Part shown: positions 1-64,000 of the stretch, piece by piece | How the letters are laid out: the number at the start of each line of letters is the position of its first letter | Position numbering within the stretch: the first letter of the stretch is position 1 | NCBI RefSeq assembly: GCF_045037415.1 | Contig: NZ_CP173438.1 | Source: Escherichia coli | GTDB lineage: Bacteria; Pseudomonadota; Gammaproteobacteria; Enterobacterales; Enterobacteriaceae | Length of the DNA stretch: 64,000 nucleotides | Strand: one strand, 5' to 3' | The notes under the pieces: generated by a model | Database searches by the model: none | What the model was told of the DNA's origin: nothing | Seen by the model: only the letters and a program-made list of their open reading frames with translations | Translations under genes and position numbers: made by a program

Positions 1-1
1 T

Positions 2-193
2 CTGGATTTAGTAAACGATGCAGACGAGTTAGAAGAGCTGGTCGAAGATATTGCCGCTCGTTGTGGGCGCGATCTACGCGGAATAGAAGATAATCCGTTT
101 CTTCCCATCACCACGGTAGGTTCTCTTGTAAGTGTATTAAACGCACAACCGATGACCCAAGAGCGACGTAGCCTGTTGTTTACTCGGTCATAA
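2..193 (+). CDS. hemY: 3' end of a CDS entering the window (frame 2, stop TAA 191-193); position upstream of glmZ/aslA fits the hemY C-terminus
   Basis: Open frame from window edge to TAA at 191-193; assignment by synteny with glmZ and aslA, not by sequence recall of the protein. Confidence 0.5.
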   Translation: MDLVNDADELEELVEDIAARCGRDLRGIEDNPFLPITTVGSLVSVLNAQPMTQERRSLLFTRS

Positions 194-398
194 AAAAACG
201 CCTGCTCTTATTACGGAGCAGGCGTTAAAACAGGTCTGTATGACAACAAGTGGGTGCTTCACTCAACGTTGTGTCCATGGTGTCTGATGAGGCAGAAGCG
301 ACATCTGTCAGTGGACGATAAGCACCGTAAACGGCTCTGCGTCATTCCGGAGTTTATGAGGCACTAAGGCGAACATAAGAGATGGAATGAGCATCTAC
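192..398 (-). ncRNA. glmZ: GlmZ small RNA (207 nt), regulator of glmS
   Basis: Reverse complement begins GTAGATGCTCATTCCATCTC and ends in the hairpin AGCAGGCG plus U-run (192-198); matches remembered GlmZ sequence. Confidence 0.85.
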
Positions 399-822
399 TC
401 GTTTATTATGCCACAGAGAACCGGGAAATAACATCCCTTAACACTTGTTATGAGATAATTCTGTAATCCTCTTTGCTTCCTGAGTAATAACTTCCTGAGT
501 GAATATTTCTCCTGCGCACAATTCTACACATATATATAATGAATAATAAAAGTCATTCAATTAATAACATATATATTAATTGCAGATAAAACTAAAAACA
601 GCATCAATAATCAACGCGATATAACATCACCGCCTTACATATCACCTGCGCCAGAGGTAGGATTGAAAACGCTCTCCTGATTTTCCAATTCATTTTCTGG
701 ATAAATAAATAATTTATTTTTATCACCATTATTTATGCAATCATCCTGTCAGGGAGAGGGATCTCAATTATCAATGCTTAATTACGTCATCATTTTGACG
801 ACATGAAACCGGAGCATTTTGC

Positions 823-2478
823 ATGGAATTTTCGTTTTCACCCAAACTTCTTGTTGTTGCTGTCGCCGCAGCTCTTCCTCTCATAGCCAGCGCAGCAGAT
901 ACCCCGTCAACCGCCACCGCACGCAAAGGCTTTGCCGGATACGATCACCCAAACCAGTATCTGGTTAAACCGGCGACCACTATTGCCGACAACATGATGC
1001 CGGTGATGCAGCATCCTGCACAAGACAAAGAAACCCAGCAGAAACTGGCGGAACTTGAGAAAAAAACCGGTAAGAAACCGAACGTGGTTGTTTTCTTGCT
1101 GGATGATGTGGGCTGGATGGACGTTGGCTTTAACGGCGGCGGCGTGGCGGTGGGTAACCCTACACCAGATATCGACGCCGTTGCCAGCCAGGGGCTGATT
1201 TTAACTTCGGCGTATTCTCAACCGAGTTCTTCCCCAACCCGCGCCACGATTCTCACCGGACAATACTCCATCCACCACGGCATTCTGATGCCGCCAATGT
1301 ACGGGCAACCGGGCGGTCTGCAAGGGTTAACCACGCTGCCACAGTTGCTGCACGATCAGGGCTACGTCACCCAGGCTATCGGGAAATGGCATATGGGGGA
1401 AAACAAAGAGTCGCAGCCGCAGAACGTTGGCTTTGATGATTTCCGCGGCTTTAACTCGGTATCTGATATGTATACCGAATGGCGTGATGTTCATGTCAAC
1501 CCGGAAGTCGCCCTGAGCCCGGATCGTTCTGAATACATCCAAAAACTGCCGTTTAGCAAAGATGACGTTCATGCCGTGCGCGGCGGTGAACAGGAAGCCA
1601 TTGCCGACATTACGCCGAAATATATGGAAGATCTGGATCAACGCTGGATGGAATATGGCGTTAAGTTCCTCGACAAGATGGCGAAGAGTGATAAGCCTTT
1701 CTTCCTCTATTACGGCACTCGCGGCTGTCACTTCGATAACTACCCGAACGCCAAATATGCGGGTAGCTCTCCGGCGCGCACCTCTTACGGCGACTGCATG
1801 GTGGAGATGAACGATATCTTCGCCAATCTGTATAAAGCACTGGAGAAAAACGGTCAGCTTGATAACACGCTGATTGTGTTCACCTCTGATAACGGTCCGG
1901 AAGCCGAAGTTCCGCCGCACGGTCGCACGCCGTTCCGCGGTGCGAAAGGTTCTACATGGGAAGGCGGCGTTCGTGTGCCAACCTTCGTTTACTGGAAAGG
2001 CATGATCCAACCGCGTAAATCTGACGGCATTGTCGATCTGGCGGATCTCTTCCCTACGGCGCTGGATCTGGCGGGGCATCCTGGGGCGAAAGTAGCGAAT
2101 TTAGTACCGAAAACCACCTTTATCGATGGTGTGGACCAGACATCTTTCTTCCTGGGAACAAATGGTCAGTCTAACCGTAAGGCCGAGCATTACTTCCTCA
2201 ACGGTAAACTTTCTGCTGTGCGTATGGATGAGTTCAAGTATCACGTCCTGATTCAGCAACCTTACGCTTATACCCAGAGCGGATATCAGGGTGGATTCAC
2301 CGGCACAGTAATGCAAACGGCGGGATCGTCGGTGTTTAACCTGTACACCGATCCGCAGGAAAGCGACTCTATCGGCGTGCGCCATATCCCAATGGGTGTA
2401 CCGCTACAGACCGAAATGCATGCGTATATGGAGATCCTGAAAAAATATCCACCACGCGCGCAGATTAAATCTGATTAA
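823..2478 (+). CDS. aslA: Arylsulfatase-like periplasmic protein, 551 aa with N-terminal signal peptide
   Basis: ORF track 823..2478; hydrophobic N-terminus [24 protein letters not shown]; sulfatase motifs; convergent with aslB. Confidence 0.9.
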
Positions 2479-2506
2479 GCCGGCGCTATCGCTGAGATCT
2501 ACCTTT

Positions 2507-2535
2507 GCCGGATGCGATGCTGACGCATCCGACAA
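2507..2535. repeat. REP-like imperfect palindrome (GCCGGATGCG...CGCATCC) in the aslA-aslB convergent intergenic region
   Basis: Sequence gccggatgcgatgctgacgcatccgacaa resembles the REP consensus family; followed by a T-run. Confidence 0.5.
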
Positions 2536-2568
2536 TCAACCGCAGGCGGCCACAAAATGGCTGCTTTT

Positions 2569-3804
2569 TTACTTATTCACCACCAGCAAATGCGCCTGCA
2601 TAATGTCGCTGGCCGGACGACCGTGCGCCAGCAAATCAACCATTGCTTTAAGATATGGCGGTAGATGGCGGAAATAACGCTGATACCCGGCACACAAATA
2701 ATTCAGCTCGGGTTTGCCGCTGGCATCGAGCATAAAGCGGTGTTTCGGGCAGCCTCCCCAGCACGCTTTTAACACGTTGCAACTGCGACACTGTGCCGGT
2801 AACTGCTTGAATTTATCTTCACCAAATGCCTGCTGTTGCGGGGAATCAATCATTTCTGCAATCATCTGCTGAAGCATATTCCCTAGTCGATACTGCGGAT
2901 AAACATAGTGATCGCAGGCATAAACGTCACCGTTGTGCTCAACAATCACCGAGCGCCCACAGGTTGGCTGATGATGGCAAACCGCGCCCGGTGCGCCGAC
3001 AAAATTGGCGAACGCCCATTCGATATTCATTACGAAAATCTTGCCGACGTCGCGCTTAATCCAGTGGTCGAAAATCGCCACCAGAAACTCACCGAACTCT
3101 TGCGGGCACACCGACCATTCCGTCAGTTCGCCCTGAATATCGCCGGGAGCATGTAGCTTAAGTCCAGCATGAGCAGCCGTTTCATTAGCCAGGCGCTCGA
3201 CCACCGGAATAAACTGGATGAACTCAACACCTGCATCACACAGAAAATCATAGACTTGCAAAGGTTGTAACGCACTGGTGCGATTGACGCAGACCAGCAC
3301 GTTATAGTCGACATGATGTTTTTGCAGGAGCGTCAGGGCACGCATCACCAGCTTATGCGTGGGTCTGCCACCTTTGGTCACGCGATATTGATTGTGGATC
3401 TCAGCCGGACCATCCAGCGATAACCCTACAAGAAAATGATTTTCTGCCAGAAATCCACACCATTCGTCATCGAGCAGCACGCCGTTAGTCTGGAAGCTAT
3501 TACTTATCTTCCTGCCAGCACCATATTTCGCCTGTAGCGCCACGGCACGGCGGTAAAACTCCAGCCCGAGTAACGTTGGTTCGCCGCCCTGCCAGGTAAA
3601 AGCCACTTCGTTTTGGGTTTCGCTGGCAGCGATATAGTGACGGACATACGCTTCCAGCGTGTCATCGTCCATATGCGTGACTGGCTTTTCGTGGTAAAGG
3701 GATTGTTTTTCGAGATAAAAACAGTAGTCACAGTTCAGATTACAATCAGAACCGCTCGGTTTCGCCATCACATGAAAAGCACGCGTTGGAACCTGTTGCT
3801 GCAT
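2569..3804 (-). CDS. aslB: Anaerobic sulfatase-maturating enzyme homolog (radical SAM, CxxxCxxC)
   Basis: ORF track 2569..3834; start trimmed to internal Met (MQQQVPTRAF...); motif CNLNCDYC present. Confidence 0.85.
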   Translation of the reverse strand: MQQQVPTRAFHVMAKPSGSDCNLNCDYCFYLEKQSLYHEKPVTHMDDDTLEAYVRHYIAASETQNEVAFTWQGGEPTLLGLEFYRRAVALQAKYGAGRKISNSFQTNGVLLDDEWCGFLAENHFLVGLSLDGPAEIHNQYRVTKGGRPTHKLVMRALTLLQKHHVDYNVLVCVNRTSALQPLQVYDFLCDAGVEFIQFIPVVERLANETAAHAGLKLHAPGDIQGELTEWSVCPQEFGEFLVAIFDHWIKRDVGKIFVMNIEWAFANFVGAPGAVCHHQPTCGRSVIVEHNGDVYACDHYVYPQYRLGNMLQQMIAEMIDSPQQQAFGEDKFKQLPAQCRSCNVLKACWGGCPKHRFMLDASGKPELNYLCAGYQRYFRHLPPYLKAMVDLLAHGRPASDIMQAHLLVVNK

Positions 3805-3919
3805 GGTCGCTCCTTGCCTGAAGTCATCCTTCAATAAGTTAAGGGCGAAATCATACCGTGGCGCAATGCGTTATTACGGGCGTTTATTGCGAAGGGAAAG
3901 TGACGAAATGCACAGAAAA

Positions 3920-3946
3920 CAAAAAACCCCGCCGAAGCGGGGTTCA
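3920..3946 (-). terminator. Rho-independent terminator downstream of the tRNA operon
   Basis: GC-rich hairpin ccccgccgaagcgggg flanked by an A-run on + (U-run on - strand). Confidence 0.7.
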
Positions 3947-3950
3947 AAAT

Positions 3951-4027
3951 TGGTCGGCGAGAGAGGATTCGAACCTCCGACCCACTGGTCCCAAACCAGT
4001 TGCGCTACCAAGCTGCGCTACTCGCCG
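3951..4027 (-). tRNA. proM: tRNA-Pro
   Basis: Reverse complement gives CGGCGAG...TTCGAATCC...CCA; matches remembered proM. Confidence 0.9.
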
Positions 4028-4069
4028 AAATACTGCTTTTTGAATTTTTAGTTCAATTCTTTAAAGTCG

Positions 4070-4156
4070 TGGTGCGAGGGGGGGACTTGAACCCCCACGT
4101 CCGTAAGGACACTAACACCTGAAGCTAGCGCGTCTACCAATTCCGCCACCTTCGCA
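4070..4156 (-). tRNA. leuT: tRNA-Leu (long variable arm, 87 nt)
   Basis: tggtgcgaggggggacttgaaccccc... is the reverse complement of a class II tRNA-Leu ending CCA. Confidence 0.9.
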
Positions 4157-4175
4157 TTGTCACAACTTCTAATAA

Positions 4176-4252
4176 TGGGGTGGCTAATGGGATTCGAACC
4201 CACGACAACTGGAATCACAATCCAGGGCTCTACCAACTGAGCTATAGCCACC
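4176..4252 (-). tRNA. hisR: tRNA-His
   Basis: Reverse complement GTGGCTATAGCTCAGTTGGTAGAGC...CCA with extra 5' G. Confidence 0.9.
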
Positions 4253-4309
4253 ACTACAAATCTTGTTACGCGGTATTACTACCACCGCAGCTCAAGCGCC
4301 GGGACTAAA

Positions 4310-4386
<77 letters not shown>

Positions 4387-4488
4387 TTAGCGCCGTTGCG
4401 GGGGTGGATAATACGGACTTCCCACCCCTCTGTCTAGTCCCTTTTTAAATAAATTGCGCGTTTGGTTACGGTTTGTGCGTTTTGCTGC

Positions 4489-5874
4489 TTATTCCTCCAG
4501 TTTATGCGCTTTACCGTGGCGATTAAGCCCAAAAACTTTATAAATCGCCGTCACCGTCAGCATAAAGATGATGCCGACAAACAGCGACATACGCGTATCT
4601 TCATTAAAGTACATGCCGATCAAAACGCAAATCAGGAATGCCATTGTTACGTAGTTGGCCCAAGGGAACAGGATTGAGCGGAACGGATGGCTGGCAATTG
4701 CCGCTTTATGCGCACGACGAAAACGCAGCTGGCTAATCAATATCACAAACCATGGCACCATCCCCGGAAGCACGCTGGCACTGTAGACATAGACAAACAC
4801 ACGCTGCGGATTGGGAATGATGTAGTTCAGGCATGAGCCAATTAGCAGAATAGCAATAGATACCGCCACACCCGCAACCGGTACGCCGTGACGGGAAACT
4901 TTCGCCATCGCCGCCGGTAACTGACGGTTTTTCGCCAGTGCATAGAGCATACGTCCGCAACTGTACATGCCACTGTTACAGCCAGAAAGCGCTGCCGTCA
5001 GCACCACAAAGTTAATAATGCCCGCCGCAGCGGTAATGCCGATTTTGGCGAAAGTCAGTACGAACGGGCTGCCGTTGCTGCCTATTTCATTCCACGGGAA
5101 GATGGTAACGATAACGAAAATCGCGCCTACGTAGAAAATCAGGATTCGCCACAGCACCTTGCCTACAGCGCTACGCAGCGTCACCTGCGGATTCTTCGCT
5201 TCACCGGCAGTAATGCCAATCAGCTCCACGCCCTGGTAGGACGCCACCACAATACACAATGCGGTCAGGAACCCTTTCCAGCCACCCGCAAAGAAACCGC
5301 CATGCTCTGTGAGATTGCTAAAACCAATCGACTGCCCGCCATTGCCAAAGCCAAAGAAAATCACGCCCAGGCCAATGACAATCATCACGATAATCGTGGT
5401 GACTTTGATCATCGCGAACCAGAACTCGATTTCGCCGTACAACCTCACCGCAGCCAGATTCGCCAACGCCACCAGCGCCACCGCGATCAATGCGGGTATC
5501 CACTGCGCCATCTCCGGGAACCAGAACTGGACATAAACGCCAATGGCGGTGATTTCTGAGATCCCCACCGCCATCCACATAAACCAGTAAGACCAGGCGG
5601 TGAGATAGCCAAAGAACGGGCTCATATAACGATGCGCGTAAACGGCGAACGAACCGGTAACCGGTTCGAGGAACAACATTTCGCCCATTGAACGCATGAT
5701 GAAAAAGACGAACAGCCCGGCGATGATATAGGCCAACAATACGGATGGCCCGGCCCATTTCAGGGTACTGGCGGCCCCCATAAACAGGCCGACGCCAATG
5801 GTGCCCCCCAGGGCGATGAGTTCGATATGTCGAGCTTCCAGCCCACGCTGTAGCTCTGGTTTGTTATCTGCCAT
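4489..5874 (-). CDS. yifK: Amino acid permease (APC family), 461 aa
   Basis: ORF track; multiple hydrophobic segments; expected position between the tRNA cluster and the ECA cluster. Confidence 0.9.
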
Positions 5875-6064
5875 AAATCCTCGTGTTGTGTTTGCATGCT
5901 TTCCGGTGTTACCGGTTATCGTTATGGGTACATCGAGTGTTGCGAATGTTTTCGTAATTCAGGAGAAATGGCAAATAAAGCATTAAAAATTTGAATGCTT
6001 TGTGTAATAAAAAAGCAGACAGGCGACGGAGTGACCACTTCGTCGCTTTACAAAGAGAGGAAAA

Positions 6065-6805
6065 TCAGAGGTTGCCGGTATAGTGCCAGCGTAAATAACG
6101 CAGCAAACGAAGCTGACGCTTAATGCGGCTCGGCTGCGAAAGCAGGCGGTAGAGCCACTCCAGCCCCAGCGTTTGCCAGATTTTCGGTGCGCGTTTTACG
6201 TGACCGGTGAAAACATCGTAGGTCCCGCCAACGCCCATATACAGCGCATCTGGATGCACCAGACGGCAGTCGCGCATGAAGATCTCCTGCTTTGGCGATC
6301 CCATCGCAACGGTGACGATTTGCGCTCCGCTGGCATGAATGCGTTCAAACAGCGCCTGACGCTGCTCGGGTTTAAAATAACCATCCTGGCTGCCAACGAT
6401 ATTCACATTCCACTGGTTGCGCAGTTTAGCTTCAGTTTGCGCCAGCACTTCAGGTTTACCGCCCACAAGAAATACCGGTGTCCCTTCTTTGCCTGCGCGC
6501 GCCATCAGCTCTTCCCAGAGATCGGCCCCAGCAACGCGGGAAACCTGCGCCTGCGGGTACTTTTTACGTACTGAACGTACAACGCTTATGCCATCCGCAT
6601 ATTTAAATTCGGCAGCGTTAATTAGCTCCCGGACCTCGGCGTTATCTTCAATGGTCAGCATTTTTTCGGCATTAATGGCAACCAGCGTTCCTTGCTTAAG
6701 CTGCCCGTCAGCGAACAGATAATCGAGGGCGTGCTGCATATCACGCCAACCAATCAACTGTAAGCCACGCAGCGTATAGGTCGGTGCCGTGGTGTTGTTA
6801 TTCAT
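6065..6805 (-). CDS. wecG: UDP-N-acetyl-D-mannosaminuronic acid transferase (ECA)
   Basis: ORF track 246 aa; last gene of the ECA cluster. Confidence 0.9.
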
Positions 6806-6807
6806 TA

Positions 6808-8160
6808 TTATCCTTCAACCTGCGTCCGGAGCGATGATTTTGTTCGTTTATGAATGAGTCCGGCGCTTTCAAAAAGCCAGTACAACAGTTTTGCGATCAT
6901 CAGACATGCGCCGAAGACCACGATAAAAAAGACCACGCGTGAGACAAACGAATCCAGCCCTTCACGCGCCAGCACGATCATATTGAAGATCGCCCCGAAG
7001 CAGAAACTGTGCAATATCGCAGCCTTATAGCGATTAGTCTCGCGGTTGCCCAGCTCATACAGCCAGTCGAACCATTTGATGATCAGTCCAACAACAATCG
7101 CCCCGAGCGGGATGAACAACGCGCCGCCCATCACCACCAGTGAGCCTATAAGCGTAGGCGAGATCGCCAGTCCGGAGTGGTTATTCAGCACTTCCCAGGT
7201 AAAGTAGTTGGCGGAGTTCAGCACCATACTCGGGCGACCCGGCCACAGCCAGGAAGGGATAAAGACATAGAAATCGCGGACAATTGGAGCCAGGCCCTGG
7301 AAGTCGATGTTGTCGTAGTTCTGCAACAGCAACGCCAGATTCTCCCACGGTGAAAAGGTGTCGCGAGTGAGATAGAGAAACGTATAGAACGCTTCATCGC
7401 CGCTCACATTCATTCCATAGCGTTTTAACGCCAGCCAGAACATGCCCACAATCCCCAGCACGCCCGCCGCCGCCAGCATCCACAACGAAATCCAGCCGCG
7501 AATAATGCCAATAAACAGGAAGATAGCGAATGCGATGATGATATTGGCGCGAGTGCCGCCGACAATCATATAAGTCAGCAAGCCAAAAGCGACCGTGCTG
7601 ACGAGGAAAAACAGCCACGCTTTGCTGTCCTGGCGCAGAAAGTAGACCACCAGCATCGCCGGGATGAAAAAGTAAAAGAAGCGTTTTAACGCCACGCCGG
7701 AGACTTCACTGGAGAAGATCTGACTGTAGGAGTTAAGCCGGAACAGCAAAAAGCCGTTGTGCATGAAGAAGATGCCGACGCTTACCAGCGCGATGCCCAT
7801 CAGGATCACCCACGTGAGATTGGTTTCCACGCGGTTCATGGTAAACAGCGGACGGCGCGGTACATCAGCAACGCGTTTGCGTAGGCGGGTTTTGTAGGTG
7901 ACGTAGTAAACCGCGTAGAAGCAGCCCGCAGAAAGCAACGCCTGCAACAAGATTTCTGGCGGCGCGGCACCAACATCAAAGCGAAAAACCAGCACGCTGG
8001 TCAGCGGGAAGCCGAAGAAAAAGGTGAGCAAAAACAGCAATGAAAAGAAGACATTGAAGTTAAAGCGCACACGGCGAAACTCAAACCAGGTCAGCGTGGC
8101 AATAAACAGCGTGCAGAGCAGCCAGACAACAAACAGGCCACTGAATTGCAGCAGACTCAT
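6808..8160 (-). CDS. wzyE: ECA polymerase, polytopic membrane protein
   Basis: ORF track 450 aa, highly hydrophobic. Confidence 0.9.
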
Positions 8161-9236
8161 GCGACCTCCCCGGCGGCAATCGCCAACGCCCGCTGCCAGC
8201 CTTGCAGATAGTTCGGGCTAAAGAAGGCAATGGTGTTTTTATCCACCGACACCAACTGGCGCTGCGCTTCACGCACAATATCCTCGTTGAGATCGTCGGT
8301 AGTAAACAGCACCGGCAAATGCTGTTCCGTCATATCCTGCCAGAACGGATTTTCCCGGTTAAGCACACAAGGAATGCCCGCCTGAATCAGTAAGCACAGC
8401 GTACCAATGCCCTGCTGGCGGGCAAAAATAAAGTAACCAAGATCGCACTGACGAAGTAGCGCCAGATAGGCGTCAAATTCCAGTTTTTCGCTCAGAGTTT
8501 GTAGATTTTCTTCGCTGAATAACTCCAGCCCCGCCTGACGAACTTCCTCGATGTACGCTTCGTTATTAGGCGGATATCCCATCGGCACCACCACTTTTAC
8601 CGTATCGCCAAATTGCTGATAAACGGCGCGCAAGGCAGCAATATGTTCATTGCTGCGGTCACCGGAGTTCCCCACCAGAATGGTCATTTTCCCTTCACGT
8701 TGCCGATCATTCGCCATCATATTGAGTGAAGGGTCCATCCGCGTCGGGAAGTACAGCAGTTCTCCCCGCACCTTTGGATGCGTTTTGGCAAAAAAGCTCA
8801 AATCACCGCGGGTGGCAAATACACAGCCGACTCTCTTTTGCGCCAGGCGACGTAGCGGGTAAAAAAGCTTATATCTCAAGCCACTGGAAAGCTCGTACAG
8901 GTCTGCCCCCCAGATATGCCAGTAAAACTGGCTGGGCTTAATGCCACCACTCAGCAGAGCCAGCCACAGTGTGGGATTGAACTGACCGTGGAAGAAAAAA
9001 CGCTGCTGACGGTTAGCTTTTGCTTTCGCGATGACCGCTTCCGCCAGCGATTTTTTCCCAGGGAAAAATTGCACAGAAAGCGCCGGACAGCTATCACTTA
9101 AGCCGTCGTCCTTGCCAACAACCATAAACTCGCGCGCGTGCTCGCTCGTCGCGGCCAGCGCGTCATTGAAAAACCGCAAAACGGTTCGGTTATGGTGAGG
9201 GATATCCGATCCCAGTACGTGAATCAGTACAGTCAT
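8157..9236 (-). CDS. wecF: TDP-Fuc4NAc:lipid II transferase (ECA)
   Basis: ORF track 359 aa; 4-bp overlap with wzyE. Confidence 0.9.
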
Positions 9237-10483
9237 GCCCGCCTACGCCAGAGTAAAAACACGCCACAACAAAGAGAAAAATAGACGATATAGGTTGCCA
9301 TATAGGCCTGCGCCGCGCCCAGTGCACCATGCGCAGGGATTAGCCAGTGGGCAAATACCATCAATAAAGTGAACTGGCTGACTTCCGCCAGAATATAAAA
9401 CCGCAGTGACGCTTTGGCGATCACCAGATAACCAAAGACATAAGCGCCCACTTTTAACACATCACCCACCAACTGCCAGGCAAAGAGATCGCGCATAGCG
9501 GTAAATTTATTCGACAACAGCAGCCAGATAGCAAAATCACGCAGCAACCAGACGGTAAAACTCGCCGCCGCCACTGCCGGCAAGACGAATTTAAGCGATT
9601 TAACCACTTCCCGGGTGATATCGCGCTTTTCCGTTAGCCGCGACAACGTGGGCAGCAAATATACGCTGAACGATGCCGTAATAAATTGCAGGTAGGCATC
9701 GGAAATACTGCTCACCCCTTGCCAGATCCCCACCTCATCCCAGCTATACTGCGCCGCCAGCAGTTTACGCATCATGATGTAAGCAACAGGCAAGGTCACC
9801 GACGTAATCAACGCCATGAGCGTAAATTTGCTCAACTGCCCTGCCAGACCGTTATCCCAGCTGGGTTTCAGATAGCTTAACGGGATGACACCACGTTTGA
9901 TCAACATGATGGCGGCAGGAATTACCACCAGCGCGGGAATCAGCGCCAGACCCAGCAACGCCCCTTCATAACCGCCCAAACGGTAACTGACGTAGTACGC
10001 GAGAACGCCAATCAAGCTGCCAACAATCAGAGATAACGCATTACCTGCGGCATCGCGAAAGCCTTTCATCAGCGCCAGTAACAGGTTGCCCCAGGCGATC
10101 CCCATTTGCACCAGCGCCACTAAACGCACCAGCCCCTGATAGTCGGTATTACCAAACAATCCCTGGCTGATTGGCGCAGCTGCCAGCACAAAAACCAGCG
10201 CCATCAGCGTAGAGAAACCAAGTACCATCGCTGATGAAGTGCCGACCACGCGGCGCAGCTGTTGCGGATTATCATGGTACTGGGCAACGTATTTGGTTAC
10301 ACCGTTAAAGATGCCAGCCCCGGCAAGCACGCCGAGCACGGTAATCAACTGGCGGAAATTTGCCGCCAGCCCAAGCCCCGCCGGACCAAATGACACCGCC
10401 AGCAACTTACCGACTAGTAACCCGGCACCAATCTTGACCAGTGTACTGGCCGCCGTCCACAAGGACGCTTTTGCCAACGACAT
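9233..10483 (-). CDS. wzxE: ECA lipid III flippase
   Basis: ORF track 416 aa, polytopic; 4-bp overlap with wecF. Confidence 0.9.
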
Positions 10484-10484
10484 A

Positions 10485-11615
10485 TCAGGAGAAGTAGTTC
10501 AACAAAGTCGCAATTACCGTACGCTGATTGACGGGCGACAGGTTGTAGAACAGCGGCAGGCGCAGCAGGCGCTCGCTCTCTTTGGTGGTGTAGCGATCTT
10601 CACCGTGGAACTCACCAAAGTGTTCCCCCGCAGGGCAACCGTGCAGCGGAATGTAATGAAACACCGCCATGATTTCCGCTTCTTTCAGAAAGTTAATCAA
10701 CGCGCTCCGGTCATCAATATCCCGCAGTTTAATGTAGAACATATGCGCGTTCTGCACGCAGCCATCGGGAATCGACGGCAGCTCGATACGCCCATTTTTT
10801 GCCAGAGGCGCCAGTGCATCGTAGTAGTTTTGCCACAGCGCCAGACGCTGCTGATTGATACGATCCGCTGCTTCCAGTTGCGCCCACAGGTACGCTGCTT
10901 GCAGATCGGACATCAAATAGCTGGAGCCAATATCGCGCCAGGTATATTTATCGACCTGACCACGGAAGAACTGGCTGCGGTTTGTGCCTTTTTCACGGAT
11001 GATCTCGGCTCGTTCGATCAACGCTTTATCGTTAATCAGCGTCGCGCCGCCTTCACCACCCGCCGTGTAGTTTTTGGTTTCATGGAAGCTAAAGCAGCCA
11101 ATATGACCAATGGTTCCCAGCGCACGCCCTTTGTAAGTGGACATCACGCCCTGAGCGGCATCTTCCACCACAAATAGATTATGCTTCTTCGCCAACGCCA
11201 TAATAGTGTCCATTTCGCAGGCCACACCCGCGTAATGGACCGGCACGATAACGCGCGTTTTGTCGGTGATCGCCGCTTCAATCAGCGTTTCGTTGATGTT
11301 CATGGTGTCCGGGCGAACATCCACAAAGACGATTTTCGCGCCACGCAGCACAAAGGCATTGGCGGTGGAGACAAAGGTGTAGCTCGGCATGATCACTTCA
11401 TCGCCAGGCTGGATATCGAGCAGCAGCGCCGCCATCTCCAGCGAAGCGGTGCAGGACGGCGTCAGTAACACTTTGGCGCTGCCAAAACGTTGCTCCAGCC
11501 ACTGCTGGCAGCGACGGGTAAAACCACCATCGCCGCACAGTTTGCCGCTACCCATTGCCGACTGCATATAGTCGAGTTCGGTTCCCACCACCGGCGGTGC
11601 GTTAAATGGAATCAT
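10485..11615 (-). CDS. wecE: TDP-4-keto-6-deoxy-D-glucose transaminase (PLP-dependent)
   Basis: ORF track 376 aa. Confidence 0.9.
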   Translation of the reverse strand: MIPFNAPPVVGTELDYMQSAMGSGKLCGDGGFTRRCQQWLEQRFGSAKVLLTPSCTASLEMAALLLDIQPGDEVIMPSYTFVSTANAFVLRGAKIVFVDVRPDTMNINETLIEAAITDKTRVIVPVHYAGVACEMDTIMALAKKHNLFVVEDAAQGVMSTYKGRALGTIGHIGCFSFHETKNYTAGGEGGATLINDKALIERAEIIREKGTNRSQFFRGQVDKYTWRDIGSSYLMSDLQAAYLWAQLEAADRINQQRLALWQNYYDALAPLAKNGRIELPSIPDGCVQNAHMFYIKLRDIDDRSALINFLKEAEIMAVFHYIPLHGCPAGEHFGEFHGEDRYTTKESERLLRLPLFYNLSPVNQRTVIATLLNYFS

Positions 11616-11619
11616 GTGA

Positions 11620-12294
11620 TCACCTGTATAACCAGTACGCGGTGCTTTCTACATTCGCACCACTTTGTATGTATCGTTTAAGCGCGGCGGTGTTGCCCAT
11701 CTGGGTCGCCACCCGCAAAGTTGTTTTACCGCGAGCATACGCCCAGTTTAGCGCCGTTTGCATTAGCTCAGCACCTGCACCGCGTCCAGCCAGCAGGCCA
11801 ATTCGCGCATCTGTCGCATTGAGTTCCCGTAAAGAGACATAACCGCGAATATCGCCGGACGCCGCACGTAAAATCAGACATTGATGATCAAAGGTGCCGC
11901 GCACGGCATTTTCAATCCACTGTGCATAAAAGCGACCGCTGGCGTCAGGCGCATACCACGGCGCACGAAAACGGCTTTGCGCAAATGCGGCGCTGGCTAA
12001 CTGACGTAATGCGGGAATATCGGTCTCTTGTGCCACTACTGCACCGCTATCACTGACATTGTTCACGGGTAGTGCCAAATCAACTTCACCTTCTATCAGG
12101 GAGAATCCCAGCTGTTGCAGAGCATCCAGTTCACCCGTATTTGATGCCGCAATTTTGGCCTGCACCCGTGACCACGGCGCTAAGGCGTCTGGCGTCAGGA
12201 GTGCCGCGTCAGGGCTAATACGCACAATGGCGCTGTTAACACCAAAGAAGGCGTTTTCCCAGGTTAGTGGCTCAATACTGGCGCGGACGGGCAC
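11620..12294 (-). CDS. wecD: TDP-fucosamine acetyltransferase (GNAT)
   Basis: ORF track 224 aa; 3' overlap of 23 bp with rffH start. Confidence 0.85.
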
Positions 12295-13153
12295 GAAGTA
12301 ACTCCAGCAGATATTGGCCGTAGCCAGTTTTCGCTAATGAACTGGCAGCACGCTTCACACCCTCGTCATCGAGCCAGCCGTTACGCCAGGCAATCTCTTC
12401 CAGGCAGGCAATCTTAAAGCCCTGGCGTTTTTCTACTGTCTGCACAAAAGTGCTGGCCTCAATCAGGCTGTCGTGAGTGCCGGTATCCAGCCAGGCAAAT
12501 CCGCGCCCGAGCAGTTCAACGGTCAGGTTGCCCGCCTCGAGGTACATCTGGTTGATGGAGGTAATCTCCAGTTCACCACGCTCCGACGGCTTCACCTGCT
12601 TTGCGTACTCCACGACTTTACTGTCGTAGAAATAAAGCCCGGTCACCGCCCAGTTTGATTTCGGCTGTTTTGGTTTTTCTTCCAGCGAGATAGCGCGGAA
12701 ATTGTCGTCAAACTCCACCACGCCAAAGCGTTCCGGGTCCATCACCTGATAGCCAAATACCGTCGCCCCTTCCGTGCGCGCCGCAACATGACGCAGTTTC
12801 GGACTGAAGCCCTGTCCGAAGAAGATGTTATCGCCCAGCACCAGACAAGAAGGTTCACCGTTGAGGAAGGTTTCACCGATGATAAAGGCCTGCGCCAGGC
12901 CGTCCGGACTGGGCTGTTCGGCATATTCCAGCTGGATACCGAACTCACTGCCGTCACCCAGCAGGCGCTGGAAATAACCTTTATCTTCCGGCGTAGTGAT
13001 GATGAGAATTTCGCGGATACCGGCCAGCATCAGCACCGACAGCGGATAGTAAATCATTGGCTTATCGTAAATCGGCAACAGTTGCTTAGATACGCCGCGC
13101 GTAATCGGATGCAATCGGGTGCCGGAACCGCCCGCCAGGATAATACCTTTCAT
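12272..13153 (-). CDS. rffH: Glucose-1-phosphate thymidylyltransferase
   Basis: ORF track 293 aa, N-terminus [18 protein letters not shown]. Confidence 0.9.
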
Positions 13154-13171
13154 GTTTGCCTCCGCTGAAAA

Positions 13172-14239
13172 TTAGCCTTTCAGACCTAAACGCTCGCCCT
13201 GATAGCTGCCGTCCTGCACCTGCTTCCACCAGCTTTCATTAGCCAGATACCACTGCACCGTTTTACGCATTCCACTTTCAAAGGTTTCCTGCGGCAGCCA
13301 GCCAAGTTCACGGGCAATTTTCGAAGCATCAATGGCATAACGCAGATCATGCCCCGGACGGTCAGCGACAAAGGTGATCAGGTCACGATAGTGCGCCACG
13401 CCGTGCGGCTTATTCGGAGCCAGTTCTTCCAGCAGCTCGCAAATGGTTTCCACAACATCGAGATTCTTACGCTCGTTGTGACCACCAATATTATAGGTTT
13501 CACCGACTTTCCCGGTGGTCGCCACGCAATACAGCGCGCGGGCGTGATCTTCAACATACAGCCAGTCACGGATTTGCTGCCCGTTGCCATATACCGGCAG
13601 CGGTTTACCCGCCAGCGCGTTGAGGATCATCAGCGGGATCAGTTTTTCCGGAAAGTGGTAAGGACCGTAGTTATTCGAGCAGTTGGTGATAAGCGTCGGC
13701 AGACCATAGGTCCGCAGCCAGGCGCGCACCAGATGGTCGCTGCTGGCTTTTGACGCGGAATAAGGGCTGCTCGGCGCATACGGCGTGGTTTCGGTGAAGA
13801 AATCATCCGTCGAGTGCAGGTCACCATATACTTCGTCGGTGGAGATATGATGAAAACGGAACGCTGATTTTTTATCTTCCGTCAGCGCAGTCCAGTAAGC
13901 CCGCGCCGCTTCAAGCAGTGTATAAGTCCCGACAATGTTGGTTTCAATAAACGCTGCCGGGCCGTCAATAGAACGGTCAACATGGCTTTCGGCTGCCAGA
14001 TGCATGACACAGTCTGGCTGATACTCAGTGAATACGCGCGCCAGTTCTGCCCGATCGCAGATATCAACTTTCTCAAAGGCAAAGCGCTCGCTTTGCGCGA
14101 CCGGTGCCAGCGACATCAGGTTTCCGGCGTAGGTCAGCGTATCGACCACCACCACCGCGTCGCTCGTTTCGTTGATGATATAACGCACCAGCGCCGAGCC
14201 AATAAACCCGGCACCACCTGTTATCAGAATCTTTCTCAT
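13172..14239 (-). CDS. rffG: dTDP-glucose 4,6-dehydratase
   Basis: ORF track 355 aa, N-terminus [16 protein letters not shown] (Rossmann). Confidence 0.9.
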
Positions 14240-15501
14240 CAGCGCCAGACTCCTTTGGCATCGACGACATACTGCTGATGGACGTTGTCGCCATTGATAA
14301 CTTTGAACTGACTATGATCGACCAGCATCACCAGCACATCTGCCGTTGCCAGCGCCTCGTCAAGCTGCGCCAGAGTACAAAGCCCGGTCAGTTTCTTCGG
14401 CAACTGGTGGATGTTAGGCTCAACAACCAGCGTTTCGCCGCTGTGCCACTGGGCGATCAGTTCAGCGATTTCCATTGCCGGACTTTCGCGCAGGTCATCA
14501 ATATTCGGTTTAAACGCCAGACCAAAGCAGGCGATTTTCAGTTCATTGGCGCGTTTATCGGTAGCAGCCAGACAATCAGCCACCGCCGCTTTCACCTGAT
14601 CGATAACCCAGAACGGTTTGTGATCGTTCACTTCGCGCGCGGTACGGATAAGCCGCGCCTGCTGGGGGTTCTGTGCCACGATAAACCACGGATCAACAGC
14701 GATGCAGTGACCGCCCACGCCAGGGCCTGGCTGAAGAATATTGACGCGAGGGTGACGATTCGCCAGGCGAATCAGTTCCCAGACGTTAATCCCCTGATCG
14801 GCACAAATCAGCGACAATTCATTAGCAAAAGCGATATTCACATCGCGGAAGCTGTTTTCGGTGAGCTTACACATTTCCGCCGTCCGCGAGTTAGTGACGA
14901 CACACTCACCTTCGAGGAAAATTTTGTACAGTTCGCTGGCGCGGGCCGAACAAACCGGCGTCATACCACCAATCACGCGATCGTTTTTAATCAGCTCGAC
15001 CATAACCTGGCCCGGTAATACGCGTTCCGGGCAGTAAGCAATGTTGACGTCCGCCAACTCGCCCACCTGCTGTGGGAAAGTGAGATCTGGACGCATCTCT
15101 GCTAACCATTCTGCCATCTTCTCGGTTGACCCCACCGGCGAGGTGGATTCAAGGATCACTAACGCGCCTTTTTTCAGCACTGGCGCAATGGAGCGAGCAG
15201 CCGATTCAACGTAGGTCATATCTGGCTCATGATCGCCTTTAAACGGTGTGGGTACAGCAATCAACCAGGCATCCGCTTCAACTGGCGTCGTGCTCGCTCG
15301 TAAAAAACCGCCTTCTACGGCAGTTTTTACTACGCTCGCCAAATCAGGCTCGACGATATGGATTTCGCCACGATTGATGGTATCAACCGCGTGTTGGTTG
15401 ATATCGACACCAATCACCTGTTTTTGCCTTGAGGCAAACGCAGCTGCTGTAGGCAGCCCGATGTAACCCAGTCCGATAACAGAAATGGTCGCAAAACTCA
15501 T
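14239..15501 (-). CDS. wecC: UDP-N-acetyl-D-mannosamine dehydrogenase
   Basis: ORF track 420 aa, N-terminal GxGxxG. Confidence 0.9.
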
Positions 15502-16628
15502 AGTGATATCCGATTATTTTTTAACGCTTCCAGAATGCGAGAGCATGCCTGACCATCACCATACGGGTTATGGGCGCGGCTCATAGCTTGATATTCGTTT
15601 TCGTCTTTTAAAAGACGCGTCACTTCCTCGACAATTCGCTGCTTATCCGTGCCGACCAGACGCACCGTACCCGCCGTCACCGCTTCCGGACGCTCAGTGG
15701 TATCGCGCATCACCAGCACCGGTTTCCCCAGCGAAGGCGCTTCTTCCTGAATGCCGCCTGAGTCGGTCAAAATCAGCCAGGCGTGGTTCATCAGCCAGAC
15801 AAACGGTAAATACTCCTGGGGATCGATCAGAATGACATTTTTCACATGCCCCAGAATGCGATTGACCGGCTCTCTGACGTTCGGGTTGAGATGCACCGGA
15901 TAGACAATCTGGATGTCCTGGTGCGTGGTGGCGATGTCTGCCAGCGCATGGCAGATTTCTTCAAAGCCACGACCGAAGCTCTCACGCCTGTGACCGGTCA
16001 CCAGAATCATCTTTTTATCGGGGTCGATAAACGGGTAATTTGCCGCCAGTTCTGAACGCAGCGTATCGCTGCTCATCACCTGGTCACGCACCCATAACAG
16101 TGCATCAATGACTGTATTACCAGTAATGAAGATTCGGCTATCCGCAACGTTTTCACGCAGCAAGTTTTGCCGGGAAGTTTCGGTTGGAGAAAAATGATAC
16201 ATCGCCAGATGCCCGGTCAATGTACGGTTAGCCTCTTCCGGCCACGGCGAATAGAGATCGCCCGTGCGCAGACCAGCCTCAACGTGACCAACAGGAATAC
16301 GCTGATAAAACGCCGCCAGGCTGGTTGCCAGCGTCGTCGTAGTATCGCCGTGAACCAGCACGACATCTGGTTTGAACTCGGCAAGAATAGGTTTTAGCCC
16401 TTCCAGAATCCGACAGGTTATCTCTGTAAGGCCTTGTCCTGGCTGCATTATGTTGAGATCGTAGTCAGGTACAATGGAAAAGAGTTTCAGCACCTGATCG
16501 AGCATCTCCCGATGCTGCGCAGTGACGCAAACTTTAGCCTCAAAAAAAGGATCTTTTGCCAACGCATGCACCAACGGTGCCATCTTGATGGCTTCCGGGC
16601 GCGTACCAAATACAGTCAGTACTTTCAC
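15498..16628 (-). CDS. wecB: UDP-N-acetylglucosamine 2-epimerase
   Basis: ORF track 15498..16670; start trimmed to GTG giving [15 protein letters not shown] (376 aa). Confidence 0.85.
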
Positions 16629-16683
16629 ATCGATTCTCTTCGAATAAGCGGCGAGCGCCTTTGCGCTCACCGCAGCAGTGTTG

Positions 16684-17730
16684 CTATTTCGAGCAACGGC
16701 GGGTTAATGCGACACCAGCCCCGATCAGTCCCCCGACAATGCCCCACATAATCATCAGGAAGGCACGACGTGGGCTATCGCGTTTTACCGGTTCTTCCGG
16801 CGTACGCAAATAGCGATAGGTCTGAAAACGCGGATCCAGGGTTGGACCAACATTCAGGGTGTTTAACATGGCCCGATTTTGATCATAGTCGAGATCAAAG
16901 GCCGGACCGACGGCCTGTAAATTTTCCAGTCGAGCCTGGAGCATTGGACGCCCAAGCAGGAACATTTCTGAATCAGGTAATTCCTCGGCAGGCACATCTG
17001 TCGCACTGCGCGAAATATTATGCTGCTCAGCAATTTTCAGCGCCTGTTCAATACTGTTCATCCGGCGGTCATAGATGGCTTTCGCCACCTCTTCCTGACG
17101 CTTCACCTGAGCTTTCATCTGGATAGTGCGTGCCGCCCATGCGCCTTTCAGCTCATCATTCAGATGGCTGGCTGCACGCTGGCTGGCAAAAGCAACATAC
17201 TGACGTAACAGGTTATTAGCGTCAGGCGCGGTTTCGGCAATAAGCTTCACGCTGTCATTGACCGCGCGGGTAAAGTCACCGGGAATAAACACGATGTTGT
17301 TAATCATTTCATCCAGCAACGCCGCATCGGCTTTGCTGTTGCCCACCATCCGCTGTTTGTAATAGTCGGTTTGCAGCCAGAACTCTCTGCGGGTATCCCA
17401 CGAGGCCAGTTGCATAACAAACTCTTTATAAGCTTCGTCCATGACCGATGGTTGGTCGGCAGAAGCCATGTTTGAACGGACATCCAGGTTACGCAAAAAT
17501 TGCTGCTGTGAGTAGTACCCGCCCAGCATATTCACCGTTGGACGATCGGTAATCGCCGTCGCGCTCCACTCCTGACGAGCAAAAAAAGTATACGCCAGCG
17601 CGATTAACGCAAACGCCAGCCCCATGCCAATAATCCATAGCTTCCCAGCCCACAAGGTACGAAACAACCCACGAATATCCAGTTCATTTTCAGCGTCTTC
17701 GGCCGGTTTCCCAGGCATTGGTTGTGTCAT
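16684..17730 (-). CDS. wzzE: ECA chain-length regulator
   Basis: ORF track; start at second Met (MTQPMPGK...). Confidence 0.9.
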
Positions 17731-17741
17731 CACATCCTCAT

Positions 17742-18845
17742 TTATTTGGTTAAATTGGGGCTGCCACCACGATTTCTACGCAGTCTGCGTTTTACGCGCT
17801 TAATAAAGCGAGCAACTTTCCAGGCACGCTTGATGCAATATCCATAGAGGAAGAATGCTAGCAAAAAGAGCACCAGCATGACCCACTCCGGGACAAAATG
17901 AGAATATTCTGCCAGCACGCCAATGGAAGCGAGCAATGCTGCGGCAAGGGTAATCAGCACAAACGCCTGGCGGGAAGTAAACCCGGCACGCATGATCAAA
18001 TGGTGAATATGCTGACGGTCTGGAGAGAATGGGCTCATGCCTTTACGCAGGCGACGGTACATAATCGCCACCATATCCATTAGCGGAATGGCGATAATCC
18101 ACAAAGCGGTAACCGGGCTGATGGGATGAGTTTTGCCCTGGGTCGTTTCGAGCAGGATCCAGATAACGGTAAAACCAATCAGCGTACTGCCCGCATCCCC
18201 CATAAAGACTTTGTAGCGGCGACCCAGGATACCAAGGTTAAGCATGATGTATGGCAGGATGGCGGCGATCATCGCAAAGCACCAGATTGCGAGACTGGTT
18301 TGCCCGTCGAACCACAAAATCATACCGATTGCTGCAAACGAGACGCAGGACAACCCGCCCAGCAAGCCATCAATGCCATCAACCATGTTGAACGCATTAA
18401 TGGCCGCCCAGACGGCAAATAGCGTCAGGAAGTAACCAAACGGTCCGAGCACCATCTCCCAGGAGCCAAAGATATAACCCAGGCTACTGAGATAAAGTTT
18501 GCCGAACACCATCATAACAATGCCAACAGCGGCCTGTATGGTGGCTCGGATTTTTACGCTGATATCAAAACGGTCATCCAGCGCGCCAATGAAAACAAGC
18601 ACACCAGCACAAGCGAGATAGAGAGATGCATGCGGAATATAGTAGTCGACAATTCCGAACGTGAAGCAAATCCCTGCGTAAACCGAAATCCCCCCAACGA
18701 GAGGTATCAATCCCTGGTGACGTTTGCGGAAGTTTGGTTTATCCACTAAACCGACTTTTTTTGCCACCTTACGGGCAAAAAACAGAAACAGTGTCGTGAA
18801 TAAAAAAATACTGATGAGATCAGTACTCACTGTCAGTAAATTCAC
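17742..18845 (-). CDS. wecA: UDP-GlcNAc:undecaprenyl-phosphate GlcNAc-1-phosphate transferase
   Basis: ORF track 367 aa, polytopic. Confidence 0.9.
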   Translation of the reverse strand: MNLLTVSTDLISIFLFTTLFLFFARKVAKKVGLVDKPNFRKRHQGLIPLVGGISVYAGICFTFGIVDYYIPHASLYLACAGVLVFIGALDDRFDISVKIRATIQAAVGIVMMVFGKLYLSSLGYIFGSWEMVLGPFGYFLTLFAVWAAINAFNMVDGIDGLLGGLSCVSFAAIGMILWFDGQTSLAIWCFAMIAAILPYIMLNLGILGRRYKVFMGDAGSTLIGFTVIWILLETTQGKTHPISPVTALWIIAIPLMDMVAIMYRRLRKGMSPFSPDRQHIHHLIMRAGFTSRQAFVLITLAAALLASIGVLAEYSHFVPEWVMLVLFLLAFFLYGYCIKRAWKVARFIKRVKRRLRRNRGGSPNLTK

Positions 18846-19084
18846 AATGCATGCTCTCAGAGAAAATTATTAGCAGAAGTATAACCACGAAGACCTTTAT
18901 TCAGAAAGGAAAGTCCGTTCCGAACCTACCAGCACTATGCGAAAATTAACCACTTGATATGCAAATTGCATAACACACCAGCAAATTCCAGGAATTTTCC
19001 TAACATCGCCAGCGCGGCATTAAGATTACAGATATAAAAGCAAAACGCCACGTAAACACGTGGCGTTTTTGGCATAAGACAAAT

Positions 19085-20344
19085 TTATGAGCGTTTCATC
19101 ATTTCGAAGAAATCGTCATTGGTCTTGGTCATTGCCAGTTTATTAATGAGGAATTCCATTGCATCGATTTCGCCCATCGGGTGAATGATTTTGCGCAGGA
19201 TCCACATTTTCTGCAGTTCTTCCTGAGTCGTGAGCAGCTCTTCTTTACGGGTACCGGAACGGTTGTAGTCGATAGCCGGGAAGACGCGTTTTTCAGCGAT
19301 CTTACGAGAGAGGTGCAGTTCCATGTTGCCTGTACCTTTAAACTCTTCGTAGATAACTTCGTCCATTTTAGAACCGGTATCGATAAGCGCCGTCGCGATA
19401 ATGGTCAGGCTGCCGCCCTCTTCCACGTTACGCGCCGCACCGAAGAAGCGTTTCGGACGATGCAGGGCGTTGGCGTCCACACCACCGGTCAACACTTTAC
19501 CTGACGCCGGAACAACGGTGTTGTAAGCGCGCGCCAGACGAGTGATGGAGTCGAGCAGAATGATAACGTCTTTCTTGTGCTCAACCAGGCGTTTCGCCTT
19601 CTCGATCACCATTTCCGCAACCTGAACGTGGCGAGATGCGGGTTCGTCAAAGGTAGAAGCAACAACTTCACCTTTTACCAGTCGCTGCATCTCGGTTACT
19701 TCTTCCGGACGTTCGTCGATCAGCAGAACCATCAGCACACAATCCGGGTGGTTGTAAGCAATGCTCTGAGCAATGTTCTGCAGCAGCATGGTTTTACCGG
19801 CTTTCGGCGGTGCCACAATCAGACCACGCTGACCACGACCGATAGGTGATGCCAGATCCAGTACGCGAGCGGTTAAATCTTCCGTAGAACCGTTACCACG
19901 TTCCATACGCAGACGAGAGTTTGCGTGCAGCGGGGTTAAGTTCTCAAAGAGGATTTTGTTGCGGGCGTTTTCAGGTTTGTCGAAGTTAACTTCGTTAACT
20001 TTCAGCAGCGCAAAATAGCGTTCACCTTCTTTCGGCGGGCGAATCTTACCAGAGATGGTATCACCAGTGCGGAGGTTGAAACGGCGGATTTGGCTAGGGG
20101 AAACGTAGATGTCATCAGGACCGGCGAGGTAGGAGCTGTCTGCGGAACGGAGGAAACCAAATCCATCCTGCAATATCTCCAGTACGCCATCACCAAAGAT
20201 ATCTTCGCCACTCTTTGCGTGCTGCTTCAGGATGGCAAAAATAATGTCCTGCTTACGCATACGAGCCAGGTTTTCCAGCCCCATATTTTCGCCGAGAGTG
20301 ATCAGCTCAGAAACCGGCGTATTCTTTAATTCGGTAAGATTCAT
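19085..20344 (-). CDS. rho: Transcription termination factor Rho (419 aa)
   Basis: ORF track 19085..20416; start trimmed to MNLTELKNT; Walker A GKT present. Confidence 0.95.
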
Positions 20345-20428
20345 AGTGGTGTGAGTTCTTAAACTTGGGGTAAATCTCGAACTTAATGTTGTGAATGGTA
20401 TGGCAGGATCATCCATGCCTGTTTACGG

Positions 20429-20530
20429 TCATCGACTCATGTCTTTTCGCTGCCTGGTCACAGGAGAGTACGCAGAACTGAAACGACAAGACGGATTGAG
20501 TGACGAGCCAGAAATCTGTTCACTTCGCAT
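20429..20530 (-). CDS. rhoL: rho operon leader peptide (33 aa)
   Basis: Reverse-strand ORF translates to MRSEQISGSSLNPSCRFSSAYSPVTRQRKDMSR; sits between trxA and rho. Confidence 0.75.
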   Translation of the reverse strand: MRSEQISGSSLNPSCRFSSAYSPVTRQRKDMSR

Positions 20531-20670
20531 TTAAGATAAAACGGGAAGCGTTGGAAATTACAAGATTCAAACTTAATAAGGTATGTTTAATACGAAGTCA
20601 ACACTAAGTTAGCATGACTCACGCCGGGCGTCCAGTTTTTAGCGACGGGGCACCCGAACATGAAATTCCC

Positions 20671-21000
20671 TTACGCCAGGTTAGCGTCGAGGAACTCTTT
20701 CAACTGACCTTTAGACAGTGCGCCCACTTTGGTTGCCGCCACTTCACCGTTTTTGAACAGCAGCAGAGTCGGGATACCACGGATGCCATATTTCGGCGCA
20801 GTGCCAGGGTTTTGATCGATGTTCAGTTTTGCAACGGTCAGTTTGCCCTGATATTCGTCAGCGATTTCATCCAGAATCGGGGCGATCATTTTGCACGGAC
20901 CGCACCACTCTGCCCAGAAATCGACGAGGATCGCCCCGTCCGCTTTGAGTACATCCGTGTCAAAACTGTCGTCAGTCAGGTGAATAATTTTATCGCTCAT
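20671..21000 (-). CDS. trxA: Thioredoxin 1 (109 aa, WCGPC active site)
   Basis: ORF track 20671..21105; start trimmed to [13 protein letters not shown]. Confidence 0.95.
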
Positions 21001-21130
21001 ATATAACTCCACAGGAATAAGCCTGGCGTGTTGGTTTCGTTGTTGGTGTAACATTAACCAACTAAAGGTTGACTTTATTTCACCGGATACGCTTTCGTAA
21101 AGCAATAGTAAGCTGATATTCTACCACACT

Positions 21131-22396
21131 ATGAGCAAAACACATTTAACAGAACAGAAGTTTTCCGACTTCGCCCTGCATCCGAAGGTTGTAGAAGCCC
21201 TTGAAAAAAAAGGGTTTCATAACTGTACGCCCATTCAGGCACTGGCCCTTCCGCTGACGCTGGCGGGTCGTGACGTAGCCGGGCAGGCGCAAACCGGTAC
21301 CGGGAAAACGATGGCGTTTCTTACGTCAACGTTTCATTATCTTCTCTCTCATCCCGCGATTGCTGATCGCAAGGTGAATCAGCCGCGTGCCTTAATTATG
21401 GCACCGACGCGTGAACTTGCCGTGCAGATCCACGCCGACGCGGAACCGCTGGCGGAAGCTACCGGCCTGAAGCTGGGTCTGGCTTACGGTGGTGATGGCT
21501 ACGACAAACAGCTGAAAGTGCTGGAAAGCGGCGTTGACATTCTGATTGGCACCACGGGTCGTTTAATTGACTACGCCAAGCAGAACCACATTAACCTCGG
21601 TGCCATTCAGGTGGTGGTGCTGGACGAAGCCGATCGCATGTACGATCTGGGCTTTATTAAAGATATCCGCTGGCTGTTCCGCCGTATGCCGCCTGCAAAC
21701 CAGCGCCTCAACATGCTGTTCTCCGCCACGCTTTCGTACCGGGTACGTGAACTGGCGTTCGAGCAGATGAACAATGCCGAATATATTGAAGTGGAACCGG
21801 AACAGAAAACGGGCCACCGTATTAAAGAAGAGCTTTTCTACCCTTCTAACGAAGAAAAAATGCGTTTGCTGCAAACGCTGATCGAAGAAGAGTGGCCAGA
21901 CAGAGCGATTATTTTCGCCAACACCAAACACCGTTGTGAAGAGATCTGGGGCCACCTGGCGGCAGATGGTCATCGTGTCGGTTTATTGACAGGCGATGTC
22001 GCGCAGAAAAAACGTCTGCGTATTCTTGATGAATTTACCCGTGGCGATCTGGATATTCTGGTTGCCACCGACGTTGCCGCGCGTGGTTTGCATATTCCTG
22101 CTGTGACACACGTCTTTAACTACGATTTACCCGATGACTGTGAAGATTACGTTCACCGTATTGGTCGTACAGGTCGCGCTGGCGCAAGCGGTCATTCCAT
22201 CAGCCTGGCGTGTGAAGAGTATGCATTGAATTTGCCTGCTATTGAGACCTATATTGGTCACTCAATTCCGGTAAGTAAATACAATCCGGACGCATTGATG
22301 ACCGATCTGCCAAAACCGCTGCGCCTCACGCGCCCGCGCACAGGCAATGGTCCGCGTCGTACTGGCGCTCCGCGTAATCGTCGTCGTTCAGGTTAA
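21131..22396 (+). CDS. rhlB: ATP-dependent RNA helicase RhlB (DEAD-box)
   Basis: ORF track 421 aa; divergent from trxA. Confidence 0.95.
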
Positions 22397-22531
22397 AGAA
22401 AAAATGTCATACTCCAAATCATTCAAGCTGTATCAAGATGGCAAGAGAATGAATCCCGATGAGTTTACTGTCGTAAGTGATTCAGGTGAAAGAATGCAGC
22501 CAACACAGAGACAGATTGAAGGATGAAGAGT

Positions 22532-24016
22532 ATGGGTTCCACCTCGTCGCTGTATGCAGCCATTGATCTCGGTTCGAATAGTTTTCATATGCTGGTTGTG
22601 CGCGAGGTGGCTGGAAGCATCCAGACGCTGACGCGAATAAAACGCAAAGTGCGTCTGGCTGCTGGCCTGAATAGCGAAAATGCCCTGTCTAATGAAGCAA
22701 TGGAGCGCGGTTGGCAATGTCTGCGCCTGTTTGCTGAACGTCTGCAAGATATCCCTCCCCCGCAAATTCGCGTTGTCGCTACGGCGACATTACGCCTTGC
22801 CGTCAATGCGGGTGATTTTATTGCCAAAGCGCAGGAAATCCTCGGTTGTCCGGTACAGGTGATCAGCGGTGAAGAGGAAGCGCGTCTGATTTATCAGGGC
22901 GTTGCTCACACCACTGGCGGTGCCGATCAGCGCCTGGTGGTGGATATCGGCGGAGCCAGTACTGAACTGGTAACCGGCACGGGTGCACAAACCACCTCTT
23001 TGTTCAGCCTGTCGATGGGCTGCGTTACCTGGCTGGAACGCTATTTTGCCGATCGTAATCTGGGGCAGGAAAATTTTGATGCTGCAGAAAAAGCGGCACG
23101 CGAAGTGTTACGTCCGGTTGCCGATGAATTACGGTATCACGGCTGGAAAGTGTGCGTTGGCGCTTCCGGCACCGTGCAGGCGTTACAGGAAATCATGATG
23201 GCACAGGGGATGGATGAACGCATTACCCTGGAAAAGTTGCAGCAACTGAAACAACGCGCCATTCATTGCGGTCGGCTGGAAGAGCTAGAGATTGACGGGC
23301 TGACGCTGGAACGTGCGTTAGTGTTCCCGAGTGGTCTGGCGATCCTGATAGCCATTTTTACCGAACTGAATATTCAGTGTATGACCCTGGCGGGCGGTGC
23401 GCTGCGTGAAGGCCTGGTCTACGGTATGTTGCATCTTACCGTCGAGCAGGATATTCGCAGCCGTACGCTGCGTAATATTCAGCGCCGCTTTATGATCGAT
23501 ATTGATCAGGCACAGCGCGTAGCCAAAGTTGCGGCTAACTTCTTCGAACAGGTGGAAAATGAATGGCATCTTGAAGCAATAAGCCGCGATTTGCTCATCA
23601 GCGCCTGTCAGCTTCATGAAATCGGCCTGAGCGTTGACTTCAAACAAGCGCCGCAACACGCTGCTTATCTGGTGCGTAACCTGGATCTTCCCGGTTTTAC
23701 CCCCGCACAGAAAAAACTGCTGGCGACGCTACTGCTCAACCAGACTAATCCGGTCGATCTCTCATCGCTGCATCAGCAAAATGCCGTACCACCGCGCGTC
23801 GCAGAACAACTCTGCCGTTTACTCCGCCTGGCTATCATTTTTGCCAACCGTCGCCGTGACGATCTCGTGCCAGAGATGACATTACAGGCTAACCATGAAC
23901 TGTTGACCTTGACGCTTCCGCAAGGTTGGCTAACCCAACATCCGCTGGGTAAAGAGATTATTGATCAGGAAAGCCAGTGGCAGAGCTATGTCCACTGGCC
24001 GCTGGAAGTGCATTAA
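22532..24016 (+). CDS. gppA: Guanosine pentaphosphate phosphohydrolase
   Basis: ORF track 22523..24016; start trimmed to [19 protein letters not shown]. Confidence 0.9.
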
Positions 24017-24025
24017 TGAGTAAGT

Positions 24026-24058
24026 GCCGGATGCGATGCTGACACATTTTTTCCGGCC
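24026..24058. repeat. REP-like hairpin / bidirectional terminator between convergent gppA and rep
   Basis: gccggatgcgatgctgacacattttttccggcc: inverted GCCGGA/TCCGGC arms with T-run. Confidence 0.5.
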
Positions 24059-24062
24059 TTGA

Positions 24063-35917: not shown

Positions 35918-37438
35918 ATGTCACTGTCAATTGTTCATACCCGCGCAGCCCTGGGAGTAAATGCGCCCCCAATCACTGTTGAGGTACATATCAGTAAAGG
36001 TCTACCAGGCTTAACGATGGTGGGCTTACCAGAAACAACGGTAAAAGAAGCTCGCGATCGCGTGCGCAGCGCCATTATCAATAGCGGATATGAATATCCG
36101 GCGAAAAAAATCACCATCAACCTTGCTCCAGCCGATCTGCCAAAAGAAGGGGGACGATATGATTTGCCTATCGCTATTGCGTTGCTGGCGGCCTCAGAAC
36201 AGCTTACAGCCAATAAGTTAGATGAATATGAATTAGTCGGAGAACTGGCGCTTACAGGCGCTCTGCGTGGCGTTCCCGGCGCAATCTCCAGTGCAACTGA
36301 AGCTATTAAGTCGGGCAGAAAAATTATCGTCGCGAAAGATAACGAAGATGAAGTGGGGCTAATTAACGGTGAAGGATGCCTGATAGCCGATCATCTGCAG
36401 GCTGTCTGCGCGTTTCTGGAAGGTAAGCACGCTCTCGAACACCCGAAACCAACTAATGCAGTATCCCGGGCGCTACAACATGATCTCAGTGATGTTGTCG
36501 GTCAGGAGCAAGGAAAGCGAGGACTGGAAATTACCGCCGCTGGCGGGCACAACCTTTTACTGATTGGACCGCCGGGAACAGGTAAAACAATGCTCGCCAG
36601 CCGTATTAATGGCCTTTTGCCAGATTTAAGCAATGAAGAGGCACTGGAGAGCGCTGCGATATTAAGTCTGGTAAATGCTGAATCAGTACAAAAACAATGG
36701 CGGCAACGCCCGTTCCGCTCACCTCATCACAGTGCGTCGTTAACTGCGATGGTGGGCGGTGGTGCAATTCCAGGGCCAGGTGAAATTTCGCTGGCGCATA
36801 ACGGCGTGCTTTTTCTTGATGAGCTACCTGAATTTGAACGGCGTACACTGGATGCCTTGCGAGAGCCGATTGAATCCGGGCAGATCCATCTTTCACGCAC
36901 ACGAGCAAAAATAACCTATCCAGCCCGTTTCCAGCTTGTCGCGGCGATGAATCCCAGCCCTACCGGACATTATCAGGGAAACCATAACCGCTGCACACCA
37001 GAACAGACATTACGTTATCTCAACCGGCTCTCGGGGCCCTTTCTCGACCGCTTCGATCTCTCACTGGAGATCCCATTACCGCCTCCCGGCATTTTGAGTA
37101 AAACGGTAGTGCCGGGAGAAAACAGCACCACCGTTAAACAACGTGTAATGGCCGCCAGAGAGCGCCAATTTAAGCGGCAGAATAAACTGAACGCCTGGCT
37201 GGATAATCCGGAAATACGCCAATTCTGCAAGCTTGAGAGCGAAGATGCGCAGTGGCTGGAAGAAACGCTGATCCATCTGGGGTTATCGATTCGTGCCTGG
37301 CAGCGGTTATTGAAAGTTGCACGAACCATTGCTGATATTGATCAGTCTGACATTATCACACGTCAGCATTTGCAGGAGGCAGTTAGCTATCGTGCGATTG
37401 ACCGTTTGCTCATCCATCTGCAAAAACTACTGACATAA
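35918..37438 (+). CDS. yifB: Mg-chelatase-like AAA+ ATPase YifB/ComM
   Basis: ORF track 35888..37438; start trimmed to MSLSIVHTRAALGVNAPP; Walker A GPPGTGKT. Confidence 0.9.
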   Translation: MSLSIVHTRAALGVNAPPITVEVHISKGLPGLTMVGLPETTVKEARDRVRSAIINSGYEYPAKKITINLAPADLPKEGGRYDLPIAIALLAASEQLTANKLDEYELVGELALTGALRGVPGAISSATEAIKSGRKIIVAKDNEDEVGLINGEGCLIADHLQAVCAFLEGKHALEHPKPTNAVSRALQHDLSDVVGQEQGKRGLEITAAGGHNLLLIGPPGTGKTMLASRINGLLPDLSNEEALESAAILSLVNAESVQKQWRQRPFRSPHHSASLTAMVGGGAIPGPGEISLAHNGVLFLDELPEFERRTLDALREPIESGQIHLSRTRAKITYPARFQLVAAMNPSPTGHYQGNHNRCTPEQTLRYLNRLSGPFLDRFDLSLEIPLPPPGILSKTVVPGENSTTVKQRVMAARERQFKRQNKLNAWLDNPEIRQFCKLESEDAQWLEETLIHLGLSIRAWQRLLKVARTIADIDQSDIITRQHLQEAVSYRAIDRLLIHLQKLLT

Positions 37439-37461
37439 AAAAAGGGCATTTCGCCCTTTTT
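37437..37461. terminator. Bidirectional terminator between convergent yifB and maoP
   Basis: aaaagggcatttcgccctttt hairpin flanked by A and T runs. Confidence 0.7.
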
Positions 37462-37462
37462 A

Positions 37463-37801
37463 TTAATCGTCAGAATCGGTGTAGTCTTCAGCACCTTCAA
37501 CCTGCGGTTTACCGCCGGAAAGGGTGTGAAAACGTTTTGGACGCTTGATACGCGTCATATACTTGGACCACACGCGTTCTGCTTCTGTCACTGGTTCACG
37601 TTCGCCACGGCATACTGCTACGAAGAGTTTCTCTTCCTCGGTAACCGGCTCGCGTTTGCCAAGATCCAACTCATTGAAGGCATAACCATGACGCTCAAGC
37701 AGTTGTGCCTCTTTGATGGTGAAGTCACCATGACGAGAGAATCCACGTGGATAATGTTTATTGTCGAAATATCGATTAGTCGTCGTAAAGCTTTCCGCCA
37801 T
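37463..37801 (-). CDS. maoP: Macrodomain Ori protein MaoP (formerly YifE), 112 aa
   Basis: ORF track; [27 protein letters not shown]. Confidence 0.9.
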
Positions 37802-37826
37802 CCTGCACGCTCCTAATTCTTTGACC

Positions 37827-37843
37827 GAGCTAGTTATGGCGCG
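37827..37843. promoter_or_regulatory. Candidate maoS site (17 bp) in the maoP-hdfR intergenic region
   Basis: atggcgcggagtattag, reverse complement CTAATACTCCGCGCCAT, matches my recollection of maoS; location immediately upstream of maoP. Confidence 0.45.
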
Positions 37844-37919
37844 GAGTATTAGTTACGCTTGACAGAGTGTAAAACAAAACATTTAAATCATAACGACAAA
37901 TAATTTTGCGGAGAGCACT

Positions 37920-38759
37920 GTGGATACGGAATTGTTAAAAACTTTCCTGGAAGTTAGCCGAACGCGTCACTTTGGTCGAGCGGCTGAATCGCTCTATCTG
38001 ACCCAATCAGCCGTGAGCTTTCGAATCAGACAACTGGAAAATCAACTGGGTGTGAATCTTTTCACCCGCCACAGAAACAATATCCGTTTAACCGCTGCCG
38101 GAGAAAAGCTTCTGCCTTATGCAGAAACGCTCATGAGCACCTGGCAGGCCGCCCGCAAGGAGGTGGCGCATACCTCACGACATAATGAGTTTTCTATCGG
38201 TGCCAGCGCCTCGCTGTGGGAGTGTATGCTTAATCAGTGGCTGGGACGCTTGTATCAAAATCAGGATGTCCATACAGGCTTACAGTTCGAAGCGCGAATT
38301 GCCCAACGGCAGTCTCTGGTAAAACAGTTGCATGAACGCCAGCTTGATCTTCTTATTACAACTGAAGCCCCCAAAATGGACGAATTTTGTAGTCAGTTGC
38401 TGGGGTATTTCACTTTAGCGCTTTATACCAGTGCCCCTTCTAAACTAAAGGGAGATCTTAACTATCTGCGACTAGAGTGGGGGCCAGACTTTCAACAGCA
38501 TGAGGCAGGTTTGATCGGTGCTGACGAAGTTCCCATTCTGACAACCAGTTCTGCTGAACTGGCACAGCAACAGATTGCGATGCTTAATGGTTGCACCTGG
38601 CTACCCGTCAGTTGGGCACGTAAAAAAGGCGGCCTGCATACCGTTGTCGATAGCACAACACTTTCACGGCCGCTTTATGCCATATGGCTACAAAATAGCG
38701 ATAAAAATGCGTTGATTCGCGATCTATTGAAAATTAACGTGCTGGATGAAGTGTATTAA
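37920..38759 (+). CDS. hdfR: LysR-family regulator HdfR (279 aa), GTG start
   Basis: ORF track; [33 protein letters not shown]. Confidence 0.9.
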
Positions 38760-38820
38760 TCTGAATGGCTGGCAAGGATGCCGGTAGAAGGATTTACTTC
38801 GGAGAGGGTTATTTCAGATA

Positions 38821-38853
38821 AAAAAAATCCTTAGCTTTCGCTAAGGATGATTT
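38821..38853 (-). terminator. rrnC operon distal terminator after trpT
   Basis: aaaaaaatccttagctttcgctaaggat hairpin with U-run on the - strand. Confidence 0.75.
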
Positions 38854-38854
38854 C

Positions 38855-38930
38855 TGGCAGGGGCGGAGAGACTCGAACTCCCAACACCCGGTTTTGGAGA
38901 CCGGTGCTCTACCAATTGAACTACGCCCCT
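38855..38930 (-). tRNA. trpT: tRNA-Trp
   Basis: Reverse complement AGGGGCGTAGTTCAATTGGTAGAGCACCGGTCTCCAAAACCGG...CCA. Confidence 0.9.
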
Positions 38931-38938
38931 AATTAGGG

Positions 38939-39015
38939 TGGCGGAACGGACGGGACTCGAACCCGCGACCCCCTGCGTGACAGGCAGGTATTCTAACCGA
39001 CTGAACTACCGCTCC
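38939..39015 (-). tRNA. aspT: tRNA-Asp
   Basis: Reverse complement GGAGCGGTAGTTCAGTCGGTTAGAATACCTGCCTGTCACGCAGG...CCA. Confidence 0.9.
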
Positions 39016-39067
39016 ACCGAATTCTTTTACAACCACCGGTTTTATGACCGGCTTACTGCTTAATTTG

Positions 39068-39187
39068 ATGCCTGGCAGTTCCCTACTCTCGCATGGGGAG
39101 ACCCCACACTACCATCGGCGCTACGGCGTTTCACTTCTGAGTTCGGCATGGGGTCAGGTGGGACCACCGCGCTAAGGCCGCCAGGCA
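39068..39187 (-). rRNA. rrfC: 5S ribosomal RNA (120 nt)
   Basis: Reverse complement TGCCTGGCGGCCTTAGCGCGGTGGTCCCACCTGACCCCATGCCGAACTCAG...CTGCCAGGCAT. Confidence 0.95.
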
Positions 39188-39287
39188 AATTCTGTTTTAT
39201 CAACACGTCCCGTTATGACCTGTTGATTCAATCTGTTATCAAGCTTACTTATCGATGTCTCTTCCGCCAAAACATCTTCGGCGTTGT

Positions 39288-42191
<2,904 letters not shown>

Positions 42192-42384
42192 TCACAACCC
42201 GAAGATGTTTCTTGCGATTCATCATCGTGTCGCGAAAATTTGAGAGACTCACGAACAACTCTCGTTGTTCAGTGTTTCAATTTTCAGCTTGATCCAGATT
42301 TTTAAAGAGCAAATATCTCAAACATCACCCGAAGATGAGTTTTGAGATATTAAGGCAGGTGACTTTCACTCACAAACCAGCAAG

Positions 42385-42460
42385 TGGCGTCCCCTAGGGG
42401 ATTCGAACCCCTGTTACCGCCGTGAAAGGGCGGTGTCCTGGGCCTCTAGACGAAGGGGAC
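42385..42460 (-). tRNA. gltU: tRNA-Glu in the 16S-23S spacer
   Basis: Reverse complement GTCCCCTTCGTCTAGAGGCCCAGGACACCGCCCTTTCACGGCGG...CGCCA. Confidence 0.9.
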
Positions 42461-42545
42461 GTATCAGTCTGCTTCGCAAGACGCCTTGCTTTTCACTTTC
42501 TATCAGACAATCTGTGTGAGCACTGCAAAGTACGCTTCTTTAAGG

Positions 42546-44087
<1,542 letters not shown>

Positions 44088-44212
44088 AAAAGTTTGATGC
44101 TCAAAGAATTAAACTTCGTAATGAATTACGTGTTCACTCCTGAGACTTGGTATTCATTTTTCGTCTTGCGACGTCAAGAATCCGTATCTTCGAGTGCCCA
44201 CACAGATTGTCT

Positions 44213-44232
44213 GATAAATTGTTAAAGAGCAG
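44213..44232 (-). promoter_or_regulatory. rrn leader boxA antitermination element
   Basis: tgataaattgttaaagagca is the reverse complement of TGCTCTTTAACAATTTATCA. Confidence 0.8.
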
Positions 44233-44268
44233 TGCCGCTTCGTTTTTTCTTAGCGGCGCGGGGTGTGC

Positions 44269-44296
44269 ATAATACGCTCTCCCGCTACAGAGTCAA
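44269..44296 (-). promoter_or_regulatory. rrnC P2 promoter (-35 TTGACT, -10 TATTAT)
   Basis: rc of agtcaa at 44291-44296 and ataata at 44269-44274 with intervening CTGTAGCGGGAGAGCG. Confidence 0.75.
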
Positions 44297-44387
44297 GCAT
44301 TTATTTTTGCTTTCTCTGCCGGAATTCTCAGGAGAATCCCGCTGACCCGGCGGCGTGTTTGCCGTTGTTCCGTGTCAGTGGTGGCGC

Positions 44388-44415
44388 ATTATAGGGAGTT
44401 ATTCCGGCCTGACAA
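44388..44415 (-). promoter_or_regulatory. rrnC P1 promoter (-35 TTGTCA, -10 TATAAT) with AT-rich UP element upstream (about 44416-44460)
   Basis: rc reads TTGTCAGGCCGGAATAACTCCCTATAATGCGCCACCAC. Confidence 0.8.
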
Positions 44416-44567
44416 GAGGAAATTTAAAATAATTTTCTGACCGCGCATTTTTTCAGCAAAAGCCCCGTTAATGTGCCATAAAACAAGCAATTTGCCGTTT
44501 TTGCAACCGTAATCACACTTCCTGGTGGCATACTAAGGAGGAATAAAAAGAAAAAGGAAGATTAGTA

Positions 44568-45260
44568 ATGCCTTTAAGCGCACAACAGTTAGCTGCACAG
44601 AAAAACCTTTCGTATGTTCTGGCTGAAAAGCTGGCGCAGCGGATCTTAAAAGGTGAATATGAACCCGGCACCATTTTGCCTGGTGAGATTGAGCTGGGCG
44701 AGCAATTTGGAGTGAGTCGTACAGCGGTACGCGAAGCGGTCAAAACGTTAACGGCAAAAGGGATGGTTTTACCGCGACCGCGAATTGGTACCCGAGTCAT
44801 GCCACAATCGAACTGGAATTTTCTTGATCAGGAATTGCTTACCTGGTGGATGACAGAAGAGAACTTTCATCAGGTCATCGATCACTTTCTGGTTATGCGT
44901 ATCTGTCTGGAGCCGCAAGCTTGCCTACTGGCAGCAACGGTTGGCACCGCGGAACAGAAGGCGCATCTCAATACGTTAATGGCCGAAATGGCGGCATTAA
45001 AAGAGAACTTTCGCCGTGAACGCTGGATCGAAGTCGATATGGCCTGGCATGAGCATATCTATGAAATGAGCGCCAATCCGTTTTTGACCTCATTCGCCTC
45101 GCTATTCCATTCGGTTTATCACACTTACTTCACGTCAATTACCAGCGACACAGTGATAAAGCTGGATCTGCACCAGGCGATTGTCGATACGATTATCCAA
45201 AGCGATGGCGACGCGGCATTTAAAGCTTGTCAGGCGCTGCTACGCTCACCAGATAAGTGA
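44568..45260 (+). CDS. yieP: GntR-family transcriptional regulator (230 aa)
   Basis: ORF track; divergent from rrnC. Confidence 0.85.
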   Translation: MPLSAQQLAAQKNLSYVLAEKLAQRILKGEYEPGTILPGEIELGEQFGVSRTAVREAVKTLTAKGMVLPRPRIGTRVMPQSNWNFLDQELLTWWMTEENFHQVIDHFLVMRICLEPQACLLAATVGTAEQKAHLNTLMAEMAALKENFRRERWIEVDMAWHEHIYEMSANPFLTSFASLFHSVYHTYFTSITSDTVIKLDLHQAIVDTIIQSDGDAAFKACQALLRSPDK

Positions 45261-45282
45261 TAACCCGATAACAGGACTTTGA

Positions 45283-46710
45283 ATGAGCGATAAAAAGAAG
45301 CGCAGTATGGCGGGTTTGCCGTGGATCGCGGCGATGGCCTTCTTCATGCAGGCACTTGATGCCACTATTCTGAATACCGCCTTACCCGCAATCGCTCATA
45401 GCCTTAATCGTTCTCCTCTCGCGATGCAATCAGCCATCATCAGTTATACGCTGACGGTGGCGATGCTTATTCCGGTAAGCGGATGGCTAGCCGATCGCTT
45501 CGGTACGCGTCGCATTTTTACCCTTGCCGTGAGTCTGTTCACGTTGGGTTCTCTGGCCTGCGCACTTTCCAACTCGCTACCACAGCTGGTTGTCTTCCGG
45601 GTTATTCAGGGGATAGGCGGCGCAATGATGATGCCTGTTGCTCGGCTGGCCTTACTGCGCGCTTATCCTCGTAATGAACTTCTTCCTGTATTGAATTTTG
45701 TCGCCATGCCGGGTCTGGTGGGGCCAATTTTAGGCCCCGTTCTTGGCGGCGTGCTGGTCACCTGGGCAACCTGGCACTGGATATTTTTAATCAATATCCC
45801 CATAGGTATTGCGGGCCTTCTTTACGCGCGCAAACATATGCCCAATTTCACCACCGCACGACGCAGATTCGATACCACTGGCTTTTTGCTGTTTGGCCTC
45901 AGCCTTGTTCTCTTCTCAAGCGGAATAGAGCTATTCGGGGAAAAGATTGTCGCCAGCTGGATTGCCTTGACGGTAATTGTCACCAGCATCTGGTTACTGC
46001 TTCTCTATATTCTCCATGCGCGACGCACGCCAAACCCATTAATTTCATTAGATTTATTTAAAACCCGCACTTTCTCGATCGGTATCGTAGGCAATATTGC
46101 AACCCGTCTGGGGACCGGCTGTGTACCGTTCCTTATGCCATTGATGTTACAGGTAGGATTTGGGTATCAGGCGTTTATTGCTGGCTGTATGATGGCACCG
46201 ACAGCGTTAGGTTCCATTATTGCAAAATCGATGGTTACCCAAGTCTTACGTCGTCTGGGCTATCGCCATACGTTAGTGGGGATCACGGTGATTATTGGGC
46301 TAATGATCGCTCAGTTCTCTTTGCAATCACCAGCAATGGCGATATGGATGCTGATCTTGCCGTTGTTTATATTAGGGATGGCTATGTCGACGCAATTTAC
46401 CGCGATGAATACCATCACACTTGCCGATCTGACCGATGACAACGCCAGCAGCGGTAACAGTGTTCTGGCGGTCACGCAGCAACTGTCTATCAGTTTAGGC
46501 GTTGCTGTAAGTGCGGCCGTCCTTCGCGTTTACGAAGGGATGGAAGGCACAACGACAGTCGAACAATTCCACTATACGTTTATCACGATGGGCATTATTA
46601 CTGTTGCTTCAGCAGCAATGTTCATGCTACTGAAAACAACCGATGGTAATAATTTGATCAAAAGACAGCGTAAATCTAAGCCGAACCGCGTTCCATCAGA
46701 ATCGGAGTAA
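45283..46710 (+). CDS. hsrA: MFS transporter HsrA/YieO (475 aa)
   Basis: ORF track; polytopic membrane protein. Confidence 0.85.
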
Positions 46711-47668
46711 GTTGTAATCGTTGTTGCTGTAGGGTCGGCTGGGTTATCCGATGGATGAGTACATCAATCGCCAGCTCCCCCAGTTCATCTTTCGGTTGGT
46801 GTATAGTTGTTAATGGTGGCGTCATAAAGCTTGCCAGTTCGATATCGTCATAGCCAATCACCGCGATATCCTGCGGAACCTGTAACTCTGCCTGATATAA
46901 CGCCTGGTAAACGCCAACAGCCATAGCGTCATTTCCGGTAAAGACGGCCTGAGGACGCAGCGGATGTGATAACAGTTGGCGCATAGCGTCAAACCCGCCG
47001 TTAAATTCAAAATCACCAGTGACTTCATAGCCATCAGGAATGTTGAGACCCGCACGTTTCATCGCAGCCCGATAACCTTCCAACCGCAGGCGCGCCGGAG
47101 TTTTATCCAGCGGACCGGTAATACAGGCAATACGGGTATGACCTTTATCGATCAGATATTGCGTTGCTAAGTCTCCGCCCAGCAACGAGTTATCCTGAAT
47201 AAGATCGCTGTCGCCATCGAACGGAGCCCAGTCCATCATCACGGTAGGCACTGTCGGATAACGTTGCATGATTTCACGCGAAGGCTGATGCGTTTCGGTG
47301 CACAGTAACAGCAAGCCATCAACGCGTTTTTGCATCAGCGTTTCCAGATTACGATTCATCCGCTGTTCATCGCCTTCGGTATTGCAAAGGACAAGACTAT
47401 AACCGCGTTCGAAGCAGCTGCGTTCAACGCCACGCACCAGTTCTGAATAGAAAGGATTGGTACTGGCAGTGATCAACATGCCAATGGTATGTGTTTGATT
47501 GAGTTTGAGGCTACGCGCCAGAGCTGATGGCGCGTAATTGAGTTCTTTAATCGCCGCTTCAACTTTGGCTGTAATCGCTTCACTGACGAAGCGATCTTTA
47601 TTGATAACGTGAGAAACTGTTGAGGTAGAAACGCCCGCCAGGCGGGCAACATCTTTCATTGTAGCCAA
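46676..47668 (-). CDS. rbsR: Ribose operon repressor (LacI family, 330 aa)
   Basis: ORF track; [24 protein letters not shown] helix-turn-helix. Confidence 0.95.
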
Positions 47669-47671
47669 GCG

Positions 47672-48601
47672 TCACCTCTGCCTGTCTAAAAATGCGTCGA
47701 TCTCTTCACGCCACGGTACGGAAGGTTGTGCGCCTTTACGTGTTACGGCAATCGCAGCGGCTGCATGGGCAAAACGAATCGCCTCTGGCAATGTTTTTTC
47801 TTCCAGCAACGCCGTGATTAACGCGCCGTTAAAGGTATCTCCGGCAGCAATGGTATCGACAGCCTGCACCCGGAATCCAGGAACGCGCTGACCTTCACCA
47901 TTCACGCTAGCCCATACACCACGACTTCCTAAAGTAATCAGTACAGTACGGATACCTTTTTCATGCAGTACCTGCGCCGCCTTCGCTGCATCTTCATCAT
48001 TTTCAACACGAATACCGGTGAGCTTTTCTGCTTCCGTTTCGTTTGGCGTAATAATGTCCACCAGCGCCAGAAGTTCGTCAGGAAGTTCGCGAGCCGGAGC
48101 CGGGTTAAGCGCAACGATAGTCTTATTTTGATGGGCGATTTTCGCCGCTGCCATCACACTTTCGAGTGGTGATTCCAGCTGCATTAATAATGCCGACGCG
48201 TTGGCAATACGCTCACGTTGCGCTTCCACCAGCGCCGGGGAAAGGGCAGCATTAGCGCCGGCATGAATACCGATGACATTCTCACCTTCGCCATTAACAA
48301 AAATCAGCGCCACACCTGTTGATTCGCCTTTGATCACGCTGACCGGAGAAATATCGATATTATCAGTGGCGAGCTGCTGGCGAACGCTCTCACCAATGCT
48401 GTCATCGCCAGTGCAGGCAATAAACGCGATATTCGCACCGCTACGCCCAGCAGCCACCGCCTGATTCGCGCCTTTGCCGCCAAATGCAACCTGATAGTGG
48501 TTACCGGTTACGGTTTCGCCTGGAGTAGGAAAAGATTGAAGATTAAGAATGTGGTCAGCATTAATGCTGCCAAGAACAACGAGGCTGCCTGCGTTTTGCA
48601 T
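47672..48601 (-). CDS. rbsK: Ribokinase (309 aa)
   Basis: ORF track 47672..48628; start trimmed to MQNAGSLVVLGSINADH. Confidence 0.95.
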   Translation of the reverse strand: MQNAGSLVVLGSINADHILNLQSFPTPGETVTGNHYQVAFGGKGANQAVAAGRSGANIAFIACTGDDSIGESVRQQLATDNIDISPVSVIKGESTGVALIFVNGEGENVIGIHAGANAALSPALVEAQRERIANASALLMQLESPLESVMAAAKIAHQNKTIVALNPAPARELPDELLALVDIITPNETEAEKLTGIRVENDEDAAKAAQVLHEKGIRTVLITLGSRGVWASVNGEGQRVPGFRVQAVDTIAAGDTFNGALITALLEEKTLPEAIRFAHAAAAIAVTRKGAQPSVPWREEIDAFLDRQR

Positions 48602-48726
48602 ATTCGGGATGTCCATAAAATGCGCCACCGTGTTAGGGTGGCGCGTGCCCTGCTTTTCTTTATATTACACGTTCATCTGTCGATGACGTATTTATGTCAC
48701 CATCAGGTCATACAACCTGATTAAAA

Positions 48727-49617
48727 CTACTGCTTAACAACCAGTTTCAGATCAACCGGATACTTAGCCTGAACTTTCTCTCCTTTCAGCACTTTATCTG
48801 CGGTTTCGACGCCTTTCGCGCCAATCTGATCGGGTAGCTGAGCGATAGTCGCTGCTAGTTTGCCATCATTCACCGCTTTTTCGCCATCCGGTGTACCGTC
48901 AAATCCGACGACCATCACATCCGATTTACCGGCAGTTTGCAGTGCGCGCAGCGCGCCAAGCGCCATTTCATCATTCTGCGCGAATACAGCCTGAACATCC
49001 GGATGAGCGGTCAACAGGTTCTGCATTACGTTCAAGCCTTTGGTGCGATCAAAATCTGCAGGCTGGCTGGCAAGAACATTAAACTTGTGAGCAGCAACGG
49101 CCTGCTGGAAACCTTCGCCACGTTCACGGGCTGCGGATGTACCGGCAATGCCTTGCAGCTCGATAACTTTGGCACCTTCACCCGCTTTCTTCGCGATGTA
49201 ATCACCGGCGATTTTGCCGCCCAGTACGTTATCAGATGCGATGTGGCTCACCACTTCACCTTTCGTTGCCTGGCGGTCAAGAGTGATAACCGGGATGTTC
49301 GCCTGGTTAGCCATCTTCACAGCATTACCTACTGCGTCGGAGTCGGTCGGGTTAATCAGCAGAATTTTGGTGCCGCGGACGGTTAAGTCCTGCACGTTCG
49401 CCAGCTCTTTCGCCGGGTTGTTCTGGGAGTCCAGCACCACCAGGTTATAGCCAAGTTTATCCGCCTCTTTCTGCGCGCCATCTTTCAGCGATACAAAGAA
49501 CGGGTTGTTAAGCGTGGAGACCACCAGCGCGATGGTGTCTTTTGCCATCGCATTCGCACTGACGGTGGCGCTTAGCGCAACAGCGGAAACCAGGGTAGCC
49601 AGTTTTTTCATGTTCAT
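48727..49617 (-). CDS. rbsB: Periplasmic ribose-binding protein with signal peptide
   Basis: ORF track 48727..49623; start trimmed to [25 protein letters not shown]. Confidence 0.95.
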
Positions 49618-49641
49618 ATTCAAGATGTCCTGTAGTCGTTA

Positions 49642-50607
49642 TTACTGCTTTTTGTTGTCTACCAGCACCGCCAGCAAAATCACCACCGCTTTGACGATCA
49701 TCTGGTAATAGGAGGAAACACCTAACAAATTCAATCCATTATTAAGGAAGCCAAGAATTAATGCGCCGATCAACGTCCCAACAATGCGACCTTTTCCGCC
49801 CGCCAGACTCGTACCGCCCAGAACCACCGCAGCAATAGCATCCAGCTCATAGCCAGTCCCCGCCGTGGGTTGTGCGGAGGAGAGACGCGCCACTTCAATG
49901 ATCCCGGCCAGCGATGCCAGCAGACCACAAAGAGAATAGACGATGATTTTGATTTTATTGACGTTGATACCAGAAAGACGCGTTGCCGCTTCGTTGCCGC
50001 CCAGCGCGTAGATGTAACGCCCCAGACGCGTGTGATGCAGCATGTACCAGGCCGCGAGGAAGACAATCCCCATGATCCAGACTGGCGTCGGTACGCCCAG
50101 CGGACGACCAATACCAAACCAGCCAAACAGATCGGCGTTCTCAGTAAAGCCGGTATTCACTGGGCTACCATTGGTATAAACCATGGTCACGCCGCGCAGT
50201 AAAAGCATCATAACCAGCGTAGCGATAAACGCCTGGACGCGACCTTTCGCTACAATCACCCCAGTTACCGCACCAATTGCGGCACCTAACGCGAGAGCGG
50301 CAGCGACAGCCACCAGCGCATTGACTTCAATGCCGACGATAGATGCAGCAACTGCGCCGGTCAGCGCCAACAGAGAACCTACCGACAAGTCGATACCCGA
50401 CGTCAGGATCACCAGCGTCATCCCGACCGCCATAATGGCGTTCACCGAGGTTTGCTGAAGAATATTGAATAAGTTATTGATGGTGAAAAAGTTCGGGCTT
50501 AACGTCGAGACAATCGCGATCAGCACCAGCAGAGCGATAAGCGATTTCTGCTCCATCAGCCACGCTTTCGTGAAATAACGGCGACCAGAGACAGTCTGGG
50601 TTGTCAT
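49642..50607 (-). CDS. rbsC: Ribose ABC transporter permease
   Basis: ORF track 321 aa. Confidence 0.95.
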   Translation of the reverse strand: MTTQTVSGRRYFTKAWLMEQKSLIALLVLIAIVSTLSPNFFTINNLFNILQQTSVNAIMAVGMTLVILTSGIDLSVGSLLALTGAVAASIVGIEVNALVAVAAALALGAAIGAVTGVIVAKGRVQAFIATLVMMLLLRGVTMVYTNGSPVNTGFTENADLFGWFGIGRPLGVPTPVWIMGIVFLAAWYMLHHTRLGRYIYALGGNEAATRLSGINVNKIKIIVYSLCGLLASLAGIIEVARLSSAQPTAGTGYELDAIAAVVLGGTSLAGGKGRIVGTLIGALILGFLNNGLNLLGVSSYYQMIVKAVVILLAVLVDNKKQ

Positions 50608-50611
50608 TTTT

Positions 50612-52117
50612 TTACTCCTGATTCACGCGATTAAGCTTGCCCACAGCGGCAGCCATTAACACTTCTTGGGTGGCCTGCTCACGAGTAAATTCCCCGCTGA
50701 GATGCCCTTCATGCATGACGATGATGCGATCGCTCATGCCTAATACTTCTGGCATCTCCGATGACACCAGAATGATGCTCAAGCCATCGGCTTTGAACTG
50801 GTTAATCAGTTGATAGATCTCTTTTTTCGCGCCGACATCTACGCCACGGGTAGGCTCATCGAGGATCAACACTTTAGGGCGTGTCATCAGACCACGGGCA
50901 ATCGCTACTTTTTGCTGATTGCCACCGGAAAGCAGACCAATTGCCTGTTCCATCGATGGCGTTTTCACATTAAACAGACGAATGAAATCACTCACAGCCT
51001 GCTGTTCATCGGCATGCTTCAAACTGCCGCCAGCGCGGCTGAAGTAGCGCAGCGCGGTCAGCGACATGTTCTCTTTTACTGACATGCCCAGCACTAAACC
51101 GTCACGTTTACGGTCTTCGGAGATATAAACAATGCCGTTTGCCAGGCCATCCTGCGGCGAACGGGTAACGACTTCATGCCCATCCAGGGTGACGTAACCG
51201 CTTGTGCGCGGCAGTGCGCCGTAGAGCACTTTCATCAGTTCGGTACGCCCAGCGCCCATCAAACCAGAGACGCCAAGAATTTCGCCTTTGCGTAAAGTAA
51301 AAGAGACATCGTTAACGCCAGGTCCGCAGAGATTATCGACTTTCAGGCGGATATCTCCCGGCGCTTTGTCCAGGTGCGGATATTGATCTTCCAGCTTGCG
51401 GCCCACCATCATCTCAATCAGAGAATCTTCGGTCAGTGATGCCACTTCACGCTCAGCAATAAATTGTCCGTCACGAAAAACGGTAACGTCATCGCAAATC
51501 TCGAAGATTTCTTTCATGCGGTGGGAGATATAGACAATACCGCGGCCTTGCAATTTCAGCTCGCGGATGACGCGGAACAAGGATTCGGTTTCGGTATCGG
51601 TCAGCGCATCGGTCGGTTCATCCATAATGATGACTTTCGACTCAAAGCTCAGCACTTTGGCGATTTCAACCATTTGCTGGTCACCGATGGAAAGATCACC
51701 CACCAGTTTGTCGCTTTTAAAGCGCAGGTTAAGTTTAGCCAGCAATTTATCCGCTTCGGCATACATGGTTTTCCAGTCAATTTTGCCAAAGCGATTAACA
51801 AACTCACGACCGAGGAAAATGTTTTCGGCAATGGTTAACTGCGGGATCAGGTTCAGTTCCTGGTGGATAATCCCAATCCCGGCTTCCTGGGAAGATTTCG
51901 GCCCGGTAAATGTCGTTTCTTTCCCCAACCATAAAAGCGTACCGGCATCGCGAGTATAGATACCAGTAAGCACTTTCATCATGGTGGATTTACCCGCGCC
52001 GTTTTCGCCCACCAGCGCCATCACGCGGCCCGGATAGACATTTAACGCTGCGCCCGAGAGGGCTTTTACGCCCGGAAAGGCTTTATCGATGCCTTTAAGC
52101 TGAAGTAATGCTTCCAT
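50612..52117 (-). CDS. rbsA: Ribose ABC transporter ATPase (two ABC domains)
   Basis: ORF track 501 aa; Walker [10 protein letters not shown]. Confidence 0.95.
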
Positions 52118-52124
52118 GACGGCC

Positions 52125-52544
52125 TCAGAACGTCACGCCAGCACAGAGAATGATATTCGCATACGGAGAACATTCTCCGCTGCGAATTACCGCCTGACTT
52201 TCTGCGGTTTGTTGTTTGAATTGTTCATGCGTGGTGTAACGAATTTCAATGGTGTTTCCCTGGTGTTGTTGCAGCTGCTCAAGGTGAGTGAGCAACGTTT
52301 CGTGGAGTTGCGGATTATGTTGTTTGATCTCTTCCGCGATAATGACAGCCTCGACCTGCATTTCATTTGTGACGACGCCCAGCACCTGCATAAAAGAAGG
52401 TACACCCTGGGTTAATGCCATATCGATACGCGTTGTACTTTTGGGGATGGGTAAACCAGCATCACACACCACCAGCGTATCGGTATGTCCCAGTCGGGAG
52501 ATCACCGATGAAATATCAGAATTAAGAACGGTGCCTTTTTTCAT
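52125..52544 (-). CDS. rbsD: D-ribose pyranase (139 aa)
   Basis: ORF track 52125..52556; start trimmed to [20 protein letters not shown]. Confidence 0.9.
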
Positions 52545-52556
52545 TTTTTTCTCCAT

Positions 52557-52574
52557 CAGCGAAACGTTTCGCTG
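52557..52574. promoter_or_regulatory. RbsR operator candidate: perfect 18-bp palindrome CAGCGAAACGTTTCGCTG
   Basis: Sequence is its own reverse complement; sits 13 bp upstream of the rbsD start codon; LacI/GalR-type CG-centred half-sites. Confidence 0.7.
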
Positions 52575-52710
52575 ACCCGCAGTTTAATCCTGACTGAGTT
52601 GGGAAAACCATCGTGACGTTACGGAAATGTGATCAACCTCGAAACGTTTTACATGGTGATTAACCATGAAAACAAAAACGCCCCCTTATGGAGAAAGGAG
52701 GCGTCTGGCG

Positions 52711-54579
52711 TTAGATTTCGACCTGAGTACCCAGTTCGATAACTCTGTTTGGCGGGATTTCAAATTGATCCGGTGCCCGCAGCGCATTACGTTGCAGCAG
52801 CAAGTACAGCTTGCCGCGCAGACGCAAATACCACGGGCGTTTGCCGAGGATCAACGACTCATGCGACATAAAGAAGGAGGTTTCCATCATCCGGCAGCTT
52901 AATCCTTCCAGACCGCAGCGGTGGAAAACTTCTTCCACGTTTGGCGTTTCTCGCCAACCATAACTTGCCACCACGCGCCAGAAAGTGGGCGACAGTTGTT
53001 CAATCTGTACCCGACGGACGTTATGGACATATGGCGCGTCTTCGGTGCGCAGAGTTAACAGAATCACCCGCTCATGCAATACCTTGTTATGTTTAAGGTT
53101 ATGCATCAGCGCAAAGGGAATGACGTTGATTGCACGCGACATATACACCGCGGTCCCAGGCACGCGAACGGGCGGTGATTTCTCCAGCGAAGCAATCATC
53201 GCTTCCAGAGAGTTACCATGTTCATGCATCCGCCGCAGCAAGCGGAAACGCTCGCTCTTCCAGGTGGTCATCACGATAAACATCACCGTACCGAGGCTCA
53301 ATGGCAACCAGCCACCGGAGAGCAGTTTATCGAGGTTAGCGGTGAACAAGGGAATATCGACACAAAGGAAAGCAATCAGGATCAGCGCAACAAAATACTT
53401 ATTCCAGTGCCAGTTCTGACGTGCCACGGTAGTCGAGAGAATAGACGTCAGCACCATGGTTCCGGTCACCGCAATCCCGTACGCCGCCGCCAGGTTGCTG
53501 GAGTGCTCAAAGCTGACAATCACAATCACGACCGCGACATAGAGCATCCAGTTCACAAAGGGAATATAGATTTGCCCTGACTCCATTTCGGAGGTGTGAA
53601 TAATGCGCATCGGCGACAAATATCCCAGACGTACCGCCTGACGCGTCAATGAGAAGACGCCAGAGATAACCGCCTGCGAGGCAATTACCGTCGCCAGTGC
53701 GGCGATGATCAGCAGCGGGATCAGCGCCCAGTCCGGTGCCAACAGGAAGAACGGGTTCTTAATCGCTTCCGGATTCTTTAACAACAGCGCTCCCTGGCCG
53801 AAGTAATTAAGGGTTAAGGAAGGCAATACGACGGTGAACCACGCCAGACGAATAGGGAACTTACCAAAGTGCCCCATATCAGCATACAGCGCCTCGACCC
53901 CCGTAATCGACAGCACCACTGCCCCTAATGCAATAAAAGAAACCGTTTTGTATTCAAGGAAGAAATGCACCGCCCACATCGGATTCAGTGCATGCAGCAC
54001 TTCCGGGTTAGCAATAATGCTACGTAACCCCAGCCCTGCCAGAATCAAAAACCAGGTCAGCATGATCGGCGCAAACAGCTTACCGACCATAGCTGTGCCA
54101 TGTTTTTGAATCATGAATAATAATGTGAGAACGATAATTGAGAGGGGAACTATCCAGGTATCCAGCTGCGGGGCGACGATTTCCAGACCTTCAATGGCGG
54201 ACATCACCGAAATAGCGGGAGTAATGACGACTTCACCATAGAAAAAGCTGCCGCCGATTAGCCCCATAATCACCAGCATTGATGTGGTTCGCGCCGACGT
54301 ATTACGCCCGGCAAGCGACATCAACGTCAGGATCCCCCCTTCACCGGCGTTATCTGCCCGCATCACGAAGGTGAGATATTTAATGGAAACCACAAAGATT
54401 AGCAGCCAGAAGATCAGCGATAAAAAGCCAAACACGGCATCGCGTTCAACGCCAAAACCAAACTGGCCGGACAAACATTCACGAAGTGTATATAACGGGC
54501 TGGTACCAATATCGCCGTAGACAACTCCAATCGCCGCGAGGGTAATCGCGGGCAATGATTGCTTATTATCAGTGCTCAT
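52711..54579 (-). CDS. kup: Low-affinity potassium uptake protein Kup (622 aa)
   Basis: ORF track; [32 protein letters not shown]. Confidence 0.95.
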
Positions 54580-54801
54580 AGACTAGTCTTTCGTTGAAAT
54601 ATGAAATGTGTGCTTAGTCCCTTGGCCCACAAAAAAGCGCACAGTATGCACGATTAACGGCAAAATCGTACTCCTAAATGCGGCCACATTAACCTGGCTC
54701 AAAGAAAAATACCCCTCCTTTGAGACTATTTTAGCCACCAGCAAGAAACGTCTATACTCGCAATTTACGCAGAACTTTTGATGAAAGGACGCCACTTCAT
54801 T

Positions 54802-56298
54802 ATGGCTCACCCTCATTTATTAGCGGAAAGAATTTCCCGCCTGAGCAGTTCGTTGGAAAAGGGGCTTTATGAACGTAGCCACGCCATCCGCTTGTGTTTA
54901 TTAGCGGCATTAAGTGGTGAAAGTGTGTTCCTCCTTGGCCCACCAGGTATTGCCAAAAGTTTGATCGCCCGGCGCTTAAAATTCGCCTTTCAGAATGCCC
55001 GCGCGTTTGAATATCTGATGACCCGCTTCTCCACGCCGGAAGAAGTTTTTGGTCCCCTTTCTATTCAGGCGCTAAAAGATGAAGGGCGCTATGAACGTTT
55101 AACCAGCGGTTACCTGCCGGAAGCTGAAATCGTCTTTCTGGATGAGATCTGGAAAGCGGGTCCGGCAATTCTTAATACCTTGCTCACCGCCATTAACGAG
55201 CGCCAGTTCCGCAACGGCGCACTCGTAGAAAAAATCCCGATGCGTCTGCTGGTGGCGGCCTCCAACGAGCTGCCGGAAGCAGACAGCAGTCTGGAAGCGT
55301 TATATGACCGCATGCTGATTCGTCTGTGGTTAGATAAAGTGCAGGATAAAGCGAATTTCCGCTCCATGCTGACCAGTCAACAGGATGAAAATGACAATCC
55401 GGTTCCTGCCTCCTTGCAGATCACAGATGAAGAATATGAACGCTGGCAGAAAGAGATTGGTGAAATTACGCTGCCCGATCATGTATTTGAGCTGATTTTT
55501 ATGCTGCGCCAGCAACTGGATAAATTACCGGATGCGCCTTATGTCTCGGATCGTCGCTGGAAAAAAGCGATCCGCTTATTGCAGGCCAGCGCCTTTTTTA
55601 GCGGTCGCAGTGCTGTTGCCCCGGTTGATCTCATTTTGCTGAAAGATTGCCTGTGGTATGACGCGCAAAGCCTGAATTTGATACAACAACAAATTGATGT
55701 ATTGATGACCGGTCATGCCTGGCAACAGCAAGGGATGTTGACCCGCCTGGGCGCGATTGTGCAACGTCACCTGCAACTCCAGCAGCAACAAAGCGATAAA
55801 ACAGCCTTAACGGTAATTCGTCTGGGCGGCATTTTCAGCCGTCGTCAGCAGTATCAACTTCCTGTTAACGTTACTGCTTCCACTCTGACTCTGCTGCTGC
55901 AAAAACCGTTAAAATTGCATGATATGGAAGTGGTTCATATCTCCTTTGAGCGTAGCGCGCTGGAACAGTGGCTGAGTAAAGGTGGTGAGATTCGCGGCAA
56001 ACTGAACGGTATCGGCTTTGCCCAGAAACTGAATCTGGAAGTGGATAGCGCCCAACATCTTGTTGTACGCGATGTAAGTTTACAAGGCAGTACGCTGGCA
56101 CTTCCCGGTTCATCGGCTGAAGGTCTGCCAGGTGAAATAAAACAACAACTGGAAGAGCTTGAAAGCGACTGGCGCAAGCAACACGCTTTATTCAGCGAAC
56201 AGCAAAAATGTCTGTTTATCCCTGGCGACTGGTTAGGTCGCATTGAAGCCAGCCTACAGGATGTCGGCGCACAGATTCGCCAGGCACAACAATGCTAA
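54802..56298 (+). CDS. ravA: MoxR-family AAA+ ATPase RavA (498 aa)
   Basis: ORF track 54778..56298; start trimmed to [14 protein letters not shown]; Walker A GPPGIAKS. Confidence 0.9.
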
Positions 56299-57743
56299 CG
56301 CTGGATACGCTTAATGTGATGCTGGCCGTCAGCGAAGAGGGATTGATCGAAGAGATGATCATCGCGCTGCTGGCCTCACCGCAGCTGGCAGTCTTCTTTG
56401 AAAAATTCCCACGACTGAAGGCGGCAATCACTGATGATGTTCCCCGCTGGCGTGAGGCGCTGCGCAGTCGGCTGAAAGATGCCCGAGTCCCGCCGGAACT
56501 CACCGAAGAGGTGATGTGCTATCAGCAAAGCCAGCTCCTCTCCACGCCGCAGTTTATTGTGCAGCTACCACAGATCCTGGACTTACTGCATCGTCTGAAT
56601 TCCCCATGGGCAGAACAAGCCCGACAGTTGGTTGATGCTAACAGCACGATCACTTCAGCGTTACACACGCTTTTTCTCCAGCGTTGGCGTTTAAGTCTGA
56701 TCGTGCAAGCAACGACGTTAAATCAACAGCTATTAGAAGAAGAACGCGAACAACTGTTGAGTGAAGTTCAGGAACGCATGACGCTGAGCGGACAACTTGA
56801 ACCGATTCTCGCAGATAACAATACCGCAGCTGGTCGTCTGTGGGATATGAGCGCCGGTCAGCTTAAACGTGGCGACTATCAGTTGATTGTGAAATACGGT
56901 GAATTTCTTAACGAACAGCCGGAACTGAAACGCCTGGCAGAACAGCTGGGGCGTTCCCGGGAAGCCAAATCAATACCGCGCAACGATGCGCAGATGGAAA
57001 CCTTCCGCACCCTGGTGCGCGAACCGGCGACGGTTCCTGAGCAGGTTGATGGTCTGCAACAAAGCGATGATATTTTACGTCTCCTGCCGCCAGAACTGGC
57101 GACACTAGGGATAACAGAACTGGAGTATGAGTTTTACCGTCGGCTGGTGGAAAAACAGTTGCTCACCTATCGCCTGCATGGTGAGTCGTGGCGTGAAAAA
57201 GTGATCGAACGCCCGGTGGTGCATAAAGATTACGACGAACAGCCGCGCGGACCGTTTATTGTCTGTGTGGATACTTCCGGCTCAATGGGCGGCTTTAATG
57301 AACAGTGTGCGAAAGCGTTCTGCCTGGCCTTGATGCGCATTGCTCTCGCTGAAAACCGGCGCTGCTATATTATGCTATTTTCCACCGAGATCGTCCGTTA
57401 TGAGCTTTCAGGCCCACAAGGCATCGAACAAGCAATCCGTTTTTTAAGTCAGCAGTTTCGTGGCGGCACCGATCTTGCCAGTTGTTTTCGCGCCATTATG
57501 GAACGCTTGCAAAGCCGGGAATGGTTTGATGCCGATGCGGTGGTGATTTCTGATTTTATCGCCCAGCGGTTGCCTGACGACGTGACGAGTAAAGTGAAAG
57601 AGCTACAGCGGGTACATCAGCATCGCTTTCATGCCGTGGCGATGTCTGCACATGGCAAACCCGGCATCATGCGCATTTTCGATCATATCTGGCGCTTTGA
57701 TACCGGGATGCGAAGCCGCCTGCTCAGACGCTGGCGGCGATAA
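56292..57743 (+). CDS. viaA: VWA-domain protein ViaA (483 aa)
   Basis: ORF track; 7-bp overlap with ravA. Confidence 0.9.
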
Positions 57744-57747
57744 ATTA

Positions 57748-58740
57748 TTACAGCAGAGAAGGGACGCTCTCGCGAACAGCTGCCGGCCATACACCACACT
57801 GAACCTGGCCGATATGTGGCAGTTGCAGCAGCAGCATGGTCAAACGAGACTGCCCGATACCGCCGCCGATGGTCTGCGGCATTTCACCGCGCAGCAGCGC
57901 CTGATGCCACTCCAGCTCCAGGCGATCTTCGTCACCGGTCAGCGCCAGCTGATGCTTCAGCGTGTCGGCATCCACGCGGATCCCCATGGAAGAAAGCTCA
58001 AACGCATCTTCCAGTACCGGGTTCCACACCAGAATATCGCCGTTCAGACCCGCATGGCCCAGCTCTGACGGGGTGCTCCAGTCATCATAATCCGGTGCGC
58101 GCACGTCGTGACGATGACCATCACTCAACTTGCCGCCAATCCCGACGAGGAATACCGCGCCAAGATCTTTCGCAATCGCCCGCTCACGCCCTTTGGCATC
58201 GAGATCCGGATAACGAGACAGTAACTCCTGGCTGTGTACGAAGTGGATCTGATCCGGCAGGAACGGTGCCAGGCCAAACTCTTTGCTAACCGCAGCTTCG
58301 GTTGCTTTAATTCCCGCCCAGATCGCCTCTACCGTGCTTTTCAGAGTCGAGAATTGACGCTCGCCGTCGCCCATTACGCGTTCCCAGTCCCACTGGTCTA
58401 CATAGACCGAGTGCAACGGGGAAAGACGGTCTTCATCGGGGCGAAGGGCTTTCATGTGCGTGTACAGCCCTTCGCCCGCGCTGAAGTCGTGTTGCCCTAA
58501 GGTCTGACGTTTCCACTTCGCCAGTGAATGAACCACTTCGAACTGGGCATCAGGCAGAGCTTTCACTTTTACCTGCACCGCTTTTTCACAGCCCGACAAG
58601 TTATCCTGCGTGCCATCCCCCACACGGCTAAGAATCGGCGCCTGGACTTCGATCAGCCCCAGACGTTCTTCCAGTTGACGAGAAAAGTGAGATTTCACGA
58701 AGCTAATTTGACGTTGTTTGGCAATGTAAGCGGTTTTCAT
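57748..58740 (-). CDS. asnA: Aspartate-ammonia ligase (asparagine synthetase A, 330 aa)
   Basis: ORF track; [38 protein letters not shown]. Confidence 0.95.
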
Positions 58741-58891
58741 TTTTTATACTCCTGCGTCCTGTTGCTTATGATTAAGCAACAAAAACCGACACACATGCAA
58801 TAATCATTCAATAAAAAGCCTCACGTGCTTTTGATTCATTAAAAAAGAAGGCTAAAATAGAATGAATCATCAATCCGCATAAGAAAATCCT

Positions 58892-59350
58892 ATGGAAAAT
58901 TATCTGATCGACAATCTGGACCGTGGCATCCTGGAAGCATTAATGGGCAATGCGCGCACCGCTTACGCCGAACTGGCGAAACAATTTGGCGTCAGTCCGG
59001 GGACGATTCACGTTCGAGTAGAGAAAATGAAGCAGGCGGGGATCATTACCGGGGCGCGTATTGATGTCAGCCCGAAGCAGCTTGGTTATGACGTAGGCTG
59101 CTTTATCGGCATTATATTAAAGAGCGCCAAAGACTATCCTTCCGCGCTGGCAAAGCTGGAAAGCCTCGATGAAGTCACTGAAGCCTATTACACAACCGGC
59201 CACTACAGCATCTTTATAAAAGTGATGTGCCGTTCGATCGATGCTCTCCAGCATGTACTTATCAACAAGATCCAAACAATTGATGAAATTCAGTCCACCG
59301 AGACACTGATCGTCCTGCAGAACCCGATCATGCGTACCATTAAGCCCTGA
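58892..59350 (+). CDS. asnC: Lrp/AsnC-family regulator AsnC (152 aa)
   Basis: ORF track; divergent from asnA. Confidence 0.95.
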   Translation: MENYLIDNLDRGILEALMGNARTAYAELAKQFGVSPGTIHVRVEKMKQAGIITGARIDVSPKQLGYDVGCFIGIILKSAKDYPSALAKLESLDEVTEAYYTTGHYSIFIKVMCRSIDALQHVLINKIQTIDEIQSTETLIVLQNPIMRTIKP

Positions 59351-59371
59351 TCGGCTTTTTTAATCCCATAC

Positions 59372-59380
59372 TTTTCCACA
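59372..59380 (+). promoter_or_regulatory. DnaA-box-like 9-mer TTTTCCACA in the mioC promoter region
   Basis: One mismatch from TTATCCACA; 60 bp upstream of mioC start. Confidence 0.5.
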
Positions 59381-59439
59381 GGTAGATCCCAACGCGTTCA
59401 CAGCGTACAATACGCCACTCTTAATAAAGGTGGCGGTTT

Positions 59440-59883
59440 ATGGCAGATATCACTCTTATCAGCGGCAGCACCCTCGGCGGTGCCGAATATGTAGCAGAAC
59501 ACCTGGCTGAAAAGCTGGAAGAGGCGGGTTTTACCACCGAAACGCTGCACGGTCCGCTGTTGGAAGATTTATCTGCCTCGGGGATCTGGCTGGTTATCAG
59601 CTCAACCCACGGTGCCGGAGATATTCCGGACAACCTTTCTCCTTTCTATGAAGCATTGCAGGAACAGAAGCCCGATCTTTCTGCGGTCCGCTTTGGCGCA
59701 ATCGGTATTGGTAGTCGTGAATATGACACCTTTTGTGGGGCTATCGATAAAATCGAGGCAGAACTCAAAAATTCCGGAGCAAAACAGACAGGCGAAACAC
59801 TGAAGATCAACATTCTTGATCACAACATTCCGGAGGATCCGGCAGAAGAATGGCTGGGATCGTGGATTAATTTACTCAAATAA
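59440..59883 (+). CDS. mioC: Flavodoxin-like FMN protein MioC (147 aa)
   Basis: ORF track; MADITLISGSTLGGAEYVAEHLAEKLEEAGF; transcribed toward oriC. Confidence 0.95.
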   Translation: MADITLISGSTLGGAEYVAEHLAEKLEEAGFTTETLHGPLLEDLSASGIWLVISSTHGAGDIPDNLSPFYEALQEQKPDLSAVRFGAIGIGSREYDTFCGAIDKIEAELKNSGAKQTGETLKINILDHNIPEDPAEEWLGSWINLLK

Positions 59884-59895
59884 GTATACAGATCG

Positions 59896-60173
59896 TGCGA
59901 TCTACTGTGGATAACTCTGTCAGGAAGCTTGGATCAAACGGTAGTTATCCAAAGAACAACGATTGTTCAGTTTTTGAGTTGTGTATAACCCCTCATTCTG
60001 ATCCCAGCTTATACGGTCCAGGATCACCGATCATTCACAGTTAATGATCCTTTCCAGGTTGTTGATCTTAAAAGCCGGATCCTTGTTATCCACAGGGCAG
60101 TGCGATCCTAATAAGAGATCACAATAGAACAGATCTCTAAATAAATAGATCTTCTTTTTAATACCCAGGATCC
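59896..60173. other. oriC: Chromosomal replication origin oriC
   Basis: Reverse complement matches the classic E. coli oriC: DnaA boxes R4 (59906-59914), R3-like (59945-59953), R2 (59980-59988), R1 (60086-60094), three 13-mers, 14 GATC sites, BamHI site at 60168-60173. Confidence 0.95.
60108..60151. repeat. oriC DNA-unwinding element: three AT-rich 13-mers (R 60108-60120, M 60123-60135, L 60139-60151)
   Basis: ctaataagagatc, aatagaacagatc, aaataaatagatc are the reverse complements of GATCTCTTATTAG, GATCTGTTCTATT, GATCTATTTATTT. Confidence 0.9.
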
Positions 60174-60261
60174 CAGGTCTTTCTCAAGCCGACAAAGTTG
60201 AGTAGAATCCACGGCCCGGGCTTCAATCCATTTTCATACCGCGTTATGCGAGGCAATCACC

Positions 60262-62151
60262 ATGTTTTATCCGGATCCTTTTGACGTCATCATCATTGGC
60301 GGGGGTCATGCAGGCACCGAGGCCGCGATGGCCGCGGCGCGTATGGGTCAACAGACTCTGCTTTTGACACACAATATCGACACTCTGGGGCAGATGAGCT
60401 GCAACCCGGCGATCGGCGGTATTGGGAAGGGACATCTGGTAAAAGAAGTGGATGCACTCGGCGGTCTGATGGCGAAAGCGATCGATCAGGCGGGTATCCA
60501 GTTTAGGATACTAAACGCAAGCAAGGGACCGGCGGTTCGCGCTACCCGAGCTCAGGCAGATCGTGTGCTCTACCGTCAGGCGGTACGTACGGCGCTGGAG
60601 AACCAACCGAACCTGATGATCTTCCAGCAGGCGGTTGAAGATCTTATTGTCGAAAACGATCGCGTGGTCGGTGCCGTTACCCAAATGGGACTGAAGTTCC
60701 GTGCCAAAGCTGTCGTGCTCACCGTTGGGACGTTCCTCGACGGTAAAATTCATATCGGTCTGGATAATTACAGCGGTGGCCGTGCTGGTGATCCGCCGTC
60801 CATTCCGCTTTCTCGCCGTTTGCGTGAACTGCCGCTGCGCGTTGGTCGTCTGAAAACCGGGACACCACCGCGTATTGATGCTCGAACCATCGACTTTAGC
60901 GTACTGGCGCAACAGCATGGCGATAACCCAATGCCGGTATTCTCGTTTATGGGCAATGCGTCCCAGCATCCCCAGCAGGTGCCGTGTTATATCACTCATA
61001 CCAACGAGAAAACCCATGATGTGATCCGCAGTAATCTCGATCGTAGCCCAATGTACGCAGGGGTGATCGAAGGTGTCGGCCCACGCTACTGCCCGTCGAT
61101 TGAAGACAAAGTCATGCGCTTTGCCGACAGAAATCAGCATCAGATCTTCCTTGAACCGGAAGGGCTGACCTCTAACGAAATTTATCCGAACGGTATCTCC
61201 ACCAGCCTGCCGTTCGATGTGCAGATGCAAATCGTCCGCTCCATGCAGGGGATGGAAAACGCGAAGATCGTGCGTCCGGGTTATGCCATTGAGTATGACT
61301 TCTTCGATCCACGCGACCTGAAACCGACGCTGGAGAGCAAGTTTATCCAGGGGCTGTTCTTTGCTGGTCAGATTAACGGCACTACCGGTTACGAAGAAGC
61401 CGCTGCGCAAGGTTTGCTGGCTGGTCTTAACGCTGCCCGTCTGTCTGCTGACAAAGAAGGTTGGGCTCCGGCGCGTTCTCAGGCGTATCTCGGCGTACTG
61501 GTTGATGACCTGTGCACTTTAGGAACCAAAGAACCGTATCGTATGTTTACCTCGCGCGCAGAATATCGTCTGATGCTGCGCGAAGATAATGCTGATCTGC
61601 GTTTGACTGAAATCGGTCGTGAACTGGGCCTGGTGGATGACGAACGTTGGGCGCGCTTTAACGAGAAACTTGAGAATATCGAGCGTGAGCGTCAGCGTCT
61701 GAAATCGACCTGGGTAACCCCGTCGGCGGAAGCTGCAGCCGAAGTGAATGCTCACCTGACTGCGCCGCTTTCCCGTGAAGCCAGTGGTGAAGATCTGCTA
61801 CGTCGTCCTGAAATGACTTATGAAAAATTAACCACGCTGACACCGTTTGCCCCTGCGTTGACAGATGAACAGGCTGCGGAACAGGTTGAGATTCAGGTTA
61901 AATACGAAGGTTATATCGCGCGCCAGCAAGATGAGATCGAAAAGCAGCTGCGTAACGAGAATACCCTGCTACCAGCGACGCTGGATTACCGCCAGGTATC
62001 CGGTCTTTCTAACGAAGTGATCGCCAAACTTAACGATCACAAACCGGCCTCTATTGGCCAGGCTTCGCGTATTTCTGGCGTCACGCCTGCGGCTATCTCC
62101 ATTCTGCTGGTGTGGCTGAAAAAACAGGGTATGCTGCGTCGTAGCGCATAA
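60262..62151 (+). CDS. mnmG: tRNA uridine 5-carboxymethylaminomethyl modification enzyme MnmG/GidA (629 aa)
   Basis: ORF track; [32 protein letters not shown]-binding N-terminus. Confidence 0.95.
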
Positions 62152-62214
62152 CGCATTAAAAATGCCTGGTAAGCACCCGCTTACCAGGCAACGCATCAAG
62201 AACAGGTAATCACC

Positions 62215-62838
62215 GTGCTCAACAAACTCTCCTTACTGCTGAAAGACGCAGGTATTTCGCTTACCGATCACCAGAAAAACCAGCTTATTGCCTACGTGAA
62301 TATGCTGCATAAATGGAATAAAGCGTACAACCTGACTTCGGTCCGCGATCCTAATGAGATGCTGGTACGCCATATTCTCGATAGCATTGTGGTGGCACCG
62401 TATCTGCAAGGTGAACGGTTTATCGATGTCGGCACCGGACCGGGACTGCCTGGCATTCCACTCTCTATCGTGCGTCCTGAAGCTCATTTCACGTTGTTGG
62501 ATAGCCTTGGTAAACGCGTGCGTTTCCTTCGTCAGGTGCAACATGAGCTTAAACTGGAGAATATTGAGCCAGTACAGAGCAGGGTAGAAGAGTTTCCGTC
62601 AGAGCCGCCATTTGATGGCGTAATTAGCCGCGCTTTTGCCTCTCTGAACGATATGGTGAGCTGGTGCCACCATCTTCCTGGTGAGCAAGGCCGTTTCTAC
62701 GCGCTGAAAGGGCAAATGCCGGAAGATGAAATCGCTTTGTTGCCCGAAGAATATCAGGTCGAATCAGTGGTTAAACTTCAGGTTCCAGCCCTGGATGGCG
62801 AACGTCATCTGGTGGTGATTAAAGCAAATAAAATTTAA
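62215..62838 (+). CDS. rsmG: 16S rRNA m7G527 methyltransferase RsmG/GidB (207 aa)
   Basis: ORF track. Confidence 0.95.
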
Positions 62839-63442
62839 TTTTTATCAAAAAAATCATAAAAAATTGACCGGTTAGACTGTTAACAACAACCAGGTTTTCT
62901 ACTGATATAACTGGTTACATTTAACGCCACGTTCACTCTTTTGTATCAACAAGATAACGTGGCTTTTTTTGGTAAGCAGAAAATAAGTCATAAGTGAAAA
63001 TATCAGTCTGCTAAAAATCGGCGCTAAGAATCATCATTGACTGTTAAAACATTATTAAAAATGTCAATGGCTGGTTTTTGTTATGTAAATGTCATTTATT
63101 AAAACAGTATCTGTTTTTAGACTGAAATATCATAAACTTGCAAAGGCATCATTTGCCAAGTAAATAAATATGCTGTGCGCGAACATGCGCAATATGTGAT
63201 CTGAAGCACGCTTTATCACCAGTGTTTACGCGTTATTTACAGTTTTTCATGATCGAACAGGGTTTGCAGAAAAGTCGCAATTGTATGCACTGGAAAAATA
63301 TTTAAACATTTATTCACCTTTTGGCTACTTATTGTTTGAAATCACGGGGGCGCACCGTATAATTTGACCGCTTTTTGATGCTTGACTCTAAGCCTTAAAG
63401 AAAGTTTTATACGACACGCGGCATACCTCGAAGGGAGCAGGA

Positions 63443-64000
<558 letters not shown>

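Follow-up and report, generated by a model that had tools for sequence, protein, structure and literature searches.

An intact glmZ gene on an Escherichia coli chromosome and an accessory open reading frame that takes the place of hemY at its terminator

The locus

The DNA analyzed here, hereafter the window, is a 64,000-nucleotide stretch of an Escherichia coli chromosome that is colinear with K-12 coordinates 3,986,641 down to 3,921,895. Its first 900 positions have a match in 5,425 of 5,426 complete E. coli genomes and are 100% identical to many of them. At its left edge the small RNA gene glmZ lies on the minus strand and the 3′ end of a protein-coding sequence converges on it from the plus strand (Table 1). 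The order aslB-aslA-glmZ is that of K-12, with aslA 424 nt upstream of glmZ. On the other side hemY is the next conserved gene, and an accessory open reading frame (ORF) lies between the two.

Table 1. Features at the left edge of the window, with window coordinates.
Feature	Position	Strand	Basis
Last 63 codons and stop of the 196-aa hypothetical protein WP_001260226.1	2..193	+	annotation of identical strains
glmZ (sraJ/ryiA), 207-nt primary transcript	192..398 (+1 = 398, 3′ end = 192)	-	RF00083, K-12 identity
Stem-loop I (SLI, nt 1-65), one of two RapZ-binding stem-loops	334..398	-	cmscan structure line; identical to K-12
Stem-loop II (SLII, nt 73-146), central, RapZ/RNase E-recognized	253..326	-	cmscan structure line; carries A104C
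Single-stranded linker: bipartite 15-nt glmS-pairing site and RapZ/RNase E processing site (~nt 151)	230..249	-	RNAduplex
Stem-loop III (SLIII, nt 173-202), Rho-independent terminator, and U7 tail	192..226	-	terminator scan and cmscan
Extended -10 TGgCATAAT (TG at -15/-14)	405..413	-	read from sequence; identical to K-12
-35 ATGTTA, 3/6 matches to TTGACA, 18-nt spacer	429..434	-	read from sequence

Several observations concern the remainder of the window. Apart from the accessory segment, the only stretch without a K-12 match is 26101-26154, where 54 nt stand in place of ∼830 bp (3,959,829-3,960,661, the yifN pseudogene). Identity to K-12 is ∼94.7% in a glmZ-aslA block (189-2529) and an ilvY-ilvC block (26498-29009), compared with ∼97.9% for the rest, and these blocks may be recombination tracts. 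From colinearity (K-12 3,925,744-3,925,975), oriC is expected at window ∼59,900-60,150, between mnmG and mioC. Rfam hits above the gathering score were also obtained for Rev39_5p_UTR (35347-35636, minus strand; by mapping, at the ilvL/ilvX leader), the TrxA 5′UTR thermometer (20971-21070, minus strand) and StyR-44 (42199-42307, minus strand), the last just upstream of the 23S rRNA gene of the rrnC operon (39070-44087).

GlmZ RNA and its terminator

A preliminary description had assigned the 207 nt of the minus strand to GlmZ and had proposed a covariance model search and an alignment to K-12 glmZ as the check. Both were performed, and both bore the assignment out decisively. Using cmscan with Rfam 15, positions 398 to 192 matched RF00083 (GlmZ_SraJ) from end to end of the model (positions 1-214 of 214) with a score of 217.5 bits and an E value of 4.6e-57; the gathering score of this family is 60 bits. 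A match of this strength over the full model excludes chance as its origin, and the hit was recovered again when the whole window was scanned at gathering thresholds. The NC line of cmscan marked zero non-canonical pairs, and all three stem-loops of the family architecture were found. The minimum free energy fold of the 207-nt RNA has an energy of -60.8 kcal/mol, with z = -3.9 relative to dinucleotide shuffles.

Aligned to E. coli K-12 glmZ, 206 of 207 nucleotides are identical. The sole difference in the RNA, A104C (window 295), falls at the tip of stem-loop II, in its 12-nt apical loop; other Escherichia loci have A or T at nucleotide 104. [quoted passage not shown] Both nucleotides are unchanged in the window and are distinct from position 104.

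In the canonical terminator hairpin (window 226 to 197), 11 bp, 7 of them GC, form the stem and 8 nt the loop, and T7 occupies 198 to 192. Its U-run had been described as abutting the stop codon of the plus strand coding sequence. The contact is real, although it goes slightly further than abutting: the last two U residues of GlmZ are the complement of the AA in the TAA stop at 191-193, giving an overlap of 2 nt. Note that the RefSeq annotation of K-12 glmZ is 172 nt long (3,986,432-3,986,603; L002:6433-6604) and ends before the terminator, while its length is 207 nt according to both the covariance model and published work.

The glmZ promoter

The minus strand upstream of +1 (window 398) reads ATGTTATTTCCCGGTTCTCTGTGGCATAATAAACGA up to the initiating G. 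It carries the features of the Escherichia-type sigma-70 promoter: ATGTTA, an 18-nt spacer, TGgCATAAT and a +1 at the G of GTAGATGC. From -45 to -1 it is identical to the K-12 promoter save for one spacer base, G in place of A at -23 (window 421). The CATAAT noted earlier as a -10 element lies at -12 to -7 (window 405-410), exactly as in K-12, and is the true -10 of glmZ.

In K-12, 5′ deletions and point mutations showed that glmZ has one promoter, which depends on sigma-70 and is constitutive (Göpel et al., PMC3045617). Its -10 is essential by mutation, its -35 has three consensus bases and sequences upstream of -40 are dispensable (PMC3045617). A generic sigma-70 scan missed the promoter in the window because the -35 matches the consensus at only three of six positions; it was called instead through identity with the mutationally defined K-12 promoter. 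One strain that is otherwise identical, E. coli AVS0068, has an IS1 in the glmZ-aslA intergenic region (L131:740-1437), ∼100 nt upstream of the glmZ start and beyond the region to -40 that is needed for promoter activity.

Pairing with glmS

The published glmS-pairing site of GlmZ consists of 15 nt between SLII and SLIII, its target is glmS -41 to -19, and the K-12 site was validated by compensatory mutation (PMC4152352). When the window RNA was paired with the K-12 glmS leader using RNAduplex, exactly these 15 nt were used, namely nt 150-157 (UUGUUGUC) and nt 163-169 (AGACCUG); they pair with glmS -39 to -22 at -25.1 kcal/mol. The energy is only modestly better than that of shuffled sequences, since 31 of 500 mononucleotide shuffles of the 40-nt region were equally good. 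The pairing claim therefore rests mainly on the identity of the site with the mutationally validated K-12 site.

We infer the roles of RapZ, RNase E, Hfq, GlmY and GlmS at this locus from the literature on the K-12 allele (PMC4152352, PMC9841335). By analogy, nt 150-157 and 163-169 of the linker would pair with the glmS leader with the assistance of Hfq, and this would open the hairpin that masks the glmS Shine-Dalgarno sequence and permit more GlcN6P synthase to be made. When GlcN6P is plentiful, the adaptor RapZ would bind SLI and SLII and offer the linker to RNase E. Cleavage falls between SLII and SLIII (PMC9841335); it would remove the pairing site and leave an inactive species of ∼151 nt. 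Under GlcN6P shortage, the decoy small RNA GlmY would titrate RapZ, and full-length GlmZ would build up. The genes glmS, glmY and rapZ lie beyond the 64-kb window (the window ends at K-12 ∼3,921,895 and glmS is at 3.912-3.914 Mb).

The convergent gene

The plus strand coding sequence had been taken for the 3′ end of hemY, and this is incorrect. It is the tail of WP_001260226.1, a protein of 196 amino acids, as annotated in strains that are 100% identical to the window over positions 1-900. One of these, SK1144, has the gene order hemY, WP_001260226.1, the glmZ position and aslA, and the full accessory gene lies at L001:11603-12193. The 63 residues encoded in the window have no similarity to HemY of an identical strain (BLASTP E = 45). 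The hemY label appears to have been transferred from the K-12 map, where hemY is 47 nt from glmZ; in the identical strains it ends 638 nt from glmZ, past the left edge of the window.

K-12 homology begins at window 189 (break at 188/189), 3 nt past the U-run, and a segment of ∼640 bp here stands in place of the 44-nt hemY-glmZ spacer of K-12. The conserved glmZ flank contributes part of the last two codons of the ORF, TCA TAA, and the stop codon is built from conserved sequence beside the GlmZ terminator. The segment has a GC content of 45.5%, compared with 55% for hemY. Of 5,426 complete E. coli genomes, 693 (∼13%) carry it, always as a single copy. With the SK1144 segment as the query (it does not differ from the window where they overlap), two alleles ∼12% apart were distinguished: 588 genomes are ≥99% identical to it, O25b:H4-ST131 among them, and 105 are at ∼88%. 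The segment is horizontally acquired and strain-variable.

Between the ORF stop and glmZ, no plus strand intrinsic terminator was found. That the ORF might share the GlmZ terminator bidirectionally is not supported, as the hairpin on the plus strand is followed by AAAACAGG, without a U-tract. Searches of the literature for the ORF accession, or for glmZ, hemY and ST131, returned nothing relevant.

The protein is predicted to be a membrane protein with two N-terminal transmembrane helices. Searches of Pfam, NCBIfam, PADLOC and PHROGs gave no family for WP_001260226.1 and only sub-threshold noise of transmembrane type. Full-length relatives with 35-59% identity were found outside Escherichia, including one from Pseudomonas solani. 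Their alignment has 20 invariant columns; common features are the invariant MRTPSR at the N-terminus, a pair of hydrophobic helices and conservation of the C-terminal domain. In the AlphaFold2 model (mean pLDDT 83), the N-terminal part shows two long helices, and the C-terminal domain is helical as well. For the latter, the top 16 Foldseek matches in the PDB were all acyl carrier proteins (ACPs) or ACP subunits, over ∼77-111 columns and with TM-scores of 0.41-0.70 normalized to the target (most 0.5-0.7), none of them significant (best E = 0.23). Likeness to ACPs extends to this non-significant fold similarity and an acidic motif resembling that of helix II. Unlike ACPs, the ORF family carries the domain as a fusion with two N-terminal transmembrane helices, and it lacks a conserved serine: across the C-terminal domain of the family alignment, no Ser that could be the phosphopantetheine serine of a DSL motif is invariant or nearly so. 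A Pfam PP-binding match was also absent.

The genomic contexts of three distant homologs have nothing consistent in common. The P. solani homolog, 36% identical (L125:5001-5582), is two genes from glmS-deoR-glmU. This proximity is probably a coincidence, as the contexts of the other two (L126, L128) differ.

Comparison with other glmZ loci

A scan of species-representative genomes with a GlmZ pattern gave 120 loci. In all 107 where hemY was in range, it is convergent with glmZ. The spacer between them has a median of 83 nt and is 47-48 nt in Escherichia without the ORF; here it is 638 nt. Unrelated inserts of 0.5-1.5 kb occupy the gap in several other genera (L020, L028, L032, L040, L042, L050, L062 and others); they encode small membrane proteins in Proteus, Providencia and Photorhabdus, and a transporter-like ORF of ∼400 aa in Enterobacter and Lelliottia. 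Because several genera hold unrelated inserts there, the hemY-glmZ gap appears to be a site of repeated insertion in Enterobacterales. Using tblastn and phmmer, no relatives of the accessory ORF were found in the hemY-glmZ spacers of other species.

Relative to K-12 GlmZ (b4456; SraJ/RyiA), the window has the same stem-loops, pairing site, terminator, sigma-70 elements and aslA-side neighbors, and differs in having C rather than A at nucleotide 104, G rather than A at -23 and the 196-aa ORF rather than hemY as downstream neighbor. GlmZ of Salmonella, Yersinia and most Enterobacterales shares the RNA family, the 5′ end (GTAGATGCTCAT...) and a convergent hemY. The Salmonella/Yersinia-type gene differs in its promoter, which is a GlrR-dependent sigma-54 promoter (TGGCAC-N5-GTGCA), alone or overlapping a sigma-70 -10 (PMC3045617). 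Escherichia, the window included, has lost the sigma-54 glmZ promoter, as published (PMC3045617).

Discussion

We consider it close to certain (probability about 0.97) that positions 192-398 of the minus strand are the functional glmZ of the E. coli chromosome, encoding a 207-nt, presumably Hfq-dependent small RNA driven by sigma-70; nothing in the sequence speaks against this. That the locus might instead be GlmY, or an undifferentiated member of the GlmY/GlmZ clan, deserves mention because the two RNAs share one Rfam clan (CL00011), have homologous SLI and SLII and, according to the literature, both bind RapZ; lower-scoring overlapping clan hits did exist. GlmZ was nevertheless the best clan scorer over the full length, and the locus adjoins aslA, as glmZ does, GlmY being encoded at another chromosomal place. 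The reading is already refuted by the glmS-pairing site, which GlmY does not have (PMC4152352), and by the near-complete identity to K-12 glmZ, and we give it practically no weight. A different question is whether glmZ keeps a partly functional sigma-54/GlrR promoter and is regulated as in Salmonella or Yersinia. A sigma-54 glmZ promoter, with or without an overlapping -10, was described in other species by Göpel et al. (PMC3045617). When 118 other species loci were compared with the alignment anchored on +1, 102 had TGGCA[CT]-N4-6-TGC at the same position (consensus tTGGCAcg....gTGCAaTAat). The string TGGCA, previously described as a residual motif, does exist in the window at -15 to -11 (window 409-413), and the G at -23 gives GG at -24/-23, where K-12 has A at -23. 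The full pattern is nonetheless absent from the window promoter within -32 to -1. At the position of the -24 box (-27 to -22, TGGCAC elsewhere) the window and all Escherichia loci have CCCGGT, which matches at none of six positions, and the -12 box, GTGCA elsewhere, is GTGGC in all of them. TGGCA sits at the place of the -12 box, and no GlrR site (TGTC-N10-GACA, ≤1 mismatch) was found in 398-822, the whole glmZ-aslA intergenic region; together with the anchored comparison, this rules out a leftover -24 box. In K-12, moreover, GlrR does not bind the near-identical promoter, and deleting rpoN or glrR leaves it unaffected (PMC3045617). Retained sigma-54 control is accordingly extremely improbable, and TGGCA is best read as contributing the TG of the extended -10 (TGgCATAAT), or at most as a mutated -12 box.

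On the convergent side, the competing view is that the accessory ORF is a chance open frame in inserted junk DNA rather than a real gene. It would fit with the failure of the protein to match any Pfam, NCBIfam, PADLOC or PHROG family and with the sequence ahead of the frame, where no sigma-70 consensus promoter was found and where a strong intrinsic terminator, brought by the segment, directly follows hemY (ATATCGCCTCGTTCAGGGGCGATAT then T7) and ends 17 nt before the start codon. It would also fit with the two alleles being less alike in amino acids (84% identity) than in nucleotides (87%). Against this view, all 196 codons remain open in both alleles, and the changes between them concentrate at third positions (19/17/38 by codon position). 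Full-length homologs with invariant columns exist outside Escherichia, and the AlphaFold model is confident. We regard a chance frame as unlikely.

The glmZ gene found here is thus a known small RNA gene, intact and ordinary, and there is nothing new in finding it on an E. coli chromosome. The only new item is the uncharacterized accessory gene that overlaps the GlmZ terminator with its stop codon. Because its transcript meets no plus strand terminator before glmZ, transcription could read through antisense to GlmZ or collide with it. We consider it very unlikely, though conceivable, that the ORF transcript acts as a long antisense RNA to GlmZ, or through transcription collision, as a strain-specific input to the GlmY/GlmZ/RapZ control of cell-envelope precursor synthesis. 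In a weaker variant, the ORF product could be linked to amino-sugar metabolism, by analogy with the one distant homolog near glmS in P. solani. Any such interference with GlmZ by the accessory transcript, which is conjecture only, would add a small, strain-specific variation to a well-studied circuit. The overlap of TGGCA with the extended -10 is an example of how Escherichia has lost sigma-54 control, as published, and the corrected neighbor of glmZ is an uncharacterized gene, predicted to encode a membrane protein, that is carried by approximately one in eight complete E. coli genomes, pandemic ST131 included.

Follow-up and report, generated by a model that had tools for sequence, protein, structure and literature searches.

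The window, a 64,000-nucleotide stretch of Escherichia coli DNA, carries on its minus strand, at positions 6065-18845, the canonical E. coli wec (rfe-rff) operon for enterobacterial common antigen (ECA), with the anatomy described below; we put the probability of this reading at roughly 90%. Twelve uninterrupted frames run from 18845 down to 6065 in the order wecA, wzzE, wecB, wecC, rffG, rffH, wecD, wecE, wzxE, wecF, wzyE, wecG, with no internal stops, as judged by both the ORF listing and direct translation of the window. The 12,781 nt are 100% identical to several annotated E. coli RefSeq chromosomes, and the PGAP annotation of a 100%-identical record, like that of K-12, lists these 12 genes at unchanged lengths. 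The cluster was found in 5,424 of 5,426 complete genomes. All 12 proteins matched NCBIfam models end to end and above curated cut-offs; the models are mostly equivalogs, except those for WecA (TIGR02380) and WecE (TIGR02379), which are of the kinds 'exception' and 'subfamily'. The sequence-only reading had claimed that wecA through wecG were all present and intact on this strand, as the 12 open frames, K-12 lengths and 12 family matches bear out. Alignment to a reference, which it had proposed as a check, is collinear with K-12 and contains no indels, no frameshift and no missing gene. We conclude that the ECA cluster is complete and intact, based on its identity to annotated genomes, the indel-free alignment to K-12 and the HMM matches of the 12 proteins.

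The first gene, wecA (rfe; 17742..18845; 367 aa from a GTG start; TIGR02380, 575 bits), encodes the GlcNAc-1-P transferase that acts on undecaprenyl phosphate in the first step of the pathway, and its product has no amino-acid differences from that of K-12. Next come wzzE (16684..17730; 348 aa from an ATG; NF008645, 693 bits), encoding the ECA chain-length regulator, and wecB (rffE; 15498..16628; 376 aa from a GTG; TIGR00236, 621 bits), encoding the UDP-GlcNAc 2-epimerase. They are followed by wecC (rffD; 14239..15501; 420 aa), rffG (13172..14239; 355 aa) and rffH (12272..13153; 293 aa; TIGR01207, 534 bits), for UDP-ManNAc dehydrogenase, dTDP-glucose 4,6-dehydratase and glucose-1-phosphate thymidylyltransferase, respectively. 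The dTDP-fucosamine acetyltransferase is encoded by wecD (rffC; 11620..12294; 224 aa from a GTG; NF008212 covers residues 1-224) and the dTDP-4-keto-6-deoxyglucose transaminase by wecE (rffA; 10485..11615; 376 aa; TIGR02379, 734 bits), which has the Shine-Dalgarno (SD) sequence AGGTGATC. The remaining genes are wzxE (9233..10483; 416 aa), the lipid III flippase gene, which is without an SD; wecF (rffT; 8157..9236; 359 aa), for the Fuc4NAc transferase; wzyE (6808..8160; 450 aa), for the ECA polymerase, with a strong SD, GGGGAGG, inside wecF; and wecG (rffM; 6065..6805; 246 aa; NF002980, 445 bits), for the ManNAcA transferase. The 12 genes would be co-transcribed from the rho-wecA promoter region, and their products would assemble the ECA repeat, GlcNAc-ManNAcA-Fuc4NAc, on undecaprenyl phosphate, flip it, link the units into chains and control how long these become. 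The operon, its genes, the GTG of wecB and the link between 4-nt overlaps and coupling are already in databases and papers.

Junctions and start sites

From wecA onward, consecutive genes are separated by +11 (wecA-wzzE), +55 (wzzE-wecB), -4 (ATGA, wecB-wecC), -1 (TGATG, wecC-rffG), +18 (rffG-rffH), -23 (rffH-wecD), +4 (wecD-wecE), +1 (wecE-wzxE), -4 (wzxE-wecF), -4 (wecF-wzyE) and +2 nt (wzyE-wecG). The five overlaps listed in the sequence-only reading (wecB/wecC, wecC/rffG, wzxE/wecF, wecF/wzyE and one of 23 bp at rffH/wecD) proved exact when measured. The tight junctions keep their geometry throughout the order in a set of 71 related wec loci, whereas loose ones vary widely. An ATGA overlap occurs at wecB/wecC (15498-15501, minus strand, as for all junctions) in 58 of 69 loci, at wzxE/wecF (9233-9236) in 62 of 69, and at wecF/wzyE (8157-8160) in 58 of 69. 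The wecC/rffG junction (TGATG, 14237-14241), with 1 nt in common, is an overlap in all 40 loci that bear rffG. The spacing of wecE and wzxE (TGATATG) is +1 in 57 of 70 loci, and in 66 of 70 the wzxE start lies at either +1 or -1 relative to the end of wecE. At rffH/wecD (12272-12294), wecD begins inside the end of rffH, read in a different frame, and this 23-nt overlap is kept in 35 of the 36 loci with rffH. The distances of -4, -1, -4, -4, +1, +2 and +4 all fit those expected of coupled pairs (a -4 or -1 overlap, or a gap of a few nucleotides). However, -4 and -1 are by far the commonest distances between co-directional prokaryotic gene pairs (PMC10666635, PMC6728339); the wec overlaps are no chance feature, yet they are ordinary for bacterial operons.

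The remark that wecB appears to start with GTG was right (16628, context ATGTGA) but incomplete, as GTG is likewise the start codon of wecA (18845) and wecD (12294). The longest possible wecB ORF begins at a different GTG, at 16670. If wecD, and also wecB, in fact started further downstream, the 23-nt overlap and the GTG starts would be annotation artefacts; an older model, TIGR02382, does cover only residues 44-224 of WecD, and the K-12 protein record has been revised (YP_026256.2). We regard this as very improbable: the wecD start codon occupies the identical aligned position in 36 of 36 loci containing rffH, the N-terminal sequence PVRASIEPL is also conserved where rffH is lacking, NF008212 matches WecD from residue 1 to 224, and the crystal structure (2FS5/2FT0) came from the 224-aa form. 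For wecB, the annotated GTG is the conserved start, with offset 0 in 68 of 69 loci and a conserved MKVLT. The gene has been listed among GUG starts in an AUGUG context without an SD (PMC9841429). We also considered an AUG-UGA 'start-stop' over this GTG, as in the AUGUGA model of the same study, and do not regard it as a conserved feature of wecB because the AUG is lost outside close relatives.

At wecA and wecB, the GTG with an AGAGA 6-9 nt upstream recurs in nearly all loci, and GTG itself is found in every Enterobacterales locus (for wecA, in all of those with an intact 5' end). In the window, a weak purine-rich SD-like element, GAGAG (18854..18858, minus strand), lies 9 nt upstream of the wecA GTG, and GAGAG or AGAGA is present in most of the 5' regions inspected across loci; its anti-SD pairing energy is -2.7 kcal/mol in the window, with a median of -3.2 across loci. 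The wecB GTG is preceded, at a distance of 6 nt, by an AAGAGA (16635..16640, minus strand), whose G-A-G-A is invariant in a 25-sequence alignment and occurs in the majority of the 69 loci.

The other start sites differ considerably in SD strength. Median SD energies range from -7.4 to -8.2 kcal/mol for rffG, rffH, wecE and wzyE, compared to -3.9 for wecF and -1.9, weaker than background, for wzxE; most related loci have no SD at either wzxE or wecF, and wzxE has essentially none across 70 species. Compared with background, most start sites are more open, and accessibility divides them into two classes: the wzxE, wecF and wecC starts combine a weak SD with open structure, while those of wzyE and wecD combine a strong SD with opening energy at background level. 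Genes with their own SD (rffG, wzyE, wecD and wecG) may initiate independently, and open, SD-poor starts could initiate de novo, uncoupled from the gene upstream.

Translational coupling

Translational coupling at the tight wec junctions is plausible, given that the tight geometry is conserved and that wzxE and wecF mostly lack an SD, and we think it probable that coupling is genuine at one or more of them. The compact junctions would let a ribosome that terminates on one gene initiate on its neighbour. The likeliest sites for termination-reinitiation are wecE-wzxE, wzxE-wecF and wecB-wecC, whose downstream starts are SD-poor and have less predicted structure than background. At wecF-wzyE and rffH-wecD, where the SD is good and the start region is no more open than background, the unmasking of a structured start is the likelier mechanism. 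Such coupling would keep the makers, flippase and polymerase of lipid-linked intermediates in step. Searching the literature for coupling or start-codon studies on wec genes turned up nothing for any wec junction.

Conserved geometry does not prove coupling, as selection on each gene could also produce it: an ATGA should be conserved in uncoupled genes too, since every mutation in it destroys a start or a stop codon. The overlaps might therefore reflect passive compaction of the operon, with separate selection on each start and stop, independent initiation and no functional coupling. The prevalence of -4 and -1 spacings in all prokaryotes, which makes wec nothing special, is consistent with such compaction, as are the usable SDs at rffG, rffH, wecE, wzyE and wecG, the mostly open start sites, which would allow SD-independent de novo initiation, and the precedent of bioBF, an uncoupled pair. 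However, wzxE, SD-less in 70 species, nonetheless has its start within 1 nt of the end of wecE (+1 or -1) in 66 of 70 loci, and junctions free of codon constraint vary widely in the same loci. In addition, of five native E. coli pairs that overlap by 4 nt and were put to the test, four proved coupled, bioBF being the exception (PMC6728339), and coupling was lost at a spacing of about 20 nt (PMC6728339, PMC10666635). We consider compaction without coupling rather unlikely, and favor coupling at some junctions at least.

Flanking signals and the wzzE-wecB spacer

The chromosomal setting is that expected for wec, with rho (19085-20344) upstream and thrP (yifK) and a tRNA cluster (3954-4386) downstream. 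The wec promoter or promoters lie in the rho-wecA intergenic region (18846..19041, minus strand), downstream of the rho terminator hairpin (19069-19042), which was the sole convincing terminator in a consensus scan. Four transcription start sites and sites for PdeL and NsrR have been mapped upstream of wecA (PMC8669472). A consensus promoter scan returned 6 promoter-like matches, fewer than the 10.8 in shuffled sequences, and an Rfam scan of the whole window found no known RNA family within 6065-19084. Downstream of wecG, a hairpin (6046-6023) is separated from its U-run by 8 nt, and the supplement rows listed show no Term-seq 3' end there. Antisense ORFs within the cluster (for example 10239-11177, 312 aa; 14278-15018, 246 aa) were rejected as genes because they have no Pfam match and are not annotated in any record. 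Within wecA, we considered a hairpin (+22 to +42) with a U7 run behind it as an attenuator; it is not credible, since its fold has a z of 0.27 and a published 3' end (+30) falls inside the loop. Codons for Phe, Leu and Ile in the first membrane segment account for the U-run.

The 55-nt wzzE-wecB spacer, identical in the window and K-12, contains a GC-rich hairpin with an 11-bp stem, GCGGUGAGCGC-AAAG-GCGCUCGCCGC (16648..16673, minus strand). The segment 16626-16690 folds with -28.9 kcal/mol (z = -4.35). Most species have a hairpin in this spacer, with differing sequence, and 5 of 7 consensus pairs show compensatory changes. The position equivalent to a K-12 Term-seq RNA 3' end (3970120) is 16641 (minus strand), 7 nt past the hairpin and 13 nt upstream of the wecB GTG; this end has a Rho score of 1.37 ('No', not Rho-dependent) and an intrinsic score of 2.88, below the threshold of 3.0 (PMC7815308).

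The spacer may contain a partial intrinsic terminator, rather than a processing or stability element, yielding a more abundant wecA-wzzE transcript and a scarcer read-through transcript. Two hallmarks of a terminator are present, a GC-rich stem-loop, here of 11 bp, and, in K-12 Term-seq, a Rho-insensitive 3' end just downstream, 7 nt past the stem; in E. albertii the stem is also followed by a U5 tract. However, there is no U-tract after the stem in the window, where the tail reads UUAUUCG, and the tail is not U-rich in most genera. The intrinsic score falls short of its threshold, and our consensus terminator scan of the window did not report the spacer hairpin. Reads across the hairpin drop by only about 26%, from 176 upstream to 130 downstream (PMC7815308), a modest fall that makes the hairpin at most a weak terminator or a processing site. 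We regard partial termination as a tentative reading, somewhat less likely than not.

The weak GTG/AGAGA sites of wecA and wecB, together with the hairpin and 3' end, probably set low, distinct expression levels for the two entry enzymes. A more speculative proposal, which we consider unlikely, is that the conserved GTG/AGAGA and the covarying hairpin with its 3' end together form a level of post-transcriptional control not described before, a throttle on translation maintained by selection and perhaps bound by a dedicated RNA or protein. If true, this throttle would fix the output of the two enzymes that channel UDP-GlcNAc and undecaprenyl phosphate into ECA, O-antigen and the N4-receptor glycan.

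As a discovery, the operon itself carries little weight, being a correct reading of a textbook operon. The by-products of the comparison (fixed junctions, starts without a ribosome-binding site, GTG/AGAGA, the hairpin and 3' end, and clusters that repeatedly lack rffG and rffH) could guide studies or engineering of ECA expression. They are relevant because imbalance in the ECA pathway traps undecaprenyl phosphate and damages the envelope.

Comparison with known systems

The wec operon of K-12 MG1655 (b3784-b3794 and b4481) matches the window in its 12 genes, in their order and lengths, in start and stop codons and junction distances, and in its flanks, with rho upstream and thrP and the argX-hisR-leuT-proM tRNAs downstream. 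The two differ by 241 substitutions in 13,020 nt (98.15% identity), with no indels. These give 28 amino-acid changes, 7 of them in WecD and 7 in WecF, and 10 of the 11 non-coding differences cluster in the promoter region at 18907-18977.

[quoted passage not shown] 2019, PMC6728339) have the same 4-nt co-directional overlap, and the strength of the SD inside the upstream gene varies among them, as it does in wec. Coupling was measured for those pairs, whereas for the wec pairs it is predicted, and the wec products are enzymes of a pathway that are not known to belong to one complex.

In 30 of the 71 loci both rffG and rffH are absent from the cluster, and in 5 rffH alone is missing. The ten-gene clusters, found in Enterobacter, Klebsiella, Erwinia, Pantoea, Rahnella and others, keep the other ten genes in the window's order and share its ATGA at wecB/wecC, wzxE/wecF and wecF/wzyE. 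In loci without rffG and rffH, wecC directly abuts or overlaps wecD and there is no 23-nt rffH/wecD overlap; dTDP-glucose is presumably supplied there by rmlA and rmlB located elsewhere, and partial redundancy of these enzymes has been stated (PMC7439462). The ECA-like cluster of a member of the Pasteurellaceae, Spirabiliibacterium pneumoniae, likewise has ten wec homologues in the same order and no rffG or rffH. Its proteins are 23-72% identical to those of the window, its wecA and wecB start with ATG, and the AGAGA element is absent.

The wec/rff cluster of the window

The enterobacterial common antigen (ECA) genes form 12 consecutive reading frames on the minus strand from 18845 to 6065 (ORF listing of positions 4000-21000), in the order wecA, wzzE, wecB, wecC, rffG, rffH, rffC/wecD, wecE/rffA, wzxE, wecF/rffT, wzyE and wecG/rffM, with rho on one side and thrP and four tRNA genes on the other. 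Translated directly, all 12 frames are free of internal stops and have the lengths found in E. coli K-12 MG1655, and each product fits its own NCBIfam model over the full length with a score above the curated cut-off. The 13,020 nt bounded by the stop codons of rho and wecG, aligned with K-12, showed 241 substitutions (98.15% identity), zero indels and, in the proteins, 28 amino-acid changes. The sequence-only reading had proposed a complete, intact 12-gene ECA cluster, and alignment to the reference bears this out, with neither a frameshift nor a missing gene. By megablast, 6065-18845 was matched at 80% coverage or more in 5,424 of 5,426 complete E. coli genomes, several chromosomes being 100% identical across the full 12,781 nt, and the annotations of one identical record (PGAP) and of K-12 MG1655 give the same gene names in the same order. 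Of the two exceptions, one lacks any match to the cluster and the other is covered to less than 80%; one match comes from a record that is labelled a plasmid. Antisense ORFs inside the cluster, considered as genes, had no Pfam hit and were rejected, and an Rfam scan found no RNA family within the cluster.

Outside the coding sequences the aligned region differs from K-12 at 11 positions, ten of them in a 71-nt stretch of the wec promoter region (18907-18977). The promoter region as a whole (196 nt) drops to 80-90% identity in 353 E. coli genomes, the whole cluster remaining at 95% or above, and ordinary drift of non-coding DNA, or recombination, probably explains the divergence. The divergent stretch overlaps the reported PdeL/NsrR/TSS region. 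The window also holds an rrn operon (38858-44087), GlmZ (192-398), the TrxA 5' UTR thermometer (20971-21070), the replication-origin region between mioC and mnmG (gap at about 59880-60260) and an intact ilvG of 1647 nt (about 33680-35330). The ilvG of K-12 carries a frameshift, so the window does not come from K-12.

Junction geometry and putative translational coupling

The overlaps noted from sequence alone at wecB/wecC, wecC/rffG, wzxE/wecF, wecF/wzyE and rffH/wecD are exact, since the junction distances that we measured on the minus strand agree: -4 nt (ATGA) at wecB-wecC, wzxE-wecF and wecF-wzyE, -1 nt (TGATG) at wecC-rffG and -23 nt at rffH-wecD. The remaining junctions are spacers, of +11 nt (wecA-wzzE), +55 nt (wzzE-wecB), +18 nt (rffG-rffH), +4 nt (wecD-wecE), +1 nt (wecE-wzxE) and +2 nt (wzyE-wecG).

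A WecE scan of species-representative genomes yielded 80 loci, 71 of them wec clusters, which range from Escherichia to Proteus, Photorhabdus, Yersinia, Erwinia and Edwardsiella and include one from Pasteurellaceae; homologues were placed by tblastn, and starts and stops were modelled. Across these related loci the tight junctions kept their geometry. ATGA joins wecB to wecC in 58/69 loci, wzxE to wecF in 62/69 and wecF to wzyE in 58/69 (-1 in 5 more), although ATGA preserves itself, because any change breaks the start or the stop codon. The +1 spacing of wecE-wzxE recurs in 57/70 loci (-1 in 9 more), wecC and rffG overlap in 40/40, and the rffH-wecD overlap is -23 in 35/36. The looser junctions vary freely in the same loci: wecA-wzzE is mostly 3 to 57 nt, wzzE-wecB -4 to 184, rffG-rffH 6 to 185 and wzyE-wecG mostly -17 to 51.

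Ribosome-binding sites, which the sequence-only reading had marked for checking at each junction, were present in part. Median Shine-Dalgarno (SD) energies across loci are strong at rffG, rffH, wecE and wzyE (-7.4 to -8.2 kcal/mol), whereas those at wzxE (-1.9), wecF (-3.9), wecA (-3.2) and wecB (-3.6) only match the background median of -3.8 kcal/mol or fall short of it, a pattern that is stable across loci. By start-site opening energy (background 8.7 kcal/mol), the tight junctions fall into two kinds: SD-poor starts that open more readily than background (wecC 4.8, wecF 5.7 and wzxE 6.5 kcal/mol), and starts with good SDs whose surroundings are no more open than background (wzyE 8.8 and wecD 8.3 kcal/mol). 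Distances of -4 and -1 are the commonest between prokaryotic genes, and of five native E. coli pairs with ATGA overlaps put to the test, four showed strict coupling, with spacing of about 20 nt abolishing it (PMC6728339; PMC10666635).

On junction conservation, SD pattern, opening energies and published coupled pairs together, we consider translational coupling at several wec junctions plausible, with a probability of roughly two in three. The observation made from sequence alone is confirmed and its interpretation, with coupling as a suggestion, supported. A literature search found no paper testing coupling at wec junctions. A functional rationale may lie in the pathway, in which undecaprenyl-linked intermediates are made by WecF, flipped by WzxE and polymerised by WzyE; coupling of the corresponding genes would keep these steps in balance.

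GTG starts and the wzzE-wecB hairpin

The GTG start suggested for wecB is correct (16626-16628, minus strand, in the context cgAUGUGAaa), but those of wecA (18843-18845) and wecD (12294), on the same strand, had been missed. In K-12 the starts of wecA, wecB and wecD correspond to 3967916, 3970133 and 3974467. wecB has been catalogued as an AUGUG-context GUG start without an SD sequence (PMC9841429). Among Enterobacterales loci, every wecA whose 5' end is intact (65) and every wecB (68) begins with GTG; the Pasteurellaceae locus (L073), by contrast, has the sole ATG starts for both genes and lacks the AGAGA element found in most loci 6-9 nt upstream of both GTGs (18854-18858 for wecA and 16635-16640 for wecB, minus strand). 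At wecB this element is unchanged throughout an alignment of 25 sequences; at both genes it pairs poorly with the anti-SD. Start codons flip freely in the same loci at wecD (19 GTG, 48 ATG, 4 TTG), rffG (18 ATG, 14 TTG, 8 GTG) and wzzE (55 ATG, 11 GTG, 2 TTG). Most simply, GTG and AGAGA at wecA and wecB would reflect selection that keeps initiation low for the two enzymes committing UDP-GlcNAc and undecaprenyl phosphate; a specific ligand is conceivable.

The 23-nt overlap implies a long form of WecD, which is well supported because residues 1-224 are covered by NF008212, the long form is the one crystallised for structure 2FS5/2FT0, and the N-terminal peptide is kept even in species without rffH. 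In loci with rffH, the start codon and the SD of wecD change together (window 12272-12320): the Escherichia/Citrobacter group combines GTG with GGAG, and Serratia, Yersinia, Photorhabdus and others combine ATG with GGAT or GGAC. Both elements are embedded in rffH codons, and from the sequences their co-variation looks like compensation in a region coding in two frames.

The 55-nt wzzE-wecB spacer contains an 11-bp hairpin (16648-16673, minus strand); the fold of 16626-16690 has an energy of -28.9 kcal/mol (z = -4.35). The hairpin recurs in most species with differing sequence, and 5 of 7 consensus pairs show compensatory changes. In published Term-seq data (PMC7815308), a K-12 RNA 3' end lies at 3970120 (window 16641), 7 nt after the hairpin and 13 nt upstream of the wecB start; it is listed as not Rho-dependent, with an intrinsic-terminator score of 2.88, and read coverage drops there from 176 to 130. 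The hairpin has no proper U-tract and is a weak terminator or a structure protecting 3' ends. The same data place an ORF-internal 3' end 30 nt into wecA (window 18816, K-12 3967945) in two growth conditions; the nearby hairpin with U7 does not fold significantly (z = 0.27), and the 3' end lies inside its loop. Downstream of wecG (6009-6046) there is no canonical terminator, the hairpin at 6046-6023 having its U-run 8 nt downstream. Among the Term-seq rows covered, the next K-12 3' end after the wzzE one is 3980881 (window 5880), which leaves just 6 nt to the start of thrP, and the operon may read into thrP.

Cluster layouts and relation to known systems

rffG and rffH are both absent from the wec cluster in 30/71 loci (L007, L009, L011-L014, L016-L019, L021, L022, L024, L026, L028, L034, L037, L039, L041, L045, L048, L051-L053, L056, L057, L060, L061, L071 and L073), and rffH alone in 5 more (L023, L047, L049, L050 and L070), so the cluster has at least three layouts, the 12-gene form being one. 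Two assemblies that carry the label Citrobacter youngae disagree, L007 lacking both genes and L010 having both, which suggests repeated loss or gain.

WecE homologues of 66-69% identity, unusually high across different phyla, occur at loci L075-L083 (MAGs of Lachnospiraceae, Erysipelotrichaceae and Ruminococcaceae, together with Beduini and Marinobacter); the remainder of the wec cluster is absent from all of them, and some adjoin rmlA/rmlB-like genes.

The wec cluster and its central features are already known and annotated, and our comparisons refine this known system in small ways without revealing one of a new kind.

Follow-up and report, generated by a model that had tools for sequence, protein, structure and literature searches.

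The window analysed here, a stretch of 64,000 nucleotides, is part of an Escherichia coli chromosome and carries the genes wecA, rho, rhoL, trxA, rhlB and gppA in this order, the minus strand encoding rho, rhoL and trxA. The coding sequence of rho, the regulated gene, extends over 19085-20344 (419 amino acids, MNLTELKNT...), its start being placed by RefSeq at 20344. Upstream of it, and also on the minus strand, lies a small open reading frame at 20429-20530, which both the listing of open reading frames and RefSeq present as an ATG start, 33 codons and a TGA stop, with the product MRSEQISGSSLNPSCRFSSAYSPVTRQRKDMSR. Its stop codon is separated from the ATG of rho by a spacer of 84 nt (20345-20428, minus strand), which holds the rho initiation region and is a candidate rut region.

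An earlier note on this DNA had taken the 33-codon frame to be rhoL, upstream of rho, and this is borne out. When the frame is aligned with the annotated gene the two coincide exactly: it is, base for base, the RefSeq CDS rhoL (WP_001295255.1; b3782; MG1655 3966231..3966332), and it coincides with the CDS as annotated in both K-12 C3026 and MG1655, between trxA and rho on the strand of rho. Its product scores 95.2 bits against the NCBIfam equivalog NF007433, for which the cut-off is 85, matching profile positions 1-33 of 33 (E 1.5e-27), and every testable criterion for membership of this family, location as well as score, places it there. Of 5426 complete E. coli genomes, all but one match a 401-nt query taken around the frame, with an identity of at least 99 % in 5379 of these 5425, and the 12 rows sampled from the 5425 genomes all carry at this place the annotation “rhoL: rho operon leader peptide RhoL”. 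In one of the 5426 genomes the trxA-rho leader stretch has no match, and at least one complete genome carries it in two copies, one of them on a plasmid.

What lies at 20429-20530 is the already annotated E. coli gene rhoL, within the self-regulating leader of rho, and the gene is already known, its annotation being decades old. In sequence, position and strand it is identical to RhoL, the ‘rho operon leader peptide’ (b3782; NF007433; UniRef LPRH_ECOLI). That name, however, implies a function for the peptide, and for such a function there is no support either here or in the literature searched. A Pfam search with the peptide returned no domain or family.

That Rho regulates its own synthesis has been known since the 1980s. 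Repression is exerted through Rho-dependent termination in the leader and early coding region of rho; both the dependence on Rho and the termination sites given here are taken from the literature. The occupancy of RNA polymerase inside rho, relative to the rhoL region, has been reported to increase 12-fold in a rho R66S mutant, and tetracycline has been found to cause no significant change in polymerase occupancy or termination in rho. Term-seq combined with bicyclomycin places a Rho-dependent 3' end at MG1655 3966467, which is +50 of rho and position 20294 of the window; this end scores 7.1 for Rho and 1.2 as an intrinsic terminator. The Rho termination region peaks at MG1655 3966504 (rho +87, window 20257; score 7.8, p 1e-215). 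The published termination zone within rho is accordingly given as 20257-20294 on the minus strand. A further published Term-seq 3' end falls in codon 31 of rhoL, at position 20439 on the minus strand (MG1655 3966322), in two of three growth-condition datasets.

The transcript may start at a candidate sigma-70 promoter at 20573-20601 (minus strand), recognized by reading the DNA and by its conservation, with a -35 element TTGACT at 20601-20596 and a -10 element TATTAA at 20578-20573. At about 20605-20613 there is an alternative, an extended -10 reading TGcTAACTT; a scan for consensus promoters found nothing. The two readings give leaders of about 222 and 255 nt, so that the leader would be about 220-255 nt long. 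The stretch that directly follows trxA (20616-20660, minus strand), CGGGTGCCCCGTCGCTAAAAACTGGACGCCCGG, forms an imperfect inverted repeat lacking a U-run, and at its foot published Term-seq 3' ends have been mapped (MG1655 3966142 and 3966145, window 20619 and 20616). The motif CTGGACGCCCGG after trxA is conserved among Enterobacteriaceae. In two Salmonella-like loci (L098 and L100, at their positions 2131-2250) the interval from trxA to the rho promoter region is longer by about 90 bases, which contain an inverted repeat (…ACGTCGAATGACA…TGTCATTCGACGA…); E. coli has none of these bases.

Leaders for comparison were drawn from labelled species-representative genomes, from look-ups of exact proteins and from a scan of metagenomes, the search pattern of which was placed in the spacer and hence was blind to the rhoL region. 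Most of the leaders from outside Escherichia belong to unlabelled assemblies or metagenomes, to which we have assigned a taxonomy by inference. The TrxA look-ups yielded two Salmonella-like loci and one Citrobacter-like locus, all unlabelled, and those with Rho yielded E. coli-type loci only.

Within Escherichia, practically every E. coli retains the ATG and the frame of rhoL, as do E. albertii, E. fergusonii, E. ruysiae and Shigella; members of the RhoL protein cluster come from E. coli, E. ruysiae, E. fergusonii and Shigella. The earlier note had treated conservation in related genomes as decisive for the frame, and outside Escherichia the peptide reading is not upheld: an ATG frame in the same register is present in five of 35 enterobacterial leaders, one of them shortened to 23 codons. 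The ATG is found in E. coli and E. albertii; two unlabelled variants (L108 and L144) have it at the same place, again with 33 codons, and a third (L118) carries the 23-codon version. It is missing from the other 30 aligned leaders. Among these are two Citrobacter species, Superficieibacter, and the strains deposited as Enterobacter sp. BIGb0383, Enterobacter sp. Ag1 and Klebsiella sp. BIGb0407 (names under Enterobacter or Klebsiella sp. being those of the depositors), as well as the Salmonella-like assembly L098; its twin L100 and the Citrobacter-like locus L101 lack it too. For these three loci the taxonomy is our own assignment.

Nowhere is the leader more variable than around the start codon, where indels also occur. 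Inside the frame, two relatives have indels of 5 nt and 1 nt, and the position of the stop varies from one relative to another. A search with the peptide of 1.84 billion representative proteins found only seven at E <= 0.001. The DNA of three matches that were not of the Escherichia type was checked; in these the frame starts with GTG or CTG and sits on a single contig, and one is apparently an E. coli assembly riddled with indels.

Nor do the substitutions within the frame have the pattern expected of a coding sequence. Across 13 leaders, the numbers of variable columns at the first, second and third codon positions are 13, 17 and 13, compared with 4, 3 and 59 in the first 345 nt of rho from the same genomes. 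When codons 8-33 are examined in 26 sequences the counts become 10, 13 and 16. There is therefore no third-position bias in the 13 leaders and at most a faint third-position trend in the larger set, in a test that has few variable sites to draw on. The frequency of such frames is likewise close to that in randomized leaders: among 35 related leaders, 14 have an ATG frame of 20 codons or more, where dinucleotide shuffles give 15.1 +/- 2.9, and 11 have one of 30 codons or more, where the shuffles give 8.3 +/- 2.6. Judged as an open reading frame, rhoL is not beyond chance. Its amino acid sequence is under no detectable selection, and the frame may be weakly translated in E. coli.

The start of rhoL has no Shine-Dalgarno-like word in the 20 nt that precede its ATG (CGCTTCCCGTTTTATCTTAA), and the AUG itself (20530-20528) is paired within the 3' arm of a predicted hairpin, H1. 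Two other frames in the leader were considered. A GTG frame of 21 codons in the +1 register (VNRFLARHSIRLVVSVLRTLL; 20458-20523, minus strand) overlaps rhoL and is open in several relatives; it was rejected as the “real” upstream frame, its start being no better conserved. An N-terminally extended form of Rho, beginning at an in-frame ATG at 20416, 24 codons upstream, was also rejected, since a 2-nt indel before the rho ATG breaks this frame in many relatives.

It is as RNA that the leader is conserved. Within Enterobacteriaceae there is hardly any nucleotide variation from codon 11 of rhoL onwards, whichever codon position is considered. Consensus folding of 13 leaders with RNAalifold predicts two hairpins, H1 (20550-20521) and a long hairpin (20510-20426). 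In E. coli, H1 occupies 20521-20550 on the minus strand, has a predicted stability of -10 kcal/mol and bears the rhoL AUG in its 3' arm. The same hairpin is predicted in all 13 leaders, built from differing stems, for example CGCUUC/GAAGUG, UGCUUC/GAAGCA, CGUCUC/GAGACG and AUGCCUCC/GGAUGCAU. The second is an imperfect hairpin of 88 nt (20425-20512, minus strand; -26 kcal/mol), spanning codons 7-33 of rhoL, in which the 5' arm is rich in pyrimidines and YC steps and the 3' arm in purines. A small hairpin, GGCA...UGCC, is predicted at the start of the spacer (20402-20419, minus strand); as it is almost invariant, it constitutes weak evidence.

In the alignment of 13 leaders, 95 % of the cells are paired, and two-sided changes are found in nine pairs, compared with 4.4 +/- 1.5 in shuffles (one of 500 reaches nine) and with 0-2 in slid controls. 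For the divergent set of 35, RNAalifold on a MAFFT alignment retained only the base of the long hairpin, the interior being misaligned, and single-sequence folds and a covariance-model alignment were used instead. Folded singly, each of the 35 distinct homologues forms one hairpin, closed by GGC...GCC. The second tier of the stem differs between them (for example UCACUCA/UGAGU-GA, CUUGUC/GACAAG, UUCC/GGAA, CACCCAU/AUGUGGUG and GCUUUU/GAAAGU). A covariance model made from 15 sequences locates the long hairpin where it should be in 42 loci, among them four divergent ones with E values of 0.012-0.44, and in the resulting alignment 93 % of the cells are paired. Double changes occur in 15 of the 29 pairs of the long hairpin, against 6.1 +/- 1.5 in shuffles (none of 500 reaches 15) and 4-7 in slid controls, in an alignment which, being fitted to the model, leans towards structure and in which most of the added sequences are unlabelled. 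The fold z-scores are modest, with a single-sequence mean of -1.26 for the 35 homologues and the same value, -1.26, for the whole leader.

No Rfam family matches 20345-20600 at E <= 1. The sole family nearby is TrxA_thermometer (RF02773), which corresponds to the trxA 5' UTR at 20971-21070 on the minus strand (78.8 bits, gathering score 58). A fluoride-riboswitch match inside rho was dismissed as chance (14.9 bits against a gathering score of 34, E 0.79). Elsewhere in the window, at 35347-35636, 42199-42307 and 192-398, all on the minus strand, the Rfam scan reports Rev39_5p_UTR (RF02744, 152.9 bits), StyR-44 in the rrn spacer and GlmZ, and it also detects a complete rrn operon (39070-44087) and seven tRNA genes.

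The spacer between rhoL and rho resembles a Rho loading site. The earlier note had pointed to 20345-20428 as the place to look for C-rich, G-poor RNA, and the composition is indeed skewed in this sense, with 28.6 % C and 14.3 % G (C/G = 2.0). In its last 60 nt (20346-20405) there are 18 C and 6 G, a C/G ratio of 3.0, an excess matched by 0.97 % of 60-nt windows on the same strand. The skew is a general one: in 76 of 80 gammaproteobacterial species C exceeds G in the 100 nt upstream of rho, with mean fractions of 0.275 and 0.150, compared with 0.243 and 0.252 in the rho coding sequences. The consensus fold of the spacer is weak (-7 kcal/mol) and without covariation, and the stretch is predicted to be mostly unstructured. 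No other part of the leader is so well conserved, and the spacer can be recognized in Yersinia, Photorhabdus and Acerihabitans. Its position is that expected of a rut site, 50-100 nt upstream of the mapped termination zone. Thus, being C-rich and G-poor, weakly folded and suitably placed, the spacer is rut-like. We infer that it is the best candidate for the rut site and that the long hairpin offers a second one in its pyrimidine-rich 5' arm, for as long as this arm is unpaired during transcription; the hairpin that closes over this arm counts against it as a free rut site.

The 20 nt before the ATG of rho (20345-20364, minus strand) are G-poor and contain no Shine-Dalgarno-like word. An ending resembling ...CCACCAYTATG recurs upstream of rho in many Gammaproteobacteria (loci L003-L082). 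Within rho itself there is a further C-rich, G-poor tract at about 20046-20150 (minus strand; C 0.37-0.42 and G 0.15-0.18 in 60-nt windows). Lying some 195-300 nt into the coding sequence, downstream of the +50 and +87 sites, it could be a further, intragenic rut.

In Salmonella, the small RNA SraL pairs with the rho leader and protects it from attenuation, at a site said to overlap a putative rut site. The best predicted pairing site for SraL/RyjA in E. coli, involving nt 77-104 of the small RNA, is at 20471-20495 on the minus strand, in the 5' arm of the long hairpin (-20.6 kcal/mol); 12 of 200 shuffled leaders pair equally well, so that the prediction is suggestive only. A full-length RNAduplex of SraL with the leader was discarded, as the end-to-end duplex it returned is meaningless and no better than those of shuffles. 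With the known Rho-autoregulatory leader, which SraL modulates in Salmonella, the leader analysed here has in common its length, a C-rich, G-poor stretch, published Rho-dependent 3' ends downstream and a predicted SraL site in the conserved core. It differs in that the hairpins described here are without an Rfam family.

These features can be combined into a model. A transcript from the rho promoter would form a short hairpin first and then the 88-nt hairpin with its pyrimidine-rich 5' arm, after which about 80 nt of unstructured, C-rich and G-poor RNA, reaching to the rho start codon, would be transcribed. Exposed C-rich RNA, either in the spacer or in the 5' arm before the long hairpin closes, would serve as the loading site for Rho, which would release RNA polymerase 50-90 nt into the rho coding sequence. 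More active Rho would consequently mean less full-length rho mRNA, a negative feedback. SraL, or any ribosome on the leader, may act by covering or refolding the C-rich RNA. Loading of Rho on the leader and termination 50-90 nt into rho are drawn from published work together with the composition and geometry found here; which stretch is the rut site and what role the hairpins play are the parts of this scheme that we infer.

The observed variation of the nucleotides is that of RNA helices, and the frame that overlies them has no coding signature; it is therefore the RNA, rather than the peptide, that is conserved. The identity, composition and conservation of the locus, the missing coding signature and the covariation were established directly in this analysis. 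On the comparative evidence, they suggest that the conserved working part of the leader is its RNA, and rhoL is probably a lineage-restricted open reading frame over a conserved, structured leader RNA. We are reasonably confident of the general explanation, in which rhoL lies in the 5' leader that limits Rho, the RNA is the selected unit and the frame is confined to a lineage. A more specific version is somewhat favoured, though by no means firmly: that the selected unit is a structured leader RNA of Enterobacteriaceae, consisting of the 5' hairpin, the covarying 88-nt hairpin and the extremely conserved C-rich spacer and belonging to no Rfam family, that rhoL has been mis-described as a peptide gene, and that the hairpins time the access of Rho and SraL to the pyrimidine-rich RNA. 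The earlier note's account of rhoL as a leader peptide involved in attenuation is partly supported: the gene is rhoL and, according to the literature, the leader in which it is situated is the one by which Rho attenuates its own synthesis, but conservation provides no support for a role of the peptide.

The published phenotypes of rhoL have to be considered in this light. An IS2 insertion in rhoL lowers Rho to 40 %, and a multicopy rhoL fragment mimics the inhibition of Rho. Strains in which rhoL carries a transposon or is deleted group with rpoS mutants, and the activity of RpoS-dependent promoters in them is lowered for a time. The single line of evidence found for the peptide itself comes from a preprint listing small open reading frames, in which ribosome-profiling read counts of rhoL rise at least 3-fold in low Mg and which then sets rhoL aside. 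A 2023 survey counts b3782/rhoL among the core E. coli genes without a dedicated article, and the literature searched contained no experiment with a rhoL start-codon mutant. The IS2, multicopy and RpoS results are as easily explained by effects in cis or at the level of RNA; those with IS2 and the multicopy fragment, and the lack of a significant tetracycline effect, are consistent with the explanation favoured here.

Among the alternatives, the most probable is that in Escherichia rhoL works as a regulatory upstream frame, the translating ribosome unfolding the long hairpin and shielding the pyrimidine-rich RNA from Rho, so that the rate of translation would set rho transcription and the act of translation, not the peptide, would matter. 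We regard this as possible but rather unlikely. The retention of ATG and open frame across E. coli and its sister species is consistent with it, as are the ATG at the same position in a second lineage, the Mg-responsive profiling signal in the preprint, the Rho-dependent termination just downstream and the stop codon 84 nt short of rho, beyond which the C-rich spacer is free of ribosomes. Upstream frames that control Rho-dependent terminators in this way are known (tnaC, mgtL, speFL, mdtU and toiL), and rhoL shares with them the arrangement of a short frame upstream of a Rho termination zone, followed by an untranslated spacer. In those systems, however, there is conservation of the peptides or of their stalling motifs (MdtU, for instance, in 17 genera or more) and start-codon mutants have phenotypes; RhoL has no peptide conservation, no known inducer and no significant response to tetracycline, and its start and frame are not kept among the relatives that presumably share the regulation. 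Most related genera lack the start while keeping the RNA and presumably the autoregulation. Moreover, the start lacks a Shine-Dalgarno sequence and its AUG is paired in the -10 kcal/mol hairpin, the frequency of upstream frames is no higher than in shuffled leaders, and polymerase occupancy in rho shows no significant response to tetracycline, a drug that does relieve the terminator under toiL control. The literature also weighs against this alternative, in that no start-codon experiment was found and the 2023 survey records a core gene without a dedicated paper.

That RhoL is a small protein with a target in trans, such as Rho or the RpoS stress response, is very improbable. The clustering of rhoL mutants with rpoS mutants and the temporarily lowered activity of RpoS-dependent promoters would fit such a role, but the same mutations also damage the leader of rho in cis, and the rpoS leader is a known target of Rho; in addition, the peptide is not conserved as such and has no Pfam domain, and its richness in serine and arginine merely mirrors the UC-rich RNA. 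Still less credible, and already contradicted, is a classical ribosome-stalling attenuator of the trpL/hisL type, with alternative hairpins and an intrinsic terminator. A short leader frame overlying hairpins is indeed what rhoL has in common with trpL, hisL and ilvL. Unlike these, its leader possesses neither a run of regulatory codons, none being present in MRSEQISGSSLNPSCRFSSAYSPVTRQRKDMSR, nor a terminator/antiterminator alternative, nor an intrinsic terminator: 20250-21150 contains no site at which a terminator-like hairpin is joined to a U-run, and the 3' end at +50 of rho scores as Rho-dependent rather than intrinsic. Since there is no intrinsic terminator and no regulatory codon run, rhoL is not a classical attenuator.

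In E. coli, rho is an essential gene and the level of its product governs termination genome-wide, so that the way in which the cell sets this level matters. The gene rhoL is carried as a leader peptide in every E. coli annotation and is treated as such in screens; caution is called for, as the comparative data favour the RNA. The leader hairpins merit a curated RNA family of their own. As it is the RNA and not the peptide that is conserved, the phenotypes of rhoL insertions and deletions are to be read as effects in cis on the expression of rho.

Follow-up and report, generated by a model that had tools for sequence, protein, structure and literature searches.

The known macrodomain site maoS in an Escherichia coli origin region coincides with the core of the maoP promoter

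Among described chromosome-organizing systems, matS/MatP of the Ter macrodomain is close in kind to MaoP/maoS, in that a short specific site and a small protein together define a macrodomain and restrict DNA mobility. Both MatP and MaoP belong to a set of proteins for which co-evolution with Dam methylase has been reported. The sites themselves are unlike. matS is a palindrome, whereas maoS is non-palindromic; MatP dimers, whose structure is known, bind matS directly, whereas binding of maoS by MaoP is putative. A second point of reference is parS, whose palindromic sequence is bound by ParB; this protein is a sliding CTPase clamp that loads SMC. As with maoS, parS is an origin-proximal cis site whose effect spreads far along the same DNA molecule, but E. 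coli is without a chromosomal ParABS and MaoP shows no similarity to ParB. Copy number separates the macrodomain sites further, with 23 copies of matS spread over 800 kb (PMC5023128) and a single maoS.

The MaoP/maoS system was described in K-12 by Valens, Thiel & Boccard (PLoS Genet 2016, PMC5023128), who mapped the determinant of the Ori macrodomain to the hdfR-yifE region and published the maoS motif as the 17-nt CTAATACTCCGCGCCAT, located centrally in the 118 bp between hdfR and yifE. Together with MaoP, these 17 bp restrict locus mobility across the Ori macrodomain and limit long-range contacts with the Right macrodomain (PMC5023128). The intergenic region is needed in cis with the constrained DNA and MaoP acts in trans: when maoP and the intergenic region were supplied on a plasmid, constraint still needed the chromosomal intergenic region in cis (PMC5023128). 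The 17 nt alone, placed at an ectopic position, constrain a neighbouring marker, and markers on excised rings or on chromosomes without maoS lose constraint (PMC5023128). [quoted passage not shown] The discoverers proposed tracking or loop extrusion from maoS (PMC5023128). A follow-up in 2017, which gives maoS as unique in the genome, called the mechanism unknown (PMC5441646), and our literature search returned no later mechanistic or structural paper on MaoP/maoS. MaoP is YifE, although a 2019 review (PMC6389857) gives it as YifB, the neighbouring AAA+ Mg-chelatase-like protein.

The present analysis concerns a 64-kb stretch of E. coli DNA, referred to in full as the window. A search of both strands allowing up to three mismatches returned a single match to CTAATACTCCGCGCCAT, an exact one on the minus strand (Table 1). 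An earlier sequence-only reading had pointed to this 17-mer near maoP and named it as a candidate maoS. The 17-mer is real, all 17 letters agree with the published motif, and comparison with the published site gives the same sequence in the same 118-bp hdfR-yifE intergenic region (PMC5023128). Its position had been misjudged. The interval proposed, 37827..37843, is 9 bp too low; it reads GAGCTAGTTATGGCGCG (reverse complement CGCGCCATAACTAGCTC) and shares only 8 nt with the true site. The distance to maoP, put at 26 bp, measures 34 bp (37802..37835, the maoP ATG being 37801..37799 on the minus strand). A chance origin of the 17-mer match was rejected, because only ~7e-6 exact matches are expected in 2 x 64 kb by our own calculation and the context is conserved. 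Because the match to the published motif is letter-perfect, the interpretation as maoS is supported and the element is one already known; we are highly confident that it is the single cis-acting site of the E. coli MaoP/maoS system. Site and function were published in 2016, and the finding itself is not new. Each related locus that we read also holds one copy. A palindromic architectural site of the matS or parS kind was considered and set aside, as maoS holds no palindrome and occurs singly in the window.

The neighbouring gene had been named correctly as maoP (yifE). Its product matches Pfam DUF413 (E 2.4e-38) and the NCBIfam equivalog NF008251 (253.6 bits, cut-off 181), and E. coli genomes carry it under the name maoP. 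Over all 118 bp the intergenic region shows 100% identity to its K-12 MG1655 counterpart, in which maoS occupies NC_000913.3 3948035..3948051; the K-12 genetic results were obtained on this identical sequence. The two loci agree in the 17 nt, in the neighbours (yifB, maoP, hdfR, rrnC) and in the distance to oriC, with no sequence-level difference in maoS, and the host here is of a different E. coli lineage. The 1-kb region around maoS is 100% identical to Nissle 1917 / ATCC 11775-type genomes and was found in 5425 of 5426 complete E. coli genomes, with yifB, maoP and hdfR annotated. On the side of hdfR far from maoP, the rrnC operon adjoins. oriC carries the 13-mer GATCTATTTATTT (60139..60151), DnaA boxes at 59906, 59980 and 60086, and 12-13 GATC per 300 bp against 1.5 expected, ~8x the window average; with ~22 kb between them, maoS lies in the Ori region.

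Table 1. Features of the maoS locus in window coordinates.
Feature	Position	Strand	Basis
maoS, 17-bp cis site CTAATACTCCGCGCCAT	37836..37852	-	sole window match; identical to published maoS (PMC5023128); conservation
maoP promoter -35, TTTACA	37868..37873	-	promoter scan
maoP promoter -10, AATACT (maoS positions 3-8)	37845..37850	-	promoter scan; -12..-7 from mapped start
maoP transcription start (maoS position 15, or 16 if the source table is 0-based)	37837..37838	-	SMRT-Cappable-seq
hdfR promoter -35, TTGACA, within the maoP promoter spacer	37859..37864	+	read from sequence; fits mapped hdfR start
hdfR -10, TTAAAT (37883..37888), and start G (37895)	37883..37895	+	SMRT-Cappable-seq
maoP (yifE) CDS, 112 aa, trans-acting partner	37463..37801	-	ORF; DUF413; NF008251; annotated maoP in 5425 E. 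coli genomes
hdfR, LysR-type regulator divergent from maoP	37920..38759	+	ORF; Pfam HTH_1 and LysR_substrate; NCBIfam HdfR equivalog, 533.6 bits
hdfR-maoP intergenic region, 118 bp, with maoS and both divergent promoters	37802..37919	.	sequence and ORFs
oriC	59900..60151	.	~22 kb from maoS; 13-mer, DnaA boxes, GATC density

Several further elements of the window were recognized by Rfam: the GlmZ sRNA (192..398), the trxA 5'-UTR thermometer (20971..21070), a match to the Rev39 5'-UTR family just upstream of yifB that is probably the ilv leader region (35347..35636), and the rrnC operon itself (38858..44087), which runs 16S, tRNA, 23S, 5S and then two tRNAs, which in K-12 are aspT and trpT. Records carrying maoP were also found in PLSDB and in phage collections (H31-H43); several of these are apparently whole chromosomes or 90-140 kb chromosomal contigs, one being of 3 kb. 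Judged by record sizes, hosts and annotation, these "plasmid" and "phage" records are probably mislabelled, and a mobile-element or plasmid origin was rejected on that ground.

Conservation of the site was followed through MaoP, with loci collected via the protein from one genome per species and the best 80 of 519 relatives kept (Enterobacteriaceae and some Erwiniaceae). Because the loci were retrieved through the protein, the sample is unbiased by maoS. Among these best 80 of 519 species representatives, 79 loci have the 17-mer exact and one has a single mismatch, at position 2, and the distance from maoS to the ATG stays within 33-38 bp throughout. The exact site also occurs in Serratia, Xenorhabdus, Providencia, Erwinia amylovora, Morganella and Leminorella, and Plesiomonas has 16 of 17 letters. 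The first six share with E. coli only 36-57% of the maoP third codon positions, and the sequence on either side of the 17-mer is variable, so that the conserved block matches maoS plus one following A. Comparison of these sequences indicates that maoS is under extreme purifying selection throughout Enterobacterales. The gene order hdfR-maoP-yifB is kept across the Enterobacterales loci read.

Within the species, all of the 5425 genomes (out of 5426 complete E. coli genomes) that carry the 118-bp intergenic region match it at 99% identity or more, and the surrounding, mostly coding 1 kb (37300..38300) is only 95-99% identical in 4385 of the 5425. A block of ~75 nt, TTTGTCGT..GATTTAAATGTTTTGTTTTACA..TGTCAA..maoS, is nearly invariant across Enterobacteriaceae, a pattern which suggests further binding sites besides maoS. 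Metagenome contigs contributed at least 120 stretches with the exact 17-mer; among the matches listed, 109 lie in hdfR-maoP context and the other 11 are scattered, as is expected by chance given so large a collection. Four of the scattered matches fall inside a coding motif resembling asparaginyl-tRNA synthetase (L102, L113, L167, L182); they read …FRAENSNTPRHLAEFWM… in unrelated organisms and are coincidental, not maoS. Most of the draft genomes (L001-L080) have a contig end ~1.1-1.6 kb upstream of maoP, just past hdfR, presumably because the rrnC ribosomal operon breaks assemblies there.

The position of maoS relative to the maoP promoter was examined with published SMRT-Cappable-seq data (Yan 2018, PMC6131387). 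In K-12, a forward transcript (3948049..3948450, NC_000913.3; 38 TSS reads) covers b3764 maoP, and a reverse transcript (3947099..3947992; 37 TSS reads) covers b4480 hdfR (PMC6131387 Supplementary Data 1). Both start sites were transferred to the window via the identical intergenic region. The start at 3948049 corresponds to base 15 of maoS, window position 37838 (base 16 if the table is 0-based); if base 15 is taken as +1, maoS covers -14..+3 of the maoP promoter. In a sigma-70 open complex, -14..+3 is essentially the stretch melted by polymerase. maoS thus coincides with a sigma-70-type promoter core: the -10 hexamer AATACT, a GC-rich discriminator CCGCGC and the start site. The spacing to the -35 hexamer is 17 bp, and the -10 lies at the canonical -12..-7 of the mapped start. 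In the promoter scan, TTTACA-17-AATACT on the maoP strand is the only sigma-70-like site in 37400..38100, where one match is no more than the chance expectation. Every Enterobacterales locus read retains the two hexamers at 17-bp spacing, the only -35 variants at maoP being TTGACG and TGGACG at the same position. The arrangement resembles that of rrn P1-type promoters, in which a -10 is followed by a GC-rich discriminator; maoS reads AATACT CCGCGC and then the start C (+1), and rrnB P1, TATAAT GCGCCACC, resembles this discriminator arrangement. The rrn P1-type promoters differ in being ordinary promoters, which are not known to affect DNA mobility at a distance. The searched literature, including the maoS papers, does not state the overlap between maoS and the maoP promoter; curated databases may record it.

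The hdfR promoter is interlocked with that of maoP. Its -35, a perfect TTGACA, is kept in most Enterobacterales, where the maoP strand reads TGTCAA, and the mapped hdfR start lies 7 nt past TTAAAT. The two starts are 57 bp apart in a back-to-back arrangement, and each -35 sits within the spacer of the other promoter, so that simultaneous occupancy of the maoP and hdfR promoters by two polymerases is unlikely. No dyad symmetry or repeats were found in the hdfR-maoP intergenic region.

In an effort to relate MaoP to proteins of known structure, PDB was searched with its sequence and with profiles of 16 and 114 sequences; no relative was returned among solved structures. The 114-sequence alignment was built from an exhaustive representative search, which gave 513 family representatives at E<=1e-3. 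A predicted model of MaoP has a pLDDT of 77.7, rising to 86-90 over residues 11-80, with helices at 21-24, 29-47, 55-64 and 73-86; beyond about residue 90 the C-terminal tail is modelled at low confidence, and its end is acidic. This fairly confident model gave no match to any solved fold and presents no recognizable DNA-binding fold.

We interpret maoS as an asymmetric, non-palindromic recognition site that would nucleate a MaoP-dependent complex, and this complex would influence the Ori region in cis. The leading idea for how the effect might spread over hundreds of kilobases is still that of the discoverers, tracking or loop extrusion from maoS. As maoS is also the maoP core promoter, its occupancy would be coupled to transcription of maoP and hdfR.

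The same overlap raises the possibility that the nucleating structure is itself a transcription complex, in which a sigma70-RNA polymerase complex or melted bubble on maoS, recognized or stabilized by MaoP, would nucleate Ori organization; in a variant, MaoP would recognize or stabilize the single-stranded -10/discriminator. Open-complex formation unwinds essentially the segment that maoS covers, -14..+3, and the site is asymmetric with no dyad. The predicted lack of a recognizable DNA-binding fold in MaoP would agree with such a role, as do the altered hdfR transcription upon loss of the MaoP C-terminus (PMC8674398) and a discriminator that is invariant across the order, beyond ordinary promoter needs. 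A -10 with a GC-rich discriminator would, however, be a very weak promoter without a -35, and the 17 nt constrained a neighbouring marker at an ectopic site without the -35 hexamer (PMC5023128); the searched literature also holds no MaoP-RNA polymerase interaction. Because the 17 nt sufficed in this way, we regard the promoter complex as an unlikely nucleating structure, and it is still the main live alternative.

A simpler proposal takes the 17-mer as merely the maoP core promoter, its apparent cis role reflecting the need for MaoP expression. The mapped start and the -10 hexamer do lie inside the 17-mer, but supplying maoP and the intergenic region from a plasmid did not remove the need for the chromosomal region in cis, and the discriminator and +1..+3 are invariant over the whole order, which is more than promoter function would demand. 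The ectopic-insertion and ring-excision experiments contradict the proposal directly, as the 17 nt moved constraint to an ectopic region and an excised molecule without maoS lost marker constraint (PMC5023128); we consider it very improbable. An operator for the divergent LysR-type regulator HdfR is less probable again, for although divergent LysR genes are a classic arrangement and LysR and DUF413 genes stay paired even in Vibrio, neither dyad symmetry nor an inverted repeat of T-N11-A type is present in the site, deletion of hdfR raises constraint and does not abolish it (PMC5023128), and Morganella has lost the hdfR -35 yet keeps maoS exact. A LysR-type operator was accordingly not adopted, the intergenic region holding no inverted repeat and the effect persisting when hdfR is deleted.

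Published phenotypes connect MaoP and HdfR at the level of transcription. A yifE Q100stop allele leads to higher hdfR and gltB mRNA (PMC8674398). Deletions of hdfR and maoP have near-identical intermediate effects on an RpoS-dependent reporter and were co-enriched in a fitness screen (PMC11188689), and a screen for Yersinia pestis adherence picked up both genes (PMC7407073). These links fit a mutual influence of MaoP action and the two interlocked promoters, the manner of which they do not specify. The literature searched gave only noise for links of MaoP to RNA polymerase or ppGpp, and no stringent or growth-rate control of maoP.

Beyond Enterobacterales, DUF413 genes 32-41% identical to MaoP were found on Vibrio and Photobacterium replicons of chromosome-2 size, on an Aeromonas chromosome and on pVSAL320. 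None of the Aeromonas, Vibrio, Photobacterium or Aliivibrio DUF413 loci holds a maoS-like 17-mer with up to 5 mismatches, and in two metagenomic loci with 50-55% MaoP identity the best matches have 5 (opposite strand) and 6 mismatches and no relevant position. In four of five Vibrio loci, the DUF413 gene is divergent from a LysR gene whose product is 33-35% identical to HdfR. Upstream of the Vibrio DUF413 genes (L209, L213, L214, L215, L217) stands GTTTTGTTTT, with CTAATTTTCGCC(N)TA 27-28 nt further on; V. aquimaris (L209) departs from this and reads CTACTTTTCGTTTTA. The GTTTTGTTTT block of E. coli lies 27 nt before CTAATACTCCGCGCCATA, a spacing that matches Vibrio, and the 50%-identical metagenomic homologue has TTTTGTTTTACC-17-GATACT-CCCCGAAAAG upstream. 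From this small sample of sequences, the promoter architecture seems older than the exact maoS sequence, which is fixed only in Enterobacterales. The Vibrio upstream element may be a diverged maoS-like promoter core, and, should maoS work as a promoter complex, GTTTTGTTTT-N18-CTAATTTTCGCCNTA may be a diverged counterpart that acts likewise for LysR-paired DUF413 genes on Vibrio replicons. At least L209 and L214 lie on replicons of chromosome-2 size. pVSAL320 of Aliivibrio salmonicida (L210) is a genuine small plasmid of 30.8 kb; its DUF413 gene lies beside a recombinase gene and has TTTTGTTTTACA upstream, without a GC-rich maoS-like tail.

For annotation, a known chromosome-organizing site is now correctly placed in this window. 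The overlap of maoS with the maoP promoter may explain the transcriptional phenotypes common to hdfR and maoP mutants. It also lets point mutations separate binding of duplex DNA by MaoP from action of MaoP on a promoter complex.

Follow-up and report, generated by a model that had tools for sequence, protein, structure and literature searches.

[quoted passage not shown] Both elements lie in the window, by which we mean the whole stretch of 64,000 nucleotides analysed here. The gene order in this part of the window is kup-rbsDACBKR, with all genes on the minus strand, and the K-12 record has the same order. Full-length matches to NCBIfam equivalogs were obtained for kup (54579-52711), rbsA (52117-50612), rbsC (50607-49642) and rbsB (ending at 48727), and rbsK lies between rbsB and rbsR. 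The first gene of the operon, rbsD (52544-52125), encodes D-ribose pyranase; it matched NF008761 with 223 bits over residues 1-139 of 139 and bears the same name in RefSeq. The last gene, named rbsR in RefSeq (47668-46676), encodes the LacI-family ribose repressor. The 661 bases around the palindrome are 100% identical to those of strain SK1144 and 98.6% identical to those of K-12; the same 661 bases were found in 5411 of 5426 complete E. coli genomes, in which the RefSeq genes at this place are kup, rbsD and rbsA.

The gap between kup and rbsD measures 154 bp (52557-52710). Its kup side holds a strong intrinsic terminator-like hairpin on the minus strand (52706-52676), detected in a terminator scan and made of a 12-pair stem followed by a T-run; this hairpin lies 5 nt past the kup stop codon and forms the border between kup and the region that controls rbs. 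At the far end of the operon, the RefSeq coding sequence of rbsR begins with TTG (47666-47668), 3 nt beyond the rbsK stop codon, and has an in-frame ATG at codon 4. Such a weak start codon would hold repressor levels low.

An earlier note on this DNA had described a perfect 18-bp palindrome, CAGCGAAACGTTTCGCTG, at 52557-52574, located at the start of the rbs operon and 13 bp upstream of rbsD. The window sequence confirms both the 18-mer at this position and its identity to its own reverse complement, and the distance given is consistent with the 12 nt that separate the 18-mer from the ATG. Two details had to be amended. The symmetry is perfect but extends by one more base on each side, which makes a 20-bp palindrome, TCAGCGAAACGTTTCGCTGA, at 52556-52575 with a central CpG at 52565/52566; and the site does stand before rbsD, but in front of an operon that reads on the minus strand. 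We call this palindrome O1. Its 16-bp core, AGCGAAACGTTTCGCT (52558-52573), is kept across the Enterobacteriaceae sequences described below. From the end of the 20-mer it is 11 nt to the rbsD ATG and 1 nt to the Shine-Dalgarno sequence GGAG (52554-52551, minus strand), which itself lies 6 nt before the ATG and at whose position TGGAG or TGGGG is conserved across species.

No perfect palindrome in the 64-kb window is longer than O1. The second longest is a 16-bp sequence, CGTCTTTTAAAAGACG, at 15602-15617. Chance was estimated from 200 first-order Markov simulations of the window, of which 36 contained a palindrome of at least 18 bp and 10 (about 5% per 64 kb) one of at least 20 bp. Given these frequencies, the length of O1 is by itself only moderately unusual; what is decisive is its placement in a small gap, since a 20-mer palindrome inside the 154 bp between kup and rbsD has an expectation of about 1e-4.

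The same note expected an operator of the LacI-family repressor RbsR at this place, and comparison with the published RbsR operator had been set beforehand as the way to decide. The published operator maps here: the co-crystallised rbsO is exactly the O1 sequence. The crystal structure of the RbsR-rbsO complex, at 2.1 Å, was obtained with the oligonucleotide 5'-GTGGGTCAGCGAAACGTTTCGCTGATGGAG-3' (bioRxiv 10.1101/2025.04.02.646877; PDB 9NY7/9NY8), and we found this 30-mer to be the exact K-12 sequence at the O1 position. Between the window and the 30-mer there is a single flanking SNP outside the palindrome, GCGGG in the window versus GTGGG in K-12. In the complex, the hinge helices occupy the minor groove, and the operator shows a bend of 45 degrees; the study treats RbsR as a dimer, and the RbsR structures with ribose and with operator represent distinct conformational states (bioRxiv 10.1101/2025.04.02.646877). 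The RbsR of the window has 330 aa, of which residues 2-330 match PDB chain 9ny7_A, "Ribose operon repressor", with E=6.5e-221; the next-best solved relative is PurR (E ~5e-95). In Serratia, an EMSA showed that ribose abolishes the RbsR shift of a probe from upstream of rbsD. O1 has the length of a LacI/GalR-family operator (a palindrome of 14-20 bp), a central CpG, a cognate repressor gene at the same locus, identity to a bound operator and conservation as DNA without covariation. We consider it close to certain that the palindrome is rbsO, the operator of the dimeric LacI/GalR-family RbsR encoded by the same operon. O1 is an ordinary LacI-family operator and one already known.

We compared the rbsD loci of 80 species-representative Enterobacteriaceae genomes over the 200 bp upstream of rbsD; the alignment counts given here rest on 81 species-level sequences in about 33 genus-level groups. 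A 15-bp run, GCGAAACGTTTCGCT, was identical in 81 of 81 sequences and its flanking A in 80, so that 15 of the 16 columns of the O1 core are invariant and the sixteenth is conserved in 80 of 81. When each genus-level group was represented by one sequence, the core had a mean major-base frequency of 1.00, compared with 0.52 for the five bases between the -10 element and O1 and 0.45-0.77 for the other spacers. The two outer pairs that bring O1 to 20 bp occur in Escherichia alone; the other genera have ...CGCTAG there, without complementarity to the left flank. Among nine Escherichia sequences O1 was invariant, and the substitutions fell between the -10 element and O1 or in spacers. Within E. coli, a 131-bp control region was present in 5411 of 5426 complete genomes and at least 99% identical in 5105 of them, and the sampled SNPs of this region were all outside O1 and O2 (the upstream site treated below). 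The gap between the -10 element and O1 (52576-52580) is a hot spot of variation, while its two neighbours are invariant: the window has GCGGG there, K-12 has GTGGG, a further E. coli has GCGAA, and both Escherichia sp. E1V33 and E. whittamii have GCTGG.

Could the palindrome act mainly as RNA, in the form of a 5'-leader hairpin by the Shine-Dalgarno sequence that controls the stability or translation of rbsD mRNA? A transcript starting at or before 52575 does fold into a hairpin with a 9-bp stem and an ACGU loop (centroid -12.3 kcal/mol), which ends 1 nt ahead of GGAG, but this leader fold is ordinary for its composition (z = -1.1), as 24 of 200 shuffles fold as well. A search of 52400-52800 against Rfam gave no family at threshold, the only match touching the palindrome reaching 20.3 bits against a gathering score of 44. 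The core is invariant across the 81 species without compensatory changes, and the outer stem pairs of Escherichia are not complementary in other genera (CGCTAG versus CAGCG). Because covariation within the core was completely absent among the 81 sequences, O1 is to be seen as a protein-binding DNA site and not as an RNA stem; moreover, a sequence like O1 recurs upstream, as O2, in DNA that is not transcribed. A main role as RNA is thus very improbable, and the hairpin may be a by-product of the operator. A terminator reading of the palindrome was rejected as well: there is no T-run on either strand, and in the scan only the kup hairpin qualifies.

That the palindrome belongs to another protein of the LacI family, such as PurR, or arose by chance, was also considered. 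PurR is the closest solved relative of RbsR, and PurR operators carry the same AAACGTTT centre. The half-site of O1 is GCGAAAC, whereas that of the pur box is CGCAAAC. The two differ at positions that are branch-specific (PMC4052901), and it is with RbsR that the O1 sequence was crystallised. Chance is excluded by the invariance in 81 species together with the low expectation for such a palindrome in the gap. We attach next to no probability to either origin, and O1 is treated below as the RbsR operator.

We then examined the promoter into which O1 is built. A consensus sigma-70 scan of 52400-52900 found no promoter, and the -10 element was therefore taken from cross-species conservation. The predicted -10 hexamer, TAAACT (52586-52581, minus strand), lies 5 nt upstream of the 20-mer and reads TAAACT, TACACT or AATACT elsewhere, its conserved columns in the alignment being T, A, -, A, C, T. 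A block in the -35 region, ATGGTTTT (52611-52604, minus strand), is a poor match to TTGACA, but has a mean conservation of 0.92 versus 0.63-0.75 in the adjoining spacers. The empty scan fits an activator-dependent promoter with a poor -35 element. By geometry, transcription of rbsD is predicted to start on the minus strand at about 52574 (52572-52576), 7 nt past the -10 element, which would place O1 at about +9.5 (centre 52565.5, covering about -1 to +20), a CRP-like site at -61.5 and O2 at -71.5. The start of rbsD was reportedly mapped by Mauzy and Hermodson in 1992, who are said to have placed the operator over the start site.

The CRP-like site, AAATGTGATCAACCTCGAAACG, spans 52625-52646 on the plus strand. 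Its core, TGTGATCAACCTCGAA (52628-52643, centre 52635.5), has the form TGTGA-N6-TCGAA and agrees with 8 of 10 consensus positions, i.e. with two mismatches to TGTGA-N6-TCACA; its distal half overlaps O2. Across the window, CRP matches with two mismatches are not enriched (20 found versus 26 expected). The good half of the site, GATCACA (52634-52628), was invariant in 81 of 81 sequences, and the activity of the rbsD promoter has been reported to rise linearly with CRP activity (PMC4304618). As the quality of the match is not enriched in the window, the assignment to CRP rests on conservation, position and this published dependence. The position -61.5 is the classical class I position, and this self-consistency supports the promoter assignment, in which the start is a predicted one. 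We predict that the rbsD promoter is CRP-dependent, with CRP at a putative class I position.

The earlier note had also pointed out a related half-site at 52640-52652. Such a half-site is present, and it appears to be what survives of a second RbsR-type operator, namely the half nearest the promoter; we call this operator O2. The 10-mer AAACGTTTCG has three copies in the window, two of them within O1 (one per strand) and the third at 52640-52649; 0.2 copies were expected, and three were reached in 1 of 100 shuffles. As a 14-mer, the upstream site has three mismatches to the operator core, and about 4.7 such matches are expected per window. The significance of O2 therefore comes from its position and its conservation across species, not from the match. 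The O2 relic, TGTAAAACGTTTCGAG (52653-52638, minus strand), has its centre at 52645/52646, 80 bp upstream of the O1 centre, and agrees with the O1 core at 11 of 16 positions. Its proximal half, GTTTCGA, is intact, while the distal half reads GTAAAAC instead of GCGAAAC. An operator of this type has AGCGAAAC on both sides; in the window, the distal half of O2 is TGTAAAAC, with positions 5 and 6 changed. In most other genera both half-sites are there, and O2 takes the form (A/T/C)GCGAAACGTTTCGA(T/C), matching O1 at 14-15 of 16 positions versus 11-12 of 16 in Escherichia.

At a distance of 78-80 bp upstream from O1, a AAACGTTT core was present throughout the 81 sequences, although this constant spacing is not independent evidence, because both sites are anchored to the promoter. 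Across the sequences the invariant run of O2 is AAACGTTTCGA. It is preceded by GCG in 75 of 81, and the other six, all of them Escherichia, have GTA. Salmonella, Citrobacter, Klebsiella and Enterobacter are among the GCG-bearing genera within which Escherichia is nested; most simply, the distal half of O2 would have been lost in the Escherichia lineage. O2 is also interlocked with the CRP-like site: its centre lies 10 bp upstream of the CRP-site centre, and the bases of GTTTCGA are common to the distal CRP half-site (TTCGA for TGTGA). The sole position at which O2 always departs from O1 is a change of C to A, which creates the GA needed by CRP.

This overlap raises the possibility that the site at 52638-52653 is merely the distal half of the CRP site, its likeness to an RbsR operator being a coincidence. 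In E. coli the RbsR match is indeed confined to the half that overlaps the CRP core, the number of comparable matches expected per window is not small, and a single RbsR operator is annotated for rbsDACBKR in this species (PMC3505978). CRP on its own would suffice to conserve the proximal half of O2. A CRP half-site, however, requires only T..GA, yet AAACGTTTCGA is invariant as a whole, and a sequence matching O1 at 13-15 of 16 positions occupies the O2 position in most of the 33 genus-level groups and in the outgroup L088. In addition, the distal half, GCGAAAC, lies outside the 22-bp CRP site and shows a conservation of 0.92, versus 0.45 for the 20 bases just upstream, so that CRP alone cannot explain O2. 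We therefore think a coincidence quite unlikely.

A different alternative is that the O2 of E. coli still works as a low-affinity auxiliary operator in cooperation with O1, by DNA looping of the lac O1-O3 type, for instance. It would agree with the invariance of ATGTAAAACGTTTCGA in nine of nine Escherichia sequences, including E. albertii and E. whittamii, among nearby bases that vary, and with a layout that resembles the lac promoter (operator near +10, CRP at -61.5, an upstream site beyond). On the other hand, RbsR is dimeric and, at 330 aa, is without the tetramerisation tail of LacI; in a looping assay, a chimera carrying the RbsR regulatory domain responded less than 2-fold to changes of operator spacing; and the O1-O2 spacing of 79-80 bp, about 7.6 helical turns, puts the sites out of phase. 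On these three grounds looping between O1 and O2 was judged unlikely and set aside. The distal half of the E. coli O2 is, besides, changed at positions 5 and 6, and operator positions 4, 5 and 6 from the centre are tied to the recognition triplet in the LacI family (PMC2978694). An auxiliary role in E. coli is therefore unlikely in our estimate: with two specificity-setting positions changed (GCG to GTA), O2 is probably weak or non-functional in Escherichia, where the proximal half would have persisted through its double duty as part of the CRP site.

A decayed O2 fits the single operator annotated in E. coli. For the Enterobacteriales, the RegPrecise RbsR regulog 1156 (Ravcheev et al. 2014, PMC4052901) covers 11 regulons and lists 17 sites, which amounts to more than one listed RbsR site per operon in some genomes; for some genera, predictions of a second site upstream of rbsD very probably exist already. 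In our literature search the sequence of O2 was not found in print, the RbsR-CRP overlap in E. coli was not found discussed, and no experiment showing RbsR binding to O2 was found for any species. The novel part appears to be comparative, namely that the E. coli half-site may be a decayed form of a conserved RbsR-type operator fused to a CRP-like site. In its full extent, our proposal is a tentative one that draws on sequence comparison: most Enterobacterales may have two RbsR operators, with O2 fused to the CRP site, and Escherichia may have lost the distal part of O2 and lengthened O1 from 16 to 20 bp.

The search was extended to more distant relatives. A word-based protein search retrieved only close relatives of RbsD, with at least 82% identity, and a search of representatives beyond these gave one useful outgroup, L088 (GCA_054589875.1), besides two low-information Enterobacteriaceae contigs (L089 and L091) and a locus of unrelated context (L090). 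L088 has the ravA-kup-rbsDACBKR synteny in common with the window, and its proteins are 65% (RbsD), 85% (RbsA) and 70% (RbsR) identical to those of the window. It keeps the whole design, with AACGAAACGTTTCGAT, GATCACA, TACACT and AGCGAAACGTTTCGCT and a spacing of 81 bp. In two distant rbsDACBKR loci, L085 and L087 (RbsD 50% identity), no operator pair at 80 bp was found upstream of the rbsD homologues; there, two RbsR/PurR-like sites overlap at a distance of about 13 bp, inside a larger inverted repeat, CCATCGAAACGTTTGCGTAATCGTTTCGATGG, some 90 bp upstream of the start codon (about 5905-5935 in L085). Overlapping LacI-family sites at a spacing of about 13 bp have been described (PMC4052901).

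Two of the database records deserve a comment. In L089 (ENA ERZ1332421 tig00000001, 4.76 Mb), kup, rbsA, rbsC, rbsB, rbsK and rbsR are each split into short called genes, which looks like the result of uncorrected long-read indel errors; the O1, O2 and CRP-like blocks are intact despite the split genes. In L069 (CACSKA010000004.1), labelled Chryseobacterium sp. 18061, the operator, CRP-like and -10 blocks upstream of rbsD are a near match to the blocks found in L066, a Citrobacter sp. 18056 record of the same project, and L069 is probably mislabelled or contaminated.

The mechanism can be outlined as follows. Published work shows that, without ribose, an RbsR dimer binds the O1 sequence, each recognition helix reading one AGCGAAAC half-site, while the hinge helices insert at the central CpG and bend the DNA; ribose frees the operator of the repressor. 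Bound at about -1 to +20, RbsR would block RNA polymerase from forming or from leaving the open complex. Given the poor -35 element and the class I CRP-like site, expression of rbs should need both cAMP-CRP and ribose. In the other genera, RbsR at a near-complete O2 would in addition exclude CRP, an anti-activation that would come besides the block of the start site at O1. With centres 10 bp apart and bases shared, RbsR and CRP dimers should not fit together on the DNA. Exclusion of CRP by O2-bound RbsR would be the most likely role of O2 in most Enterobacterales.

Further resemblances to known elements were noted inside rbsD. An RbsR-like near-match, ACGAAACGTTGCTC, lies on the rbsD sense strand at 52290-52303 (codons 81-85), 269 bp downstream of O1; it agrees with the O1 core at 11 of 16 positions and has one good half-site, a quality of which about 4.7 matches per window arise by chance. 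Third positions of rbsD codons 80-85 are conserved at 0.94-1.0 (codon 81: 0.88) versus a mean of 0.71 for four-fold sites in the 81 species. We considered and rejected a third operator of the lacO2 type at 52290-52303, as there is only one half-site and such matches are expected by chance; the near-match may be meaningless. On the plus strand at 52233-52247, antisense to rbsD codons 99-104 or thereabouts, we observed TGGTGTAACGAATTT, which appears to be identical to part of the small RNA DsrA; if so, rbsD mRNA is complementary to DsrA there. The coding region of rbsD has been described to hold a DsrA pairing site of 14-16 bases, and sponging of DsrA to lower RpoS translation (10.1101/2023.08.28.555190).

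At O1, then, a known RbsR operator with a crystal structure was recovered from sequence alone. At O2, the rbs promoter of E. coli, annotated with one operator, looks like a reduced form of a design with two operators that at least 32 other genus-level groups keep. If this is true, the textbook picture of one operator describes a derived state and not the typical one. If confirmed, the arrangement would offer a compact natural case of a sugar-specific repressor that competes directly with a global activator, would advise caution in transferring E. coli promoter annotations to Salmonella, Klebsiella and Enterobacter, and would be relevant wherever RbsR and rbsO serve as parts in synthetic biology.

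How does this promoter compare with known systems? The E. coli K-12 rbsO/RbsR pair is the same element: the 20-bp palindrome, its 3' flank, the operon, the repressor and the position before rbsD are identical, and the window differs by a C for T at 3 bp upstream of the palindrome, between the -10 element and O1. The RegPrecise RbsR regulog 1156 is a computational motif of the O1 type, whereas the source for the overlap between O2 and the CRP-like site, and for the decay of O2 in Escherichia, is the present comparison and not PMC4052901.

A parallel in layout is the lac promoter. Both promoters have a LacI-family operator about 10 bp past the start, a class I CRP site at -61.5 and a weaker upstream site some 80-90 bp away from the operator. 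In lac, O1 is at +11, CAP at -61.5 and the auxiliary operator O3 at -82. There, LacI, a tetramer, joins O1 and O3 in a loop and can be bound along with CAP, whereas RbsR is a dimer and gives no sign of looping. The upstream site of rbs is 10 bp closer than that of lac, has bases in common with the CRP site and does not lie in helical phase with O1. For these reasons, namely a dimeric repressor, a closer upstream site, shared bases and sites out of phase, competition between RbsR and CRP is likelier than looping.

In its sequence, O1 resembles the pur box, the operator of PurR, which is approximately ACGCAAACGTTTGCGT. The pur box is likewise a 16-bp palindrome with a AAACGTTT centre as in rbsO, and it is bound by the closest paralogue of RbsR. 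The two operators differ at positions 5-7 from the centre, where rbsO has G-C-G and the pur box C-G-C. They differ also in the logic of their repressors, as PurR binds together with a co-repressor, while RbsR is set free by an inducer. PurR itself arose through duplication of RbsR (PMC4052901).

Follow-up and report, generated by a model that had tools for sequence, protein, structure and literature searches.

The DNA between positions 54,802 and 57,743 of the window (the window being the whole stretch of 64,000 nucleotides of Escherichia coli DNA that was analysed) is the intact chromosomal ravA-viaA operon of E. coli. This identity is essentially certain. The explanation as a whole, in which identity weighs most, is held with high confidence; the part that proposes a client for ViaA and RavA is only somewhat more likely than not. 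There is nothing new at the locus, because the operon is found in essentially every E. coli genome: this is an already known operon in a common intact allele. Its relevance is that it sets the killing of E. coli by aminoglycosides under anaerobic, low-energy conditions.

The coordinates assigned in the preliminary description are correct to the base, as judged by the open reading frame (ORF) listing and by RefSeq. In the PGAP annotation of a genome that is 100% identical, ravA occupies 3223-4719 and viaA 4713-6164, equivalent to the window positions of the two genes.

54802-56298, + strand: ravA coding sequence, MoxR-family AAA+ ATPase, 498 aa from the ATG at 54802, 494/498 residues identical to K-12 RavA (PDB 3nbx, 6q7l)
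54937-54960, + strand: Walker A motif GPPGIAKS, aa 46-53, with K52 (motif reading; same motif quoted in PMC3893208)
55129-55146, + strand: Walker B motif IVFLDE, aa 110-115; D114 and E115 invariant in 67/67 orthologues
55804-56109, + strand: LARA domain, aa 335-436 (Pfam PF20265, 1e-39; PDB 4upf/5fl2), LdcI-binding according to the literature
56292-56298, + strand: ravA/viaA overlap ATGCTAA, 7 bp, at the junction CAA CAA TGC TAA; the viaA ATG is 56292-56294; identical in K-12
56292-57743, + strand: viaA coding sequence, VWA-domain partner of RavA, 483 aa from an ATG, 482/483 residues identical to K-12 ViaA
56292-56864, + strand: ViaA N-terminal helical 'VAN' domain, aa 1-191, 100% identical to PDB 7ugc (limits from PMC10585395)
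56865-57224, + strand: ViaA middle domain, aa 192-311, containing M241L (limits and reported stimulation of the RavA ATPase from PMC10585395)
57225-57740, + strand: ViaA C-terminal VWA domain, aa 312-483, with Pfam matches at aa 320-457
57270-57284, + strand: MIDAS motif DxSxS, here DTSGS, aa 327-331 (D327, S329, S331; motif reading)
57468-57470 and 57552-57554, + strand: distal MIDAS residues T393 and D421 (motif reading)
57702-57740, + strand: Arg-rich C-terminal amphipathic helix of ViaA, aa 471-483, with R476 and R479 present

The mechanical ravA ORF opens eight codons 5' of the annotated ATG, at a TTG at 54778. Both ORFs are full length, with no internal stops, and both products match their NCBIfam equivalogs from end to end: RavA to NF010054 at 991 bits (cut-off 681, E = 1e-298, coverage 1-498/498) and ViaA to NF008230 at 878 bits (cut-off 500, E = 2e-264, coverage 1-483). 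Scores so far above the cut-offs exclude chance reading frames.

The first product had been taken for a MoxR-type AAA+ ATPase and the second for a VWA protein with a DxSxS motif, and domain searches of both agree. RavA has its best Pfam match to bpMoxR (PF20030, 5e-56), along with AAA_5 (2.4e-27), the AAA lid (AAA_lid_8, PF17868, 5e-22, aa 227-298), LARA, and the C-terminal domain RavA_C (PF12592, 1.8e-23, aa 444-497), and both Walker motifs are in place. The arginine finger R170 and the trans-acting sensor 2 arginine R251, whose roles are described in PMC6987120, where they are named among the ADP-coordinating residues, are present and invariant in 67/67 orthologues. A PDB sequence search matches RavA to the solved structures 3nbx and 6q7l. 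RavA is known from the literature as a hexameric MoxR AAA+ ATPase, and near-identity to the protein that was studied suggests that this RavA likewise forms hexamers and hydrolyses ATP under stimulation by ViaA.

ViaA matches VWA_CoxE (PF05762, 2.2e-10) and VWA_2 (PF13519, 1.5e-8) at aa 320-457, both above gathering scores. All five MIDAS residues are invariant in 67/67 orthologues. Searched by itself against PDB sequences, the VWA domain gives only marginal matches (E >= 0.27); in the marginal alignment to the VWA domain of Ro60, the GGTD of ViaA is in register. The C-terminal helix, reported to bind phosphatidic acid and cardiolipin at the inner membrane (PMC9489729), keeps R476 in 65/67 orthologues and R or K at position 479 in 65/67.

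The locus closely resembles that of K-12, whose RavA (b3746, PDB 3NBX/6Q7L) and ViaA (b3745, PDB 7UGC for the N-terminal domain) have the same lengths, overlap, motifs and neighbours, with kup upstream and asnA convergent downstream. DNA identity is 98.3% in ravA and 98.4% in viaA (26 and 23 nucleotide differences), amounting to four amino acid replacements in RavA (H141L, D203A, A204S, V207I) and one in ViaA (M241L), all five at positions that are hypervariable among orthologues. The DNA is 100% identical to that of many E. coli chromosomes, the allele being shared by strains including 81009, H105 and 4/1-1. The pair is present in 5422/5426 complete E. coli genomes and is a feature of the core genome. 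It might still be imagined that in this strain the ORFs are decayed, miscalled or due to chance, yet the probability of this is negligible. No observation supports it and I reject it: the ORF listing, the equivalogs and the comparison with K-12 all contradict it, the two frames being complete and matched along their full lengths, the differences from K-12 mostly synonymous, every motif intact in both proteins, and the same DNA recurring without change in many independent assemblies.

The 7-bp overlap itself, claimed from the start, is confirmed by reading the junction. The same geometry recurs in 17 loci, the titled ones being from E. coli, Citrobacter, Enterobacter, Leclercia, Kluyvera, Mangrovibacter and an Enterobacteriaceae MAG, and the exact overlap is a local enterobacterial detail. 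What is conserved more widely is the pairing. Wherever a locus from the 67 other gammaproteobacterial species could be evaluated, viaA directly follows ravA on the same strand, an adjacency kept across Enterobacterales, Vibrionales and Aeromonadales. Of 67 complete pairs, 58 either overlap or are separated by no more than 14 nt. The overlap is not itself required, because many orthologous junctions have a short gap with viaA provided with its own Shine-Dalgarno sequence. Vibrio-type loci, for example, have a gap of 9-12 nt with a GGAG ribosome-binding site in place of the overlap, and a RavA of about 540-548 aa, longer than the 498 aa found here, with identity to the window proteins down to 33% (RavA) and 18% (ViaA). 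Even so, the same two-gene arrangement, Walker B, arginine finger, sensor 2 and full MIDAS are invariant in other Gammaproteobacteria such as Vibrio cholerae, and an aminoglycoside-sensitising phenotype is reported for both V. cholerae and E. coli (PMC10848872). The geometry of the junction suggests that translation of viaA may be coupled to that of ravA.

According to published work, the two genes are co-transcribed from the region 5' of ravA, in a manner dependent on sigma-S under aerobic and on Fnr under anaerobic conditions (PMC3893208). That region contains the following.

54580-54801, + strand: kup-ravA divergent intergenic region, 222 bp, with the native ravA promoter inside, bounded by the start codons of kup (ATG at 54579, - strand) and ravA
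54689-54702, unstranded: FNR-like box TTAACCTGGCTCAA, matching 7/10 consensus positions, the best FNR-like site in the spacer
54752-54758, + strand: putative sigma-S-type -10 element CTATACT, 44 nt upstream of the ravA ATG; hexamer TATACT at 5/6, weak -35 at 3/6

The fragment published as the 'native ravA promoter' consists of the 206 bp immediately 5' of ravA, and the sequence of its forward primer is found here (PMC3893208). Relative to K-12 the spacer has only two SNPs, at 54716 and 54782, the latter creating an in-frame ATG seven codons 5' of the annotated ravA start. A scan of the + strand upstream of ravA with the sigma-70 consensus finds no promoter, and CTATACT is seen only by a relaxed scan; as a putative ravA -10 element it would agree with the published dependence on sigma-S (PMC3893208). 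The FNR-like box is not callable by sequence alone, because matches to the FNR consensus with up to three mismatches occur in the whole window at the frequency of chance (262 against 240 expected). The call rests instead on a published FNR ChIP-seq peak, whose centre (U00096.2 3929221, or about 54697 in the window; PMC3688515 Table S5) lies no more than 2 bp from the box. Myers et al. found this peak, yet no FNR-dependent change in expression in glucose minimal medium (Table S9; PMC3688515). Searching the literature for the mapping of an Fnr site or of the ravA-viaA transcription start gave nothing relevant. At the level of sequence, the candidate -10 element and the box under the ChIP peak are consistent with co-transcription responsive to sigma-S and Fnr. 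Two other candidates can be set aside. A 77-aa minus-strand ORF that fills the spacer is judged spurious, being absent from the annotation and altered non-synonymously by each of the two spacer SNPs relative to K-12. Rfam, searched at the gathering threshold over the whole window and at E <= 1 over 54400-58000, gives no match in the operon or beside it save a meaningless one to a nematode snoRNA (E = 0.76).

What do RavA and ViaA do together? [quoted passage not shown] I propose that the start/stop overlap and a weak viaA ribosome-binding site couple synthesis of ViaA to translation of ravA, and that this coupling would keep ViaA sub-stoichiometric, at about 90 molecules per cell against about 350. 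ViaA would then serve as an adaptor tethered to the membrane, where the C-terminal helix would anchor it to anionic lipid. The invariant MIDAS face of ViaA would hold a client, for which the fumarate reductase flavoprotein FrdA or some other subunit of a respiratory complex is the likeliest candidate, and its middle domain would recruit and activate the RavA hexamer, which would spend ATP to remodel the client or the lipid around it. The comparison over 67 species contributes one modest finding: ViaA keeps both its complete MIDAS and its basic C-terminal helix with essentially no variation. This speaks for models that require of ViaA a metal-mediated contact with a ligand as well as anchoring to the membrane.

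I hold the client-level part of this mechanism with moderate confidence, and the molecular client is disputed in the literature. The Houry laboratory reports direct binding of ViaA to FrdA through the C-terminal VWA domain, with inhibition of Frd (PMC10585395). In the biolayer interferometry of Felix et al., neither purified FrdA nor purified NuoEFG showed direct binding (PMC9489729), and El Khoury et al. found the activities of Frd and Nuo, and growth on fumarate, unaffected (PMC9973319). Perhaps, then, there is no protein client at all, and RavA (through LARA and phosphatidylglycerol) and ViaA (through its helix, phosphatidic acid and cardiolipin) act on lipid microdomains of the membrane, with the effects on respiration and aminoglycoside uptake secondary to changed membrane properties. 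This is possible though not likely. It can draw on the failure to detect binding to the purified subunits, on reported lipid dot-blots, membrane localisation and enrichment of cardiolipin on overexpression, and on the loss of gentamicin sensitisation in chromosomal lipid-binding mutants (all PMC9489729), as well as on the conservation of the basic helix across the 67 species. But most of the lipid effects were observed on overexpression, and the binding of phosphatidylglycerol reported for LARA (PMC9489729) was not reproduced by the Houry laboratory, the same that sees the VWA domain bind FrdA (PMC10585395). Moreover, lipid binding by the C-terminal helix leaves the MIDAS unexplained, so that its invariance counts against a purely lipid role and argues for a conserved metal-mediated contact with a protein or acidic ligand.

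Another view makes the pair an aid in acid stress: five RavA hexamers would cage two decamers of the inducible lysine decarboxylase LdcI, shielding it from inhibition by ppGpp, with ViaA a mere stimulator of the ATPase. This RavA has an intact LARA domain, structures of the LdcI-RavA cage match the protein (PDB 6q7l, 4upb, 4upf, 5fl2), and there is published support for the idea (PMC9489729, PMC10585395). I nonetheless judge it unlikely. The cage has been characterised in vitro (PMC9489729), and the aminoglycoside and persistence phenotypes depend on ViaA (PMC9973319, PMC10585395). A mere stimulator would need neither the adjacency of viaA to ravA in every evaluable species nor an invariant MIDAS, because the middle domain alone stimulates the ATPase (PMC10585395). 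By analogy with NorQ/NorD, RavA-ViaA might instead be a chaperone for insertion of cofactors, maturing Fe-S or flavin respiratory enzymes such as Complex I. It interacts with Nuo subunits and is linked genetically both to Fe-S assembly by Isc and to cysteine biosynthesis (PMC3893208), the match to VWA_CoxE places the VWA domain of ViaA near CoxE-type proteins, and NorQ/NorD, which inserts non-haem iron into NO reductase, provides a MoxR/VWA precedent (PMC9976466). Against this, V. cholerae has RavA-ViaA and the phenotype without Nuo (PMC9489729), no positive effect on the activity of Nuo or Frd was found (PMC9973319), and the effect that is reported on Frd is inhibitory (PMC9489729, PMC10585395). 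The chaperone role is improbable.

The resemblance to NorQ/NorD is real at the level of architecture. In Paracoccus denitrificans, as in other such pairs, a VWA/MIDAS protein, genetically paired with a MoxR-class AAA+ ATPase, serves as the adaptor to a client of respiratory type (PMC9976466). NorQ/NorD has a defined client and reaction, insertion of Fe into cNOR, whereas a client-level reaction of RavA-ViaA is not established; RavA adds the LARA and RavA_C domains, and ViaA adds the VAN-fold N-terminal domain. The Pfam model on which the AAA+ core of RavA scores best, bpMoxR, is that of ternary systems of MoxR, vWA and beta-propeller proteins. No third gene for a beta-propeller protein is present here, the next gene after viaA being asnA, and PADLOC defence models applied to RavA and ViaA give only noise (E = 0.0067, 12.9 bits). 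Membership in a defence or ternary conflict system is therefore rejected, and the match to bpMoxR reflects shared MoxR ancestry.

The convergent end of the operon invites a further thought. The stop codons of viaA and asnA are only 4 nt apart, and a sequence scan found no terminator-like hairpin between the two genes or after viaA. The viaA gene contains an extended -10 element, TGcTATATT, on the + strand at 57363-57371. A sigma-70 ChIP-seq peak published as 'within viaA', and stronger under anaerobic conditions, is no more than about 20 bp away from this element, and in a published microarray asnA mRNA changed both on deletion of ravA-viaA and on its overexpression. Given this spacing without a hairpin, the intragenic -10 element and the change in asnA mRNA, read-through or intragenic transcription could yield RNA antisense to asnA, or the reverse. 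It is a long shot that viaA and asnA regulate each other in cis. If they did, asparagine synthesis would be tied to anaerobic expression of ravA-viaA.

The preliminary description was right that the physiological role of the pair is incompletely understood; recent papers call it 'enigmatic' or 'not yet well established' (PMC9489729, PMC10585395). It went too far in calling the pair the least-characterised functional unit in the window. RavA and ViaA appear together in 102 papers, several of them dedicated to the pair, and crystal, cryo-EM and NMR structures exist, while yifB, in the same window, is far less studied (40 mentions and no titles among the eight top-ranked). The window also holds yieP, an MFS gene annotated as mdtD, aslA/aslB and one truncated hypothetical protein.

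Two long open reading frames lie on the plus strand at the ravA-viaA locus. The ORF listing starts the first mechanically at TTG 54778 and ends it at 56298; RavA, with the N-terminus MAHPHLL..., is read from ATG 54802 and has 498 aa. The other frame, viaA, extends from its ATG at 56292 to 57743 (483 aa). Where they meet (...CAA CAA TGC TAA), the two genes have the 7-bp stretch ATGCTAA in common. RefSeq annotation of the matching genome places ravA, viaA, and the convergent asnA at identical positions, and the coordinates, strand, and overlap of the preliminary description prove exact. A C-to-T difference from K-12 at 54782 turns ACG into ATG at 54781-54783, in frame with ravA and 7 codons upstream of the annotated start. 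A start there would extend RavA by MKGRHFI. No Shine-Dalgarno sequence precedes this upstream ATG, and PGAP retains the 498-aa start.

That the genes encode RavA and ViaA is essentially certain. The core of RavA is MoxR/AAA_5 in Pfam (bpMoxR 5e-56, AAA_5 2.4e-27), accompanied by AAA_lid_8, by LARA, which is specific to RavA (1e-39), and by the RavA C-terminal domain. Residues 320-457 of ViaA are a VWA domain (VWA_CoxE 2.2e-10, VWA_2 1.5e-8). Both proteins match their NCBIfam equivalogs end to end, 'ATPase RavA' at 991 bits (cut-off 681) and 'ATPase RavA stimulator ViaA' at 878 bits (cut-off 500). Along its whole length RavA matches two solved structures, 3nbx and 6q7l, and ViaA residues 1-191 are identical to 7ugc, the NMR structure of its N-terminal domain. 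The catalytic and binding motifs are in place:

Motifs of the two proteins
RavA aa 46-53, Walker A, GPPGIAKS
RavA aa 110-115, Walker B, IVFLDE
RavA R170 and R251, arginine finger and sensor 2, both present (roles from PMC6987120)
ViaA aa 327-331, MIDAS, DTSGS, with T393 and D421
ViaA R476 and R479, end of the C-terminal helix, both present (roles from PMC9489729)

The earlier claim of a MoxR-type AAA+ ATPase followed by a VWA protein, for which a domain search on both products had been named as the check, thus stands: both domains are found, as is the DxSxS motif. The notion that the frames are decayed or spurious is refuted. The top Pfam name raises a MoxR-vWA-beta-propeller conflict system, which I reject; the third gene is absent, and no PADLOC model gives a meaningful match to RavA or ViaA.

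What is found here is a known, ordinary, intact core-genome operon. Many E. coli chromosomes (e.g. of strains 4/1-1, 81009, H105, and E41-1) carry the 3.2-kb ravA-viaA stretch at 100% identity. Of 5426 complete E. coli genomes, 5422 have a match, which covers 80% or more of the stretch in 5414 and in every case lies on the chromosome. The window as a whole is near-identical to strain 4/1-1, from which it is set apart by 8 SNPs, of which 7 fall within the rRNA-operon region (39184-44140), plus one 1-bp homopolymer indel. It is oriC-proximal, with aslA, the ECA cluster, rho, ilv, rrnC, rbs, kup, ravA-viaA, asnA, asnC, mioC, mnmG, and atpB in order. Compared with K-12, 26 of 1497 nucleotides differ in ravA, changing 4 codons (H141L, D203A, A204S, V207I), and 23 of 1452 in viaA, changing one (M241L); no difference falls in the junction or at the 3' end, and the 222-bp kup-ravA spacer has two. 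Change that is mostly silent argues for purifying selection on functional genes. The five altered residues fall at positions that are hypervariable among 67 complete pairs from other species, so the substitutions are most likely neutral.

Those pairs come from a DNA-pattern scan of a species-representative genome collection with the back-translated RavA Walker-A peptide. It returned 120 loci, in genera that include Vibrio, Photobacterium, Aliivibrio, Aeromonas, Moritella, Yersinia, Serratia, Pectobacterium, Proteus, Providencia, Photorhabdus, Xenorhabdus, Edwardsiella, Hafnia, Pantoea, Erwinia, Citrobacter, and Enterobacter. By tblastn, RavA is found in 119 loci and ViaA in 96; among the first ten loci listed, the only one without a ViaA match stops about 120 bp past the RavA match. 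In every locus that has both, the two genes share a strand and viaA comes directly after ravA. A junction of -7 occurs in 17 loci (those named being E. coli, Citrobacter, Enterobacter, Leclercia, Kluyvera, Mangrovibacter, and an Enterobacteriaceae MAG), -4 in 10, and -1 in 6, Escherichia albertii among them; the rest mostly have gaps of 0-14 nt, and in Vibrio-type loci viaA has its own GGAG ribosome-binding site. Of the 67 complete pairs, 21 have overlapping genes; the gap is 0-14 nt in 37, 15-100 nt in 8, and more than 100 nt in one. Walker A is conserved by construction, the exact peptide having been the selection criterion. None of the 67 departs at RavA D114, E115, R170, or R251, or at any of the five ViaA MIDAS residues; 65 keep R476 of ViaA, and 65 have R or K at position 479. 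One Vibrio gelatinilyticus locus has the Walker-A pattern twice on one strand, at 2121-2149 and 5497-5525 of the locus, 3.4 kb apart, which points to a tandem pair of RavA-like paralogues.

RavA, a clade-7 AAA+ ATPase, forms hexamers (PMC6987120, PMC10585395), and its activity is raised about 3-fold by the middle domain of ViaA acting via the RavA triple-helical domain (PMC10585395). The operon raises pmf-dependent gentamicin uptake in low-energy anaerobic states (PMC9973319). The ViaA C-terminal helix binds PA and cardiolipin, and gentamicin sensitisation under fumarate respiration is lost in lipid-binding mutants (PMC9489729). Through its LARA domain RavA binds LdcI to form a cage (PMC9489729, PMC10585395). 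The Frd-dependent persistence phenotype requires RavA ATPase activity as well as each of the three domains of ViaA (PMC10585395). Three rival readings, which I hold less likely than the one below, are a role purely in lipid remodelling, a primary role in the LdcI acid-stress cage, and cofactor insertion of the kind attributed to NorQ/NorD.

I propose that ViaA would serve as a membrane-tethered adaptor whose MIDAS face holds a respiratory-complex client, the best candidate being FrdA. Its middle domain would recruit and activate RavA, which would remodel the client or the client's lipid surroundings, and expression of the two proteins may be coupled through the start/stop overlap. That MIDAS and basic helix are jointly invariant across the 67 species is sequence evidence for the importance of both contacts. 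Since the identity of the client is disputed between laboratories (PMC9489729, PMC9973319, PMC10585395), I hold to this adaptor-and-remodelling account, at the level of the client, with belief only slightly outweighing doubt.

Two elements of the spacer bear on expression:

Candidate regulatory elements
54752-54758, sigma-S-type -10, CTATACT, 44 nt before the ravA ATG
54689-54702, best FNR-like box of the spacer, TTAACCTGGCTCAA, 3 mismatches, not significant by sequence alone

A consensus scan of the plus strand upstream of ravA found no sigma-70 promoter. The candidate -10 agrees with the reported sigma-S dependence of the operon (PMC3893208; PMC10585395). An FNR ChIP-seq peak centred at U00096.2 3929221, seen by all peak callers and by an earlier ChIP-chip study (PMC3688515), maps to about 54697, at most 2 bp from the centre of the FNR-like box. 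Sigma-70 occupancy of the spacer is greater anaerobically, and no FNR-dependent change in expression was seen in glucose minimal medium (PMC3688515); later work calls the operon Fnr-controlled (PMC9489729, PMC10585395, PMC9973319). AGGA stands 12 nt from the ravA ATG and only AGG, 7 nt upstream, precedes viaA, which fits the low abundance reported for both proteins, about 350 RavA and 90 ViaA molecules per cell (PMC3893208). A 77-aa ORF (54583-54816, minus strand) spans the whole spacer and stops 3 nt short of the kup ATG. It is open in K-12 too, is unannotated, and is altered non-synonymously by both spacer SNPs; it is probably spurious.

At the other end, the viaA stop (TAA 57741-57743) and that of convergent asnA (57748-57750, minus strand) are 4 nt apart. 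No terminator-like hairpin was found between or just past them, so each transcript must terminate within the opposite gene. By microarray, asnA is among the genes altered both when ravA-viaA is deleted and when it is overexpressed (PMC3893208). Within viaA lie an extended -10-like TGcTATATT (57363-57371, plus strand) and, on the minus strand, CATAAT (57374-57369). A sigma-70 ChIP-seq peak 'within viaA', stronger anaerobically (PMC3688515 Table S2), maps to about 57388, some 20 bp from TGcTATATT, which may be an intragenic or antisense promoter.

The literature bears out that the physiology of the pair is unsettled (PMC9489729, PMC10585395). It does not support calling the pair the least-characterised unit in the window, since RavA and ViaA are named together in 102 papers, several of them dedicated to the pair, and have multiple structures. 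With far less literature, yifB (35918-37438, plus strand), whose product is a second AAA+ protein in the window and belongs to the Mg-chelatase-like YifB/ComM family of ATPases, is a better candidate: 40 papers mention it, and none of the eight ranked highest has it in the title. To me the interest of ravA-viaA here is low, there being nothing beyond the known operon. The window also carries yieP, an MFS gene annotated mdtD, aslA/aslB, and a truncated hypothetical protein; its start (1-192) lies inside a 'hypothetical protein' gene (WP_001260226.1) adjoining the GlmZ sRNA (192-398). A tRNA-Leu(CAG) at 4071-4156 (minus strand) scores only 40.8 bits in Rfam. It is 86 nt long, against 87 nt in strain 4/1-1, the T-stem/acceptor run having 7 C's here and 8 there. 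A homopolymer sequencing error in one assembly is the most likely cause of this difference; failing that, this leuT copy is damaged.

What the first reader, a model, noticed from the sequence alone, without database searches (positions are those of the whole stretch)
59372..59380. DnaA-box-like element in the mioC promoter
TTTTCCACA lies upstream of mioC, whose transcript reads into oriC. This fits DnaA-controlled mioC transcription modulating origin activity.
Basis: partly seen in the sequence, partly recalled or inferred. Interest (0 to 1): 0.2.

Follow-up and report, generated by a model that had tools for sequence, protein, structure and literature searches.

The report
Known DnaA box of mioC promoter
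The 9-base motif is the long-known, experimentally verified binding site through which the replication initiator DnaA shuts off the E. coli mioC promoter next to the chromosome origin. The finding is correct but ordinary.

Summary
TTTTCCACA sits at 59372-59380 on the + strand, 68 bp upstream of the mioC ATG and 2 bp upstream of the inferred -35 hexamer. The window is the E. coli asnA-asnC-mioC-oriC-gidA region, and the asnC-mioC spacer is identical to K-12 MG1655.

This is the published "mioC (R5) box TTTTCCACA". A 2024 DnaA ChIP-seq study lists a peak (25x over control) at MG1655 3926498, which is window 59397. It names the double box tTTAATCCCAtacTTTTCCACAg, identical to window 59359-59381.

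In 31 Enterobacterales sequences, box positions 4-9 plus the next 10 bases (TCCACAGGTAGATCCC) are invariant while the flanks vary. The box nucleates a phased array of weaker boxes over the -35 and spacer, helped by a one-misfit box (59259-59267) inside asnC. Bound DnaA represses mioC transcription, which reads into oriC with no terminator-like site in between.

[quoted passage not shown] Novelty: already known. Interest is low.

The parts
59372..59380 (+). DnaA box R5 of the mioC promoter, TTTTCCACA (the finding)
   Evidence: Exact consensus match. Identical to MG1655. Named 'mioC (R5) box TTTTCCACA' in PMC5835720. Part of the ChIP-seq double box in PMC11317965. Positions 4-9 are invariant in 31 of 31 Enterobacterales.
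59360..59368 (+). Weak flanking DnaA box TTAATCCCA (2 misfits), 3 bp upstream of R5; together they form the 'double DnaA box'
   Evidence: 2 mismatches. Printed as the upstream half of tTTAATCCCAtacTTTTCCACAg in PMC11317965 Table 1. That paper reports that mutations in either single site, or 4 bp inserted between them, disrupt DnaA binding (citing Hansen 2007).
59383..59391 (+). Box-like 9-mer TAGATCCCA, 2 bp downstream of R5. It contains the inferred -35 hexamer TAGATC (59383-59388) and a GATC at 59385-59388.
   Evidence: Read directly from the sequence. Positions 59383-59390 are invariant and 59391 is 30 of 31. Assigning it as one of the low-affinity boxes (R7, R8 or A) of Hansen 2007 is inference: PMC4585315 gives only the number of boxes, not their sequences.
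59394..59402 (+). Box-like 9-mer GCGTTCACA in the promoter spacer, 2 bp after the previous one
   Evidence: The CACA at 59399-59402 is invariant in 31 of 31 while 59393-59398 vary. Assignment as a weak DnaA box is inferred. The four 9-mers span 43 bp in one orientation with spacings of 3, 2 and 2 bp.
59406..59411 (+). Inferred -10 hexamer of PmioC, TACAAT, 17 bp from TAGATC
   Evidence: Nearly invariant across 31 sequences, with no indels between 59372 and 59411. Not called by the promoter scan, because it matches 8 of 12 and the threshold is 9. I could not retrieve a mapped transcription start.
59259..59267 (+). Distal one-misfit DnaA box TTATCAACA (R6-type) inside asnC codons Leu-Ile-Asn-Lys, separated from R5 by a 104-bp gap
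   Evidence: Present in 30 of 30 Enterobacterales. Six consecutive synonymous third positions (59255-59272) are invariant, permutation p = 6e-4. PMC5835720 says sequences about 100 bp upstream of the promoter contribute to titration. The name R6 and the figure of 104 bp come from my memory of Hansen 2007.
59342..59363 (+). asnC terminator-like hairpin (5-bp stem AAGCC/GGCTT) plus T run, ending 9 bp before R5
   Evidence: The hairpin is weak: -5.9 kcal/mol, z = -1.19.
58892..59350 (+). asnC coding sequence
   Evidence: ORF; RefSeq annotation under 100%-identical matches; MG1655 annotation.
59440..59883 (+). mioC coding sequence (FMN-binding flavoprotein), transcribed towards oriC
59906..60151 (.). 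oriC: R4 59906-14 (-), R2 59980-88 (-), R1 60086-94 (+), 13-mer L ending at 60151
   Evidence: The MG1655 oriC annotation 3925744-3925975 maps to window 59920-60151. No terminator-like site lies between mioC and R4.

Best explanation
This is DnaA box R5, the single consensus, high-affinity DnaA site of the E. coli mioC promoter. It ends 2 bp upstream of the -35 hexamer. DnaA bound here recruits further DnaA-ATP onto three weak, same-orientation boxes spaced 2-3 bp apart (59360-68, 59383-91, 59394-402). The filament therefore covers the -35 element and spacer and keeps RNA polymerase off PmioC. A distal one-misfit box inside asnC (59259-67) strengthens the complex. Occupancy is highest before initiation. 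After initiation, free DnaA-ATP falls and mioC is transiently derepressed, and its transcripts run through mioC into oriC from the R4 side. Shown here or in cited papers: the site's sequence and position, in vivo binding, repression and titration, and its conservation. Inferred: the exact -35 and -10 hexamers, which 9-mers correspond to the published weak boxes, and occlusion as the mode of repression.
For: Sequence and context. The window is E. coli (100% identity), and the spacer and promoter are identical to MG1655. Literature: 'mioC (R5) box TTTTCCACA', with box variants changing in vitro affinity, in vivo titration and mioC repression in parallel; each mioC promoter region titrates about 8 DnaA monomers (PMC5835720). 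DnaA-ATP represses PmioC via five boxes, one of them consensus (PMC4585315); a DARS2 deletion raises mioC-lacZ to 122%. A ChIP-seq peak at 3926498 (window 59397), 25x over control, is listed with a double box identical to window 59359-59381 (PMC11317965). mioC is shut off when DnaA accumulates and restored minutes after initiation (PMC5835720; PMC4446571). Conservation: TCCACAGGTAGATCCC is invariant in 31 Enterobacterales sequences from about 15 genera, and CACAGCGTACAAT is nearly so, against variable flanks. The distal box is frozen at synonymous sites. R6-R5 spacing is 113 bp in 24 of 30 sequences and 124 bp in 5.
Against: There is no evidence against the box's identity. Three limits remain. 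The generic promoter scan does not call PmioC, and I found no transcription-start table covering it, so the hexamers rest on conservation and spacing. The primary papers (Lother 1985, Rokeach and Zyskind 1986, Hansen 2006 and 2007, Bates 1997) are not in the held library, so the details come through reviews. The invariant block extends beyond what a DnaA box needs, so other constraints (the -35 element, Dam/GATC, MraZ) overlap it.
Confidence: 0.94

Rival explanations
1. The box is real and binds DnaA, but its physiological output is not control of origin firing. It would instead time MioC protein expression to the cell cycle (a link to cell division), titrate or sense DnaA-ATP beside oriC, or block asnC read-through transcripts as a protein roadblock.
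For: [quoted passage not shown] The mioC promoter region titrates as much DnaA as an inactivated oriC (PMC5835720). [quoted passage not shown] The asnC hairpin just upstream is weak.
Against: These roles add to promoter repression rather than replace it. oriC plasmids do depend on mioC and gidA transcription. Transcription engineered to read into oriC fails to relieve a ppGpp-induced block on initiation, whereas transcription reading away from oriC relieves it. An origin effect under suboptimal conditions is therefore not excluded.
Confidence: 0.45
2. The conserved block is mainly an operator for another protein, MraZ, whose TGGGN repeats lie on the opposite strand, or it reflects Dam/SeqA action at the GATC. 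DnaA would be secondary.
For: PMC4446571 cites Eraso 2014: MraZ binds a site overlapping the mioC promoter DnaA box, and MraZ overexpression lowers mioC about 12-fold. The minus strand reads TGGGA (59391-87), TGGAA (59378-74) and TGGGA (59368-64). GATC 59385-88 is invariant.
Against: DnaA binding and DnaA-dependent repression are shown directly. The mioC promoter is reported as not sequestered (PMC5835720). The repeat spacing is irregular (8 nt and 5 nt). I could not read the MraZ primary paper.
Confidence: 0.1
3. The motif is a chance occurrence of a 9-mer with no function.
For: About 5 consensus matches are expected by chance per 64 kb, and three TTWTCCACA matches in the window are not significant on their own.
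Against: The core is invariant at the homologous position in 31 of 31 Enterobacterales. The site is the published ChIP-seq and mutational target. About 0.007 chance matches are expected in this 89-bp spacer.
Confidence: 0.01

Closest known systems
DnaA box R5 of the E. coli K-12 mioC promoter (Hansen et al. [quoted passage not shown]
   Same: It is the same element. The sequence from the asnC stop codon to 121 bases inside mioC is identical to MG1655, with the same 9-mer, the same flanking double box and the same distance to mioC.
   Different: Nothing within the element. The strain differs from K-12 by 18 substitutions across 59200-60300, none of them in 59342-59561.
DnaA boxes of the dnaA promoter region (autoregulation of dnaA1p and dnaA2p)
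   Same: One consensus box plus closely spaced weaker boxes upstream of, and overlapping, a promoter. DnaA-ATP is the efficient repressor, and GATC sites lie in the promoter (PMC5835720).
   Different: The dnaA box is TTATCCACA rather than TTTTCCACA. The dnaA promoters are only partly repressible and are sequestered by SeqA after replication, whereas PmioC is fully repressible and reported as not sequestered.
Double DnaA boxes at nrdA, polA, purH, datA, DARS and oriC R4-C1 (PMC11317965)
   Same: Two same-orientation 9-mers 2-3 bp apart, the downstream one strong, bound cooperatively in vivo.
   Different: The mioC pair uses the TTTT variant. It has lower ChIP enrichment (25x, against 120-220x at oriC, datA, polA and purH). 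It continues into two further box-like 9-mers over the promoter.
oriC R1 and R4 boxes in the same window
   Same: High-affinity 9-mers of the same consensus class with C at position 5.
   Different: Those boxes organise the unwinding complex. R5 lies about 530 bp away, outside minimal oriC, and acts as a transcriptional operator and titration site.

Membership tests
E. coli DnaA box (TTWTNCACA) | 9-bp match to the consensus TT(A/T)TNCACA | tested here: met
   Zero mismatches at 59372-59380 on the + strand. It belongs to the TTTT-C subclass, which PMC5835720 reports as the only well-binding TTTT variant.
E. coli DnaA box (TTWTNCACA) | Specific DnaA binding in vitro | not testable with these tools
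   Reported for this exact 9-mer in gel shifts with 17-bp oligonucleotides and 104-bp fragments (Hansen 2006, summarised in PMC5835720).
E. coli DnaA box (TTWTNCACA) | DnaA occupancy in vivo | tested here: met
   Tested by identity to a published bound site. Window 59359-59381 equals the string tTTAATCCCAtacTTTTCCACAg given for the ChIP-seq peak at MG1655 3926498. That coordinate maps to window 59397 through a collinear, indel-free alignment.
E. coli DnaA box (TTWTNCACA) | Conservation at the homologous position in related genomes beyond the neutral background | tested here: met
   Positions 4-9 are invariant in 31 of 31 sequences. Variants: TTTTCCACA 16, TTATCCACA 5, TTGTCCACA 5, CTTTCCACA 4, ATATCCACA 1. 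Flanking spacer columns vary.
DnaA-repressed promoter (operator overlapping or abutting core promoter elements) | Box positioned so that bound DnaA overlaps the -35/-10 region | tested here: inconclusive
   The box ends 2 bp before the conserved TAGATC, which lies 17 bp from the conserved TACAAT, and reviews state that the DnaA sites overlap the mioC promoter. However, the hexamers are inferred, the scan did not call them, and no mapped start site could be retrieved.
DnaA-repressed promoter (operator overlapping or abutting core promoter elements) | Transcription responds to DnaA level or activity | not testable with these tools
   From the literature: repression scaled with box affinity, mioC was shut off when DnaA accumulated in dnaC2 at 40 C, and mioC-lacZ rose in DARS deletions.
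PmioC multi-box array (R5, R6, R7, R8, A of Hansen 2007) | One consensus box plus weak same-orientation boxes at 2-3 bp spacing, and a distal box about 100 bp upstream | tested here: met
   Four 9-mers at 59360-68, 59372-80, 59383-91 and 59394-402 with spacings of 3, 2 and 2 bp, and TTATCAACA at 59259-67 with a 104-bp gap. Five boxes with one consensus box are stated in PMC4585315. Which 9-mer carries which published name could not be checked.

The most novel reading that the evidence does not exclude
The R6-R5 pair is conserved as a fixed-geometry DnaA complex across Enterobacterales. R6 is frozen at six consecutive synonymous sites inside asnC, and the R6-R5 distance is 113 bp in 24 of 30 species and 113+11 bp in 5 more. 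That pattern suggests a phase-dependent loop or filament whose selected function goes beyond repressing mioC, for example a DnaA-ATP sensor or reservoir beside oriC, or a roadblock for asnC transcripts. The single-nucleotide invariance of TCCACAGGTAGATCCC would then reflect several overlapping readers (DnaA, RNA polymerase, Dam, MraZ). The E. coli biochemistry is published; the comparative constraint may not have been described.
Probability: 0.25. Interest if true: 0.3.

Novelty: already known. Interest (0 to 1): 0.07.

Why it matters
It matters little as a discovery. This is a textbook regulatory site, studied since the mid-1980s and re-confirmed by ChIP-seq in 2024. Its value here is as a positive control: a reader working from sequence alone correctly recognised a functional DnaA operator and its context. 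The comparative data add a small refinement, namely how tightly the box, the -35 GATC block, the distal box inside asnC and their spacing are held across Enterobacterales. This fits selection on a multi-box DnaA complex, even though the chromosomal phenotype of losing mioC transcription is subtle.

Tried and rejected
1. The sigma-70 consensus scan did not report PmioC, because TAGATC-17-TACAAT matches 8 of 12 and the threshold is 9. I therefore relied on conservation. I considered an alternative -35, TTCACA (59397-402), paired with CTTAAT or TTAATA, and rejected it because the putative -10 lies in non-conserved columns.

2. I tried to read the primary papers: Ogawa and Okazaki 1994, Eraso 2014 on MraZ and Bates 1997. 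None is held, and Hansen 2006 and 2007 are subscription papers. The details come from reviews, and in two marked cases from memory.

3. I looked for a mapped mioC transcription start in supplements. Conway 2014 has no supplement text held. Kim 2012 has no entry by gene name or coordinate. A full-text search found nothing.

4. Counting motifs in the window as a chance test is not decisive on its own (11 against 4.9 for TTWTNCACA, 3 against 1.0 for TTWTCCACA).

5. I checked whether the box is general to mioC genes in Gammaproteobacteria. It is not: most Vibrio, Pasteurellaceae and Shewanella loci have no consensus box within 330 nt upstream.

6. I considered the asnC terminator hairpin as the main explanation for conservation near the box and rejected it. 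The hairpin sequence varies between species and the hairpin is weak.

Full report
**Observation.** The + strand reads TTTTCCACA at exactly 59372-59380. This is a perfect match to the E. coli DnaA-box consensus TTWTNCACA.

ORFs and RefSeq annotation under 100%-identical matches place the site in the E. coli origin region:
- asnA, minus strand, 57748-58740
- asnC, plus strand, 58892-59350
- mioC, plus strand, 59440-59883
- oriC, then mnmG/gidA from 60262

The window is collinear with K-12 MG1655 over 59200-60300. There are 18 substitutions and no indels, and no differences between 59342 and 59561. Window position x corresponds to MG1655 3985895 - x. The box starts 68 bp upstream of the mioC ATG and 22 bp after the asnC stop codon.

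**Chance.** The window has 11 consensus matches against 4.94 expected. The three TTWTCCACA matches are this site plus oriC R4 (59906-14, minus strand) and R1 (60086-94, plus strand). These counts alone are weak evidence. The background rate gives roughly 0.007 matches in an 89-bp spacer, which is my arithmetic. The stronger evidence is comparative and experimental.

**Published evidence.**
- The review PMC5835720 explicitly names "the mioC (R5) box TTTTCCACA". It reports that among TTTT-type boxes only C at position 5 binds well. Swapping the box for the other consensus variants changed in vitro affinity, in vivo DnaA titration and mioC repression in parallel. A mioC promoter region titrates about eight DnaA monomers.
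- PMC4585315 states that DnaA-ATP represses PmioC through five boxes (R5 and R6 high affinity; R7, R8 and A low), only one of them consensus.
- PMC11317965 maps DnaA by ChIP-seq. Its Table 1 lists a peak at 3926498 ("mioC", 25x over control) with the double box tTTAATCCCAtacTTTTCCACAg. That string equals window 59359-59381, and the coordinate maps to window 59397, 17 bp from the box. The same paper notes that mutating either half-site, or inserting 4 bp between them, disrupts DnaA binding (citing Hansen 2007).

**Anatomy.** Reading outward from R5 there are four same-orientation 9-mers:

| Coordinates | Sequence | Misfits to consensus |
|---|---|---|
| 59360-68 | TTAATCCCA | 2 |
| 59372-80 | TTTTCCACA | 0 (R5) |
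| 59383-91 | TAGATCCCA | 4 |
| 59394-402 | GCGTTCACA | 3 |

- The gaps between them are 3, 2 and 2 bp, and together they span 43 bp.
- The third 9-mer contains the best -35 candidate, TAGATC, which carries a GATC. It lies 17 bp from TACAAT at 59406-11.
- From memory, Hansen 2007 described exactly such an arrangement: four boxes, one orientation, 2-3 bp spacing, and a distal R6 104 bp upstream. I could not read that paper, so the mapping of names to 9-mers is inference.
- A one-misfit box, TTATCAACA, lies at 59259-67 inside asnC, separated from R5 by a 104-bp gap.
- A weak asnC terminator-like hairpin (5-bp stem, -5.9 kcal/mol, z = -1.19) with a T run sits at 59342-63.
- No terminator-like site lies between the mioC stop codon and R4. 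This fits mioC transcripts entering oriC (PMC6606810).

**Conservation.** I scanned one genome per species with a degenerate pattern anchored in mioC codons 9-18, away from the promoter. I then aligned the upstream regions of the 30 Enterobacterales hits plus the window. The hits include Escherichia, Salmonella, Citrobacter, Enterobacter, Leclercia, Kosakonia, Pluralibacter, Siccibacter, Trabulsiella, Superficieibacter, Phytobacter and Brenneria.
- Columns 59375-59390 (TCCACAGGTAGATCCC) are invariant in all 31 sequences, and 59399-59411 (CACAGCGTACAAT) is nearly so. The spacer on either side varies.
- Box variants are TTTTCCACA (16), TTATCCACA (5), TTGTCCACA (5), CTTTCCACA (4) and ATATCCACA (1). 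Change is therefore confined to positions 1 and 3.
- The distal box is present in 30 of 30. The six codons GTA CTT ATC AAC AAG ATC that cover it have invariant third positions, whereas only 11 of 57 synonymous sites in this stretch are invariant overall. The permutation p for a run of six is 6e-4.
- The R6-to-R5 distance is 113 bp in 24 of 30, 124 bp in five related genomes and 159 bp in one. The box-to-ATG distance ranges from 67 to 87 bp. This amounts to only two independent indel events, so phase preservation is suggestive at most.
- Within E. coli, the 60-mer 59356-59415 is identical in 4988 of 5424 complete genomes.
- Outside Enterobacterales, most Vibrio, Pasteurellaceae and Shewanella mioC genes have no consensus box within 330 nt upstream.

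**Mechanism.**
- Best-supported account: R5 is the high-affinity anchor, and DnaA-ATP extends cooperatively over the flanking weak boxes and hence over the -35 element and spacer, excluding RNA polymerase.
- R6 stabilises the complex.
- Repression is maximal before initiation. After initiation, titration and RIDA (regulatory inactivation of DnaA, which lowers DnaA-ATP as replication proceeds) reduce DnaA activity, and mioC is derepressed within minutes (PMC5835720; PMC4446571).
- Shown (here or in the cited papers): site identity, in vivo binding, DnaA-dependent repression and titration, and conservation.
- Inferred: the hexamer assignment, the box names, and occlusion as the mode of repression.

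- "Modulating origin activity" is the classical transcriptional-activation model. It is supported for oriC plasmids.
[quoted passage not shown] Lies et al. instead attribute a mild cell-division phenotype to loss of MioC protein.
- Other documented or proposed roles for the same site are DnaA titration, a roadblock to asnC read-through transcripts (Gielow 1988 and Schaefer and Messer 1988, cited in PMC11317965), and overlap with a MraZ site (Eraso 2014, cited in PMC4446571).

**Verdict.** The element is already known, so interest is low. The only mildly new material is the comparative picture: the invariant 16-bp block, the synonymous-site freeze over R6, and the conserved R6-R5 spacing.

Noticed in passing
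window 59255-59272: Inside asnC, six consecutive codons (GTA CTT ATC AAC AAG ATC) have invariant synonymous third positions in 30 Enterobacterales, while neighbouring codons vary. The run covers a one-misfit DnaA box, TTATCAACA (59259-67), and a GATC (59269-72). Permutation p = 6e-4. This indicates DNA-level constraint within a coding region.
   Followed up: yes
window 59259-59380 and loci L005, L012, L017, L050, L071, L025: The distance from the distal box to R5 is 113 bp in 24 of 30 species, 124 bp (+11, one helical turn) in a Kosakonia/Phytobacter-like group and 159 bp in Siccibacter. The 21-nt stretch from the asnC stop to R5 keeps its length even though its sequence varies. Only two indel events are involved, so the case for phase preservation is weak.
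   Followed up: partly
window 59364-59391, minus strand: TGGGA (59391-87), TGGAA (59378-74) and TGGGA (59368-64) lie on the strand opposite the DnaA boxes. PMC4446571 cites Eraso 2014 that MraZ binds a site overlapping the mioC DnaA box and represses mioC about 12-fold when overexpressed. The primary paper could not be read.
   Followed up: partly
window 59385-59388: A GATC lies inside the inferred -35 hexamer TAGATC and is invariant in 31 of 31 sequences. Even so, PMC5835720 describes the mioC promoter as not sequestered. Why this GATC is so strictly kept is not explained by the DnaA consensus.
   Followed up: no
loci L034, L078, L101, L107, L113, L060 (Photobacterium), about -143 and -66 from the mioC anchor: Several Photobacterium species carry consensus DnaA boxes on the minus strand at two recurring positions upstream of mioC, unlike most Vibrio, Pasteurellaceae and Shewanella loci, which have none within 330 nt. 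This may be an independent or differently arranged DnaA control of mioC.
   Followed up: no
window 59906-59914 versus MG1655 annotation: The RefSeq oriC feature of MG1655 (3925744-3925975) maps to window 59920-60151 and so stops 6 bp short of DnaA box R4 (59906-14). The literature includes R4 in minimal oriC. This is an annotation boundary quirk, not biology.
   Followed up: yes
window 59342-59363: The asnC terminator-like hairpin has only a 5-bp stem (-5.9 kcal/mol, z = -1.19), and its sequence is not conserved between genera. This is consistent with leaky termination and a possible need for the DnaA roadblock just downstream.
   Followed up: partly

What the first reader, a model, noticed from the sequence alone, without database searches (positions are those of the whole stretch)
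59896..60173. Complete oriC with readable box architecture
The window contains the full replication origin between mioC and mnmG: a DnaA-box array (R1, R2, R3-like, R4), three AT-rich 13-mers forming the unwinding element, and 14 GATC sites in about 280 bp. Two positions (around 59937-59939 and 59960-59963) differ from my recollection of the K-12 oriC; this may be strain polymorphism or imperfect memory.
Basis: partly seen in the sequence, partly recalled or inferred. Interest (0 to 1): 0.5.

Follow-up and report, generated by a model that had tools for sequence, protein, structure and literature searches.

The report
Ordinary E. coli chromosomal replication origin
This is the well-known chromosomal replication origin (oriC) of Escherichia coli, complete and intact; its three single-base differences from the laboratory strain K-12 form a natural haplotype found in about a tenth of sequenced E. 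coli genomes.

Summary
Window 59896-60173 is the E. coli oriC, lying between mioC (59440-59883) and mnmG (60262-62151) in the reverse orientation to K-12. The whole window is 99.97% identical to the phylogroup B2 strain SK1144.

Every named oriC element sits at K-12 spacing: R1, R2 and R4, R3, R5M, the low-affinity DnaA sites, the IHF site, the three 13-mers and the 11 GATC of the minimal origin. The cumulative GC-skew minimum is at 60294.

There are 13 GATC inside the stated coordinates, not 14. The 14th is at 59891.

The two suspected deviations are exact. They are 59938 (A, K-12 C) and 59961-59962 (GA, K-12 TG).
- They are not errors: 534 of about 5424 complete E. coli genomes carry the same 90-bp haplotype.
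- K-12's own haplotype is also a minority (1137 genomes).
- 59938 is in the 2-bp spacer between I3 and C2.
- 59961-59962 are unspecified central positions of a Fis-consensus 15-mer that overlaps C3. Position 59961 has three alleles across the species.

A published 59-genome survey already reported that oriC variation lies mainly in spacers. The finding is already known and of low interest.

The parts
59440..59883 (+). mioC (FMN-binding protein), transcribed towards oriC. Left flank of the origin.
   Evidence: 147-aa ORF. Annotated as mioC at the same coordinates in SK1144, which is 99.97% identical to the window.
59372..59380 (+). DnaA box TTTTCCACA in the mioC promoter region (fits the relaxed consensus TTWTNCACA).
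   Evidence: [quoted passage not shown]
59906..59914 (-). DnaA box R4 (TTATCCACA), high affinity. Right border of the minimal origin.
   Evidence: Exact consensus. Identical to K-12. MG1655 R4 sequence given in PMC4585315 Fig. S6.
59918..59926 (-). Low-affinity DnaA site C1 (TTCCTGACA on the - strand), 3 bp from R4.
   Evidence: Position derived from the published 3-bp R4-C1 spacing (PMC4451416). Sequence identical to K-12. The site name is assigned from the spacing rule.
59929..59937 (-). Low-affinity DnaA-ATP site I3 (TTGATCCAA on the - strand).
   Evidence: Derived from the 2-bp spacing rule for the arrays (PMC6727663). Identical to K-12.
59938..59938 (.). SNP: A here, C in K-12 and in Citrobacter. 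First base of the 2-bp spacer between I3 and C2. Conventional oriC coordinate 236.
59940..59948 (-). Low-affinity DnaA-ATP site C2 (ATAACTACC on the - strand).
   Evidence: 2-bp spacing rule. Identical to K-12.
59945..59953 (+). R3 box TTATCCAAA (1 mismatch to consensus). Overlaps C2 and C3.
   Evidence: The overlap of R3 with C2 and C3 is stated in PMC4585315.
59951..59959 (-). Low-affinity DnaA-ATP site C3 (TTGTTCTTT on the - strand).
   Evidence: The sequence equals the MG1655 C3 listed in PMC4585315 Fig. S5. This confirms the coordinates derived from the spacing rule.
59954..59968 (.). Fis-consensus 15-mer GAACAACGATTGTTC, overlapping C3 by 6 bp, dyad centre at 59961. Carries the two SNPs 59961 (G; K-12 T; Citrobacter and O157 C) and 59962 (A; G in every other sequence compared). 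Conventional oriC coordinates 213 and 212.
   Evidence: The only 15-mer in 59880-60180 that matches all 6 specified positions of GNNYANNNNNTRNNC. Both SNPs fall on N positions. A Fis site that partially overlaps C3 is described in PMC8488378. SNPs.
59965..59979 (.). Second Fis-like 15-mer (ACTCAAAAACTGAAC on the - strand, 5 of 6 consensus positions, T5 centre), 11 bp from the first.
   Evidence: Two closely spaced Fis sites between R2 and C3 are described in PMC8488378. Identical to K-12.
59980..59988 (-). DnaA box R2 (TTATACACA).
59998..60006 (+). Low-affinity DnaA-ATP site I2 (CTGATCCCA).
   Evidence: 2-bp spacing rule. Fig. S4 of PMC4585315 lists the ED1a variant of I2 as CTAATCCCA, one base from this 9-mer. 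Identical to K-12.
60009..60017 (+). Low-affinity DnaA-ATP site I1 (TTATACGGT).
   Evidence: Equals the MG1655 I1 in PMC4585315 Fig. S3. Identical to K-12.
60020..60028 (+). Low-affinity DnaA-ATP site tau2 (AGGATCACC). Coordinates come from the 2-bp spacing rule only.
   Evidence: spacing rule. Identical to K-12.
60031..60039 (+). DnaA box R5M (TCATTCACA).
60055..60067 (-). IHF binding site (GATCAACAACCTG on the - strand).
   Evidence: Equals the MG1655 oriC IBS in PMC4585315 Fig. S7. Located.
60086..60094 (+). DnaA box R1 (TTATCCACA), next to the unwinding element.
60108..60151 (-). Duplex-unwinding element: 13-mers R (60108-60120), M (60123-60135) and L (60139-60151). The T-rich strand is the - strand.
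   Evidence: 1-2 mismatches to GATCTNTTNTTTT. The least stable 41-mer within 59800-60300 starts at 60123, with summed nearest-neighbour dG -41.7 against a window mean of -57.8 +/- 4.1 (99.9th percentile). Identical to K-12.
60152..60173 (.). AT cluster to the left of the L 13-mer, and the BamHI site GGATCC (60168-60173) that marks conventional oriC coordinate 1.
   Evidence: The AT-rich region flanking L is mentioned in PMC5742627.
60181..60208 (+). Promoter-like site (TTCTCA, 16-nt spacer, TAGAAT) pointing away from oriC into mnmG. Consistent with the gidA/mnmG promoter.
   Evidence: consensus scan only; the total number of sites found is at chance level. Its identification as the gidA promoter rests on my own knowledge.
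60262..62151 (+). mnmG (gidA). Right flank of the origin.
   Evidence: 629-aa ORF. Annotated as mnmG in SK1144.

Best explanation
This is the native chromosomal replication origin oriC of an Escherichia coli phylogroup B2 strain, and it works as the K-12 origin does.

Established mechanism, inferred here from sequence identity:
- DnaA stays bound to the three consensus boxes R1, R2 and R4.
[quoted passage not shown] One array runs C1-I3-C2-C3 from R4. The other runs R5M-tau2-I1-I2 from R1.
- Growth of the right-hand array displaces Fis from its sites between C3 and R2. IHF can then bend the DNA between R1 and R5M.
- The DnaA oligomer opens the three AT-rich 13-mers, binds the T-rich single strand, and loads DnaB.
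- The 11 GATC sites of the minimal origin allow SeqA to sequester the hemimethylated origin after it fires.

The three differences from K-12 are a natural lineage haplotype. One is in a 2-bp spacer between two DnaA sites. Two are at central positions of a Fis 15-mer that the consensus leaves unspecified. No indel changes any spacing. They are most likely neutral or nearly so.

Shown here: sequence identity, positions of the elements, genomic context, GC skew and population frequency. Inferred: protein binding and origin firing.
For: - Annotation: the region aligns with the annotated MG1655 oriC with 3 substitutions and no indel.
- Context: mioC and mnmG flank it. The whole window is 99.97% identical to the SK1144 chromosome, a phylogroup B2 strain (PMC12366417). 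The region matches chromosomes only, once per genome apart from records split at their start, in 5424 of 5426 E. coli genomes.
- DnaA boxes: consensus boxes are enriched and correctly placed.
- Published sites: C3 and I1 equal the MG1655 9-mers and the IHF site equals the MG1655 13-mer, and I2 fits the published I2 variant. The spacing rules are satisfied.
- Unwinding element: it is the least stable stretch of the origin region.
- GATC: 13 per 278 bp against a mean of 1.36.
- GC skew: cumulative minimum at 60294.
- Polymorphism: the window's 90-bp haplotype is exact in 534 complete genomes, and K-12's in 1137.
- Fis site: both central SNPs lie on N positions of GNNYANNNNNTRNNC.
- Literature: a 59-genome survey found that E. 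coli oriC differs mainly in spacers, with conserved spacing (PMC4585315).
Against: Nothing contradicts this reading. Four limits apply.
- Only 3.8 kb lies to the right of the origin, so the GC-skew turn is seen over a short arm, and local minima within 25 units occur between 58.9 and 61.2 kb.
- Binding and firing were not tested and cannot be tested here.
- The G-to-A change at 59962 breaks the otherwise perfect 7-bp inverted repeat GAACAAC.N.GTTGTTC of the Fis site that overlaps C3, so a small effect on Fis or C3 occupancy cannot be excluded.
- The coordinates of C1, I3, C2 and tau2 come from the published spacing rule, not from a printed sequence.
Confidence: 0.97

Rival explanations
1. The three substitutions are a functional variant. 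They would alter Fis occupancy at the site overlapping C3, or cooperative DnaA-ATP loading across I3-C2, and so shift initiation timing or synchrony in this B2 lineage, especially at fast growth when Fis is abundant.
For: - 59961-59962 lie at the centre of the only perfect Fis-consensus 15-mer in oriC, and it overlaps C3.
- Fis is proposed to be the main timer of initiation at fast growth (PMC6070618).
- 59962 A occurs only in the window among the 15 sequences compared (10 other E. coli strains, K-12, an E. coli draft genome and 3 Citrobacter), and it breaks the dyad symmetry.
- All three window states differ from the Citrobacter outgroup state.
Against: - Both Fis-site changes fall on unspecified consensus positions.
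- 59961 has three alleles (G, T, C) across E. coli, each in hundreds of genomes, which suggests weak constraint.
- 59938 is a spacer base, and no spacing changes.
- Chromosomal oriC tolerates complete loss of the Fis site and of several DnaA boxes (PMC4585315).
- The adjacent second Fis-like site, with a T5 centre, is unchanged.
Confidence: 0.06
2. The differences from K-12 are sequencing or assembly errors in the window, or the first reader misremembered the K-12 sequence.
For: The window does contain one probable homopolymer error elsewhere: a 7-base run of C (G on the + strand) in leuT where SK1144 has 8.
Against:
- The same 411-bp sequence is 100% identical in at least 30 listed complete genomes.
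- The 90-bp haplotype is exact in 534 genomes.
- An intermediate haplotype exists: SCU-108 has 59938 A with 59962 G.
Confidence: 0.01
3. The region is an oriC-like relic, and the chromosome actually initiates elsewhere.
For: None found.
Against: - Every element is identical to the functional K-12 origin.
- There is a single chromosomal copy per genome across the species.
- The GC-skew minimum coincides with the region.
Confidence: 0.01

Closest known systems
oriC of Escherichia coli K-12 MG1655 (NC_000913.3 3925744-3925975; the 245-bp minimal origin)
   Same: Same locus between mioC and mnmG. R1, R2, R4, R3, R5M, C1, I3, C2, C3, I2, I1, tau2, the IHF site, the second Fis-like site, all three 13-mers and the 11 GATC of the minimal origin are identical. 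All spacings are identical.
   Different: Three substitutions: 59938 A for C (I3-C2 spacer), 59961 G for T and 59962 A for G (centre of the Fis 15-mer overlapping C3). The origin is presented in reverse-complement orientation in the window.
oriC haplotypes of natural E. coli isolates (59-genome survey, Frimodt-Moller et al. 2015, PMC4585315)
   Same: The same pattern as in the survey: changes sit outside the named DnaA, IHF and 13-mer elements, and distances between sites are kept. Variants listed there were seen again here in other strains:
- C3/R3 A/G at 59953
- I1 TTATACGGC in a further strain (SCU-108); the survey lists it for UM146, S88 and IHE3034
- the O157 R 13-mer TATC...
- the 1-nt deletion in O111 11128
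   Different: The window's haplotype (A at 59938, GA at 59961-62) is not described in the text of that paper. Here it was counted in 534 of about 5424 complete genomes, against 1137 for the K-12 haplotype, 742 for C/GG and 1263 for C/CG.
oriC of Citrobacter species (enterobacterial oriC family)
   Same: R4, I3, C2/R3, C3, the Fis 15-mer arms, R2, I2, I1, tau2, R5M, R1 and the three 13-mers are conserved in three Citrobacter genomes.
   Different: Citrobacter has C at the equivalent of 59938 and CG at 59961-62. All three window states are therefore derived relative to this outgroup. The spacers around the IHF site and R1 diverge.

Membership tests
Enterobacterial (E. coli-type) chromosomal origin oriC | Located in the intergenic region between mioC and mnmG (gidA), one copy per chromosome | tested here: met
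   Chromosome-only matches with a median of 1 place per genome in 5424 of 5426 genomes.
Enterobacterial (E. coli-type) chromosomal origin oriC | Three consensus DnaA boxes R1, R2 and R4 (TTATNCACA) at K-12 spacing, with R1 opposite in orientation to R2 and R4 | tested here: met
   60086 on the + strand, 59980 and 59906 on the - strand. No indel against K-12.
Enterobacterial (E. coli-type) chromosomal origin oriC | Two oppositely oriented arrays of four low-affinity DnaA sites, 2 bp apart (R5M-tau2-I1-I2 and C1-I3-C2-C3) | tested here: met
   The spacing rules from PMC6727663 and PMC4451416 place the 9-mers. C3 and I1 equal the published MG1655 9-mers and I2 fits the published I2 variant. All eight sites are identical to K-12. 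DnaA occupancy itself was not tested.
Enterobacterial (E. coli-type) chromosomal origin oriC | Duplex-unwinding element of three AT-rich 13-mers (GATCTnTTnTTTT) next to R1 | tested here: met
   Lowest duplex stability of the origin region, 99.9th percentile of the window. Consensus from PMC5742627.
Enterobacterial (E. coli-type) chromosomal origin oriC | IHF site between R1 and R5M, and Fis site(s) between R2 and C3 | tested here: met
   The IHF 13-mer equals the MG1655 one. Fis 15-mers are centred at 59961 (6 of 6 consensus positions) and 59972 (5 of 6).
Enterobacterial (E. coli-type) chromosomal origin oriC | Dense GATC (Dam/SeqA) sites: 11 in the minimal origin | tested here: met
   11 GATC within 59907-60151 (counted from the positions listed) and 13 within the finding. 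The number 11 is given in PMC5742627.
Enterobacterial (E. coli-type) chromosomal origin oriC | Switch of GC skew at the origin | tested here: met
   Cumulative minimum at 60294. Skew is -0.048 to the left and +0.039 to the right. The right arm is only 3.8 kb.
Enterobacterial (E. coli-type) chromosomal origin oriC | DnaA-dependent initiation of bidirectional replication in vivo or in vitro | not testable with these tools
   Needs minichromosome replication, marker-frequency sequencing or footprinting.

The most novel reading that the evidence does not exclude
The haplotype A(59938)/GA(59961-62) would be an adaptive or at least phenotypically active oriC variant. It is restricted to about 10% of E. 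coli genomes, apparently within a phylogroup B2 lineage. The dyad-breaking G-to-A change in the Fis site that overlaps C3 would change the Fis/DnaA-ATP competition and shift initiation timing at fast growth.
Probability: 0.05. Interest if true: 0.3.

Novelty: already known. Interest (0 to 1): 0.06.

Why it matters
It matters little beyond annotation. The result fixes the window's position and orientation on the chromosome: origin at about 60.0-60.15 kb, the + strand being the leading strand to the right, in an E. coli B2 background.

The one modestly useful by-product is a species-wide count. The stretch between C3 and the centre of the adjacent Fis 15-mer is a small polymorphic hot spot with at least four common haplotypes. 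The textbook K-12 sequence there is itself a derived minority allele. That is worth knowing when K-12 oriC is used as 'the' reference for Fis-site models.

Tried and rejected
- Wrong coordinates. My first 'K-12 allele' query used L001:1291-1380, which is the R5M-R1 half. It only shows that this half is exact in 4572 genomes. I repeated the count with the correct coordinates.
- Majority allele. I assumed the C/GG (O145-type) allele was the species majority. It is exact in only 742 genomes, so I fetched more strains and found a third allele, C, at 59961.
- Outgroup scan. The genome-contig scan with TTATCCAARGAACAANNNTTGTTC returned only one E. coli and three Citrobacter genomes. It found no Salmonella, E. 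albertii or E. fergusonii, so polarity rests on Citrobacter alone.
- Papers not held. Rozgaja 2011 (PMC3192301) and Hengen 2003 (PMC275571) are not in the library. Coordinates of the low-affinity sites were therefore derived from spacing rules quoted in reviews and checked against the printed C3, I1, I2 and IHF-site sequences in the PMC4585315 supplement. The Fis sites 'at 202 and 213' are from my memory only.
- Rfam. The gathering-threshold scan of 44100-64000 found nothing, as expected for an origin.
- Promoter and terminator scan. The number of sites is at chance level. The - strand hit overlapping R4 (59911 to 59883) is not treated as real.
- Sequencing error as the source of the SNPs was rejected.

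Full report
**What is at the coordinates**

Window 59896-60173 reads as the reverse complement of the classical E. coli oriC. The flanking ORFs are a 147-aa ORF at 59440-59883 (+) and a 629-aa ORF at 60262-62151 (+). RefSeq annotates these as mioC and mnmG in strain SK1144, whose oriC region is 100% identical. The whole 64-kb window matches the SK1144 chromosome at 99.97%, with 18 mismatches and one 1-bp gap. SK1144 is listed as phylogroup B2 in PMC12366417.

The gene order to the left of the origin is asnC, asnA, viaA-ravA, kup, rbs, an rrn operon, ilv, rep, rho, the wec/rff cluster and aslAB. To the right it is mnmG, rsmG and atpIB. This is the usual origin-proximal arrangement.

**Is it more than chance?**

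- Three exact TTATNCACA boxes fall within 189 bp. The whole window has 7, against 1.85 +/- 1.26 expected from shuffles.
- Counting boxes with at most one mismatch, the origin holds 5 per 280 bp. The mean is 0.24 and the maximum elsewhere is 3.
- GATC occurs 13 times in the 278 bp. This is the window maximum, with a mean of 1.36 and 8 as the next best.
- From the positions listed, 11 GATC fall within the 245-bp minimal origin (59907-60151), the number quoted in PMC5742627.
- The least stable 41-mer in 59800-60300 starts at 60123, inside the 13-mers. It lies at the 99.9th percentile of the window.
- The cumulative G-C curve of the whole window has its minimum at 60294, about 120 bp right of the finding. 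Skew is -0.048 to the left and +0.039 to the right. The right arm is only 3.8 kb, so this is supportive rather than decisive on its own.

**Anatomy**

The conventional oriC coordinate is x = 60174 - p, where p is the window position. On the window's + strand, from left to right:

| Element | Window position | Note |
|---|---|---|
| R4 | 59906-14 | - strand |
| C1 | 59918-26 | |
| I3 | 59929-37 | |
| C2 | 59940-48 | |
| R3 | 59945-53 | + strand; overlaps C2 and C3 |
| C3 | 59951-59 | |
| Fis-consensus 15-mers | centred at 59961 and 59972 | two overlapping sites |
| R2 | 59980-88 | - strand |
| I2 | 59998-60006 | |
| I1 | 60009-17 | |
| tau2 | 60020-28 | |
| R5M | 60031-39 | + strand |
| IHF site | 60055-67 | |
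| R1 | 60086-94 | + strand |
| 13-mers R, M, L | 60108-20, 60123-35, 60139-51 | |
| AT cluster | 60152-60167 | left of the L 13-mer |
| BamHI site | 60168-73 | marks x = 1 |

The R boxes and 13-mers come from direct scans. The low-affinity sites were placed using two published rules. C1 lies 3 bp from R4 (PMC4451416). The four sites of each array are 2 bp apart (PMC6727663).

I checked this placement against sequences printed in the supplement of PMC4585315. C3 is TTGTTCTTT, I1 is TTATACGGT, I2 fits CTGATCCCA and the IHF site is GATCAACAACCTG. All of these land exactly where the rules predict.

The two arrays face in opposite directions, as described in the literature. A promoter-like TTCTCA-16-TAGAAT at 60181-60208 points into mnmG. 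A relaxed-consensus DnaA box TTTTCCACA sits at 59372-80, upstream of mioC.

**Comparison with K-12**

Alignment with the annotated MG1655 origin (NC_000913.3 3925744-3925975) over 426 bp shows no indel and four substitutions. One is in mioC at 59866. Three are in oriC:
- 59938 A, where K-12 has C
- 59961 G, where K-12 has T
- 59962 A, where K-12 has G

Position 59938 is the first base of the 2-bp spacer between I3 and C2. Positions 59961-62 are positions 8 and 9 of the 15-mer GAACAACGATTGTTC (59954-68). This is the only stretch in the origin that fits all six specified positions of the Fis consensus GNNYANNNNNTRNNC, and both changes fall on N positions. The site overlaps C3 by 6 bp, matching the statement that one of the two oriC Fis sites partially overlaps C3 (PMC8488378).

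Every named DnaA site, the IHF site, the second Fis-like site, the 13-mers and all GATC sites are identical to K-12.

**Population view**

I used 90-mers (59905-59994) so that any single mismatch drops identity below 99%. Counts among about 5424 complete E. coli genomes are below. They are approximate to about +/-26, because some records are split at the origin.

| Haplotype (59938 / 59961-62) | Example | Genomes with exact match |
|---|---|---|
| A / GA | this window | 534 |
| C / TG | K-12 | 1137 |
| C / GG | O145 | 742 |
| C / CG | O157 | 1263 |

The remainder carry further variants, such as the known C3/R3 A/G change at 59953.

- Position 59961, the dyad centre of GAACAAC.N.GTTGTTC, therefore has three alleles in the species.
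- Among the 15 sequences compared (10 other E. coli strains, K-12, an E. coli draft genome and 3 Citrobacter), 59962 A is seen only in the window's haplotype.
- Strain SCU-108 has 59938 A with 59962 G, which is an intermediate. It also carries the I1 variant TTATACGGC that the survey lists for UM146, S88 and IHE3034.
- Three Citrobacter genomes have C at the equivalent of 59938 and CG at 59961-62. The C/CG haplotype is therefore probably ancestral, and both K-12's T and the window's A, G and A are derived.
- The left half of the origin (60016-60105) is exact in 4572 genomes.

**Mechanism**

Given its identity with the experimentally dissected K-12 origin, the region should work in the same way. 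This is established knowledge, summarised in PMC4451416, PMC6727663, PMC8488378 and PMC5742627.
- DnaA is held at R1, R2 and R4.
- DnaA-ATP fills the two low-affinity arrays progressively.
- Fis is displaced, IHF bends the DNA between R1 and R5M, and the 13-mers are unwound.
- DnaB is loaded.
- SeqA then sequesters the GATC-rich origin.

None of this was tested here. It is inferred from sequence.

The three substitutions most probably have no effect or a very small one. They lie on a spacer base and on degenerate Fis positions. Spacing is unchanged. The central position varies freely in the species. Chromosomal oriC tolerates even loss of the Fis site (PMC4585315).

One caveat is that 59962 A breaks the perfect 7-bp inverted repeat. 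From my own knowledge of Fis-DNA structures, the composition of the central base pairs affects Fis affinity. The central five base pairs read ACGAT in the window, ACTGT in K-12 and ACCGT in the ancestral state, so the G+C count is 2, 2 and 3. I did not test this.

**Comparison with what is known, and novelty**

This is the textbook origin. Natural variation in E. coli oriC has already been surveyed in 59 genomes. That survey concluded that differences lie primarily in spacers and that distances between sites are conserved (PMC4585315). The window fits this exactly.

The survey states that the oriC Fis site is completely conserved. That statement can only refer to the R2-proximal site, because the C3-overlapping 15-mer differs between K-12 and O157 at 59961. 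The Fis-site coordinates '202 and 213' come from my memory of Hengen et al., and the paper was not available.

**Verdict**

The feature is already known and of low interest.

Noticed in passing
window 59961 (compare L001, L004, L011, L013): The dyad-centre base of the Fis-consensus palindrome GAACAAC.N.GTTGTTC has three alleles in E. coli: G (this window, O145), T (K-12) and C (O157, Citrobacter). The K-12 reference state is a derived minority, exact in 1137 of about 5424 genomes for the 90-bp haplotype.
   Followed up: yes
window 4071-4156 (- strand), difference at about 4077: The tRNA-Leu(CAG) gene (leuT position, in the Arg-His-Leu-Pro tRNA cluster) has a run of 7 C on the gene strand (7 G on the + strand), where the near-identical strain SK1144 has 8. 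This shortens the 3' part of the T arm and acceptor stem by one base. ARAGORN still calls an 86-nt tRNA. It is either a homopolymer sequencing error or a real 1-bp deletion in one of several tRNA-Leu(CAG) copies.
   Followed up: partly
window 31726-31985 (inside ilvD, - strand gene): This is the second-densest GATC cluster of the window, with 8 GATC in 260 bp against a mean of 1.36 per 278 bp. It lies within a coding region and its significance is unknown.
   Followed up: no
window 39175-42467: 11 of the 18 mismatches to SK1144 cluster in the rrn operon (5S, 23S and the 16S-23S spacer), including two adjacent pairs at 40964-65 and 40974-75. This looks like rrn copy heterogeneity or gene conversion rather than point divergence.
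   Followed up: no
L010 (E. coli O111:H- 11128), equivalent of window ~60097: This strain lacks one nucleotide between DnaA box R1 and the R 13-mer. It is the only spacing change seen among the strains fetched. The same deletion is reported in PMC4585315 for O111 11128 and O26 11368.
   Followed up: partly
L011 (Xuzhou21, O157:H7), equivalent of window 60120: The O157 lineage has TATC instead of GATC at the start of the R 13-mer. This removes one Dam/SeqA site from the unwinding element, as listed in PMC4585315 Fig. S1. The window keeps GATC.
   Followed up: partly
window 33681-35327 (- strand): ilvG is annotated as a full-length acetolactate synthase II large subunit in the near-identical SK1144, and the window has no indel there. 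From my own knowledge, K-12 carries a frameshifted ilvG, so this is another non-K-12 trait of the window.
   Followed up: no
window ~541-581: The least stable 41-mer of the whole window by nearest-neighbour dG (-38.9) lies in the intergenic region upstream of aslA. It is even less stable than the oriC unwinding element (-41.7). Low duplex stability alone therefore does not identify the origin.
   Followed up: no
window 59883-59911 (- strand): A promoter-like hexamer pair (TCCACA, 17-nt spacer, TATACT) overlaps R4 and points towards mioC. The total number of promoter-like sites in the region is at chance level, so it is probably not meaningful.
   Followed up: no
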